Part shown: positions 1 through 64,000 of the stretch, one piece after another
Layout of the letters: each line of letters starts with the position of its first letter
Position numbering within the stretch: the stretch's first letter is position 1
Assembly (NCBI GenBank): GCA_964016885.1
Contig: OZ024761.1
Location: 2,046,001 to 2,110,000, forward strand
DNA: 64,000 nucleotides
Reading direction: 5' to 3'
From: Eledone cirrhosa
Taxonomy: Eukaryota
Position numbers and translations under genes: made by a program
Notes under the pieces: model-generated
Told to the model about the DNA's origin: nothing
What the model saw: only the letters and a program-made list of their open reading frames with translations
Databases searched by the model: none

Positions 1-627
1 AGAGGTGTGCTGGATCTGGACTGACCTAGGGTTTAACATATTTGGTCAGAGGTGTGCTGGATCTGGACTGACCTAGGGTTTAACATATTTGATCAGAGGT
101 GTGCTGGATCTGGACTGACCTAGGGTTTAACATATTTGATCAGAGGTGTGCTGGATCTGGACTGACCTACGGTTTAACATATTTGGTCAGAGGTGTGCTG
201 GATCTGGACTGACCTAGGGTTTAACATATTTGATCAGAGGTGTGCTGGATCTGGACTGACCTAGGGTTTAACATATTTGATCAAAGGTGGGCTGGATCTG
301 GACTGACCTAGGGTTTAACATATTTGATTAGAGGTGTGCTGGATCAGGACTGACCTAGGGTTTAACATATTTGATTAGAGGTGTGCTGGATCTGGACTGA
401 CCTAGGGTTTAACATATTTGATTAGAGGTGTGCTGGATCAGGACTGACCTAGGGTTTAACATATTTGATCAGAGGTGTGCTGGATCTGGACTGACCTAGG
501 GTTTAACATATTTGATCAGAGGTGTGCTGGATCTGGACTGACCTAGGGTTTAACATATTTGATCAGAGGTGTGCTGGATCTGGACTGACCTAGGGTTTAA
601 CATATTTGATCAGAGGTGTGCTGGATC
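1..627. repeat. 47-bp tandem repeat, about 13 copies (continues off window)
   Basis: agaggtgtgctggatctggactgacctagggtttaacatatttgatc. Confidence 0.97.
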
Positions 628-675
628 CAGCAGAGAAGAAATGGAAAGTGGTAAAAGCTGGACAAGCAATAAGCT

Positions 676-835
676 GGGAGAGTATGGTCAAGTAAGGAGG
701 CTCAGTGACCTTCCATGTGGAGGATTGAGGGAGTATGGTCAAGTAAGGAGGTTCAGTAACCTTCCATGTGGAGGATTGAGGGAGTATGGCCAAGTAAGGA
801 GGTTCAGTGACCTTCCATGTGGAGGATTGAGGGAG
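676..835. repeat. 51-bp tandem repeat x3
   Basis: gggagtatggtcaagtaaggaggttcagtgaccttccatgtggaggattga. Confidence 0.92.
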
Positions 836-1835
836 AGGAGGAGAAGAAGTGGTAGACAAAGATGGGCGGACATCAAAGAATGGACAGAAAACTATTTAAC
901 AGGGATCCCAGATCTGGCACTCACCTGTGAAAACTGATCCATAAGATGTCCCCTGCTCCACATAAAAAAGGCGAGTGGGTAGGAGAACAAACCCAGATGG
1001 TACAATAAAATATCCTGGTTCAATACTCAGCCTGGCTACACTGAATTACTATCTGGAGACTTATTGGAGAAAGAATGTTGACTTAAACATTATTTCATAT
1101 CAACATATCCAAGACGAAGGGCATCTGCTTGTAAAATATTTCCTCAAAATGGTTAGGGTTAGGGCCCACAAGGCTGATCCCTGCTTTAGCAAAGAAAACA
1201 GCCACAGAAATCTTGAAAGAAGTTATGTAAACTGGTTCCTATGAGAGTTAAGTGCCCCTCCCTACTGATCACCGACCCCACATAATACACAGACTCTTAA
1301 CCATTCTGTTAATCTATCGACTCAATACACTTCATCAGCAGTTACCACCCTGTAGTCAGCAGATCCCTGGGGTTGGGGGCCCACCCACAAAGGTAATACT
1401 GGAAGGGTCCAAGACCTTGTGGAGTAAGATAGATCTTTCAAACGCCTAGGGTCTGAGGAAATCTTTCATTTAAATGAACAGGGGTCCATGGCAGCAAAAA
1501 GACTTGGGAGCCAGTGGTACATGTATGAGGCCATTGGTTAGATCTAATTTAATAATCATGATTATTAAATTAGATCCAACCATTTATAGACCCCCCCCCC
1601 ACACACACACACACATTGAAACACATGCACATACATACAGACATACACAGACACACAGACATAAACACACATTACCTAAATATAACTCCAACGGCAATGC
1701 TCCAGCATGGCCACAGACTACAGGCTGGGACAAGTAAAAAAAATATAAAAGCAGAAAGTACAACATAAAAAAACCAGTGGGTGAATTGAGTGTTGACCAA
1801 AGTAGAAACCAGATGAATCCAAAGTAGACCGGCTT

Positions 1836-2290
1836 GAACTGGTCTAAACTGGACAGAACTGAACTGGTCTAAACTGGTCAGAACTGAACTGGTCCAATCT
1901 GGTCAGAACTGAACTGGTGTAATCTGGTCAGAAATAAACTGGTCTAATCTGGTCAGAACTGAACTGGTTTAAACTGAACTGGTCTAATCTGGTCAGAACT
2001 GAAGTGGTCTAAACTGGTCAGAACTGAACTGGTCTAAACTGAACTGGTCTAATCTGGTCTGGTCTGAACTGGTCTAATCTGGTCAGAACTGAACTTGTTT
2101 AATCTGGTCAGAACTGAACTGGTTTAAACTGGTCAGAACTGAAAAGGTCTAATCTGGTCAGAAATGAACTGGTTTAATCTGGTCAGAACTGAACTGGTCT
2201 AAACTGGTCCGAAATGAACTGGTCTAAACTGGACAGAACTGAACTGGTCTAAACTGGACAGAACTGAACTGGTCTAATCTGGACAGAACC
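1836..2290. repeat. 25-bp tandem repeat built from 5/10-bp subunits
   Basis: gaactggtctaaactggtcagaact. Confidence 0.93.
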
Positions 2291-2689
2291 AGTTAAAGTA
2301 ACAACAAAAAATAATAATAAATAGGGTAAATAAATAAACAACTATAGAGATTAGATGAGGTCAAATGAAACAAGGTCAGGTCAAATGAAAGGAGGTCGGG
2401 TCAAAGGAGGGAGGTGGAGGGTTGAAGGTGTGACTGAAACAACATTGGTTGGGTCACAGGTGGCAACACTGCCCCCCTCCCATCTCATGTACACTGATTC
2501 CCTTTAAAGAGGAGCAGAATGGGTGACAATTGGGCACTCCCTGCTTCTACTGCTAAAGGTCAGAGACCATTGACCACTTCCTGCTCTCTTAATCACACTC
2601 CATTAAGGACAAACAGTGTGTCAGTGACCATAAGTGACCTTAGATGACAAGAGGGGGTGGTATGTCCAGTAATTGATCTTTTAAGTAAC

Positions 2690-3362
2690 CATAGATGTGG
2701 AGGGGGAGAGATATCCACCAATTGACTGTTAAGTGACCATAGATGGTGAGAGGGAGAGAGGTGTCCAGCTATTGGTCAGTTAGTGACCTAAGATGCCGTA
2801 AGGGAGAGAGAGAGAGAGAGATGTCCAGCTATTGGTCAGTTAGTGACCTAAGATGCCGTAAGGGAGAGAGAGAGAGAGGTGTCCAGCTATTGGTCAGTTA
2901 GTGACCTAAGATGCCGTAAGGGAGAGAGAGAGAGAGGTGTCCAGCTATTGGTCAGTTAGTGACCTAAGATGCCATAAGGGAGAGAGAGGTGTCCAGCTAT
3001 TGGTCAGTTAGTGACCTAAGATGCCGTAAGGGAGAGAGAAGTGTTCAGCTATTGGTCAGTTAGTGACCTAAGATGCCGTAAGGGAGAGAGAGGTGTCCAG
3101 CTATTGGTCAGTTAGTGACCTAAGATGCCGTAAGGGAGAGAGAGGTGTCCAGCTATTGGTCAGTTAGTGACCTAAGATGCCATAAGGGAGAGAGAGGTGT
3201 CCAGCTATTGGTCAGTTAGTGACCATAGATGGTGAGAGGGAGAGAGAGGTGTCCAGCTATTGGTCAGTTAGTGACCATAGATGGTGAGAGAGAGAGAGAG
3301 AGAGGTGTCCAGCTATTGGTCAGTTAGTGACCTAAGAGGCCGTAAGAGAGAGGTGCTCAGTC
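2690..3362. repeat. About 52-60-bp minisatellite with variable (GA)n, overlapping the PLEKHM2 stop codon
   Basis: ggtgtccagctattggtcagttagtgacctaagatgccgtaagg(ga)n. Confidence 0.93.
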
Positions 3363-3433
3363 AGTTGCTCCACACGCCGTTGACATTTCATTTTCAGCTG
3401 AAGATTGTCCAATTTGTTGATGGGAAGTTCAAT
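3332..3433 (-). CDS. PLEKHM2: PLEKHM2 terminal coding exon: IELPINKLDNLQLKMKCQRRVEQLTEHLSLTAS*
   Basis: pyrimidine tract plus cag acceptor; IELP corresponds to human VDLP; TAG at 3332-3334. Confidence 0.8.
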   Translation of the reverse strand: MELPINKLDNLQLKMKCQRRVEQLTEHLSLTAS

Positions 3434-3634
3434 CTGTAAGAGAGAGAAAGGGAAATGTGAGCCTGAGTGAGAGACATACATACACATATATACATAAGCA
3501 GAAGGGATATTCAATTTGTTGGTAATTCAACAAATATAAATGTTTATAACTGATTCAGAGTACTCAACAGATTTTCTGGAGTAAATATACAATGATATTA
3601 AATAAATGGAAACTATATTTATAAAACCATATTT

Positions 3635-3694
3635 ATTCTATTACATATATTTCAAGGGTACCAAAAACTTTGGTATGCTTTCATCAGATAAAAT
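3635..3694 (-). ncRNA. Type I hammerhead ribozyme motif
   Basis: Minus strand: attttat CTGATGA aagca-taccaaa-gtt-tttggta-ccctt GAAA tatatg TA atagaat. Confidence 0.8.
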
Positions 3695-3981
3695 ACAAAA
3701 TGTGTTTTATAAATTTTGACATAGCCAAGGAACATACCTTATCAGTTGAAGTATTCCTTGGATAGTGGATTTAAAATTGTTAGGATAAGTATGCTAATGA
3801 ATATGTAAATGAGGTTGAGGTATATGATTGAAAAACCGTTATTTTAGACGCTAGGGGAATTTAGATATATGTTTGTATTATTAGGAGAGAAAGAAAAAAA
3901 AAAGAAGACCACATATTTACGTTAATTTGGGGGAAGAAAAAAATTTGTATATTTACTTATATTATACTTATATGGAGAATT

Positions 3982-4320
3982 ATCATCATCATCATCATTT
4001 TACGTCCGCTTTTCCCTGCTTGCAAGGGTGTGACGGGAACTGATTCTGGCTTGATTTCTACAGCTGGATGCCCTTCCTAACACCAACCTCATTTATAGTG
4101 AGTGCTGGGTGCTTTTTTGCCGTAGCACCTCCACGACCACTTTGCAGTGGAATGATAGGGACCCCAGTCCCTATCATCTCATTTCTACAGCTGAGTAAAC
4201 TGGAGCAATGTGAAATAAAGTGTCTTGCTCAAGGAAACAACACATCACCCGGTCTGAGAATTGAACTCACAACCTTTCGATTGCAAGGTCAATGCTCTAA
4301 CCACTAAGCCATGTACCTCC
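3982..4320 (-). mobile_element. Same tRNA/RTE-tail SINE family (further copies about 8445-8712 +, 15965-16285 -)
   Basis: Reverse complement of 50283-50665 with an internal deletion. Confidence 0.85.
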
Positions 4321-4643
4321 AATTATGTTTGTAAGTATTTATCTTATTGAAATATTGTAGTAGGATATATGTATAAATATCTATATATATTAATAATTGC
4401 ATATGGATACGTATTAAAGAGATATCGATAATTTTCAGTTATTAGTTGTTTATAATATGAGTTATGAGGGATGTTGATTTTGTGTTTTATGTAAATAGGT
4501 AGTTCCAGTTTTAGGTAGTTGTTTATAATATGAGTTAGGAGGGATGTTAATTTTGTGTTTTATGTAAATAAATAGATTTGAATATTTTGTTCAGCATTGA
4601 GAATGTTTTATAATATTGTTAATTTATCATATATATATATATA

Positions 4644-5245
4644 TGGTGGCTGCCAACTCGTTTTCGAGTACGGCCACTACTTTATATCCATGTAGGAGAA
4701 CCCCTACCGATGCGCTGAACGAGTGTGACATTTTAGTCCAGCCAGCGACTTGAAAACTCTGGTACAAACACTACACTTGTGACAATTATTGACATATAGT
4801 TCTGGGCCCATGGTACCATGTGACGACAAGTGCAGAGAGATCTTCAGATATAAAGCAATGCTTGTGCCGTGAAGCTTTTATAGTGAGCAAAGGCACTGCA
4901 CAAAGCCAGTCCCACTCTCTTAACCAAGATGATATTTACCAAAAAGAAGAACAAGTCAACATCATTGGATACCATCAGAGTTGCAGGTTTTATATCAGAG
5001 TTTTCCTTCTCCTAGAATTCTGCCTTGACAAAGGCTAAGGGGTCATCTCTCCCGTTGATTTTGGATGGCCATTGACTCTTAAGAGGCCCTTTGACAGGTT
5101 TTCTTTTTAGTCCTGCAGGATGTCCAAAGTCACCCTCCTCTCCAAGAAACCTTGGTGGGGTTGCCAGTTTAGTCGCCAACGACTCGACCATGAGACAGGT
5201 TGTACTGGGATACATGTTACCAGTAGCACCAACTGGTGACCTGAC
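4644..5245 (-). mobile_element. Non-autonomous bipartite RTE-derived element (5' UTR-like part plus C2H2-encoding 3' end)
   Basis: Reverse complement of 46622-47183 and 47428-47915; (TA)n on both flanks. Confidence 0.75.
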
Positions 5246-5367
5246 ATATATATATATATTCACACACACATATATATATAAGTTATTCCGGGTTAAATCG
5301 GAGGTAACCACAGTAAGTAAGGTACTCAATACACAGCAGAGTATAAATGTTTAGAAACAGATAGAAA

Positions 5368-5418
5368 AGCTTCTACAGGACTAGAACTGTTTCATTCGTG
5401 AGAAATCATCAGGAGGCT
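5368..5418 (-). ncRNA. Type I hammerhead ribozyme motif
   Basis: Minus strand: agcctc CTGATGA t-ttc-tcac-gaa-t GAAA cag-ttctagtc-ctg TA gaagct. Confidence 0.78.
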
Positions 5419-5871
5419 GACTGTCCAAGTAAATGTGGTGGTATCTATATCTTTTCTTTTCTGGTGGTAGGAGAGGGTGGGGATTGGGCTGGGTGGAGGT
5501 GATTGGTTGATGGATTTAAAGAAAAGGGAATTCATTAAAAGCTAATTCTTTAAAGCTATAATATTAACAAATGTAGAAAGAATACTATAAACAAATTCAA
5601 ATTGGAATACCAATCCTTGTTTATCTCTTAAACTAATTATGCCTGTAAGACAGGTGTCTACAGGACAATTGGGTTCAATGGATTAAAGAAAAGGGAAATT
5701 CTTTAGAAGCTAATTCTTTAAGGCTGAAATAAGGGTGACAAAGGCAGAAAGGGTTCTAAGTGTTGGGGTGCTTCCCCTTATTGTGAAGTTTCACTTAATT
5801 TATATTCCAAGTGTCAACAAGCACATTCACACACTTGCCCACTTACACACACAACATACATATAAATACAT

Positions 5872-5937
<66 letters not shown>

Positions 5938-5939
5938 CA

Positions 5940-6865
5940 CTACTATAATAATAATAAAACAACCCTTGACTTATCAACAACCTTTTATTATTAAACACAA
6001 AAACTGGAAAAATATTCCCAAATGCAAATATGAACTGCAAAAGCATAAATCTAATTTACTGCATTAAATGCCTGAATTGTGAAGAACTATATGTCGGTCA
6101 AACTGGAAATGCACTATCGGAACATGCACGGGTGCACCGACAGCAAATCAGAGACCCAAATGTCCATCAGATACCCCTGAGTAACCATCTAGCAACATGT
6201 GGTCAGAAAATATTTATAATATTTCCATTCTACAAACAACACAGCCCAGGTGAAATCAAGAGAAAAATTAAAGAAAAGAATCTTATTGATAAATTCCAAT
6301 CCAAGCTAAATGAACAATAATAATGCTTAGGGGTATTACTTCTACTATGACTATGCCTACGACCATGTCGACTACCACCACTAACAACAACAACAATAAT
6401 AATGATAATGATGGTGATGAATTTTTTTATAAAAAACCTAGAAAATGCTATTTTCATCATTTCTAAAAGTAGCAAAACAATTGATGCTTTGGATAGGGTC
6501 AAATAGAAGTCGTTAGACATGCTCAACCAACCATGACGCCTAAACCAATCAGCTTTAGTAATCTAGTGAAACTACACACCGATTGCTCGAAATACAGTTT
6601 GCAAAACTTTGCATTCTGTAGCCCCATTTTACTGTATAAAGCACAGCATTTACCCATCTCATTACAGTTGAAAATTTCAAACTTGACTGTCACCACCGAA
6701 TATGAACCTGAAGATTGCGAAAGCATGAAAGTACTTGTTCAATTAACTCTTAACATTTAATATTCTACCATACTATTTCATTATAATATCATTATAATTT
6801 TAAAGATTGTAAATAAAACGAGTAAATCAGTCAAAGTTGGAATTCCTTTTATTAATATAATCTTC
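5940..6865 (+). mobile_element. Penelope-like 3' fragment (GIY-YIG endonuclease 6030-6320 plus 3' region with hammerhead)
   Basis: CKSINLIYCIKCLNCEELYVGQT..L..RVH GIY-YIG signature; downstream minimal hammerhead. Confidence 0.85.
6703..6741 (+). ncRNA. Minimal type I hammerhead ribozyme motif
   Basis: tgaac CTGAAGA t-tgc-gaaa-gca-t GAAA gtac TT gttca: stem I, core, stem II and palindromic minimal stem III. Confidence 0.85.
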
Positions 6866-6893
6866 TATACACAATCATACACACCCGTGTATA

Positions 6894-6938
<45 letters not shown>

Positions 6939-6944
6939 ATGTGT

Positions 6945-8242
6945 CATCATCATCATCATCGTTTAACGTCCATCTTCCACGCTAGCATGGGTTTGGACGG
7001 GAATTTTCCCACTTGAGGCAAGATTGGTTGTCTTGCTCGTATAGGACTGTCTGGCGGGTTTTCTACGGCTGGATGCCCTTCCTAACACCAACCACGTTTA
7101 CAGTGTGGACTGGGAGGTTTTTACCGTGTTACCTACATGGCCACATTACAGCGTGGACTGTGTGTTTTTTTTTTTGTTGTGACACCTACACAACTTCATT
7201 TATTTTGGACTGGATGTTGTGGTACCAACATAACTTTACATCGAAAGGGGTGGTGTGGATGGGGTGGAGGTAGTGGGACGGGTGTGTATTTTTGTTAAGA
7301 GGTGCCTACTGACTGTAGGTTTCGCTTTGTACTTAGGCAAGGCAGGACGTCTGTATTACTGTGTAGCGCCAAAGATCTCGGTCCAGTGACATTGTCTTGG
7401 AGAGGTCTAAGTGTGTGAGGTCGGAATTTATCAAGTCATCCCAGGTTTTTCTGGGTCTGCCTACTCCGTGGCTACCATCTATTTTTATCGCCCTGCACTT
7501 TTTTATACAGCTGTCGTCTTTCATGTGCATCACGTGACCATACCAACGTAGTCTTCTCTCGAGTAAACAACATCTGATTCTTCTTATTCCTAATTTCTCC
7601 TTTAGTTCGTTTATGCTTTGCCGTTCACGTATATTACTATTACACATCCAGCGGAGCATGCAAGCTCCGTTCCTCTCTAGTCTGCGTATATCCTCTGCAC
7701 ACAATGCCCAGGTCTCACTGCCATGCAACATTGCTGTTCGTAAGCAGGCATCATACAGCCTACCTTTCATTTTTAGAGAGAACACTTTAGCGGCCAATAG
7801 TGGTATAAGCTCTCTGAACTTTTTCCATCCAGTTCTGACTCTAGCTACTGTACTTTCAGAGCACCCTCCACCACTGCTGATTTTGTCACCCAGGTAACGG
7901 AATGTGTCCACTATTTCTATAGAACCATCTGTGCAATGGAATGAGCTAGTATTCTGTGGGCACTTGCTGCTACTTATTGCACCTGAGCACCGGCCACATA
8001 TAAAATCTATATTCTTAGTTAGCTTACCTGTGATCCCACTACATCTTTTATGCACCCATACTTTGCATTTGGGACATAAAATGGAGTTTCTGCCTACTCC
8101 TTTCCTACACACTGAGCATGGCCATTTCCCAGATGGGACCAGTGCCTTATTTTCCTTCCTACAAACTAGAACTTTAGTCTTAGACAGGTTAATTTTAAGG
8201 CCTTTTGATTCTAAACCATGCTTCCATGTTTGGAATTTCTTC

Positions 8243-8243
<1 letters not shown>
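6945..8243 (-). mobile_element. 5'-truncated copy of the same RTE family
   Basis: ORF 7333-8319 homologous to 37099-38181 C-terminal half; same 3' UTR and (GAT)n tail; 5' junction in (TA)n. Confidence 0.92.
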
Positions 8244-8285
<42 letters not shown>

Positions 8286-8789
8286 ATATATGCGTGTGTT
8301 GAATTTTTATTGCATGCATGTGTACGTATGTATGTGGGTTATGTACCTATGATATTTATCTATCTATATTTGTATGTATTTGTATGTGTATGTATGTGGA
8401 TGTGTGTATATATGTGTGTATATATACACACACATATAATGTGTTGTTTCCTTGAGCAACAAACTTTATTGAGATGATAGGACTGGGGTCCCTATCATTC
8501 CACTGCAAAGTGGTCGTGGAGGTGCCACGGCAAAAAAGCACCCAGCCCACACTGTAAAGTGAACGTGTAGGTGCCATGGAAAAAAAGCACCCAGCACTCA
8601 CTGTAAATGAGGTTGGTGTTAGGAAGGGCATCCAGCTGTAGAAATCAAGCCAGAATCAGTTCCCGTCCCACCCTTGCAAGCCTAGAAAAGCGGACGTAAA
8701 ATGATGATGATGATATATGTGTGTAAATATATTTATTTTTTTATATATATATACATATATATGTGTGTGTGTTTGTATGTGTGTATAGG

Positions 8790-8837
<48 letters not shown>

Positions 8838-8939
8838 TATATACATATCGTGTGTATTTATTTATTTTTACGTTGTTTGTATTTATATTCCCAATGGTTT
8901 GTACATATTGATATGTGCATGTATATATATATATGTGTA

Positions 8940-8972
<33 letters not shown>

Positions 8973-9248
8973 GCATGCATGTATATGTGTGTATGGATAT
9001 GTATGTGTTTATGTGTGTGTATATATATATATGTGCGCGTATGTAAAGAGCCTTTTGTGTTTGTATGTATGTATGTGTGTATGTGTGTGTATACATTTTT
9101 ATATGTGAGTGTGTATATGTTTATGTTCTGGATATTTATTTATATATTTTTTCCCCTAAACCCTTTTTGCCAGTTTTTTCAGCCTCACTTTCATATTTGC
9201 TAAATTTTGTTTTCAAATCTATATTTAATAAACACACCATGTTATTTA

Positions 9249-9310
9249 TTCATTCTGATGACTGAAGACAGATATAAATATCTGCCTTCAAGAAACCACT
9301 GGTAAATGAA
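9249..9310 (+). ncRNA. Type I hammerhead ribozyme motif
   Basis: ttcatt CTGATGA c-tgaagacagatat-aa-atatctgccttca-a GAAA ccactgg TA aatgaa; GUA cleavage triplet. Confidence 0.85.
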
Positions 9311-9661
9311 ATAATTATCTTATGTTGTTTATTACATAACTAATAAGCTCTGAAGCCTACATAGAGCACTCTTTTTTCCTGTACCTTTCTGACGGAAATA
9401 CTTCATTCATATATATATATGTATATACAAAATCAGTTCTGTATAAGCAAAGCATGGTCACCTGACCTAGCATTGCTCATAATAGAACAACCCATCTAAC
9501 CCATACTAGTGTGGAAGAATGGACATAAAACTGTGATGATGATGATATATAAGCAAAAATATATGAGAGAGAAAAGAAGACAAGGAATAAGATTTGTTGA
9601 TAAGAGTCTTGTTTTCTCCATATATTTCTGCTTATATCCTCTACATATTAACTTTTCTTAA

Positions 9662-9862
9662 CCCTTTAGCATTTAAACCGGCCACAATACCCTCACCTCT
9701 TTCGGTTCAAACTGGCCGTAACTGGCCACTCATGCTAAGGTTAAGGTATTGTTCTCAAAATAAATAATATGAAAATCTTATAGATTCAATATTATGTGAG
9801 ATATTATGCAAGATACTGCGAAAATACAATTATATATATAGAGTAATGTAAATGCTAAAGAG
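9662..9862. mobile_element. piggyBac-type MITE (TTAA target duplication); other copies at 11092-11296 and 58295-58487
   Basis: TTAA|CCCTTTAGCATTTA...TAAATGCTAAAGAG|TTAA; shared internal sequence among three copies. Confidence 0.85.
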
Positions 9863-10689
9863 TTAAATATTAATTCCACTTTAATATTTAATATTGCAAC
9901 TGTAGCAAGCAATGTAGCAATGTAGTAAGCAATGTAGCATTGCAACTGTAGCAAGCAATGGCACTATTCCCAAGCTGTGGAATAATTTGGTCGTACTTTG
10001 TCACTCGCCAGCCCTTGGCGGTGTATCAATACCAAAAGTCAACTTCAGCCCAACAGTTACTTCGCGCCTTTTTTTACTTCTTACCTATCAGTTGCGGCTT
10101 CCATTTTGTGGACACACTAAGTCACTAATTACGTTCCTGGTCGATACTAGCAAGGTGTAGCACTTAACAAGGAACTTTGGCCCTCTCAACAACTTTCTTT
10201 CTATATTTCACACACTTTGTTTTTGTTCAACTTAATCATTCGGCATGCAGCATTTCCCTCTTTTAGTGCTTGTATTATTGTATCAGAAGAAAATAAACCT
10301 TTGTTATTTCCTCACTGTGCTTTCTGATTTGATCCTTTCACGTGGACTAAAAACATAAGCACACAGCCTTACTTACATCTATATCTACCTTGAGGATCCT
10401 TTCCGCAACCAAAAATTCTATTTTAAAGATTTTTCTGCTAAACAACTTTAGGCATTGAGCACTTTGTTTAAAGTATCTAACATAATATATCATACTTCTC
10501 CTCTGTATTTACTATATATTACTTCGACTTTTGATATATATATATATTAACCCATGCTAGCGTGGAAGATAGATGTTAAACGATGATGATGATGATACAC
10601 ACAAATCCATATGCACACAAATGTACATACATGCACACAATGCACACAATGCACACACACATAACAATCAAGTGAGAGGTGTCAATTAC

Positions 10690-10809
10690 CTGAAATAGTT
10701 TTTTCCAACAATATGACAGTTTACTGAGGAATTTTGTCTTTTCTTTGTCAGAATTAAAATATAATATCCATTGTTCTGTGCTGATGCCATCTTCCTGGGA
10801 CTCAAACTC
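10690..10809 (-). CDS. PLEKHM2: PLEKHM2 exon: EFESQEDGISTEQWILYFNSDKEKTKFLSKLSYCWKKLFQ
   Basis: 120 nt, cag/GTAATT; matches human EFSQD...WVIYLS...LNSGWKTIYQ. Confidence 0.93.
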
Positions 10810-11419
10810 CTGTAATGAAACACACACGTAATACAGTAATTTACAGTGATGTATACATGATTTTTGTGAAGATGTGTTGCTTAGTGGTTAGAAAACTGAT
10901 TTTGCAATCATGGGGTTGCAGGTTAGATTCCCAGATGGAGCGATGCATTATGTCCTTGGGCAAGACACTTTATTTCATGTTTCTCTGCCAGAAGTTGTGA
11001 ATGGAATGACCAATGAAAACATTGTTTCTTTGGTCTGAAATAACGAGTTCTACCCCACGCAATGAGGTCTGGAATTTTGTTGATCATTTAACACTTTAGC
11101 ATTTAAACTGGCTGTATCCAGCCAGAATTCTCTCACCTCTTTCTGTTCAAACCAGCTATAACCAGCTGCTCATACTGATGTTAAGGTATTGTTCTCAAAA
11201 TAAATAATATCAAAATTTCATAGGTGAGATATGTGAGATAAAGCCTTTACCATGAAAATATAATAGTAAATATAGAGCAAGATAAATACTAAAGGGTTAA
11301 AACAAAAAAATAGATGATATGAAGGTGGAGAATTGGCAGAGTGGTTAGAAGGTTGACTAGAATACTCTATGTTCTGAGTTCAAATCCCACCACATTCAAC
11401 CTTTCAAAGTATTCTCTTC

Positions 11420-11660
11420 TTGTTCACCCACTTATTCCTGAGAGGGTCGTGGGGGCAGAGTCCTCAGACACTCCTTTGAGCGGGTCCTGTCAGAAGCAAC
11501 CATCTCCAACTGATCTGGCTGGATCTCCAAGCGTGACCAGCTAAGCTCATGGATGTTATCCAACCATCTTGCTCGGGGTCTACCCCTGGTTCTCTTGCCA
11601 GTTGGTTTTGTCCATAAAATCTGTCCAGAGATTCTTTCCTGAGACATTTTAACCACATGT
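11420..11660 (-). mobile_element. 3' fragment of another RTE-clade LINE
   Basis: PTGKRTRGRPRARWLD...LPPRP C-terminus typical of RTE ORFs. Confidence 0.7.
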
Positions 11661-11959
11661 TAATAAAGAAAATACCAACTCAATGCTAGTGTAGTCATCT
11701 CTCCTTCCAACCTGTCCTATCTCAATGTTCCTGAAAGGAGGGGGTGGGGCATTCAAAGGGTGGCTATGTCTGCATGTGACTATGTAGCCACCTAAAACAT
11801 TTAGAAAAAATGGTACATGTTGCCAAGTCATTCTTGATTGTACGTGATGGGCCTTGTTTTAGAAATACAGCGGTCACATCATGGATGTTGTGCTGGATTA
11901 AAAGAGGGACAGAAGAGGGAGATTAAGAATTCTCCAGTGGGGAGGATATCACCGAGGGG

Positions 11960-12870
11960 TGACATTAAGAACCCCACAAATCCCAACCCACCCTCATCTC
12001 CAGGAGCACCCTAAGAGGGTGCTCCTTTCTCCCTCCATCTTTCCAACCTACAGGTGCATGCTCAAAGTGGGCCCATTCACACAGGCCACTCTCGCAACAA
12101 TCACCCACCGTTTAATGGGACTCTCTGCACCATTATCTTCATTTCCAAGTGGAACTTGAAAAAGTTGACAAGGTCTTGACTGAAGAGGTAAGTGTCTGTC
12201 TGCAGACTTTTCAGTCACATCCACCACACAATCTCTTTCACTACAGCTATCAGACACAGGAAAACTGCCTGCTCTTCCTGGTCAAAAAGGTGGCGGGGCG
12301 ATCTTCTCTATGGACTCGGTTGATAGCTGGATCCATTCTACAAGTGACAATAGTTGTTTGACATAACACCTTAAGTCACAAATACATGATCACTGGACGA
12401 GTGCATGCAAAACGGTTTTGACGCTCTACGCGCATCTCGGGCAGTTCCATCTGACAGCACTACTGTGCTTATAGAGTTTATCTCAAACCAGCAGGGCTCC
12501 CTAGTAACACTGCCAAGCAACGGATTTCTGGAAATTGTTCACAGTCCTCGGCTCGAAAGTCCTCTGGAAAAGACTGGCTAGTTCATTCTCATTGATGTCT
12601 AGAATCTCACCACTAATCCTCTATAGAACTCTAGTGTGGAAGTTCCATTCTGACTCTGAGTGAGAGTGGCTACCCTGATCGTCACCTCGTCCCAATTCTT
12701 ATCCACCTGGAGGTCTGGTCCGAACCAAACCCCGAGCAACTTTACCGGTCCATCTGTCCAGCACCCTACGACGCTGTTGGACAACATGGACTTGCCTTTC
12801 CAGGTGCCAAGCTGCAAGCCCACTGACTTTTCCCGGCTAGGTTTCGCTCCCGTCAACTTTTCACATTTCT
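11960..12870 (-). mobile_element. Old, internally deleted Tx1-family fragment
   Basis: KSVGLQLGTWKGK...GPVKLLGVWFGPDLQVDKNW, homologous to copy A/B ORF2. Confidence 0.85.
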
Positions 12871-13131
12871 CTTTTCATATTCCTTAGAATTTGCAGCACG
12901 TAACTCTATGCTGCAAATTATAATAACAATAATAATTGTTTCTACTTTTGGCACAAGGCCAGCAATTACCCAGTACATTACTGGTACTTTATTTTATCGA
13001 CCCTGTAAGGATGAAAGGCAAAGTTAACCTTGGCGGAATAATAACAACAATAATAATTAGAGATGTTGGCAGGAATAAGTGGCTGAAGAAGAAGATTTAC
13101 AAGTGCCAAATGTGAATAATTTAGGACTTAC

Positions 13132-13308
13132 CAGAATACAGTAGGAATTATTTTGGGTGTCTTGGAGAACAGTGGAGACATCTTCCAGGTTAACACTGCC
13201 TAGAGTACGGAAGAAATTGGTCTGGAGGTCCTCGTGGCACATAAGTAACTTGTTTTGACTTAGTAACACACAACAACCAATACAACTGTTGGATACTATT
13301 CCACGATT
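13132..13308 (-). CDS. PLEKHM2: PLEKHM2 exon: NRGIVSNSCIGCCVLLSQNKLLMCHEDLQTNFFRTLGSVNLEDVSTVLQDTQNNSYCIL
   Basis: 177 nt, cag/GTAAGT; matches human CIPCCLVLTDDRLFTCHEDCQTSFFRSLG. Confidence 0.95.
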
Positions 13309-13337
13309 CTGAACAAAGAACAAAAGAAAGATAAATA

Positions 13338-14690
13338 GGTGGTGGTGGTAGTGGTGTAGTGGTGGTGGTGGTGGTGTGGTGGTAGTGGCAGTGGTATGGT
13401 GATGGTGGTGATGGTGTGGTGGTAGTGGTGGTGGTGTGGTGGTAGTGTGGTTGTGGTGGTGGTGGTGTGGTTGTGGTGGTGGTGGTGTGGTGTGGTGGCG
13501 TGGTGGTGCGGTGTGGTGGCGTGGTGGTGATAGTGGTGTGGTTGTGTGGTGGTGGTGTGGTGGTGGTGGTGGTGGTATGGTGATGGTGGTGGTGTGGTGG
13601 TGGTGGTGGTGGTATGGTGATGGTGGTGATGGTGTGGTGGTAGTGGTGTGGTGGTAGTGTGGTGGTGTGGTTGTGGTTGTGGTGGTGTGGTTGTGGTGGT
13701 GGTGTGGTGGTAGTGGTGGTGGTGTGGTGGTAGTGTGGTGGTGTGGTTGTGGTGTGGTGGTGTGGTTGTGGTGGTGATGTGGTGGTGGTGGTGTGGTGGC
13801 GTGGTGGTGCGGTGTGGTGGCGTGGTGGTGGTGTGGTGGTAGTGGTGGTAGTATGGTGATGGTGGTGATGGTGTGGTGGCGGTGTGGTGGTGTGGTTGTG
13901 GTGGTGGTGTGGTGGTGGTGTGGTGCGGTGGCGTGGTGGTGCGGTGTGGTGGCGTGGTGGTGGTGTGGTGGTGATAGTGGTGTGGTTGTGTGGTGGTGGT
14001 GTGGTGGTGGTGGTAGTGGTGGTGGTGGTGATGGTGGTGATGATGGTGGGGTGGTGGTAGTGGTGGTGGTGGTGTGGTGGTGGCAGTGTCGGTGGTGGTG
14101 TTGTGGTAGTGTTGGTGGTGGTAGTGAAGGTGGTGGTGTGGTGATGTGGTGGTGTGGTGATGTGGTGGTGTGGTGATGTGGTGGTAGTGGTGTGGTGGTG
14201 TGGTGATGGTGGGGTGATGGTGGTGGCGGTGTGGTAGTGGTGATTGGGTGATGGTGGTGGTAGTTATGTGGTGATGGTGGTGTGGTGATGTGGTAGTGGT
14301 GGTGGTGTGGTGGTGATGGGGTGATGGTGGTGTGGTAGTGGTGGTGGTGGTGTGATGATGTGGTGGTGGTGTGGTGATGTGCTGTGGTGGTGGTGATGTG
14401 ATGATGTGGTAGTCGTGGTGGTGGTGGTGGTGTGATGATGTGGTGGTGTGGTGTGGTGGTGGTGATGGTAGTAGTGTTGTTGTGTGTTGGTGTGTAGTGC
14501 TGGTGGTAGTGGTGTGTAGTGGTGGTAGTGGTGGTGGTGGTAGTAGTGTTGTTGTGTGTTGCTGTGTAGTGGTGGTGGAAGTGGTGGATTTGCTGTGTAG
14601 TTGTGGTGGTGGTGGTACCTAACCATCACACCACCACCACAACTACACACCACCCCCACCCCCACTACCACAAACCACCCTCACCATCTT
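13338..14690. repeat. (GGT/GT) low-complexity tract filling an entire intron
   Basis: Direct inspection; strand polarity flips to (ACC)n at about 14618. Confidence 0.95.
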
Positions 14691-14696
14691 ACTCAC

Positions 14697-14928
14697 CAGC
14701 ATGACTTCAGAGGCAGCCTGACAGAAGCTCTGTTGCCATTCATTAGCCTCCAATGGTGTAGCAGCAGCGATGTACCAGTAATCACCGTTGGTCAACATAA
14801 TCTCAATAGTGTTCTCCCTATCACTGTCCGTTGCACGGCGACATCCAGTGCAGTCCTCAATACCCATATTAATGAACGCTGATGGTTTGCTGTCTGTCTT
14901 GTTGTTGTACATACACAATGACCCATCC
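14697..14928 (-). CDS. PLEKHM2: PLEKHM2 exon (PH domain): KDGSLCMYNNKTDSKP...CTGCRRATDSDRENTIEI...EANEWQQSFCQAASEVML
   Basis: 232 nt, cag/GTGAGT; CxGCRRA and PH C-terminal helix Trp (EWxQxxCQA) as in human. Confidence 0.95.
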
Positions 14929-14972
14929 CTGAAACAACAACATAACTACCACATTAATAATCTGTGTTTGTA

Positions 14973-15471
14973 TACGAGGGGGCTATAAATAGTTTGTGAA
15001 AAAGGGGCTGTTGGAAAAAACGGTTTAAGTTATGATGTTTATTTTTCAACATAAGCTCCATCTAGGTCAATACACTTCTACAAACGTTGATTTAAGTCCA
15101 TCTGATTTAAACCATGTCAAAGCAGCTTTTTTTACATCTTCAACTGGGGATCATCTTCAACCTCATCTCTTCCACTTCTAAAACGACATCCATTTGTAGG
15201 TTGTTGACTTCTTTGGGACATTGTCCCCATAAACTTGTTACAGAGCATCAATGGTTTGGCTGCTCTTCCACCCGAGCTTCACCATGAATTTGATGGAGGC
15301 CATGTTGCTCGAGTGGGTGCTGACTTCCGACTGGCAACGCCGCATTGCAACATGAAAAGGATTCATGTTAGAACGTGTTATGACACGTTAGTACGAGAAC
15401 GTACAGGTGCATTGAGATCAAAATCACTGCATATGATTTTTAGCTATGTACTTTTTCCATGCACCCTCGTA
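14973..15471 (-). mobile_element. Mariner-type internally deleted DNA transposon
   Basis: TACGAGGG...CCCTCGTA termini flanked by TA; transposase remnant SGRDEVEDDP on the minus strand near 15150-15180. Confidence 0.75.
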
Positions 15472-17524
15472 TAACAACAACAATAACATAAATATATATC
15501 TACCACATTAACATTTCATGTGTGTTTCTATATACATTGTTAGCATCAGATTCAACTACAGAAATTAAATACATGCAATGCTATTGCCATCCTTATTGAC
15601 AGCACTGGTCCCCTAGTGTATAAATATATATAAAAGGAACGATCGACTTTCGTCAAATCGGACCGAGGAAACAATGTTTCCATTGGTCTTTCCAATTGCT
15701 AATACTATCTATCGGTTGCAACTCCAGGTAGAAGGAGCAACGTGAAGTAAAGTGTCTTGCTAAGGATATAGCGCATCACTCGGTCCAGGAATCGAACTCA
15801 CAACTACACGATTGCGAATCCAATTCTTTAACCACTCAGCCACACGCCTTCACTATCATCACCATTTTTTATGTCAGTTCTTCCACGCTAGCATGGGTTA
15901 GACGGGTTGTCCTGTTGTGGGCAGTGTCCAGTCGGCTGACCTTGTTTGCTCGACCTTGTTTTACTCATACGGGAACTGATTCTGGCTTGATTTCTACAGC
16001 TGGATGCCCTTCCTAACACCAACCTTATTTACAGTGAGTGCTGGGTGCTTTTTCCCCTGGCACCTACACGTCCACTTTACAGTGTGGGCTGGGTGCTTTT
16101 TTGCCATGGCACCTCCACGACCACTTTGCAGTGGAATGATAGGGACCCCAGTCCTATCATCTCATTTCTACAGCTGAGTAAACTGGAGCAATGTGAAATA
16201 AAGTGTCTTGCTCAAGGAAACAACACATCACTCACAACCTTTCCATTGCAAGCCCAATGCTCTAACCACTAAGCCATGTGCCTCCATTATATATATACAC
16301 ATTTATATACATATAAAAAAGAAAACTTTTTTCGCTCTACAAGGCTGAATACAATAAATGTAATCTGAGTTTTTCGGATATTAATAATAACATTCGATTC
16401 GTTTGAAATTATGCAAACAACCCTCATTTTTAAAGCCATGTCAGTAGAATGAACCCTTCATTCTTGCTCTTGTGTTGGCAAGTGAACAGAACTGCAGACA
16501 CTAATGTTTCTGGGTATCACCCTTCATCAGTACAGCTCACTGCTCCCCTGCCAAACTGTCAGAGCTAGTGAAAATATATGCTATTTTCAAAAATACACAG
16601 TCACTGCTCGGCCTGATTTGCATATTAGCAGACTGGCTGATCAGTCAGATCTGAATATTAGCAGATCCACTGATCAGCCAAAACCCTTCATTTTTGCCAG
16701 TCTGCTAATATGCAAATCAGGCTGATCAGTTGATCTGCTAATATGCAGATCTGACTGATCAGCCAGTCTGCTAATGTCCATATCAGGCCGATCAATCATG
16801 GCGGTTACAAAGAGGCATAATAATCTAAGAGAAGTAACTATGATAGAAAAAAAGCCAGAGGAGGGGGGGGGGGATATTTATTACTTATAAAGTGACATTG
16901 ATAGAGTAGATGTTAGGTGGTGTGTTGTGGGCCGTAGTTTACAGTCCCAATTAAGTAACTAATTAGGAGCAGCAGTGATTTAGATAATCTGGCTAATCTA
17001 TAGGCAATTTATTAGTTTCAGCTCTATTGTTAATTAGTGTATGAGGGGAGCATCTAATATAATTGTTTCTACTTTTGGCATAAGGCCAGCAATTATCCCA
17101 GTGTATTACTGGTACTTTATTTTATCGACCCTGTAAGGACGAAAGGCAAAGTTAACCTCGGCGGGATTTGAACTCAGACCATAAAGGGCCGTAACTCTAT
17201 GTTGCAAAGCATGACATCAGACCCTCTACCAATACTGCCAATCCACCGCCCTTATATAATATAATTGTTTCTACGTTTTGGCACAAGGCCACCAATTACC
17301 CAGCGCATTACTGGTACTTTATTTTATCGACCCTGTAAGGATGAAAGACAAAGTTAACCTGTAACTCTATGCGTCAAAGCATGGCATCTGACCCTCTACC
17401 GATACTGCCAATCCATATGCTTCCATTAGACATAATTGACATATCTTCTTAAAGTTATAAGAGGTTGCTCTGTCTATTATATTCCATTGGGCCCTTTGCA
17501 CCCTCCGTCCCTATTTGCCTTATG

Positions 17525-18102
17525 TGTTTGTTCCGAGGCCATAGTATCTAGAATAAGGACGGGTTGAAAGAAGTTTAGGGAGCTGCTTCCTCTTCTGTTG
17601 TCAAAGAAAGGTTTCCCCCTGTTTACGAAAGGCCAGTTATATAATGCCTGTGTGAGATGCATGATGCTGCATGGTAGTGAGACATGGGCAGCAACTGCAG
17701 AGGATATGCGATGGCTGGACAGAAATGGAGCAAGCATGCTCCATTGGATGTGCAATGTCAATGTGCGTGAACGACCAAGCATAGATGAGTTGAGAGAGAA
17801 ACTGGGTATAAGAGGGATAAACTGTAGTGTGCGGGAGAGAAGACTGCGTTGGTTTGGACATGTGGTGCGCATGGAGGATGACCGCTGGGTAAAGAAGTGC
17901 CAAGAAATCCCAGTAGAAGGAAGATGCAGTAGAGGAAGACCACGAAAAACATGGGCAGAGGTGGTGAGAGCAGACCTCAGATCGTTGAAGCTCATGGAGG
18001 AGATGACGAAGGACCGTGACAAGTGGAGAGATGCTGTGCCGAATAGGACCCGTCCCACCCTTGCAAGCAGGAAAAAGTGGACATAAAATGATGATGATGA
18101 TG
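17525..18102 (+). mobile_element. RTE subfamily 2, 5'-truncated
   Basis: MLHGSETW...RLRWFGHVVRM...GRPRKTW; (GAT)n tail. Confidence 0.9.
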
Positions 18103-18415
18103 AACTCAGAGTAAAGAGAGCCAGAACAAATAACACAATGCATTATATTTGATGTTCCTATGACTGCCAATTCACTGATTGAAACATGGTGTAGGTGTAA
18201 ATATTAAAACATTTTTCACCACTTAAGATGAAGACAAGTTCCAAAAGGTCAATGAATTTACAGGAAGAAGAAAAACAGAAAGGAGGAGGAGGAGGAGAAA
18301 TAAAACAACTTTGTATCATAGAACCAGGATTAGTTTCCGGGGGTTTAGTATCAAAAGGGTTAAAACATATTTACAAAAAAACAAAAATCAAAGCAATTAT
18401 GCTGAGTCAACTTAC

Positions 18416-18579
18416 TTGAGGATGAAGTATCCTGGTTTCCACATGAACCCACGGAAGTAGTCATGGTAACGATGGAGAAGGTACCCCTCTTTGTAGGTCC
18501 ATTCTGCTTGGTTGTTGCAAGTTGACTGAGCGTCCTCCCAGTGTATCAGCTGGTAACTATGAAGTTCCACATCATACAT
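18416..18579 (-). CDS. PLEKHM2: PLEKHM2 exon (start of canonical PH domain): MYDVELHSYQLIHWEDAQ...YKEGYLLHRYHDYFRGFMWKPGYFIL
   Basis: 164 nt, tag/GTAAGT; LIHWED and KEGxL..WK motifs as in human; absent from the ORF track. Confidence 0.92.
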
Positions 18580-18813
18580 CTACAAAATACACAAATTTTT
18601 TTTTTTTTCACTTTTTAGACATTCTCACGCAAAAACTGAGATATTCCAAACTCTAATGAATAGATGCTGAAAACTGCAGCCTAAACTAACTATAACTAGA
18701 TGACATTTGATGGAAGGAAGTTTAACTAGATAAAGTTTGATGGAAAGAAAAAGAAAGAGAAAGAAAGAAAGGAAAAAAGCCAGTAGGTAAGTAGATAGGT
18801 AGATAGATAGATA

Positions 18814-19196
18814 TATTTCTTTATTAGCCACAGGGGCACAAAAGAAGGGGACAAATACAAAGGGGGAAGTTTACATACAATAAAAACGTGTAAAATGTTA
18901 TCACAGATGGAATTTAAAAGTTAGTTGATTTTCCCCAATAGAGGGAGACAGTTTATATGGGTAACACATAGCCCCGAAAAAAAATGTGCAACCCTCATCT
19001 CCAGGAGTACGAAGAGCTTGTACTCCTTTCCTCTCCTCCTCCTTTTCCTCAACCTACAGGCTGATATAGAGAGAAGGCCCATTCACTCGGGCCATTCTCG
19101 CCACTTTCACCCACCTTTCATAAAACTTGCTGGGGTACAGCACCCCTCTCTCCATCCTGATTCTTCTTCCAAAGTGGTATTTGAAAAAAAGAATCA
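18814..19196 (-). mobile_element. Heavily 5'-truncated Tx1 copy C (3' end nearly identical to copy A)
   Basis: Matches about 21077-21457 almost base for base; GATA/GGTA repeats on both sides. Confidence 0.9.
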
Positions 19197-19445
19197 GATA
19201 GGTAGATAGATAGATAGGTATGTAGGTAGAGAGACAGGTAGGTAGATAGATAGGTAGGTAGGTAGGTAGTTAGACAGACAGGTAGATTGATAGACGGGTA
19301 GGTAGGTAGACAGGTAGATAGACAGACAGGTAGATTGATAGACAGGTAGATTGATAGACAGGTATCTAGGTAGATAGGTAGATATTCAGACAGGTAGATA
19401 GATAGATAGATAGACAGGTAGGTAAGTAGACAGGTAGATAGATAA

Positions 19446-21050
19446 CTTTCTTTATTTGCCACAAGGGCGCACAAAAAAGGGGGACAATACAAGGACGCAT
19501 GCTGGGGATTTACATACAATTTGTGTAAAAATATTAACAACAAATAAATAAATTTAAACAAACAAAATCCCCAATAGAGGGGAGGGGTTACAATGGGTTG
19601 CTTTATACCCCGTAGATAGAACAACCCTCAACTTCAGGAGCATGTTGTGCAAGTGCTCCTTTCTTCCTTTTTCTCTCTTCTTTAACCTACAGGCTTATAA
19701 ACAGAGAAGGCCCAAACACTCGGGCCATTTTCGTTTCATTCACCCACCTTTCAGTAAATTTACTGGGGTGCAGTACCTCTCTCTCCACTCTGATTCTCCT
19801 TCTAAAGTGGTACCTAAAGAAGGGAATGAGTTGTTGTCCAGAGAGAAAGGCATCTGTCCTCAGTCCTCTTTCACCATAGCCACTATATAGAGGAAAACCG
19901 CCTTTCTTTCGTTTTTGAAAGAAGTTGGCGGTTTGATCCTTACTATGGACTCGGCAGTCAACTGGATTTGTCCCATACGCGACAGCAGTTGTTCTGCGTA
20001 GTTCTACAAGTCGGTTATGCCCAGACAGTGTACAATTGCGTGCAGGACGGTTTCAATGTCCTGCCCGCATCTTCGACATGTCCTCTTGGAAGGATCCCTG
20101 CCGGGGCGTCCGTGTCTGTAGATCTTGTCACGAACTGGTAGAGCTCCTCAGTGGCACTGCCAGGCCAGGGACCTTTGGAAGTTGTCCATAGGTCCCGAGC
20201 GCAAAGTCCTACCAAATGGACTGGTGAGCTCGTCGTCTTCGACGCATAGAGTCTCTCCGAGCACGTCGTCACCCTTGTGACGTACTAACCCTCTATAGAA
20301 TGTCGAAGTGGAGTCTCCACTGATTGCTGTGCCCGCTTGACAGAGGACTGTGAGCGCCTGAGCGCATTCAATGTGCCAGGCACCCATCTTCTTCAGTCTC
20401 CGCTTGACCCAGGACTGCAGCTCCGGCAGCGAGACAAGTTGCGGGAAGGCCTGTTTCACAAACGGGGCCCACACTGGTTGGGGGTCAGTGAGGAATACCT
20501 GTAGATACCGTAACCTCAGCGCATGCTTGTGCATCATCAGCCACGGCATTCCCAGCCCTCCGTTGGAAGGGTGCTGACAGCAGACGGATCTCCTCACCAG
20601 TGGAGCCTGCTTCTTCTAAAGGAACTGGAAGAGCCTGCGTTCCATCTTGGTGAGGTGTTCACGAGGACAAGGCATGATGGTCAAGCGGTAGTAGATGACG
20701 GATGCTATGAAAGTGTTCGCCACCTCCGCTCGACCTTTCAAGGATAGTTTCCACCCTGCCCAGTTCTGGGTGAGCACAAATACCTTGGCCGTGACCTCGT
20801 TCCAGTTTTTCTCCACCTGGAGGTCCGGACTGAGCCAGATCCCGAGCAATTTCACTGGTCCGTCCATCCAGCGTCCGATGACGCTGTTGGACGGCATCAG
20901 TTTTCCTCTCCACGTTCCGAGTTGCAAACCGACAGACTTGTCCGGGTTCAGTTTTGCTCCTGTGAGCCTTTTGTATTCCTGCAGTAAGTTGTTGATTGCC
21001 CCGATTTCTGACGCAATTACTGTCACATCGTCGGCATAAGCCGACACTGA
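19446..21050 (-). mobile_element. 5'-truncated Tx1-clade copy B (related subfamily)
   Basis: SAYADD through C-terminal region homologous to copy A ORF2; (GATA)n at both junctions. Confidence 0.9.
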
Positions 21051-21199
21051 CAGATAGATAGATAGGTGGATAGATATGTTTCTTTATTAGCCACAGGGGC
21101 ACAAAAGAAGGGGACAATACAAAGGGGGAAGTTTACATACAATAAAAACGTGTAAAATGTTATCACAAATGTAATTTAAAAAGTTAGTCGATTTTCCCC

Positions 21200-24100
21200 A
21201 ATAGAGGGAGACAGTTTATATGGGTAACACATACCCCCCCAAAAATGTGCAACCCTCATCTCCAGGAGTACGAAGAGTTTGTACTCCTTTCCTCTCCTCC
21301 TCCTTTTCCTCAACCTACAGGCTGATATAGAGAGAAGGCCTATTCACTCGGGCCATTCTCGCCACTTTCACCCACCTTTCATAAAACTTGCTGGGGTACA
21401 GCACCTCTCTCTCCATCCTGATTCTTCTTCCAAAGTGGTATTTGAAAAAAAGAATCAGTTGTTGGCCGGAGAGAAAGGTGTCTGACCTCAGCCCTTTCAA
21501 CCTTGTTCACCATACAACCTCTTTCGCCATAGCTATCACACAATGGAAAACCGCCTCTCCTTCATTTTTGAAGGAGGGTGGCGGTTTGATCAGGACAATG
21601 GACTCGGTGGTCAACCGGATTGGTCCCACCCACGACAATAGTCATTCTACATAGCCCCACAGATCAGTGACGCCCGGGCACTGTATGAATGCGTGCGTGA
21701 CAGTTTCTTCGTCTCGCACGCACCTCGGACAGATCTTTTTTGCAGGGTCCCTGCCCGGGCGCCCATGTCTGTAAAGCTTGTCTCGAACTGGTAGAGCTCC
21801 TCGGTAGCACTGCCAGGCCAGGGACTTTTGGAAGTTGTCCATCGGTCCCGGGCGGAAGGTCCTACCGAACAGACTGGCCAGTTCATCTTCCTCTACGCCT
21901 AGAGTTTCACCGAGCGCATCGTCGCACTTGCTGCGGATCAACCCTCTATAGAATGTCGAGGTGGAGTCTCCACTGATCGCCGGGTCCGCCTGCCAGAGGG
22001 CTGTGAGCGCCTGAGCACACTCGATGTGCCAGTCGCCCATTTTCCTCGGTCTTTGCTTGACCCAGGACTGCAGCTCGGTCAGCGAGATGAGTCGTGGGAA
22101 GGCTCACCTCACGAACGGGGCCCACGCCGGTTGTCCGGTGAGGAATACGTAGAGATTCCGCAGCCTGAGCGCGTGTTTGTGCCTCGTCAACCACGACATC
22201 CCCAGCCCTCCGTTAGAAGGGTGTTGGCAGCAGATGGATCTTCTCACCAAAGGAGCCCGCCTCTTCCAAAGGAATCGGAAGAGCACGCGGTCCATTTTGG
22301 CAAGCGTTTTGGCTGGACAAGGCACGACGGTCAAGCGGTAGTAGATGGCAGATGCTATAAAAGTGTTCGCCACCTCCGCTCGACCTTTCAAGGATAGTTT
22401 GCACTCGGCCCACTTCTGGGTGAGTGCAAACACCTTGGCCGTCACTTCGTTCCAGTTCTTCTCCACCTGGAGGTCCGGACCAAACCAGACCCCGAGCAGC
22501 TTTACCGGTCCTTCCGTCCAGCGCCCGACGACGCCATCGGAAGGCATCGGTTTGCCTCTCCACGATCCGAGTTGCAAACCGATGGACTTGTCCCGGTTCT
22601 GCTTCGCTCCTGTGAATCTTTCGTATTCCTTCAGTAAGGTGCCGACTTCCTCGATTTGCGAGGCGCTCGACACCATTACTGTCACGTCGTCGGCGTAGGC
22701 CGACGCCGCTTTCCGCAGTCCCGGTTCCAGAGGGATGCCCTGCAATAGCTCCAGCTTCCGCAGTAGTGGCTCGAGAGTCAGTACGTACAGAAGGGAGGAG
22801 AGAGGGCATCCCTGTCGAATGGATCGCGTAATATGGAACGGCTCCGAGAGGTAGCCGTTCACCTTGACCCTTGAGCAGATGTTGCTGTTGTGCATTGCAG
22901 CAATCCAGTCCTTGAACACGGGTCCGAAGCCTGCCACCTCGAGCACCGCACCAGGTAACGATGGTCAACCCTATCGAAAGCCTTAGACTGATCCAAGTTG
23001 ATCAGGGCCCCACTGAAGCCGGGTTTACACCCTACCCTCTCTATGATGTATCGCATGAGGTGGAGGTTGTCGTGTATGGACCTGGTCGGGATTGCGTATG
23101 TCTGCGCTTCTCCCACCAGGTTCTCGACGACAAGCACCAGCCTCTTTGCCAACACCTTGGCCAAAATCTGTAACTCTGTGTTTAGCAGAGTTATGGGCCG
23201 GAAGTTGCCTATATCATCCGCCTTATTCTCGTCCTTCCTGATTAGTGTGACCATGCCCCCGGTTACAGAACTGGGAATTCTCCCGTTCTGTTGCCAGTTG
23301 CAGTAGACCGCTTCCAGGAGACCGGAGAATAAGTCCGGCATTGCTACGTAAAATTCATAGGGTAGACCGTCGAGACCTGGAGATTTGTGTTTGCCGCATT
23401 GGCTCAGCGCATCCCCTATCTCAGCAGCTGAAATCGGCTTTTCGCAGAACTTTGCCTCGCTGTTCGAGACTTGCGGTAGGCCTTCGAGGTATGGACCGAA
23501 ATCCATAGCCTCTCTCGGCGCACCGCCCCTCCCGAACAGTTGAGCAATGTGCCGCTGAAAAGCTGCACACATCTGCTTCGGCTCACGTATCACGCGTCCG
23601 TTTTGGTCCTTCAAAGACCAAATCGTGGACTTGTTGCCACTTTTTGCCTCCGTCACTCGGGCCCAGCTAACAGCTTTGGCTCCCTCGTTTCCCAGAGCAC
23701 GTATTTTGCTTCTGACAACGCAGCCCTCGTGCTTTGCGTCGAAGAACTGGTCCAAGGCTGTTCTCGTTGCTAGCACTAGTTTGTGACCTGAATAGGCAAC
23801 CATGAACATTTGTGGACAGCTTAACATGTCCCTATCCTTATTTCTAACTAGAACCCTATCTAGGTACAATCTAGATGTTCCGCTGCGATTAGTCCACGTC
23901 CACAGTGGCGCAGTCGGAAAATCTAGTCGATATCTATCGGCCAGGTCAAATCGGTCGATTAACTGTTTGAGGCTGTTACACCCCCCTTTATCGGGACATG
24001 CTTCCACATAGTCCCAACGTGCATCTAGGATTCCATTCCAATCCCCCACTAAAAGCAAGGAGCGGGACGTTCCCAGAAAAGTCTCTAGACGTTTGAAGAA

Positions 24101-24463
24101 GTCTGGCCACGGTGTCCCGGATGGGGCATATGCGGCCACCAGTCTGAAGGCTCCACCTTCACTACCGTCAACGTCTAGGACCACCAGTCGACCCTCCGGG
24201 TCCAGATGTACCGTCTGTGTTACAAGGCCTAGGTGTTTCCGCAGCAAAACAGCAACTCCGCCCCTACCCCCCGGTTGACAGAGAGATGCATAGATCTCAA
24301 AGTCATCGAAGATGGGGGCCAGCTGTCGCTCGCTGTGGATCCTGGACTCGCAAATGGCTACCACATCCATACTGTGCGACCTGAGGTCGTTTAAGAGTTT
24401 GCCCTGTTTCCAGGGCATCCCCAGGCCGCGTACGTTCACACATCCAACTCTTATATTGGCCAT
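21200..24463 (-). pseudogene. Tx1 ORF2 (APE-RT-zf), frameshifted, with a probable linker deletion
   Basis: NVRGL, GDWN and YLDR (APE); KSPGLDG, FRPITLLN, DQSKAFDRV, RQGCPLS and YADD (RT); CPRC..ETVTHAFIQC; split across ORFs 22859-24463, 22104-22946 and 21642-22040. Confidence 0.92.
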
Positions 24464-24479
24464 GTTGGTGCTGAAAAGT

Positions 24480-26431
24480 TAAAAGAGGAAAAGAGATCAC
24501 TCACCCTTTCTCTCCTGGGGACCAGGCCGCACGATTTCCATGGGGGTGTTGGAGGGGTTGTCTGGATGGGTGGTGGTTTCCGGCGGGGTGGGGACGGAGA
24601 TGTTTGGTGGGGTGGGGTCTGGTGGGATGGGGGTGTCTGGGGTGGGGAGACATTTGAGAAGGACGCGGTTGAGTGGTTTCACGCAGGAATTCCCCACATC
24701 CTTCTCAAATGTTTCTTTTAGAGACCTATAAGTTTGTATAGGGACCCTAATCAGTTTTAGGTTCAGTTTTTTTGCTATTTTTAATAGAGTGGGCGAAAGT
24801 TTTCGCTTCGGTTTTCACCGAAGGGTCGTTCGTGATGGTCTCCATTGGTGTTTTGTTTTCAGTGTTTATGTAAGTGTAAGTGTAATTTTCCTGTGTTGTA
24901 TCCACCATATGTTTTTGTCTGTAGTTCTTGTGTGTGCTTTCGTTTTGTTGTAGGTATTTTGTTTTCAGGAGGTGGGGGTTTTGTTTGTGATGTTTTTGTT
25001 GTTTGTGTTGGTCGTTGTATGTTTGTGGTAGTGTTTGCTGGTTTTTTGCTTTTGTGATGTCTTTTCTTTCTTTTCGAGCGATGGGGTTCTCCCTCGTCTT
25101 CACTGGATGATGGCGAGATAGCCTCATCTGTTGTATCGTCTGTGTGATTGGGGAGGGGTATGTCTTGGGGAGCTGTTGTGTCTGTATGTGATTTTGCAGT
25201 GGTTTTAGGTGAAGTGGGGTTGGGTGGGACTGTGTTTGTTGTGGTTATTTTTGTGTGTTGGTGTTGTTGTTGTTGTGGTGGTGTTGGTGGTTGTGTTGTT
25301 TTGATGGGTGTCGGCAGAAGAGCCTTTTTTTGATTCATTAATTTAGGACAGGAAGCCCTCAGGTGACCCCTGCTAAAGCAATGGTAACATGAAGGCCGCC
25401 TACCCTCAACCGAAAAGTTTATGTAGGTGAGTCCGTCCAGGAGTACACGTTGTGGGATCATAGCTATTCGCTCTGGGCTCATTTGCACCAGAACTTCAAT
25501 GCTAGTCCCATTGAATACATCTCTGGGGGACTTTCCTACTGACAGTATTCTGTCTTCATCAAAATTGATGAAGCCGCACAGTATCCACCATATGTTCACC
25601 TTTGGTGTGACACTCGTGATTTTGATCTTTTGTGTCCTTTTTCCCATGTATGTAGGGAAAAAGGTGTACAGGTTGGATACAATTGGCGACACAGAGTAAT
25701 TTTGGGCCGTCAATTGATCCTTCATGAGTACCGAAATACTCCCAAAAAGTTTGCTTCTTTGAAAGAATGCAATATCATTGAATTTTTGAAAACCAGTTCA
25801 ATTTCTTTCTGTGACAATTGGACTGGTTTTGGGTAGAATTGGAAACTGTCCTAAAAACTATCGTTTTGAGAGCAGTTTCCTTGCAAATTTCTACCGGAGA
25901 ATTGATGCTGAAAGCACCATTTTTTTCGAAAGTGACATATCTCCTAGCGTCCTTTAAAAGTTGTTCAGCATTTGTTATGTCGAGATATATCAGTTCCTCC
26001 TTTTTTTTAACTGTCTGTGCAAAGGAGATTTTTGGTTTCTTTGTGGAATTATCCGTGTTGGTGGTGTTGTCATTATTGTTGTTATTGTTGTTGTTATTCT
26101 TGTTGTCACCGATGTTGATATTATTCGTATTTTCCTTGGTGTTGTTGTTGTCTTTGATGCTGGTGTTATTGGTGTTGTCTTTATTTTTTTCTTTGTTGTT
26201 GTTATCATTGTTGTTTTTATCATCATTATTGGTGTTGCTGTTATTTTTGTTGTCATTGAACTGTTTGGTGTCATTTGTGTTGTTTGGATATGAATTTGTT
26301 TTTGCATTTTCATTTCGTCTTTCCATCTCTATAGTGTCTATTGAGAAGGAAGGGGAAGAAGACGATGTTGACTGCGAGCTTTGTAGTCTTACCGCCTCTC
26401 CACCACCATTATCGTTGGATGCAGCGTTCAT
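24480..26431 (-). pseudogene. Tx1 ORF1 (gag-like), frameshifted
   Basis: ORFs 25775-26431 and 24859-25725; VEGRRPSCYHCFSRGHLRASC zinc knuckle; Asn-rich and Thr/Pro-rich low-complexity tracts. Confidence 0.85.
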
Positions 26432-26679
26432 AACGTAATCAAACTTTTACAATATTTTTTCCAAGATTCGATGGAGAAAAAATTTTTCAAATGGAATGAG
26501 TTGACCCACCACCTGAAGGTCCAGACGGGGGGTCAAGTTACACAATAATATAAAATTTAACTAAAAACTCGCGTTTTTTTCTTACATAAATTAACGGAAA
26601 CTTCTCCGCGAAGTTACACACGTCTGATAGAGAGATAGATAGATAGATAGATAGGTAAATAGATAGGTAAGTTACTTAC

Positions 26680-26812
26680 ACTAGACTTGGTCTCTTGGGC
26701 AATATATTTCTTCATTGCTATCTGCTGAGATGTGGCATCTGTGAGAACACTCAGTTTGGGAATGTTGAAGAAACTGGTCTCCATTGCATGCGATAAACAG
26801 TTTATTATTGAC
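26680..26812 (-). CDS. PLEKHM2: PLEKHM2 exon: RSIINCLSHAMETSFFNIPKLSVLTDATSQQIAMKKYIAQETKSS
   Basis: 133 nt, cag/GTAAGT; matches human SILTDATMEKLALAKFVAQESK. Confidence 0.92.
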
Positions 26813-27108
26813 CTGGTAGGGTGGTAAAATGGTTGGATGGTAGAATGATTGGTTGGTAGAATGGTTAGTTGGATGGTAGAGTGGTTGGTTGGTAGAATGG
26901 TTAGTGGTGGACACACAGACAGAAGTTAGAGAGAAAAGAAAGTAAAATATTGTTTAATTTCATTGGAATTAATTTCAACAATTTAAAAAAATATATTCTA
27001 TTGTGTATTTGTATTAATGTGTGTATGTGTATATATATATATGTGTGTGTGTGTATGTAGAGAAAGAGAGAGATTGAAAAATAAGCCAAACATTGCTATA
27101 TCATATTT

Positions 27109-27168
27109 TAATTTACATGTGTTTCATCCTTGATATTACGAGCTTAATATTAAGAGTCATCAGAATTA
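27109..27168 (-). ncRNA. Type I hammerhead ribozyme motif (left arm of an inverted repeat)
   Basis: Minus strand: taatt CTGATGA ctctta-atatta-agctcg-taatat-caaggat GAAA cacatg TA aatta. Confidence 0.68.
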
Positions 27169-27765
27169 CATAAGATATAACTACCTTAAACATGGCATTA
27201 TGTACGAAAATATAATGAGTTTACAAAACCATCCTGGTATGTTATATTTTCGTACGTAATGTGTTTAAGGTAGCTGTAGCTTATGTAATTCTGATGAGTC
27301 CTTAAAATGAGCTCTTAAAATTAGTTTCTGATTTAGGCACAAGGCCAGCAATTTGGGGGGAGGGAAAAGGTGATTACATCGACCCCAGTGCATTTGTGGT
27401 ACTTTACATTATCGACCCCGTAAGGATGAAAGGCAAAACTAACCTCAGCGGGATTTGAACTCAGAACATAAAGGGGCTAAACAACAGTCAAGAAAGGGTT
27501 AAATATTATGTGACACAGACAGGCAGAGAGACAGGCAGAGGGAGAGGCAGACAAAGAGAGTGACAGAGAGACAGACAGAGGGAGAGGCAGACAGACAGAG
27601 AGAGAGAGAAACAAAGAGACAGACAAAAGAGAAACAGACAGAGAGACAGACAGGCAGTCAGAGTGACAGAGAGACAGAGATACAGACAGAGAGACAGAGT
27701 GACAGAGAGAGTGAAAGACAGAGAGACAGATGGAGAAACAGAGAGAGAGAGAGAGTGTAGCTTAC

Positions 27766-27854
27766 CTAGTAACTTCTTCATCTCCCGTGGTTAGCCAGAA
27801 TTTACGTCTTCGATTGGTACATACTATACTGATAACTTGACTGTTGACACTGAG
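27766..27854 (-). CDS. PLEKHM2: PLEKHM2 exon: LSVNSQVISIVCTNRRRKFWLTTGDEEVT
   Basis: 89 nt, cag/GTAAGC; VCTNRR as in human LVCTNRRKQFLLDTAD. Confidence 0.92.
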
Positions 27855-27857
27855 CTG

Positions 27858-29150
27858 GAATGGTAGGATGGTAGCATGGTAAGGTGGTAGAATGATAAGG
27901 TGTTAGGATGACAGGATTGCAGGGTGGTAGGATGGTAAGGTGGTAGAATGGCAGGGTGGTAACATAGTCGGGTGACGAGCTGGTAGGGTGATGGGATGAC
28001 CGGATGGTAGAATGGCAAGGTGACAAGATGGTAGATTGGTAGGATGGTAGGGTGAGAGGATGACAGGATGGTAGGGTGAGAGGATGGAAGGATGGTTGGG
28101 TGACAGGATCGTAGGATGGTAGGATGGTAGACTGACAGGATGGTAGGATGGTTGGGTGACAGGATGGTAGGGTGACAGGATGGTAGGGTGAGAGGATGGA
28201 AGGATGGTTGGGTGACAGGATGGTAAGGTGACAGGATGGTAGGGTGATAGGATGGTAGGATGTTTGGGTGATAGGATGGTAGGATGTTTGGGTGACAGGA
28301 TGGTAGGATGGTAGGATGGTTGGGTGACAGGATGGTAGGATGGTTGGGTGACAGGATGGTAGGATGGTAAGGTAGTAGGATGGTAGGGTGACAGGATGGT
28401 AGGATGGTAGGGTGACAGGATGGTAGGATTGTAGGATGGTAGGATGGTTGGGTGACAGGATGGTAAGATGGTAGGGTCACAGGATGGTAAGATGGTAAGG
28501 TAGTAGGATGGTAGGGTGACAGGATGGTAGGATGGGAGGATGGTAGGATGGGAGGATGGTAGGGTGACAGGATGGTAAGATGGTAAGGTAGTAGGATGGT
28601 TGGGTGACAGGATGGTAGGATGGGAGGGTGACAGGATGGTAGCATGGTAAGGTGGTAGGATGGTAGGGTGACAGGATGGTAGGATGGTTGGGTGACAGGA
28701 TGGTAGGATGGTAGGGTGACAGGATGGTACGATGGTAGGGTGACAGGATGGTAGGGTGACAGGATGGTAGGATGGTAAGGTAGTAGGATGGTAGGGTGAC
28801 AGGATGGTAGGGTGATAGTATGGTAGGGTGACGGAATGGTAGGATAGTAGGGTGGCAGGATGGTTGGGTGGTAGGATGGTAGGGTGATAGATGGTAGAAT
28901 GGTAGGGTGACAGGATGGTAGGATGGTAAGGTAGTAGGATGGTAGGGTGACAGGGTGGTAGGATGGTAGGGTGATAGGATGGTAGGGTGACAGGTTGGTA
29001 AGATGGTAGGGTGACAGGATAACAGGATGGTACGATGGTAAGGTAGTAGGATGGTAGGGTGACAGGATGGTAGGATGGTAAGGTAGTAGGATGGTAGGGT
29101 AACAGGATGGTAGGATGGTAAGGTAGTTGGATGGTAGGGTGGCAAGTTGA
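27858..29150. repeat. aggatggt / agggtgac 8-bp-module satellite
   Basis: Direct inspection; source of the HPTILP pseudo-ORFs. Confidence 0.95.
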
Positions 29151-29228
29151 CCCAAGGTTAAATGGCACAGACACAAAGGAGACTGGTATAGAGAAATAAT
29201 CCAGTCTGAGCAAGCCTAGGGTTCTTTC

Positions 29229-32200
29229 ACACACAGTCGACACTGTACACACCACATTACACACAGTCCAGAGTGTACACACCACATTACACACAGTCCA
29301 TACTGTACACAACACATTACACACACACAGTCCAGACTGTACACACCACATTACACACAGTCCAGACTGTACACACCACATTACAGACACAGTCCAGACT
29401 GTACACACCACATTACACATACAGTCCAGACTGTACACACCACATTACACACAGTCCAGACTGTACACACACAGTCCAGACTGTACACACCACATTACAC
29501 ACACAGTCCAGACTGTACACACCACATTACACACACAGTCCAGAGTGTACACACCACATTACACACACAGTCCAGAGTGTACACACCACATTACACACAC
29601 AGCCCAGAGTGTACATACCACATTACACACAGTCCGGAGTATACACCACATTACACACACATTCCAGAGTGTACACACCACATTACACACACAGTCCAGA
29701 GTGTACACACCACATTACACACACAGCCCAGAGTGTACACACCACATTACACACACAGTCCAGAGTGTACACACCACATTACACACAGTCCAGAGTGTAC
29801 ACACCACATTACACACACAGTCCAGTGTGTACACACTACCACATTACACACACAGTCCAGAATTTACACACCACATTACACACATAGTCAAGTGTGTACA
29901 CACCACATTACACACATTCCAGTGTGTACACACCACATTACACACAGCCGAGAGTGTACACACCACATTACACAACACAGTCCAGACTGTACACACCACA
30001 TTATACAGTCAGAGTGTACACACCACATTACACAGTCCAGTGTGTACACACCACATTACACAGTCCAGTGTGTACACACCATATTACACACAGTCCAGAG
30101 TGTACACACCATATTACACACACAGTCCAGTGAGTACACACCATATTACACACAGTCCAGTGTGTACACACCTCATTACACAGTTCAGTGTATACACACC
30201 ACATTACAGTCCAGTGTGTACACATCACATTACACACACAGTCCAGAGTTTACACACCACATTACGCACAGTCTAGAGTATACACTCCACATTACAGTCC
30301 AGTGTGTACACACCACATTACACAGTCCAGTGTGTACACACCACATTACACAGTCCAGTGTGTACACATCACATTACACACAGTCCAGACTGTACACACC
30401 ACATTTACACACACAGTCCAGTGTGTACACACCAGACTACACACAGTTCAGTGTGTACAGACTACATTACACAAACAGTCCAGAGTGTACACACCACATT
30501 ACACACACAGTCCAGAGTGTACACACCACATGACACACACAGTCCAGAGTGTACACACCATATTACACACACAGTCCAGTGAGTACACACCACATTACAC
30601 ACAGTCTAGAGTGTACAAACCACATTACACAGTCCAGTGTGTACACACCACATTACACACAGTCCAGAGTGTACACACCACATTACACACAGTCCAGTGT
30701 GTACACACTACATTACACACAGTCCAGACTTTACAAACCACATTACGCACAGTCCAGTGTGTACACACCACATTACACACAGTCCAAACTGTACACACTA
30801 CATTACACACAATCCAGTGTGTACACACCATATTACACACAGTCCAGAGTGTAAACATCACATTACACACACAGTCCAGTGTGTACACACCACATCACAC
30901 ACAGTCAAAGTGTACACATCACATTACACATAGTCCAGTGTGTACACATCACATTAGACACACAGTCCAGTGCGTACACACCCCATTACACATAGTCAAG
31001 CGAGTACACATCACATTACACACACAGTCCAGTGTGTACACACCACATTACACAGAAAGTCCGGTGTGTACACACCACATTACACAGACAGTCCAGTGTG
31101 TACACACCACATTACACACAGTCCAGTGTGTACATATCACATTACACAGTCCAGAGAGTACACACCAAATTACACACACAGCCCAGTGAGTACACACCAC
31201 ATTACACACAGACCAGTGTGTACACACCACATTACAGTGTCCAGAGAGTACCCACCACATTACACACACAGTCCAGTGTGTACACACCACATTACACACA
31301 GTCCAGAGTGTACACACCACATTACACACAGTCCAGAGTGTACACACCACATTACACACACAATCCAATGTGTACACACCAGATTACACACACAGTCCAG
31401 AGTGTACACACCTCATTACACACAGTCCAGTGTGTACACACCACATTACACACAGTCCAGTGTGTACACACCATATTACACACAGTCCAGAGTGTACACA
31501 TCAAATTACACACAGTCCAGAGTGTACACATCAAATTACACACACAGTCCAGTGTGTACACACCATATTACACATAGTCCCGTGTGTACACACCACATTA
31601 CACACAGTTCACTGTGTACAAACCACATTACACACAGCCCAGAGTGTACACACCACATTACACACACAGTCCAGTGAGTACACATCACATTACACACAGT
31701 CCAGAGTGTACACACCACATTACACAGTCCAGAGTGTACCCACCACATCACACAGTCCAGTGTGTATACACCACATAACACACAGACCAGAGTGTACACA
31801 TCACATTACACACACAGTCCAGTGTGTACACATCACATTACACACACAGTCCAGTGTGTACACACCACATTACACACAGTCCAGTGTGTACACATCACAT
31901 TACACACAGCCCAGAGCGTACACCACATTACACAGCCCAATGTGTACACACCAGATTACAGACACAGTCCAGAGTTTACACACCACATTACACACAGTCC
32001 AGAGTGTACACACCACATTACACACAGTCCAGTGTGTACACACCACATTACACACAGCCCAGTGTGTACACACCTCATTACACAGTCCAGTGCGTTTACA
32101 CCATATTACACATACAGCCCAGAGTGTACACACCACATTACACACAGTCCAGTGTGTACACACCACATTATACACAGTCCAGTGTGTACACACCATATTA

Positions 32201-35059
32201 CACATACAGCCCAGAGTGTACACACCACATTACACACTGTCCAGTGTGTACACACCACATTACACACTGTCCAGAGTGTACACATCACATTACACACAGT
32301 CCAGTGTGTACACACCACATTACACATAGTCCAGTGTGTACACACCACATTACACACAGTCCAGTGTGTACACACCACATTACACACAGTCCAGAGTGTA
32401 CGCACCAGATTACACACACAGCCCAGTGAGTACACACCACATTACACACAGTCCAGTGTGTACACACCACATTACACAGTCCAGAGTGTACACACCACAT
32501 TACACATAGTCCAGAGTGTACATACCACATTACACACAGTCCAGTGAGTACACACCACATTACACACAGTCCAGTATGTACACACCACATTACACACAGC
32601 CCAGTGTGTACACACCACATTATACACAGTCCAGTGTGTTTACACCATATTACACATACAGCCCAGAGTGTACACACCACATTACATACAGTCCAGAGTG
32701 TACACACCAGATTACACACACAGCCCAGTGAGTACACACCACATTACACACAGTCCAGTGTGTACACACCACATTACGCAGTCCAGAGTGTACACACCAC
32801 ATTACACATAGTCCAATGTGTACACACCACAGTACGCACACATTCCAGTGTGTACACACCACATTACACACAGTCCAGAGTGTACATACTACATTACACA
32901 CAGTCCAGTGAGTACACACCACATTACACACAGTCCAGTATGTACACACCACATTACACATAGTCCAGTGTGTACACACCACATTACACACACAGTCCAG
33001 AGTTTACACACCACATTACACACAGTCCAGTGTGTACACACCACATTACACACAGTCCAGAGTGTACACACCACATTACACACAGTCCAGAGTGTACACA
33101 CCACATTACACACACAGCCCAGTGAGTACACACCACATTACACACAGTCCAGTGTGTACACACCACATTACACACAGTCCATAGTGTAATCACCACATTA
33201 CACACAGTCCAGAGTGTACTCACCACATTACACACAGTAGTGTGTACACACCACATTACACACATAGTCCATTGTGTACACACCACACTACACACAGTCC
33301 AGAGTGTACACGCCACAGTACAACACAGTCCAGTGTATACACACCACATTACACACAGTCCAGAGTGTACACATCACATTACACACACAGTCCAGTGTGT
33401 ACATACCACATTACACAGTCCAGTATGTACACACCACATTACACACACAGTCCAATGTGTACACGCCAGATTACACACACAGTCCAGAGTGTACACACCT
33501 CATTACACACAGTCCAGTGTGTACACACCACACAGCACACAGACCAGTGTGTACACACCACATTACACACCGTCCAGTGTGTACACACCATATTACACAC
33601 AGTCCAGAGTGTACACATAAAATTACACACACAGTCCAGTGCGTACACACCATATTACATATAGTCCCGTGTGTACACACCACATTACACACAGTCCAGT
33701 GTACAAACCACATTACACACAGTCCAGAGTGTACACACCACATTACACACACAGTCCAGAGTTTACACATCACATTACACTCAGTCCAGAGTGTACACAC
33801 CACATTACATAGTCTAGAGTGTATATATCGCATTACACAGTCCAGTGTGTACACACCACATTCCACAGTCTAGTGTGTACACACCACATTACACAGTCCA
33901 GTGTGTACACACAACATTACACACAGACCAGAGTGTACACATCACATTACACACACAGTCTAGTGTGTACACACCACATTACACACAGTCCAGTGTGTAC
34001 ACATCACATTACACACACAGCCCAGAGCGTACACCACATTACACCCAGTCCAATGTGTACAGACCAGATTACACGCACAGTCCAGAGTTTACACACCACA
34101 TTACACACAGTCCAGAGTGTACACACCACATTACACACAGTCCAGTGTGTACACACCACATTACACACAGTCCAGTGTGTACACACCACATTACACACAG
34201 TCCAGTGTGTACACACCATATTACACATACAGCCCAGAGTGTACACACCACATTATACACTGTCCAGTGTGTACACACCACATTACACACTGTCCAGAGT
34301 GTACACATCACATTACACACAGTCCAGTGTGGACACACCACATTACACATAGTCCAGTGTGTACACACCACATTACACACAGTCTAGTGTGTACACACCA
34401 CATTACACACAGTCCAGAGTGTACACAGCAGATTACACACACAGCACAGTGAGTACACACCACATTACACACAGTCCAGTGTGTACACACCACATTACAC
34501 AGTCCAGAGTGTACACACCACATTACACATAGTCCAGTGTGTACACACCACATTACACACAGTCCAGAGTGTACATACCACATTACACACAGTCCAGAGT
34601 GTACATACCACATTACACACAGTCCAGTGAGTACACACCACATTACACACAGTCCAGTATGTACACACCACATTACACATAGTCCAGTGTGTACACACCA
34701 CATTACACACACAGTCCAGAGTTTACACACCACATTACACACAGTCCAGTGTGTACACACCACATTACACACAGTCCAGTGAGTACACACCATATTACAC
34801 ATCTAGAGTGTACACACCACATTACATACACTCCAGTGAGTACACACCACATTACACACAGTCCAGTGTGTACACACCACATTACACACACAGTCCAGTG
34901 TGTACCCAGCACATTACACACAGTCGAGTGAGTACACACCACATTACACACAGACGAGTGAGTACACACCACATTACACACAGCCCAGTCAGTACACACC
35001 ACATTACACACAGTCCAGAGTTTACACACCACATTTCACACAGTCCATTGAGTACCTAC
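29229..35059. repeat. About 5.8-kb satellite with 28/30/32-bp unit
   Basis: acacagtccagtgtgtacacaccacattac; source of the HTTLHTVQ/YTPHYT pseudo-ORFs. Confidence 0.98.
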
Positions 35060-35215
35060 AGAGATATAATCCAGTTCATGGAACGGAATGGTAGAATCTT
35101 TAATAAACTTCTGATCTCCAATGTGTTGTTTGAGCAAATATATACTTCCAACTGTAATTACTACAAAAACAGGAGTTGTCTGCCCTTCATTCTGGCCTTC
35201 GTGAGTGACAAACAT
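35060..35215 (-). CDS. PLEKHM2: PLEKHM2 exon: MFVTHEGQNEGQTTPVFVVITVGSIYLLKQHIGDQKFIKDSTIPFHELDYIS
   Basis: 156 nt, cag/GTAGGT; matches human ...VYLLRK...YNELDYVS. Confidence 0.9.
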
Positions 35216-36397
35216 CTGTGAAAGAGAAAGAGTAACAGTGAACTTGGGGAGTGAAAAAGGTTTATACAGTATATAGGATTATATAGAGAATATTAACCTG
35301 GCACAGCATTAAAGTGAGGTTACTCTATTTGGCAAATATTTATGAATTGCTTCCCTTGTCACTGCATTAGGTATTAAGATTAATATACACAGATACAATA
35401 ACAATAGTCACACTAGTGATGAAAGACAGAATACAAACACACACAGACACGAATACACACCAAATTGAAAACACGCCCACAAACGCATGCACAAACAGAG
35501 ATAAATAAATGAAATGGAATAAGAAAACATTACAAAAATACAATGAGAGGAAACAATAATATCACTGGTGATGTCACAGGTGTGTGACGAAAGAACTCTG
35601 AGAAGCTCTATTTATATCTATATTTTTTTAACTGTTGGTCAATCAATGATAAACATTGATTGCCAACTGAATTATTTATAGAAATATAAAATATACTGAA
35701 GTGAAAACTAACCCAACCGAAACAGTGAGTGTGTTTTACTATATATTTCTGTCAATATTATAATAACATGACCCTCCCCAAATATAACAATAGGAGAGTA
35801 TTCTATCAGCGATTCAATACGCCTGGAGCCTCCAGAAGGTTAACATGTTAAAACAAACAAACATTTTTGGACAAAAATATAAGAGTCATACCAGGGTTTC
35901 TGACACTACAGAGGTGCGTGACCTAGTGGTTAGAGTTTGGACTCATGATTTATATAGTTGAAAGTTCGATTCCAAGGATAGGTGGCGCATTCTTGAGCAA
36001 GATCATTTATTTCATATTGCTGTTCATGATAAGACTACGGCCCCTTATCATTAAAACATCCCCAGAGACTTCCTATGAAATGAAATCTCACAGGAGGTCT
36101 GTTGAACAGGCATAGGTATCATCAGCAGAGAATTTAATTTGTGTTTTATATCAGCGTTACACACTGCCACCAAGCAAATAAGAACAACTAATATCTTGAA
36201 TAATAAATACATTATTACTTCAATCTCCACACACCCTATTATATAAGGACCTAATAAAAAAGCACACTTCACACACACATACATAACCCATACTTAACGC
36301 CAATAACTCACACAACCGACACACCAGACAGCCACAACATTAACACTACAGAAAGACGACAATAACAATAATAATAATGATAATGTGTAATTCAAAC

Positions 36398-36464
36398 CTT
36401 AAGGAATTTCTCATTTTCTTCAAATATTTCCAGCATTAGATAGAGTAGAATGTGGTTATCTATC
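36398..36464 (-). CDS. PLEKHM2: PLEKHM2 exon: (M)IDNHILLYLMLEIFEENEKFLK
   Basis: 67 nt, tttcag/GTTTGA; matches human VDNNHLLLLMIHVFRENEEQLFK; resolves the phase-2 junction. Confidence 0.9.
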
Positions 36465-36576
36465 CTGAAATGGAGGATAAATAATGAAAATATATACAGA
36501 TCACCATCATCATGATCATTACCATCAGCACCATCACCACAATCAACACCACCACCACCATCACCACTATATATAT

Positions 36577-39327
36577 ATCATCATCATCATCATCATTTAA
36601 CGTCTATCTTCCACGCTAGCATGGGTTTAGATGGGAATTGTCCCACTTGAGGCAAGATTGGTCGTCTCACTCGTATGGGACTGTCTGACAGGTTTTCTAC
36701 GGCTGGATGCCCTTCCTAACACCAACCACGTTTACAGTGTGGACTGGGAGGTTTTTACCGTGTTACCTACACGGCCACATTACAGCGTGGACTGTGTGTT
36801 ATTTTTTTGTTGTGACACCTACACGACCTCATTAGTTTGGACTGGATGTTGTGGTACCAACATAACTTTACAGAGAGAGGGATGGTGTTGGTGGGAGTGG
36901 AGGGATGGAGTAGGGGTAGTGGATTGGGGTGTATATTTGGTTAAGAGGTGCCTACTGACTGTAGGTTTCGCTTTGTACTTAGGCAAGGCGGGTTTTCTGT
37001 ATTACTGTGTAGCGCCAAAGATCTCAGTCCAATGAAATTGTCTTAGAGAGGTGTAAGGTCAGAATTTATCAAATCTTCCCAGGTTTTTCTGGGTCTACCT
37101 ACTCCGTAACTTCCATCAATTTTGATCGCCCTGCACTTTTTTTATGCAGCTGTCGTCTTTTATGCACATCACGTGACCATACCAACGTAGTCTGCATGCT
37201 TTGTTCCTCACCAGTCTGCGCAGATCCTCTGCACAATGCCCAAGTCTCACTGCCATGTAACATAGCTGTTCGTATGCAGGCATCATATAGTCTGCCTTTC
37301 ATTTTTAGAGGGAAACCTTTAGCGGCCAATAGTGGTATAAGCTCTCTGAACTTTTTCCATCCCGTTCTGATTCTGGCTACTGTACTTTCTGAGCACCCTC
37401 CACCACTGCTGATTTTGTCACCCAGGTAACAGAGGGTGTCCACTATTTCTATAGAGCTATCTGGGCAATAGAAGGAACTAGTATCCTGTGGGCGCTTGCT
37501 ACTTATTGCACCTGAGCACTGGCCACATATAAAATCTACGTTCTTAGATAGCTTACCTGTGATCCCACTACATCTTTTATGCACCCATACTTTGCATTTA
37601 GGACATAAAATGGAATTTCTGCCTGCTCCTTTCCTACACACTGAGCATAGCCATTTCCCAGAGGGGACCTGTGCCCTATTTTCCTTCCTACATACTAGAA
37701 CTTTAGTCTTAGCCAAGTTAACTTTAAGGCCTTTTGATTCTAGGCCATGCTTCCATGTTTGAAATTTCTTCTCTAGTTCAGCCATCAATTCAGCTATGAG
37801 CGTTAGATCATCTGCATATAGAAGTTCCAGTGAGCAGCCGGTCTTGAGCTCCTCTGTTATAGCCTGAAGGGCAATAATAAATAGGAGGGGGCTAAGGACA
37901 GAGCCCTGATGAACACCAACTTTTACGCTAAATTCTTCACTATATCCGTCGTTAATTCTAACCTTGCTGACTGTTTCTTTATACATGGCTTGTATAGCTC
38001 TCACAAGCCATTCATCAACCCCTAGTTTTCTAAGGGCCCACCAGATAATGGCGCGGGGGACTCTGTCAAATGCCTTCTCCAAGTCAACAAAAGCTAAATA
38101 TAGGGGTTTATTTTTAGCTAGGTACTTCTCCTGTAGTTGTTGTACAAGGAAAAGGGCATCTGTGGTACTTTCACCTGACACAAACCCATATTACATTCTG
38201 TCTAGATCAATTTCCTCTCTGATTAGTTGCACTATCACTTTTTCTGTGGCCTTCATGACCTGGTCAATTAATTTAATGCCTCTATAGTTTCCCCTATCTA
38301 GTGCATCTCCTTTACCCTTGTAGCAGTTAATGATGATGCTGCTACACCAGTCATTTGGTATGACCCCATTCTGTATGACTTGGTTTACTATCCGGGTGAC
38401 CATAGTGTGTCCCACTGTTCCAGATGCTTTCAGCATTTCAGCAACTATCTCCGAAGGCCCAGCTGCCTTGCCTGTCTTCATATCTTTGATTGCCTTACTT
38501 ATTATACTACCTTCAACTTGCACTGCTGGTCCTTCTATTGGATCGATGTGGGGCAGACTATCTTTGTCCCATTTATTCTCCTCATTTAGTAGCCTCTCGT
38601 AGTGACACTTCCAAGCTACCTTCTTATCAGTGAGGGCAAGTACACCATCATCATTACGGACACACTTCTCCCCGACAAAATCACAGTTTTCCTTGACACA
38701 TTGCCTAGCAATCCTGAACACCTCACGTTTTTGGTCCTCGTGTTGTAGAACATGCTTGAACTTTCTTCCTCTGCTTCCCTTCTAGCAAAGTACACTTGTC
38801 TCCTAGCTTCCCTCCTGGCAACTTGATAGTGTTCTCTACTTCCCCCATCCCGCCATACTTTCCAAGACTCCACCTTACTGTTCCACCACCAAGTTACTCT
38901 CCTCTTGCCTATAGGTCTGCTCCAGCCACAGATTTCATCTGTTGCCTTCAGCAGGTTAACTTTCAGGAATTCCCACTGTTCCTCTATATTGTACAACTCT
39001 AATTGCTCTTCCTTACTGTCAAAAGCATCAAGTAATATGCTTTTAAATTTGTTACTGGCTGTGGGGGTCCTTTAACTTCCATATTCTTCTCCTTAGGGTA
39101 GTCCTCCTCTGTTGTCAAGTATGTCTATTCCTGACTATGAGGTCACTAACTATGAGGCTATGTTGGGAGGTGTATTCTTCATGGGGGAGGGATTTAGTGT
39201 TTACAACAGACACTCTGTCACATCTTCTGGTAAGGATATAATCTATCTGACTGGCGTGTTCCCCTGATCTATAGGTGATCAAGTAATTGTCTCGTTTTTT
39301 TAAGTTTGTGTTACAGACAGTGAGGTA
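36577..39327 (-). mobile_element. RTE-clade LINE, 5'-truncated and degenerate (APE end, RT, Cys-rich finger, long 3' UTR, (GAT)n tail)
   Basis: YRGIKL, FVDLEKAFDRV, HQGSVLSPLLF and LLYADDL; tail seen as (cat)n at about 36577-36596. Confidence 0.93.
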
Positions 39328-39344
39328 TATATATATATATAGTA

Positions 39345-41900
39345 ATAATAATAAATTTGAAGACTAAAATCCAAAGAGGGCTCGATAAGGATAAATATAT
39401 ATCAAATATATAAGAACCGTAGAGCAAATATTTATTAAAATAACAGATTAAAGTTTAAGCAAAGAATCGCTGCTTTCACCCTTAACGTGATCTTCTGAAA
39501 CTAACAAAGTCAATCAGAAGTCGTAGACTAATATTCTATTAGGTGGTTCATAGAGACGTTCTCTGGCAATGAACGGAAAAAACAAAGATAATACATCATA
39601 TGTGGAGCGGGGAGAACAATTGCACGCAAAGACAAAACCACGTAAATGGTATAACTGAAGTTGTAGACTAAAATTCTAACTAGGAAACCGAATGATTCTC
39701 GGCTTCAGAGTTAAGAATAAAGTAAATAAAATACAGAGGTAATTGAAATTAAATAAATACATACACACATCCATATACGTACATACACAAGCATACGCGA
39801 AAACACCCGCAATAGGTATACAAATACACGCACATATATATGTGTGCGTGTGCGTGTATACAAATAATTAAATAAACGTATATAAATAAATAAATACGTA
39901 TATAACAAGCGCACACACATACCTACACGTAAATACACATATGTTCGGAGACGTGCGTCAACCAAAACACGAAGTACACATATACACACACCCTACATAC
40001 GTACGAACCCGCATACTCACACAGACGTGAAACTCACGTATACACATAACCAAAAGCATATGTACCAGAATATATAAAATATACGCCATAACATATACAA
40101 TCAAATATACGTACGAGAAAGTATACGTACCTTCACAAAATATACAGGTAATATACACTAACCTATACAAATAAGTAATGGTATAAACATAACATATACT
40201 TAGCTACCACATCAAGACGTAAAATATCCGCGTATAGATCGTACTATCCGTTAGGGTATAATGTGGGGCTGTAATACAGGAAAGTTTTGTGCAATTTATG
40301 TTTACAAGCCGAAATTGCCTCAGATTTTTTGTTTAAGATGTGGTCTGTGGCGTAGAGTATTTCCAGGGCCTCAGCGGTGCAGAGGTCACATGGTCTTATA
40401 TTTCCGTTATATGATCTAGCCCTAGCTAGGATCCCCCAGTGTAACTTATATTGGGTGTGGTTGTCTTTTAAACTCCAGATATAAGCTGAAAGTGATGTCA
40501 TATTCCTTCTTAGAGGGTAACGAAAAGAATGGGTAAGCATGTAAAGACGCTGCTTGAATCTATTGGCGGTTAACCCTATGTAGGCCCTATGGGACGTGGG
40601 TGTTTCAACTTTACATTTGTAGACAATGTTACTAGAGAGGCATTTCCCGGATAGGGGGCAGTCAACCCGATTCCTACAATTACAGTTAGTACTAACTACA
40701 GGGTTGCACGTGTTCCTACGGCTAGGTAGTTTAGCTAAATTTGAAGCTGTGATGTTATGTGCAAGGTTAGGAGTCATAGAGTAAGAAATTTTAATAGCAT
40801 TTCTATTAAAAATTTTACTATATTTATGTGTAAGGAGAAAATGCTTCGTAATAAGGGAGAGAAAGATCTTAGCTAATGGTGTGGCCACCTTCATATTATA
40901 TGGTGGGTTATACCATATAATGCGTCGGGATCTATTTCTTCCAGGTCTATTTTTGTACTCTGTATAGGCTACCTTATCGACAAATCCACTCCGAGCAAGA
41001 GCTTTATTGTAATATGTGGAATGGTCGTTGAAAATATGCTCGTTAGTAGATGGACGGGAAAGCCTCAAAGAAACGTTTCTTACCAGGTTCTTGGTTATGC
41101 TGGCAGGATGGTTAGAATGCTTACTTATGTAATTAAGCGTATCATTCGGCTTTCTATACGGGTAATACAAGCCATTCGATAAATTGAGGGTAACGTCGAG
41201 GTAATTAACGACCGAGAGGTTGGCTTCAACCCGTATAGAGAGGTTGAAGCCTTTAAAGAAGGCTGTGAGTTCTTTTCTGAACCTGTCGCAAGCATGTAGG
41301 CTGCACTTAGTCATGGTCAAACGACCATCATCACGGTAGAAACCACCGCCCGCGTTAGGGAATTCGTCCTTGATAGAGAAAAGAAGGAACAGGCCGATAA
41401 GATCAGTAAACTCCGCAGAATCGTTGGCGCCCATACTCACGTCGAATGGGGTACTATTAGATTTTTTAATCCAAATAGAGTCGTTGAAATTAATCACCAA
41501 CTTACGGGCATTGAGGATGACATCAACTTCGAAATCCTTAACCACTGTGAGTGTTTTAGCGAAATTGATAGCTCTAAAGAGAAGTGGTAAAGTGATTATA
41601 CCATTTACGTTTAATAGAATATTAGTCTACTTCTTTTATACCATAAACATGGTTTTGTCTTTGCGTGTAATTGTTTTTCACCGCTCCAAATAATGACGTA
41701 TTATATTCGTTTTTTCCCCTTCTTTGCCAGCGAACGTTTCCACGAACCAAAGTATCGTCTTCCTCCGGTTGCAACGTTTTTTTAAATATTCACTGCTGCG
41801 TTCACAGATTGACTTTGTTAGTTAGTTTCAGAAGATCCCGTTAAGGGTGAAAGCAGCGATTCTTTGCTTAAACTTTAATCTGTTATTTTAATAAATATAT
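39345..41900 (-). mobile_element. Penelope-like element: 5'-truncated RT plus GIY-YIG ORF (40244-41545) with inverted terminal repeat
   Basis: SMG..DSAE, FYRDDG, NYLDVTL and YRKP (PLE RT); CNCR..CPL.GKC, NIVYKC and AYIGLT..FKQR (GIY-YIG); about 39428-39690 is inverted-homologous to about 41590-41897; flanked by (TA)n. Confidence 0.92.
41824..41874 (+). ncRNA. Variant hammerhead-like motif in the Penelope inverted terminus (mirror copy 39452-39502, minus)
   Basis: agttt CAGAAGA t-ccc-gttaa-ggg-t GAAA gca..tgc TT aaact; core has U4>A in both copies. Confidence 0.55.
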
Positions 41901-42589
41901 ATATATATAAATATATTATATATATATATTTTTTTTTATGTCCACTTTTCACTGCTTGCAAGGGTTGGACATAGTGTTTGGCAGTAGATGGTTGGATGCC
42001 CTACCTAACACCAGCACCACTTTACAGTATGGACTGGGTGCTTTTATTCGTGACACCAGCACTAGAGAGATCGTCTTACTGGACTCAGGGCCCTCTTTAC
42101 CCCTCCATTTTATAGCATGGACTGAGTGCTTTTATATATATATGATGGCTGCAAACTCTGCTAAGTGTATTGCAATCGCTTGTCAGATTACAGAAAATGG
42201 TGCACTTTTAGGCTACGGCCAGCCACACGAGCCTGTAACAGATCCTGAACAAGCAATGCCTGTGCTTTGAAGGATTTTTAAGTGGGGAAATGCCTTGCAC
42301 TCAACCAATCCCACTCTCTGAGCATTGAAAACACTACCCGAAAAGGAGACTGGTCAACATCATCAGATGTTTCCAAAGCTGCAGGTTTTTTTTTTCAGAG
42401 TTTCCCTCTCTTAGAAAGGTGTTGTGACAACAACTGGGGGCCTTTCACTCCAAGGTGAAAAGAAAAAAAAGTACTATTTGGATGGCCATTGACTCTGCTG
42501 AGTTCCTTTGCTGGGTATTGTATTTCATCCCACAGGGTGTTCAAATATCACCCTCCTCACCAACCTTGTATGTATATGTATATATACAT

Positions 42590-43486
42590 ACAAGACCTGG
42601 GATAAGGTGATAAAAGTTGACCTTGCGCAATTACACCTCTGAAAGACTAAAATTTTGAGGATGACATAGGATCAAGATTTTTGATGTTATGCAGTAATGC
42701 AGAAGATCCACCTTTCCTTGCGCACAGACTGAGACATACTACCAGTAGGCACCTCTTAATCTACTTAACCACTATACCCACTTCCATACACCCCCACATC
42801 ACCCTCCCACTTCTGTCCACACCACCCTTACAATGTAAAGTGGTTGTGTAGGTGTCACGACTTAAAGCGCCCAGTCCACACTGTAAATGTGGTTGGTGTT
42901 GTAGCGATCCCTTACGGCTGGAACTCAGAATGTATAGGAGTTGCATCCCTTTGTGATGGTCGCGACTCCCAGTGGCAATACGTATAGGAGTTGCATCCTT
43001 TTGTGACAGTCGCTACCCCCAATGGCAGATCCATGTACTAAATGGAGTTGCGTACCCCTGAGGACTATATATTTGAGAACTTAAGGCATTCTACCTCACT
43101 TCCTACACCACAGCAAGAAGAACCACTTCAGACCTTACCAAGAGAAGATTTCTGCTTTCTCTCTCTCTTCTCTACACACTCCAGTCTGGGAGTTGAGCCC
43201 AACTCACCATCAACATGTGGTAAAAATTATTTCTATTAATTTATTTAACTTCTGTGAAGTAAAACCATGTCACAACACTCACCTGCATTTATTGTCATTC
43301 TTAATAATATATATACACTGATACTAACATTCTAAAGTGTTAGGAAGGGCATCCAGCCATAGGAACCTAGCCAGAAACAGTCCTATATGAACAAGACACG
43401 GTCACCTGACCCAACTTACCTCAAATAGGACAACCCATCTAACCCATACTAGTGTGGAAAATAGGTGTTAATGATGATGATGATGA
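42590..43486 (+). mobile_element. Decayed RTE 3' end/UTR interrupted by a solo LTR
   Basis: Homology to RTE 3' UTR (gtgttaggaagggcatccagcc motif, (GAT)n tail); a related copy lies at about 49730-50177. Confidence 0.7.
42900..43336. mobile_element. Putative solo LTR (437 bp) with 4-bp target-site duplication
   Basis: Starts TGTAG and ends CTAAA (one mismatch from CTACA); GTGT duplicated at 42896-42899 and 43337-43340; removing it restores ggttggtgttaggaagggcatcc. Confidence 0.7.
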
Positions 43487-43649
43487 TATATATATGGTAG
43501 AACCTTTAGAATGTCACAGATAATGTTACAGCATTGAAGGAGAGGTGGGAGAGAGAGAAGAAAGGAAAGAAAGGTAACAAAGGAGCAGAAAGAGGGATGG
43601 GAGTGATAGGAGGGAGGGAGAGAGATAGAGAGAAAGGTAAAGTACTCAC

Positions 43650-45019
43650 ATGACTTGACCAGCGTCCGGCTGTACGGGATTTCTCTGTAAGCCATCAATG
43701 TTGTGGCTGGCACGCATCTTATGAAGCTGGACGTCATCTTCTGCCGGAAATATATCACTAAACACTTGCTTACGACATGGCACAGAAGCAAACAGAACAT
43801 GGCTCTCGGTAGCAGTATCGGTCTTGCAGTAAATGTCGTCTTCATCGTCATCAACGGATGGCTTCCGAGCACGATCAGGGCCCGTAACAGTCAAGTCGCT
43901 GGACGTCGATGAAGCCCTCCTCTTGTCCTCACAAGATGAGGAGCAGTCGGCATTGTAACCACCCAACGAGGTCACCTCCTCAGCAGCATCGCCACAGCCC
44001 TCAGTTGAACCTTCACTCTCCTCATCTTCAGCTTCAGAACTCTCTTTGTTCTCTTTAACATCCTTCCCACCATCACCTTCTGCTGGTGATTTATCTTCCA
44101 CCCCGTTCCCCAGAGGAGGTGTTGAGCTACAAATTATTTTATCTGTTTTATCTACAATTTCAACACATTTATTGTTTAATATGACTGAATTAATTAACTG
44201 CTCACTCTTCTTGTCTTCACATGACAACAATGTTGACGTCTTATTGTCCACAATCACGCCATTTTGTTTGTCCAATTTCTTTTGAGCATCAACAATGGTT
44301 TTTCTCTGGAGAAGAACTTTATTATTCCTCACTGTCTTAGGACATGATTTTGAAAGGAGGTCTTTTGCAGGTACACTGACCCCAGATTTACTTTTAGATA
44401 ATGGGATTGCTCTCATAGTTGCTGTTGTTGTAGTTGTTGTTGTTACACTTCTGTTTCTTGTTGTTGCTGTTGTTGTTGCTGCTGCTGCTGTTCTTGATTT
44501 TAGTGATGATGGCAATGTTGATGCTGCCCTTGTTCTCAATGCTGTTGTTGTTGCATTTGTTTTCACTGAAGAGGTTGTAGTGGTGGAGGTGGTGGTATTG
44601 TTGTCGGTGGTGGTTAGCGTGTGATTTTTACCGACAGGGTCCTTCTTCAGACGCGGTGGCTGCTCTCGTTTCTTCCGTTTCGACACTTTAGATCTCACAT
44701 GTATCACCTCCAAGTTGTTCTCCCCGTCGACATGGCCATTCGGAGTCGCCATCACATTCTCAATACGTCGGAACCGGCAGTCTTCCGTGTTCGAGCTAAT
44801 GCTCGACAGGGACATGCTGTCCGACATGGTCAGACTACCCCTGCTCTGGCGATGGGATGTGCCACTGTCCACTCCGCAGTAGTAACCAGAATCCAGTGAA
44901 CCGACATGGTAGAGTTTTGGCAGGTGGAAGCTGTTGTTGTAGCTGCCATTTTCACTGTTCACACTTCCGCAGTCGCTGTCCGTAGCCGTCATAGTTGACT
45001 CAATCATTGAACTGGAAAT
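43650..45019 (-). CDS. PLEKHM2: PLEKHM2 large central exon (Ser/Thr/acidic disordered linker)
   Basis: 1370-nt open frame within ORF 43646-45043; cag acceptor, GTGAGT donor; LEVIHVRSKVSKRKKR resembles human EVIRVTKKKK; phase 0 in, phase 2 out fits neighbours. Confidence 0.88.
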
Positions 45020-45324
45020 CTGTGAAGAGAGACAGAGAGACAATGAAACAATACAATGACATACTTAAATAGACATATAGATGTACATACATACACATGT
45101 ATATATACACACATGTACATACACACACACACATACATTTCCACATACATACATATATAGATGCAAAGAAAGGGTGAACCACAGCCTGTTATATAATGGG
45201 GGTTGTGGTCACTACAGATAATAAATTTTATCATACAGATGGTAGTAGTTTGATAATGTCTGTCTTCCCCATTTCAGTATCTGGTGTGAGTGGTTTGTCT
45301 ACAGATATAAGGAGGATGTGGGTC

Positions 45325-45765
45325 TGTGGTTGGTTTAATGGGAGTTGAGTGTGGGTTAGTTTAATGGGAGTTGAGTGTGGGTTGGTTTAATGGGAGTTAT
45401 GAGGGTAGAGTTATTTTAATGGGAGTTATGAGTGTGGGTTAGTTTAATGGGAGTTGTGAGTGCGGGTTAGTTTAATGGGAGTTAAGTGTGGGTTAGTTTA
45501 ATGAGAATTATGAGTGTGCATTAGTTTAATGGGAGTTATGAGTGTGCGTTAGTTTAATGGAAGTTATGAGTGTGCGTTAGTTAATGAGAATTATGAGTGT
45601 GCGTTAGTTAATGAGAATTATGAGTGTGCGTTAGTTAATGAGAATTATGAGTGTGCGTTAGTTTAAAGGGAGTTATGAGTGTGGGTCAGTTTAATGGGAG
45701 TTATGAGTGTGGGTCAGTTTAATGGGAGTTATGAGTGTGGGTCAGTGGTTGGTTTAATGGGTATT
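45325..45765. repeat. About 26-28-bp minisatellite
   Basis: gagtgtgggttagtttaatgggagttat. Confidence 0.92.
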
Positions 45766-46020
45766 ATGAGTACGAGTCATGGAAAATAGATGCTGAATAT
45801 TGATGATATATATATATAAGAAAATGAGGGTTTTTTTAAATGAAAAAAAAACAAGATGTCCTACAAGAGTGAACGTATAAGGAAAAGAAATCGAAAATGC
45901 AACTGGAGTCTTTTTAAGAATATTTATGTTTCCTTTATTGGTTTCACAGTTCTTATGCTTTTCAAAAATATAATTAAGATGGAGGGTTTGTGGTTTTTCT
46001 CGCATATATATATGTATGTG

Positions 46021-46470
46021 TCATCATCATCATCATCGTTTAAAGTCTATCTTCCATGCTAGCATGGGTTTAGATGGGAATTGTCCCACTTGAGGCAAGA
46101 TTGGTCGTCTCGCTCGTATGGGACTGTCTGGCAGGTTTTCTACGGCTGGATTCCCTTCCTAACACCAACCACGTTTACAGTGTGGACTGGGAGGTTTTTA
46201 CCGTGTTACCTACACGGCCACATTACAGCATGGACTGTGTGTGTTTTTTTGTCGTGACACCTACACGACCTCATTTATTTAGGACTGGATGTTGTGGTAC
46301 CAACATAACTTTACAGAGAAAGGGGAGGTGTTGATGGGGATGGGGTGGGGGAGTTGTGGTAGTGGGAGGGGGTGTATATTTGATTAAGAGGTGCCTACTG
46401 ACTGTAGGTTTCACTTTGTACTTAGGCAAGGCGGGTTTTCTGTATTACTGCATAGCGCCAAAGATCTGTC
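46021..46470 (-). mobile_element. 3'-end fragment of the same RTE family
   Basis: Near identity to 36580-37025; (GAT)n tail. Confidence 0.88.
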
Positions 46471-46621
46471 TGTGTATATATATATATGTATGTGTATGTA
46501 TGTATGTCTATATGCATGTATGTATATATGTGTATATGTATGTATATATGTATGTGTATGTATTTATGTATGTGTGCATATATATGTATGTATGTGTGTA
46601 TGTATGTATGTATGTATATAT

Positions 46622-47183
46622 GTACAACCTGTCTCATGGTCGGGTCATTGGCGACTAAACTGGCAACCCCACCAAGGTTTCTTGGTGAGGAAGGTGACTT
46701 TGGACATCCTGCAGGACTAAAAACAAAACCTGTCAAAGGGCAAAGGAGCTCTTAAGAGTCAATGGCCATCCAAAATCACTGGGAGAGATGACCCCTTAGC
46801 CTTTGTCAAGGCAGAATTCTAGGAGAAGGAAAACTCTGATATAACACCTGCAACCCTGATGGTATCCAATGATGTTGACATGTTCTTCTTTTTGGTAAAT
46901 ATCATCTTGGTTAAGAGAGTGGGACTGGCTTTGTGCAGTGCCTTTGCTCACTATAAAAGCTTCACGGCACAGGCATTGCTTTATATCTGGAGATCTCTCT
47001 GCACTTGTCATCACATGGTACCAGCACTATGTGTCAATAATTGTCACAAGTGTAGTGTTTGTACCAGAGTTTTCAAGTCGCTGGCTAGACTAAAAAGTCA
47101 CACTCGTTCAGCGCATCGGTAGGGGTTCTCCTACATGGATATAAAGTAGTGGCCGTACTCGAAAACGAGTTGGCAGCCACCAT
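46622..47183 (+). mobile_element. Bipartite RTE-derived element, copy 2
   Basis: Ends [23 protein letters not shown], then a short UTR and (TA)n. Confidence 0.75.
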
Positions 47184-47196
47184 GTGTATATATATG

Positions 47197-47243
<47 letters not shown>

Positions 47244-47427
47244 CTACGTGTATATATATATATGTATGTGTGTGTGTATGTATGTGTGTATGTATGTATG
47301 TATGTATATGTATGTATGTATGTGTATATATGTATGTATATATACGTATGCATGTATATATACGTATGTATGTATATGTGCGTATGTATGTATGTATATA
47401 TATGTATGTATGTATGTATATATATAT

Positions 47428-47916
47428 ACCAAGGTTCCTTGGTGAGGAGGGTGACTTTGGACATCCTGCAAGACTAAAAACAAAACCTGTCAAAGGGCAA
47501 AGGAGCTCTTAAGAGTCAATGGCCATCACCGGGAGAGATGACCCCTTAGCCTTTGTCAAGGCAGAATTCTAGGCGAAGGAAAACTCTGATGGTATCCAAT
47601 GATGTTGACATGTTCTTCTTTTTGGTAAATGTCATCTTGGTTAAGAGAGTGGGACTGGCTTTGTGCAGTGCCTTTGCTCACTATAAAAGCTTCACGGCAC
47701 AGGCATTGCTTTATATCTGGAGATCTCTCTGCACTTGTCATCACATGGTACCATGGGCCCAGCACTGTGTCAATAATTGTCACAAATGTGTTTGTACCAG
47801 AGTTTTCAAGTCGCTGGCTGGACTAAAAAGTCACACTCATTCAGCGCATCGGTAGGGGTTCTCCTACATGGATATAAAGTAGTGGCCGTACTCGAAAACG
47901 AGTTGGCAGCCACCAT
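47428..47916 (+). mobile_element. Bipartite RTE-derived element, copy 3 (tandem, more 5'-truncated)
   Basis: Direct repeat of about 46670-47183, separated by (TA)/(TATG)n. Confidence 0.75.
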
Positions 47917-48039
47917 GTATATATGTAGGTGTGTGTATGTATGTATGTGTGTGTATATATGTATGTGCGTGTGTATATATGTATGTGTGTGTGTATATAT
48001 GTATGCATATATGTATGTATATAAGTATGTATGTGCATG

Positions 48040-48070
<31 letters not shown>

Positions 48071-48214
48071 ATATATATATATATATGCATGTGTGTGTAT
48101 GTATGTATGTATATGTGTGTGTGTATATATATATATAAATATATCCATGGGTTTGACAGTTTCATTTCATGTGTAATCCCTCTCTTGTTTTTTTCTCTAC
48201 ACACATTATATATA

Positions 48215-48764
48215 CTAGCAGAAAAACCACCCTTCGAGTGGTTTTCTGCTAGCATGTGTAGTGTACATATAGATATTTTATGCAAATATATATACATGTA
48301 GATATGATACGTCAAATAAAATCGTAATTGACAATATGCACAGAAATTGAAGAGAGACTGTGTTACACTGTCTTCTGTAATCAGTAAAGTAATCCATGAT
48401 ACATTAAAAAAAGACGATATTATATATAAACAGCATATTTAATATACTAAAATGTTATGAAAACGAAACAGGAGAAAATTAGCGATGGAAATATAAACCT
48501 TATATAATGATGTAAATATATGAACGCTTATATAAGCAATGTAATAAGTGTTATGATATAACGGACGTTAAGCGGAGGTGGTGAAATTTGAACATTTTAA
48601 AGATGTGAATCTTAAAATAAGCAATAAAATATATATATAAGAATATTTATGTTTAATCAAGAGCTACAAAATTTAGTAGAAAGTAATCCAACTTATTTTA
48701 CTAACGAGATAAAAAAATATAAAACGGACGCTGTCAGCATTCCCCCTTTATTATATATTATAGA
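48215..48764 (-). mobile_element. Non-autonomous Helitron-like element
   Basis: Minus strand starts A|TCTATAATATATAATAAAGG and ends hairpin plus CTAG|T (ctagcagaaaaaccac..gtggttttctgctag). Confidence 0.7.
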
Positions 48765-48811
48765 TATAAATATAATTAGAATTTAGCTTCGACATAGTTG
48801 TATACAAATAT

Positions 48812-49118
48812 GTATGTGAATTTCATATATCTAAAGATATACGGTATGAATAGAACACTGGTGGCCTGCTTCGTATGCAAATGAGGCTAACCAGTCCATT
48901 TACACAGATGAAAAAACTCTATATTTTCACTTGTTTCAAAGTCCAGCAGTAGCGAGAGAGAAACATTAAATTTGAAATACATCGACAGTTATCCCCCTTG
49001 CTTCTACTGGACACCACTCAGTGGCGCTGGCTTCCAGTGTTCTATTCATAGCTGTAACTTTCAAAATGTTTATTTATAAACATACCGTATATCTTTAGAT
49101 ATACAAAATTCACATATG
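48812..49118. mobile_element. MITE-like foldback element
   Basis: atgtgaatt..atctaaagatatacggtatg is inverted at 49081-49117; tatgaatagaacactgg is inverted at about 49035-49051. Confidence 0.6.
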
Positions 49119-49324
49119 AAGATATGTAGAGTAGCAGGCTAAGGCCCAGTATATATATATTGAGGTATGGCCAGCTGTTCTACATTGAAACGTTCGTAGA
49201 GTAAAATCATGTTATAAATCTAAACTAGTTATTCATTGTTATTTTATTAAATATATATATATATATTTATATATATTATTCAGAATATTAATAAATGAAG
49301 ACATTCACATAATCAAAATATATG

Positions 49325-49386
49325 TTTTATTATATATATTTCGAAGGTACTGTGCTGTTTTTTCAGTACGTCCTCGTCAGATAAAA
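49325..49386 (-). ncRNA. Type I hammerhead motif, left arm of the 347-bp palindrome
   Basis: Minus strand: ttttat CTGACGA ggac-gtactg-loop-cagtac-cttc GAAA tatata TA ataaaa. Confidence 0.82.
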
Positions 49387-49505
49387 TACATGAATTGATG
49401 TATGACATACCTCAACGGTCTTGATGGTTCAATTCCAGTATTGACTGCCAATACTGGAATTGAACCATCAAGACAGTTGAGGTATGTCATACATCAATTC
49501 ATGTA

Positions 49506-49567
49506 TTTTATCTGACGAGGACATACTGAAAAAACAGCACAGTACCTTCGAAATATATATAATATAA
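49506..49567 (+). ncRNA. Type I hammerhead motif, right arm of the palindrome
   Basis: Mirror copy of 49325-49386 with two substitutions. Confidence 0.75.
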
Positions 49568-50282
49568 CATATATTTTGATTATGTGAATGTCTTCATTTA
49601 TTAATATTCTGAATAATATTAATAACTCCAGAAAACTTCTTTGTAGAGTGCTTTTAATCTATTGTAAAACTATATTCATTGTGTAATCAATGAACCATAT
49701 TAATCTTTGGTTTTATATATATAGTAGGATAACCCAGGAAGAGGTGATAAAACCTGACCTTGCACAATTATACCTCTCAAAGACAATAACACAGGATTGA
49801 GATCTTTGGCCTATACAGTAATACAGAAGACCCGCCATCCCTTGCGCACGGACTCAAACATATTTCCAGTAGACACCTCTTAACCACTATACCACCTTCC
49901 ATACACCCCACACACCACCCTTATACTGTGAACAAAACATATCCAGCCCACACTGTAAAGTGATCGTGTAGGTGTCAGGCAAAAAGCACCCAACACCCAC
50001 TGTAAATGTGGTTGGCTTTAGGAAGGACATCCAGCTGTAGAAATGTAGCTAGAAACAGTCCTATATGAGCAAGATATGGCCACCTGACCCAACTTGCTTC
50101 TAATAGGACAACCCGTCTAACCCATGCTAGCATGTAAAATGGACATTAAACGAGGATGATGGTGATGATGATGATGATATAGTTTATTCATTAAGGAATT
50201 AAGGAATCCACAAGTTTGATTAGCTATCTATTCTAGAGTTGGACTACAGAGACCGGATTAGTGAATTAGTTCTCCCATTAGG

Positions 50283-50665
50283 GGAGGCACATGGCTAAGT
50301 GGTTAGAGCATTGGCCTTGCAATCGAAAGGTTGTGAGTTCAATTCTCAGACCGGGTGATGTGTTGTTTCCTTGAGCAAGACACTTTATTTCACATTGCTC
50401 CAGTTTACTCAGCTGTAGAAATGAGATGATAAGACTGGGGTCCCTATCATTCCACTGCAAAGTGGTTGTGGAGGTGCCACGGCAAAAAAGCACCCAGCCC
50501 ACACTGTAAAGTGGTCGTGTAGGCACCACGGAAAAAAAAAGCACCCAGCACTCACTGTAAATGAGGTTGGTGTTAGGAAGGGCATCCAGCTGTAGAAATC
50601 AAGCCAGAATCAGTTCCCGTCCCACCCTTGCAAACAGGGAAAAGCGGATGTAAAATGATGATGAT
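50283..50665 (+). mobile_element. tRNA-derived SINE with RTE-type 3' tail (full-length copy)
   Basis: A box tggctaagtgg, B box gagttcaattc, central ccttgagcaagacacttt domain, tail cccacccttgcaa..(GAT)n shared with RTE subfamily 2. Confidence 0.85.
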
Positions 50666-51264
50666 TAAACTGCTGGTCTTGTGCCAAAAGTAGAAATAAT
50701 TATTATATTTTTATTATTCACTTACAAATGCACACACACTCACACGCACACATATATATATATATATTTATATATGATCTGACTTGTTTCATAATGGGAC
50801 AACTAACCCATGCTAGTGTGAAAAATGGACATCAAACAGTATTGATGATGATGATGCTATATATTTAAAACGAGGCTTATGAGCTGTTGGGATCTAGCTC
50901 AGCCCATATGTAAATCTGATATCGGTTATGTACAGGGGGTCAGCACCTGTGTATTTAGGCTACCCTATCAGGTGTGTCCTATTCTCATAATTTATTCTCC
51001 GGAATAAAATAATTTCAACTTACAGTTTGGTAAGCTGACAAAACCTTGTTGCTCTAACCACACAAAAGGAAGTTGCCCATCCTACACATATTAATGCATA
51101 GACACACACACACACAGTCTAAGGCCATGCTGGGGCACCAAAAGTCTACGTGTGAAAGCACATATCTGAGGAGCTTTCGATTCCAGAAGCAGGAACAAAA
51201 ATATGTAATATGTAATTAAACATGTATATGATGCAATATTAGTTCTTTGTTCCCTAATTATTAT

Positions 51265-51343
<79 letters not shown>

Positions 51344-51827
51344 TATATATACATGCAAACAGTCTTTTATTTTTTCAGGATTCCTTTATAAAATATTAGA
51401 AATATGTTTCAGTACCAGTGAAGTGGGCATAATAACAAACATAATAACAAACATAATAACAAACATAATAACAAACAGAATAACATGCACACAAACAACA
51501 TCAAGTATGTTTAGAACATTATACACAAGGCCAGAAATTTGTAGGGAGGGGTAAGTCGATAAATTGACTCCAATGCATGACTGGCACTTTATTTTATCGA
51601 CCCTGTAAGGATGAAAGGCAAAGCTAACCTTGGCAGGATTTGCACTCAGAACGTAAAGGACCGTAACTCTATGACACAAAGCATGGTCTAACACTGAAAT
51701 AATGGGGAATATGAATGAGAGAAACGTTGAAAATATTAGGCAGTAAGAAGTCCCTGATGATCTCATGTAATACACCTATCTTAATATGGTATTTTGTTAT
51801 AAAGCTATCCTATATCTAGTGTGTTCA

Positions 51828-54715
51828 CACTAGACAGCAGCCTGGCTGGCCTTAATGGTGACATCAGATCTAAGAGTATACTCTAGACAGCAGCCAGGCT
51901 GCCCTTAATGGTGACATTAGGTCAGCTCTAAGGGTATACTCTAGAGAGAAGCCTGGCTGGCCTTAATGGTGCCATCAGGTCAGATCTAAGGGCATACTCT
52001 AGACAGAAGCCTGGCTGGCCTTAATGGTGATATTAGGTCAGATCTAAGGGTATACTTTAGCCAGCAGCCTGGCTGGCCTCAATGGTGACATTAGGACAAA
52101 TCTAAGGGTATACTCTAGACAGCAGCCTGGCTGGCCTTAATGGTGACATCAGGTCAGATCTAAGGCTATATACTAGACAGCAGGCTGGCTGGCCTTAATG
52201 GTGACGTTAGGTCAGATGTAAGGGTATACTCTAGACAGCAGCCTGTCTGGCCTTAATGGTGCCATTAGGTCAGATCTAAGGGTATACTCTAGACAGCAGC
52301 CTGGCTGCCCTTAATGGTGACATCAGGTCAGATCTAAGGGTATACTCTAGACAGAAGCCTGGCTGGCCTTAATGGTGACATCAGGTCAGATCTAAGGGTA
52401 TACTCTAGACAGCAACCTGGTTGGCTTTAATGGTGCCATTAGGTCAGATCTAAGAGTATACTCTAGACAACAGCCTGGCTGGCCTTAATGGTGACATCAG
52501 GTCAGATCTAAAGGTATAATCTAGAAAGCAGCCTGACTGGCCTTAATGGTGCCATCAGGTCAGATCTAAGGGTATACTAGACAGCAGCCTGGCTGGCCTT
52601 AATGGTGCCATCAGGTCAGATCTAAGGGTATACTCTAGAAAGCAGCCTGACTGGCCTTAATGGTGCCATCAGGTCAGATCTAAGGGTATATACTAGACAG
52701 CAGCCTGTCTGGCCTTAATGATGACATCAGGTCAGATCTAAGGGTATACTCTAGAGAGCAGCCTGGCTGGCCTCAATGGTGACATCAGGTCTGATCTAAG
52801 GGTATATACTAGACAGCAGCCTGTCTGGCCTTAATGATGACATCAGGTCAGATCTGAGGGTATACTCTAGAGAGCAGCTTGGCTGGCCTTAATGGTGCCA
52901 TCATGTCAGATCTAAGGGTATATACTAGACAGCAGCTTGGCTGGCCTTAATGGTGACATCAGGTCAGATCTGAGGGTATACTCTAGAGAGCAGCCTGGCT
53001 GGCCTTAATGGTGACATCATGTCAGATCTAAGGGTATATACTAGACAGCAGCTTGGCTGGCCTTAATGATGACATCAGGTCTGATCTAAGGGTATATACT
53101 AGACAGCAGCCTGTCTGGCCTTAATGATGACATCAGGTCAGATCTAAGGGTATATACTAGACAGCAGCCTGTCTGGCCTTAATGATGACATCAGGTCAGA
53201 TCTGAGGGTATACTCTAGAGAGCAGCTTGGCTGGCCTTAATGGTGACATCAGGTCAGATCTGAGGGTATATACTAGACAGCAGCCTGATTGGCCTTAATG
53301 GTGCCATCAGGTCAGATCTGAGGGTATACTCTAGAGAGCAGCCTGGCTGGCCTTAATGGTGACATCATGTCAGATCTGAGGGTATACTCTAGACAGCAGC
53401 TTGGCTGGCCTTAATGGTGACATCAGGTCAGATCTGAGGGTATACTCTAGACAGCAGCTTGGCTGGCCTTAATGGTGACATCAGGTCAGATCTGAGGGTA
53501 TACTCTAGAGAGCAGCCTGGCTGGCCTTAATGGTGACATCATGTCAGATCTGAGGGTATACTCTAGAGAGCAGCCTGGCTGGCCTTAATGGTGCCATCAG
53601 GTCAGATCTGAGGGTATACTCTAGAAAGCAGCCTGACTGGCCTTAATGGTGCCATCAGGTCAGATCTAAGGGTATATACTAGAGAGCAGCCTGATTGGCC
53701 TTAATGGTGCCATCATGTCAGATCTAAGGGTATACTAGACAGCAGCCTGGCTGGCCTTAATGATGACATCAGGTCAGATCTGAGGGTATACTCTAGAGAG
53801 CAGCTTGGCTGGCCTTAATGGTGACATCAGGTCAGATCTGAGGGTATACTCTAGAGAGCAGCCTGGCTGGCCTTAATGGTGCCATCATGTCAGATCTAAG
53901 GGTATACTAGACAGCAGCCTGATTGGCCTTAATGGTGACATCAGGTCAGATCTGAGGGTATACTCTAGAGAGCAGCTTGGCTGGCCTCAATGGTGACATC
54001 ATGTCAGATCTAAGGGTATACTAGACAGCAGCCTGATTGGCCTTAATGGTGCCATCATGTCAGATCTAAGGGTATATACTAGACAGCAGCTTGGCTGGCC
54101 TTAATGGTGACATCAGGTCAGATCTGAGGGTATACTCTAGAGAGCAGCCTGGCTGGCCTTAATGGTGCCATCATGTCAGATCTAAGGGTATATACTAGAC
54201 AGCAGCCTGTCTGGCCTTAATGGTGCCATCAGGTCAGATCTAAGGGTATATACTAGACAGCAGCTTGGCTGGCCTTAATGGTGACATCAGGTCAGATCTA
54301 AGGGTATATACTAGACAGCAGCTTGGCTGGCCTTAATGGTGACATCAGGTCAGATCTAAGGGTATATACTAGACAGCAGCCTGATTGGCCTTAATGGTGA
54401 CATCAGGTCAGATCTGAGGGTATATACTAGACAGCAGCCTGATTGGCCTTAATGGTGACATCAGGTCAGATCTGAGGGTATACTCTAGAGAGCAGCCTGA
54501 TTGGCCTTAATGGTGACATCAGGTCAGATCTGAGGGTATATACTAGACAGCAGCTTGGCTGGCCTTAATGGTGACATCAGGTCAGATCTGAGGGTATACT
54601 CTAGAGAGCAGCCTGGCTGGCCTTAATGGTGCCATCAGGTCAGATCTGAGGGTACATACTAGACAGCAGCTTGGCTGGCCTTAATGGTGACATCAGGTCA
54701 GATCTGAGGGTATCT
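51828..54715. repeat. 58-bp satellite, about 50 copies
   Basis: agacagcagcctggctggccttaatggtgacatcaggtcagatctaagggtatactct. Confidence 0.98.
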
Positions 54716-55383
54716 GACTTATAAGTAACAGGAATCATTCTTTACTACTTTTGTCAGAAAAAATAAATAAATAAACATAGTAAAACAAACAAAGAACTAA
54801 TTAACCAAAAATAAAAATAAGTACAGCTAAAGAGCGGAGATGAAGCAATGAAAAGCACAAGGACCGGGTTATCAAGTTATTTGATCGCCGTTGTCAGAGA
54901 CTGAGCATCAACACTAAAGCAAGGAGACAGGGATTTAATAATAATAATAATAATGGTTTCTATTTTAGGCACAAGACCAGCAATTTGTGAGGAGGAGTAA
55001 GTCGATTAAATTGACCCCATTGTATTACTGGTACTTTATTTTAACAAGCCCGTAAGGATGAAAGGCAAAGCTAAACTCAGCAGCGTTTGAACTCAGAATG
55101 GAACGGGGCGTAAATCTTTTTGTCTGACCTGCAAACCATTCCACTACACTACCACCCTTTAAACATTCTTTCTACCATTGGCACAAGGCCAGCAATTTTA
55201 GGGGAAAGTTGATTACACTGACCCCAGGTGGATATAGTAAGGCACCAGTCATGTGCTGGGTGGTGGGGTCAATATAACCAACTTAACTCTCTCTCTCTCT
55301 GAATTGCTGGCCTTGTGCCTAAATTAGAAGAAATAATAATAATAATAATAATAGAGAGGCCAAATTCAAACAATTGTATAGAC

Positions 55384-55790
55384 CAGTATCTCCCAAAATG
55401 GATTCCGAGAAAGTTTTGGGGTTCCATAAGAGAATTTCTTATTCAATAAAATTATATAAAAAGTTATTTTATTTTTATATATATATATGTGTGTGTATGT
55501 ATATATATATATATCTATGTATGTGTATGTATATATATGTGTGCGTGTATAGTGGTAGACATATATATATACACAAATATTTATATACATATATATATAT
55601 ATAAACATACATACATATATATATGCATATACACACACACACATACACACACATATATATATATGTATGTGTATGTATATATATGTGTGCGTGTATAGTG
55701 GTAGACATATATATATACACAAATATTTATATACATATATATATATATAAACATACATACATATATATATGCATATACACACACACACAT

Positions 55791-55832
<42 letters not shown>

Positions 55833-55935
55833 GGTTGTGGTGACGACAGGGATTGTCTGTATAATTATACTTAAGGGGTTCCCTGTGATTCGTATGAGGG
55901 TTCCATGAGCAAATAATAAAGCTAGGGAGCCACTG
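55384..55935. mobile_element. hAT (Charlie-like) MITE with an internal microsatellite expansion
   Basis: CAGT...ACTG termini; 8-bp flanks GTATAGAC and GTATACAC. Confidence 0.65.
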
Positions 55936-57020
55936 GTATACACAATGTGGAAACAGGTAACGCGGCATTGAAAAATCCCTGTTTACCTGAGATAAAAGGT
56001 ATGGCCTAGATGAAACTTCAAAGATATTTAAGTTGAGGTAATATATACAGGGAAGGGTCCGTAAAAGATGTCACAGATAGGGTACCAGCTTACGAGAAGT
56101 TTAAGCTAAGGTGTAACCTACAAAAAATACATAAACAGTAATGTACTTTTGGTTTTGCTTGGTTTTTTAATTTTGTTTCTTCTTTTTTGTTTGACATTTG
56201 CTTGGGGGGGGGGGGAGTTGATAACAAACAGAAAAATATCAATAAAATATCAATTACAGAGATAAAATCTGGGGTCCTAACAATTATTTTTTTTTTTAGA
56301 ACATTGACCACTTTCATCGAACCTTTATCCAACATCGACCCCCCATCCCACCCCTCATGGAATCTTTGACCCTTCACTGACCCACTCAATTCATCGAACC
56401 CTTGTAACCCTCATTGACTGCCCCCATGGAATCCTTGACCTTTCATCAACTCCATCACGAAATCTGTGACCCCTCAGTAATTCCTTAATGGAATCCTTGG
56501 CCCTCCTCTTCCTAATCAAACTCACAACAACCACAACAAGCGTTTTAAAGGCATTTTCCCCTCTGCTAAAGCTAGAAAGGCGGGTAGAGCGTAGGGCATG
56601 ATAAACATCTTTATTTTGTTCTATCATCTGTATCCCCTTTTCATCATCAAACCCCTTAGCTTTCATTTCCTCCATCATCAATGTTTAGCCGTCTTCAACT
56701 TCCATCACTTCTCTCCTCTAGCACAACAGCAACAACAAATGTTTTAAAACCATTTTCCCTTCTAAAACAAGGGCTAACTTTGTGGGCCTCACAAGGCTAT
56801 TTTCCCCACTAAAACAGGGGTTAACTGTCAGGGCCTCATAAGACTATTCTCCCTGTTGAAACTGAAGCTACCTCTGAGCACCTCATAAGGCCATTTTAAA
56901 CATCATGGAAGACAGTATAAGGATGCTGATATGAAACAACACCAAAGTGGTGGTGGTGGTGGTGGTGGTGCAGTGGTGTACTGGTGATGTAGTGGCTGTG
57001 ATGCAGTAGTGGTTACTTAC

Positions 57021-57155
57021 AGCAGAGAGACTGTTCCTTGAGGCAAAACTTTCCATACTACACAGAGAGACTTTGTCTTCATCTTCAGCTGAAGCTGTGT
57101 CAGACTGGGTCCTACTTTTGGGGGGTGAAGCATTCAGGTCTAGATATGCTAGGTC
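57021..57155 (-). CDS. PLEKHM2: PLEKHM2 exon: DLAYLDLNASPPKSRTQSDTASAEDEDKVSLCSMESFASRNSLSA
   Basis: 135 nt, tag/GTAAGT, (CT)n pyrimidine tract; start matches human DAPYLDLAP. Confidence 0.88.
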
Positions 57156-57157
57156 CT

Positions 57158-57196
<39 letters not shown>

Positions 57197-57268
57197 GAGA
57201 TACATACAGTGAGAGAAAGAGAGAGGGAGAGAAAGTGAGAGTGAGAGAGTGAGAGGTGTTTTACTTAC

Positions 57269-57331
57269 ATATTCCAGTTGAAATGATGCAAAGTCCAGAC
57301 CAGATGTTAGAGTGACAAGAACATTCATTCT
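57269..57331 (-). CDS. PLEKHM2: PLEKHM2 exon (RUN C-terminus): RMNVLVTLTSGLDFASFQLEY
   Basis: 63 nt, cag/GTAAGT; matches human HLTLFLTLVSGLEFIRFELDL; this frame is not in the ORF track. Confidence 0.9.
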
Positions 57332-57519
57332 CTGTGGTGAGAAAGAGATGGAAATAGATAATTACTGGTGTAATAGATAATGGTGAGGAGAGGTGAGGGG
57401 GGGGAGGGGGGGAGAGATAGTGTGACAGAGAGAGGAAGAAAGAGAGAGAAAGGAAAGAGAAAGAGGGCAAGAGAAGATGAAAGAGGAGGAAGGAGAGAAA
57501 AAGAGAGAGTAATTACTTA

Positions 57520-57985
57520 TTGATCCGAGTACCAAAACCTCATATAAGGTACCTACTAACTAAAGTACCAAAACCACATATAAGGTACCTACTAACTAAT
57601 CAAGTACCAAAACCACACATAAGGTACCTCCATGTTTATTAAGTACCAAAACCACACATAAGGTACCTCCATGTTTATTAAGTACCAAAAGCACATATAA
57701 GGTACCTCCATGTTCATCAAGTACCAAAACCACATATAAGGTACCTATTAACTAAAGTACCAAAACCTCACATAAGGTACCTCCATGTTTATTAAGTACC
57801 AAACAAAAGGTATCTCTCTATTGACTCAAGTAGTAAAACTTGTTGGTACAAGTACTAAATCCACATCAAGTACCTAATCCATGCTTAAGCTCCTAAGGTA
57901 CTGCACAGTTGATCCAAGTACCTGAACTAAACAAGGAGTACCTCACATTTGATCCAAGTACCTCAAATAAACAAGAAGTACCTAC
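57520..57985. repeat. Degenerate about 37-41-bp repeat
   Basis: aagtaccaaaaccacatataaggtacct... units. Confidence 0.85.
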
Positions 57986-58110
57986 CTGTTGATCTAGTAC
58001 CAAAGCTTCCCGTACATAGTACTTCTTCACGACACTAGTATTTTCTAAGAAACATCTCATGTAACTCTCCAGTAAATTCTCGTTCAAGGCAAGAAACAGC
58101 CAGGCACGCC
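57986..58110 (-). CDS. PLEKHM2: PLEKHM2 exon (RUN domain): GRAWLFLALNENLLESYMRCFLENTSVVKKYYVREALVLDQQ
   Basis: cag acceptor, GTAGGT donor; RUN-domain RAWLxLALNE motif; phase joins the previous exon. Confidence 0.95.
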
Positions 58111-58246
58111 CTGTAGAAAGAGATAAAGATTTTATTAACCCACCTGTTAACACTGGATATACTCCTGTACTGTTATCCAGGATATAAACAAGAATTATTT
58201 CAATACTGGACATATCATTACCCAGGGTAAAAATGGAGTGAAAGGG

Positions 58247-59235
58247 TTTAAAGAAATATTATTTCAATACCAGATGTAGTTATCTGGAGTTTAACCCAGC
58301 TGTATCCGGTCAGAATTCTCTCACCTCTTTCTGTTCAAACCAGCCATAATTTGCCACTTATACTGATGTTAAGGTATTGTTCTCAAAATAAATAATATCA
58401 AAATCTCATAGATTCGATATGATGTGAGATAAAGTGTTTACCATGAAAATATAATAGTATATATAGAGTAATGTAAATTCTAAAAGGTTAAAGCAATATT
58501 ATTTCAATACCAGATGTAGTTATCTGGAGTTTAAAGAAATATTATTTCAATACCAGATGTAGTTATCTGGAGTTTAAAGAAATATTATTTCAATACCAGA
58601 TGTAGTTATCTGGAGTTTAAAGAAATATTATTTCAATACCAGATGTAGTTATCTGGAGTTTAAAGCAATATTATTTCAATACCAGATGTAGCTATCTGAG
58701 TTTAAAGAAATATTATTTCAATACCAGATGTAGTTATCTGGGGTTTAAAGAAATATTATTTCAATACCAGATGTAGTTATCTGGAGTTTAAAGCAATATT
58801 ATTTCAATACCAGATGTAGTTATCTGGAGTTTAAAGCAATATTATTTCAATACCAGATGTAGTTATCTGGGGTTTAAAGAAATATTATTTCAATACCAGA
58901 TGTAGTTATCTGGGGTTTAAAGAAATATTATTTCAATACCAGATGTAGTTATCTGGAGTTTAAAGAAATATTATTTCAATACCAGATGTAGTTATCTGGG
59001 GTTTAAAGCAATATTATTTCAATACCAGATGTAGTTATCTGGGGTTTAAAGAAATATTATTTCAATACCAGATGTAGCTATCTGGGGTTTAAAGAAATAT
59101 TATTTCAATACCAGATGTAGTTATCTGGAGTTTAAAGCAATATTATTTCAATACCAGATGTAGTTATCTGGGGTTTAAAGCAATATTATTTCAATACCAG
59201 ATGTAGTTATCTGGGGTTTAAAGAAATATTATTCA
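58247..59235. repeat. 43-bp satellite, about 18 copies, with a piggyBac MITE at a TTAA after the first unit
   Basis: aagaaatattatttcaataccagatgtagttatctggagttta. Confidence 0.96.
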
Positions 59236-59363
59236 ATATTGGACGTATCATTACTCAGTGTAGCTTCGAAAGCAGAGTGAAATGGTTTAAAGAAACATTA
59301 ATTCAATACTGGATATAACGTTATCTAATGTACCTTGGAAAACTAGAGTGAAGTGATTTGAGT

Positions 59364-59742
59364 CCCAAGTCCAGCAGGGATCAGCTGACAGAACCTAAAT
59401 TCCCAAGTTCAGCAGGGTTCAACTGACAAAACCTAAAATCCCAAGTTCAGCAGGGTTCAGCTAACAGAACCTAAAATCTCAAGTTCAGCAGGGTTCAGCT
59501 AACAGAACCTAAAATCCCAAGTTCAGCAGGGTTCAGCTGACAGAACCTAAATTCCCAAGTTCAGCAGGGTTCAGCTAACAGAACCTAAAATCTCAAGTTC
59601 AGCAGGGTTCAGCTAACAGAACCTAAAATCCCAAGTTCAGCAGGGTTCAGCTGACAGAACCTAAATTCCCAAGTTCAACAGGGTTCAGCTAACAGAACCT
59701 AAAATCTCAAGTTCAGCAGAGTTCAGCTGACAGAACCTAAAA
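59364..59742. repeat. 38-bp minisatellite, about 10 copies
   Basis: aagttcagcagggttcagctaacagaacctaaaatccc. Confidence 0.96.
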
Positions 59743-59825
59743 TGAGCCCCTGCTTAGATTTATGGAATCCACCCACCCTTGACTTCAAAAAACTAGGTTT
59801 GTTTTCAGCCTGGGATGTGACTTAC

Positions 59826-59935
59826 CTCGGCCTAAATCTGTCGTTATCTTCTGTAGAAGTTTTATTTCCTTAACAGCTTCCTTCCGTGTAAACTCGGTGA
59901 CCAGCTTCCAATAGCCATGGGTGATGTGACGCAAA
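59826..59935 (-). CDS. PLEKHM2: PLEKHM2/SKIP exon (RUN domain, first exon seen in window): LRHITHGYWKLVTEFTRKEAVKEIKLLQKITTDLGR
   Basis: AG acceptor (catag) and GTAAGT donor; peptide matches recalled human PLEKHM2 LQDLSSGYWVLVVHFTRREAIKQIEVLQHVATNLGR; phase 2 in, phase 1 out. Confidence 0.92.
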
Positions 59936-59959
59936 CTATGGGATATAAGGAATATTACC

Positions 59960-61315
59960 ATTATTATCATCATCATTATTTTGTGCATTTTCACTGTATT
60001 ACCGAGCACAGCTGTGTGTGCCTTGGCTATGTGCAGTGTAGTTTTTGCTGATGTTGTTTCTATTGTATTGACAGTACTTTTCATATGTGTGCAGTGCCTA
60101 GTAGTACTATCTTTTGTATGTTGTATATATTTGTAAGTCCTGTGGTACTCTATATAATATATATACAGTGCCTAGTAGTACTATCTTTTGTATGCTGTGT
60201 ATATATGTAAATCCTGTGGTACTCTATATAATATATATACAGTACCTAGTAGTACTATCTTTTGTATGTTGTATATATATGTAAGTCCTGTGGTACTCTA
60301 TATAATATATATACAGTGCCTAGTAGTACTATCTTTTGTATGCTGTGTATATATGTAAATCCTGTGGTACTCTATATAATATATATACAGTACCTAGTAG
60401 TACTATCTTTTGTATGTTGTATATATATGTAAGTCCTGTGGTACTCTATATAATATATATACAGTACCTAGTAGTACTATCTTTTGTATGTTGTATATAT
60501 ATGTAAGTCCTGTGGTACTCTATATAATATATATACAGTACCTAGTAGTACTATCTTTTGTATGTTGTATATATATGTAAGTCCTGTGGTACTCTATATA
60601 ATATATATACAGTACCTAGTAGTACTATCTTTTGTATGTTGTATATATATGTAAGTCCTGTGGTACTCTATATAATATATATATAGTACCTAGTAATACT
60701 ATCTTTTGTATGCTGTGTATATATGTAAATCCTGTGGTACTCTATATAATATATATACAGTGCCTAGTAGTATTATCTTTTGTATGTTGTATATATATGT
60801 AAGTCCTGTGGTACTCTATATAATATATATATAGTACCTAGTAATACTATCTTTTGTATGCTGTGTATATATGTAAATCCTGTGGTACTCTATATAATAT
60901 ATATACAGTGCCTAGTAGTATTATCTTTTGTATGTTGTATATATATATGTAAATCCTGTAATTTTGGTTATGTATTTGTCTGTGTTTTTTTATCATTCCT
61001 AGAGCACCTATTATTATAGGTATTGTTTCTGTTTTCATTTTCCACATTCGAGTTATTTCTATCTCTAGATCTTTATATTTGGAGAGTTTCTCTATTTCCT
61101 TGGGCGATATATTGTCGTCTGTGGGGATTGATACATTTATTAGAAGGCATTTTTTTTCTTTGTAATCTTTGACTATATCTTATTAGTTAGCTTTGATCTG
61201 CCTGTCTGTATGTATTGGTATATCCCAGAGAATGGTTGTTTTGTCATTCTCTGACACTTTTTCTGGTGTGTATCTGTACCATCTTTTGACAGTTGGTATT
61301 TTATAATATTTTATT
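59960..61315 (-). mobile_element. R4/Dong-like non-LTR element 3' fragment (restriction-like endonuclease) with an internal satellite
   Basis: Hand translation of about 60980-61300: PEKVSENDKTTILWDIPIHTDRQIKAN...EKLSKYKDLEIEITRMWKMKTETIPIIIGALG..IQKIxLLGT; (TAA/TGA)n-like ends. Confidence 0.8.
60092..60960. repeat. About 74-bp satellite, about 12 copies
   Basis: cagtacctagtagtactatcttttgtatgttgtatatatatgtaagtcctgtggtactctatataatatatata. Confidence 0.96.
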
Positions 61316-61334
61316 CTATTATTACTATTAGTAT

Positions 61335-61630
61335 CGGTAGAGGGTCGGACGTCATGCTTTAACGCATAGAGTTACGGCCATTTCCATTCTGAGTTCAAAT
61401 CCCGCCGAGGTCAACTTTGCCTTTCATCCTTACGGGGCCGATAAAATAAAGTACCAGTAATGTACTGGGATAATTGCTGGCCTTGTGCCAAAAGTAGAAA
61501 CAATCATTATTATTATTACGGGGTCAATAAATAAAGTACCAGTAATGCACTGAAGGTTGATTTAATCGACTTTCCCCTCCCCTTCAAATTGCTGGCCTTG
61601 TGTCTAAAGTAGAAACAATTATTATTATTA
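61335..61630 (+). mobile_element. Second SINE family (ctgagttcaaatcccgccgaggtcaactttgcctttcatcc...ctggccttgtgcc-(ATT)n), two adjacent pieces
   Basis: B-box-like gagttcaaatc; minus-strand copies at about 12935-13040, 17060-17415 (x2), 27322-27480, 51525-51690 and 54955-55160. Confidence 0.8.
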
Positions 61631-62304
61631 AGTGAAAATCTAGATTGATTAACTTAGCATAATTCATAGTAGAGGTGTATATGAAGGAATATATATGTTT
61701 ATCATATATAAACACATACAAATCTCACTAGGAGTGTTTTAAACACTGATCATGTCACAGTACTTCAGACACTAATATTTCAGGATTTTTTATCCATCAT
61801 CAGCAACGTTTACTCACTCTATACTTAGAGACGAATAAGCTATAGCTTATCATCATCATCATTATCATTTAACATCCATTTTCCATGCTAGCATGGGCAG
61901 GATGAGCTATCCCATTGGGAGAGATCAGGTCGGAGGACCATGTTTCGCTCACACGGGGCTGATTTTGGCTAGGTTTCTACAGCTGGATGCCCTTCCTAAC
62001 ACCAACCACATTTACAGCATGGACTGGGCACTTTTTGTCATGTCGGCAACACAGCCACTTAACAGTCTGCGCTGGGCGCTTTTATCTTGACACATATATG
62101 ACCAATATACAGTGTGGGCTGGGCACTTTTGTCATGACTTATACATATATATAAATGAAAATCTCATTACTGATTTCTACCTCGTGGTGAACAGTTGAAT
62201 TCCACTACTGTAGGCTTTCTGATGAATTGCAATAAATAATTAAGCATTGCATATGATTGAACAATATATATTATAGTCAGCATATGTAGACTATTATAAT
62301 AGAT

Positions 62305-62872
62305 ACAGAAGCCATAGTATCTAGAATAAGGATGGGTTGGAAGAAGTTTAGGGATCTGCTTCCTCTGTTGACAAAGAAGTGTTTCTTCCTACGAACGAAA
62401 GGCTGGTTATATGATGCCTGTGTGAGATGTGCATGGTAGTGAGACATGGGCAGCAACTGCAGAGGATATGCAACGGTTGGAGAGAAATGAAGCAAGCATG
62501 CTCTGATGGATGTGCAATGTCAATGTATGTGAACGACCAAGCATGGATGTGTTGAGAGAGAAACTGTGTATAAGAGGAATAAGTTATAGTGCGTGGGAGA
62601 GAAAACTGTGATGGTATGGATATGTAATGCGCATGGAGGATGACCGCTGGGTAAAGAAGTGCCAAGAAATCCGACTAGAAGGAAGACGCAGTAGAGGAAG
62701 ACCATGGAAAACATGGGCAGAGGTGTGTGAGAGTAGACCTCAGATCGCTGAAACTCATGGAGGAGATGACGAAGGACCGTGACAAGTGGAGAGATGCTGT
62801 GCTGAATAGGACCCATCCCACCCTTGCAAGCAGGGAAAAGTGGACGTAAAATGATGATGATGATGATGATGA
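62305..62872 (+). mobile_element. RTE subfamily 2, second decayed copy
   Basis: Aligns by eye to 17535-18100; (GAT)n tail. Confidence 0.88.
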
Positions 62873-62949
62873 CAGAAACATATGGCAAAGCAAATAAATT
62901 CATAATCTCTTCACGCTGGCATTTTATTTTTCTTGGTGCAATACTTGCT

Positions 62950-63316
<367 letters not shown>

Positions 63317-63625
63317 CAGTTGTCATGGCGGGTGACATTCCTAGAGCACCCACAAAGAGTGAAAAACCGCGAATATTGGGTGGAGTCCATAAAAATACCT
63401 CTAAACATCAAAATATAGCGTAAAATCTAGGCAAATACGGTAGATTGTTAGTAATTTAGTGTTACAAAGTGTGAAAAAATATATATTGCCATGAAAAAAA
63501 AAGGGAGATATTTACAATTCTGCGAATATGCGGGGTTTCCATGAACAATTATTAGTTAGGTTCTAAGGAAAATTCCACGAATAACTGGGACCGTAAATTC
63601 CAGGACTGCGAATATCAGGGGTACA

Positions 63626-63668
<43 letters not shown>

Positions 63669-63883
63669 AAAGTTTTATTTAAGATTGTTGGGTTACAACG
63701 AGTAAATATTTTATAACTGATATAAAAGCACTCAACAGTTTCTGGAGTAGGTTTACGATATTAAACAAATGGAAACTATATTTATATTTATAAAACCATA
63801 TTTATTTCGTTATATATATTTCTGGGATATCACATTATCACAAGGTATGTCACTAATTATTTATAAAACAGCTTATGTATTGT

Positions 63884-63947
63884 ATTTTGTCTGAGGAAGG
63901 CATAACATATTTTTAATATGATATCCCAGAAATATATATAACGAAAT
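63884..63947 (+). ncRNA. Type I hammerhead motif
   Basis: attttgt CTGAGGA aggcataa-catatt..aatatg-atatccca GAAA tatata TA acgaaat. Confidence 0.72.
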
Positions 63948-64000
63948 AAATATGGTTTTATAAATATAGTTTCCATTTGTTTAATATCGTATATATATAT

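What the first reader, a model, noticed from the sequence alone, without database searches (positions are those of the whole stretch)
18780..26679. Three stacked Tx1-clade retrotransposons with every junction in (GATA)n: candidate microsatellite-targeting family
Seen: copy A (21077-26625), B (19446-21050) and C (18814-19196) are co-oriented and head-to-tail. GATA/GGTA/GACA repeats lie at A's intact 5' end (26626-26670, just inside the splice donor), between A and B, between B and C, and after C. A and C are near-identical while B is a diverged subfamily, so insertion recurred. Repeats at the 5' side of the full-length copy argue for a target rather than just a tail. Known: some Tx1-clade families (Kibi, Koshi) target microsatellites. 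I do not recall a (GATA)n-specific one.
Basis: partly seen in the sequence, partly recalled or inferred. Interest (0 to 1): 0.75.

Follow-up and report, generated by a model that had tools for sequence, protein, structure and literature searches.

The report
Octopus retrotransposon that targets GATA repeats
Three broken copies of a jumping gene are stacked in one GATA repeat inside an intron of what is likely an octopus genome, and the family inserts into such repeats genome-wide; repeat-seeking elements of this kind are known, but I found no paper naming this repeat as a target, and close sister families use other targets.

Summary
Confirmed. Copies A, B and C are co-oriented L1/Tx1-type retrotransposons with (TATC)n, i.e. 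GATA on the other strand, at all junctions. C is 96% and B 77% identical to A. A has both ends but is broken (285-bp deletion, frameshifts).

The repeat is a target, not just a tail. Among 5'-truncated copies with no older copy in front, 26 of 38 have TATC at the 5' junction, against 0.94% background. Several carry site-specific duplications, and 0 of 85 copies have poly(A).

Sister families use (ATT)n (25 of 25) or one site in a 72-bp minisatellite (25 of 25). The latter family nests inside the TATC-targeting lineages and has the same putative endonuclease hairpin.

Tx1 membership is likely, but no named Kibi, Koshi or Tx1L sequence was available. No empty allele was seen. The scan noted this family before, in this genome and in another. 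Verdict: a new member of the known microsatellite-targeting Tx1 kind.

The parts
26680..26800 (-). Host exon; the splice donor GT starts at 26679
   Evidence: Joins in frame with the next exon. Single copy in the genome.
26638..26665 (-). Degenerate TATC tract in front of A; likely the 5' copy of A's target-site duplication
   Evidence: 28-mer matching 21049-21076 with 3 mismatches; the duplication reading is inferred.
26626..26637 (-). Short TATC/TC leader, likely carried by full-length elements
   Evidence: CTCTATC directly precedes the start in 11 of 25 full-length copies, and lies within the last 12 nt in 0 of 60 truncated ones.
21077..26625 (-). Copy A: both ends present, broken ORF1 and ORF2, ends in AATAAA without poly(A)
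24860..26446 (-). ORF1 remnant: Asn-rich N-terminus and a CCHC knuckle-like motif
   Evidence: zf-CCHC E 0.1, below the Pfam cut-off.
21318..24463 (-). ORF2 remnant: APE endonuclease, RT and zf-RVT; 95-codon deletion at about 23775, frameshift at about 22950
   Evidence: Pfam PF03372, PF00078 and PF13966; tblastn with a natural copy.
21049..21076 (-). TATC tract between A and B
19445..21048 (-). Copy B: 5'-truncated, from a separate TATC-targeting lineage
   Evidence: 77% to A; tree; flanks of its relatives.
19198..19444 (-). About 250-bp degenerate TATC/TACC/TGTC host array; its last 19 nt are C's 5' duplication copy
18814..19197 (-). Copy C: 384-bp 5'-truncated copy of the A subfamily
   Evidence: 95.8% to A; alignment.
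18782..18813 (-). TATC tract after C; begins with the 19-nt duplication (18795-18813)
   Evidence: The 19-mer occurs exactly twice in 18781-19450, once on each side of C.
18417..18579 (-). Next host exon
   Evidence: In-frame join. No Pfam or PDB hit.

Best explanation
This is an APE-type non-LTR retrotransposon family, likely of the Tx1 clade and in a likely octopod genome, whose copies insert in one fixed orientation into (TATC)n/(GATA)n tracts and short TATCTA seeds, and the window holds three separate hits on one intronic array. Inferred mechanism: the endonuclease nicks the GATA strand, and the freed ...GATA-3' end pairs with a few UAUC bases at the 3' end of an RNA that runs past AAUAAA without poly(A). 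This primes reverse transcription; a second nick gives a duplication of roughly 10-20 nt or more. Each insertion leaves target on both sides, so later copies, also of sister subfamilies, stack in the same tract. Shown: flanks, orientation, duplications, absence of poly(A), stacking. Inferred: the nick position, RNA-DNA pairing, and the order B first, then A and C.
For: Full-length 5' ends: 30 of 30 fetched loci (one is A itself) have TATC directly in front. Among 85 insertions with both ends mapped, a TATC-phase hexamer lies at 77 of 85 3' junctions. At 5' junctions of truncated copies it lies in 26 of 38 solo, 13 of 14 tandem and 0 of 8 joined to element-internal sequence; the stricter solo set gives 23 of 32. 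Background is 3,740 of 399,440 positions in 20 preset 10-kb stretches. Own 5'/3' flank pairs match better than shuffled pairs (mean 10.3 vs 7.7 nt, p = 0.001). Duplications run into non-repeat letters in L033, L046 and L240, and include a repeat variant in copy C. 0 of 85 have a reversed repeat or poly(A) at the 3' junction. The perfect TATC run there has a median of only 12 nt. TATC flanks occur in at least four lineages 79-100% alike. Precedent: 3' read-through pairing raises R2Ol insertion (PMC6530143, passages).
Against: No empty allele was seen: none among the 15 of 2,175 joints shown, and there is no second haplotype in the assembly. 12 of 38 solo truncated copies lack TATC at the 5' junction, and 9 of 38 show no duplication. 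Samples are the best BLAST hits, not random draws. Several 'solo' copies sit in long arrays that may hide an older tail. Pairing of RNA with target is untested and no RNA data were examined. Tx1 placement rests on SH-aLRT support only, with one L1-like outgroup.
Confidence: 0.72

Rival explanations
1. Targeting is real but set by the endonuclease alone, as reported for TRAS1/SART1 swaps and Tx1L; the RNA 3' end plays no selecting role.
For: PMC1919474 (passages): endonuclease swaps move the insertion site, and Tx1L EN recognises about 10 bp. The endonucleases of the TATC family and the 72-bp family differ at 21% of residues, including a loop near residues 112-121; the ATT family differs at about 38%.
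Against: The putative hairpin is the same or differs by one residue between the A family and the 72-bp family, while a TATC-targeting lineage differs there. All three families end with a few bases like their own target.
Confidence: 0.2
2. The repeat is a tail made by template slippage; 5' repeats arise only because new copies land in older tails.
For: TAT follows the end in 84 of 85 copies. 14 of 60 truncated and 12 of 25 full-length copies lie behind an older tail. Full-length copies seem to carry a TATC leader.
Against: Solo truncated copies have TATC in front with no tail upstream (23 of 32). The 3' flank turns into locus-specific sequence after a median of 12 nt and matches the 5' flank. 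10 of 11 TATC arrays in the background sample have no element tail beside them.
Confidence: 0.05
3. Insertion is random; copies in repeats are retained, or stacks arise by recombination or tandem duplication.
For: One array of near-identical truncated units exists (L087), and 8 truncated copies are fused to element-internal sequence.
Against: Orientation is fixed (0 of 85 reversed). Enrichment is about 70-fold at the exact junction. The stacks mix lineages with different 5' breakpoints, and sister families in the same genome show 0 of 50 TATC 3' flanks.
Confidence: 0.03

Closest known systems
Kibi (TC)n and Koshi (TTC)n of teleosts; crocodilian Tx1 families on (TTCC)n/(TTTC)n (PMC4494074, passages and section 15; PMC3812793, passages)
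   Same: APE-type Tx1-like LINE inserted into a pyrimidine-rich microsatellite on its sense strand.
   Different: The target is (TATC)n, the host is a mollusc, and ORF2 is 1,145 aa. Kinship is untested because no labelled Kibi or Koshi sequence was available.
Keno, the U2 snRNA-targeting Tx1 (PMC4640811 and PMC4494074, passages)
   Same: U2-inserted APE elements were the best metagenome hits. Their target duplication begins with TATCT and ends with TATC, like these junctions.
   Different: The target is a repeat, not a gene. Those elements have an A-rich tail. The free tree keeps the two groups apart; the AU test does not reject joining them (p = 0.33).
Tx1L of Xenopus (target Tx1D) and crocodilian Tx1-Mar (PMC4494074, passages)
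   Same: The sister family here inserts at one fixed site of a 72-bp repeat.
   Different: That family nests inside microsatellite-targeting lineages at 87% DNA identity to A.
Octopus vulgaris 'L1-Tx1' repeat class (PMC13282606, passages and supplement row)
   Same: 80 L1-Tx1 families covering 56.3 Mb, 13 recently active; this family is likely among them or their equivalents.
   Different: The words 'target' and 'GATA' do not occur in that paper's main text; I could not see its consensus library.

Membership tests
L1 group (L1/Tx1) non-LTR retrotransposons | ORF2 with N-terminal APE endonuclease, RT and C-terminal zinc-binding domain | tested here: met
   PF03372, PF00078 and PF13966 all at or above cut-off in a natural 1,145-aa copy. 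The best PDB match is human L1 ORF2p, E 1e-49, against 5e-21 for R2.
Tx1 clade | RT phylogeny places it with Tx1 rather than L1 | tested here: inconclusive
   Groups at SH-aLRT 98 with proteins named YTX2/TX1 (Polyodon, Alligator), apart from one L1-like Anolis protein. An earlier tree gave 91, and FastTree left the node open. Those names are automatic, and no Tx1L, Kibi, Koshi or Repbase sequence was included.
Tx1 clade | Two ORFs, ORF1 with a CCHC knuckle (feature recalled) | tested here: inconclusive
   An ORF1 of about 500 aa with a CX2CX4HX4C motif is visible, but zf-CCHC scores are below cut-off.
Target-specific Tx1 (criterion of PMC4494074: one sequence type in over 20% of flanks) | More than 20% of flanks share one target | tested here: met
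   77 of 85 3' junctions and 39 of 60 truncated 5' junctions.
Kibi / Koshi | Target is (TC)n or (TTC)n | tested here: not met
   Junction positions 0-6 read TATCTAT in 79-85 of 85 copies each; one copy starts with (TC)n.
Keno | Inserted in U2 snRNA genes | tested here: not met
   No U2-like flank was seen on reading the 85 events; no Rfam scan was run on them. The 48 best U2 hits in this genome are full length, which does not exclude interrupted copies.
Already catalogued family (Repbase/Dfam) | Match to a named consensus with an annotated target | not testable with these tools
   No Repbase or Dfam access; the supplements of PMC4494074 could not be read.

The most novel reading that the evidence does not exclude
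In this octopod clade the landing site is chosen mainly by a few target-like bases at the RNA 3' end, working with a permissive endonuclease. A lineage can then switch from (TATC)n to one site in a 72-bp minisatellite, or to (ATT)n, by picking up a new read-through end. This would be a naturally RNA-retargeted APE retrotransposon, with near-identical sister families as a ready swap experiment.
Probability: 0.3. Interest if true: 0.72.

Novelty: new member of a known kind. Interest (0 to 1): 0.42.

Why it matters
It adds (TATC)n/(GATA)n to the list of Tx1 targets and extends microsatellite targeting to molluscs. The clade is abundant: 8,760 of 200,000 sampled bases. Its stacking builds multi-kilobase arrays, here about 7.5 kb of an 8.1-kb intron, in sense orientation, starting some 50 nt after a splice donor and carrying three AATAAA signals, which could affect the host transcript (untested). 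The wider value is the trio of sister families at 74-87% DNA identity with three different targets. They offer a direct way to test how much of APE-retrotransposon target choice comes from the endonuclease and how much from RNA-DNA pairing; PMC3812793 (2013) calls the mechanism of microsatellite targeting poorly understood.

Tried and rejected
Empty allele: contigs of 4 runs laid on 18000-26990 showed no joint skipping the stack among the 15 of 2,175 joints listed. Repeat depth swamps the signal, so this is no evidence either way. The exon search found no second haplotype. No RNA holder was listed.

Descent from Keno: suggested by the shared TATCT...TATC junction, but not supported by the free trees and not rejected by the AU test (p = 0.33); left open.

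The first flank classifier wrongly called long TATC flanks 'internal' and was redone; its host class gave 17 of 28.

The 3' hairpin before AATAAA folds but not beyond chance (z -1.0 and -1.5).

Host gene: no Pfam or PDB hit for three exons; the resemblance to PLEKHM2/SKIP is recalled only.

The protein Atlas gave no result. The careful IQ-TREE run did not finish, so quick trees were used.

Metagenome relatives (25-44% identity) showed no TATC flanks in the 18 of 80 loci looked at. The nearest ~40% sister group of proteins has no names or flanks.

Kojima and Fujiwara 2004 and Christensen 2000 are not held.
Full report
1. What is in the window. The window lies in a 3.0-Gb animal genome. The closest named protein relative is from the octopod Argonauta hians (63% identity), so the host is likely an octopus (inference). 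Three co-oriented elements lie on the - strand: A 21077-26625, B 19445-21048 and C 18814-19197. C is 95.8% and B 77.1% identical to A. A encodes APE, RT and zf-RVT domains. Against a natural copy with an open 1,145-aa ORF2, A lacks 95 codons, has a frameshift near 22950 and has stops, so it has both ends but is not intact. All junctions lie in TATC/TACC/TGTC tracts, and the only five perfect runs of three or more GATA units in the window are at these junctions. The stack fills about 7.5 kb of an 8.1-kb phase-0 intron (18580-26679) whose exons join in frame. The host gene has no Pfam or PDB match; a PLEKHM2-like PH-domain gene is my recollection only.

2. Local target duplications. C is flanked on both sides by the same 19-mer, including a TACC variant; it occurs exactly twice in 18781-19450. 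A is flanked by 28-mers (26638-26665 and 21049-21076) that differ at three positions, with 12 extra bases between the 5' copy and the element start. B shows no clear duplication. The simplest history (inferred) is a degenerate array of about 300 bp just after the splice donor, hit first by B and later, separately, by A and C.

3. Target or tail. Searches of the own genome return only the 40 best of 757-3,406 candidates, so all counts are samples of best hits. Full-length 5' ends: 30 of 30 fetched loci (29 besides A) have TATC directly in front. This is weaker than it looks. 20 of 25 full-length junctions end in TCTATC. CTCTATC directly precedes 11 of 25 full-length starts and lies within the last 12 nt of 0 of 60 truncated ones. 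A short leader therefore likely travels with the element.

I then mapped both ends of 85 insertions (25 full-length, 60 truncated). Left out were loci whose 5' end lay outside the fetched DNA, loci fetched twice, one segmental duplicate (L128), window copy B, and neighbours under 89% identity. A TATC-phase hexamer lies at 77 of 85 3' junctions. At the 5' junction of truncated copies it lies in 26 of 38 solo copies, 13 of 14 behind an older tail and 0 of 8 fused to element-internal sequence; all truncated copies together give 39 of 60. Dropping six doubtful solo rows gives 23 of 32 (A-type 14 of 19, B-type 9 of 13). The background is 0.94% (3,740 of 399,440 positions in 20 preset 10-kb stretches).

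A copy's own flanks match better than shuffled pairs (10.3 vs 7.7 nt, permutation p = 0.001), though 9 of 38 show no duplication. In L033, L046 and L240 the duplication runs into non-repeat letters. Orientation is fixed and there is no poly(A): 0 of 85 each. The perfect TATC run after the element has a median of 12 nt, and the run before solo copies is often under 15 nt. So the preference is strong but relaxed: a short seed suffices. In the background sample 10 of 11 TATC arrays have no element tail beside them, so the repeat exists independently of the element.

4. Sister families with other targets. The background sample held two relatives with different flanks. One, 74% identical to A, is followed by (ATT)n in 25 of 25 loci. 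7 of its 10 truncated copies also have ATT in front, three of them behind older tails (read by eye; background 1.4%). The other, 87% identical to A, ends at the same base of a 72-bp minisatellite in 25 of 25 loci. Neither has a TATC 3' flank (0 of 50).

Of 107 copies long enough to place, 74 have TATC, 19 the minisatellite, 13 ATT and 1 another flank. In a tree of 25 representatives the minisatellite family sits inside the TATC lineages (SH-aLRT 96 and 99, midpoint root on the ATT branch, two changes of target). Only the 3' part of ORF2 was used, so recombination is not excluded. The stretch that I take, from recall of L1/TRAS1 alignments, to be the specificity hairpin is the same or differs by one residue between the A family and the minisatellite family. 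One TATC lineage differs more there, and other loops do differ. The TATC and minisatellite junctions share TCTAT at the same distance from AATAAA. This fits RNA-assisted choice but does not prove it.

5. Mechanism. Target-primed reverse transcription is established for this class (PMC1919474, passages). Here the 3' flank reads TATCTA on the element strand, so the primer would be the GATA strand (inferred). With no poly(A) to pair, the simplest primer-template match is a few read-through UAUC bases; this is known to help R2Ol (PMC6530143, passages). Each event duplicates target, which explains stacks of mixed lineages. The endonuclease-only model remains the main rival.

6. Classification. The architecture and the best PDB match (human L1 ORF2p) place it in the L1 group. 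RT trees group the octopod clade and an unnamed ~40% sister group with vertebrate proteins named YTX2/TX1 (SH-aLRT 91, 98; open), apart from one L1-like protein. Five metagenome relatives are inserted in U2 snRNA, as Keno is, and their duplication begins TATCT and ends TATC. The free tree does not join them to this family, and the AU test is neutral (p = 0.33). Contigs from two other organisms have depth in 30 of 30 bins across the stack, so relatives occur beyond this genome.

7. Literature. Seen: PMC4494074 (passages, section 15; supplements unreadable), PMC3812793, PMC4640811, PMC1919474 and PMC6530143 (passages), and PMC13282606 (passages and one supplement row). Known microsatellite targets listed there are (TC)n, (TTC)n, (TTCC)n/(TTTC)n, AC, ACAY, TAA and (TG)n. 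Searches turned up no paper naming a (GATA)n/(TATC)n target, judged from listings and the passages read. Repbase, Kojima and Fujiwara 2004, and the unread supplements could still hold one. The scan itself noted the family, the ATT sister and the 72-bp sister earlier; those notes are leads, not support.

8. Verdict. This is a new member of the known microsatellite-targeting Tx1 kind, interest 0.42. The bold reading, target switching through the RNA 3' end, has probability about 0.3.

Noticed in passing
L065, L063, L080, L066, L091, L098, L088 (just downstream of the A-type copy): Other elements with different 5' ends follow in the same TATC tracts. In six of these seven, all but L091, GTAAG lies about 20-35 nt after the start, like a splice donor at the beginning of the 5' UTR.
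   Followed up: no
L046 (about 1300-1900): An A-family copy inserted into the 72-bp minisatellite at a TATCTA-bearing variant, with a 13-17-nt duplication; the same repeat is the fixed target of the sister family.
   Followed up: partly
L151, L152, L154, L158, L161; L193: Keno-like APE elements inserted in U2 snRNA in metagenome contigs; L193 lies next to a U1 gene.
   Followed up: partly
window 11990-12870: Old relative of the same clade (65-76% DNA identity), no GATA at its ends, tail eroded, in a further intron of the host gene.
   Followed up: partly
window 13132-13308, 18417-18579, 26680-26800 (- strand): Three host exons; they resemble PLEKHM2/SKIP from recall, with no database hit.
   Followed up: partly
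window 7333-8346 and 37099-38781 (- strand): PHD-finger ORFs, one with an RT domain, likely CR1-type LINE remnants.
   Followed up: no
window 29229-35055, 27860-29142, 13338-14616: Large tandem arrays: a 30-bp unit in about 190 copies, a GGATGGTA-type array and a (GGT)n-rich array.
   Followed up: no
L264-L280 (contig C3, about 307.35-307.45 Mb): Tandem array of U2 snRNA genes at about 2.2-kb spacing.
   Followed up: no
P0299 with P0343 and P0274: A tick (Nuttalliella) RT groups tightly with lizard RTs in the trees, a possible horizontal transfer.
   Followed up: no
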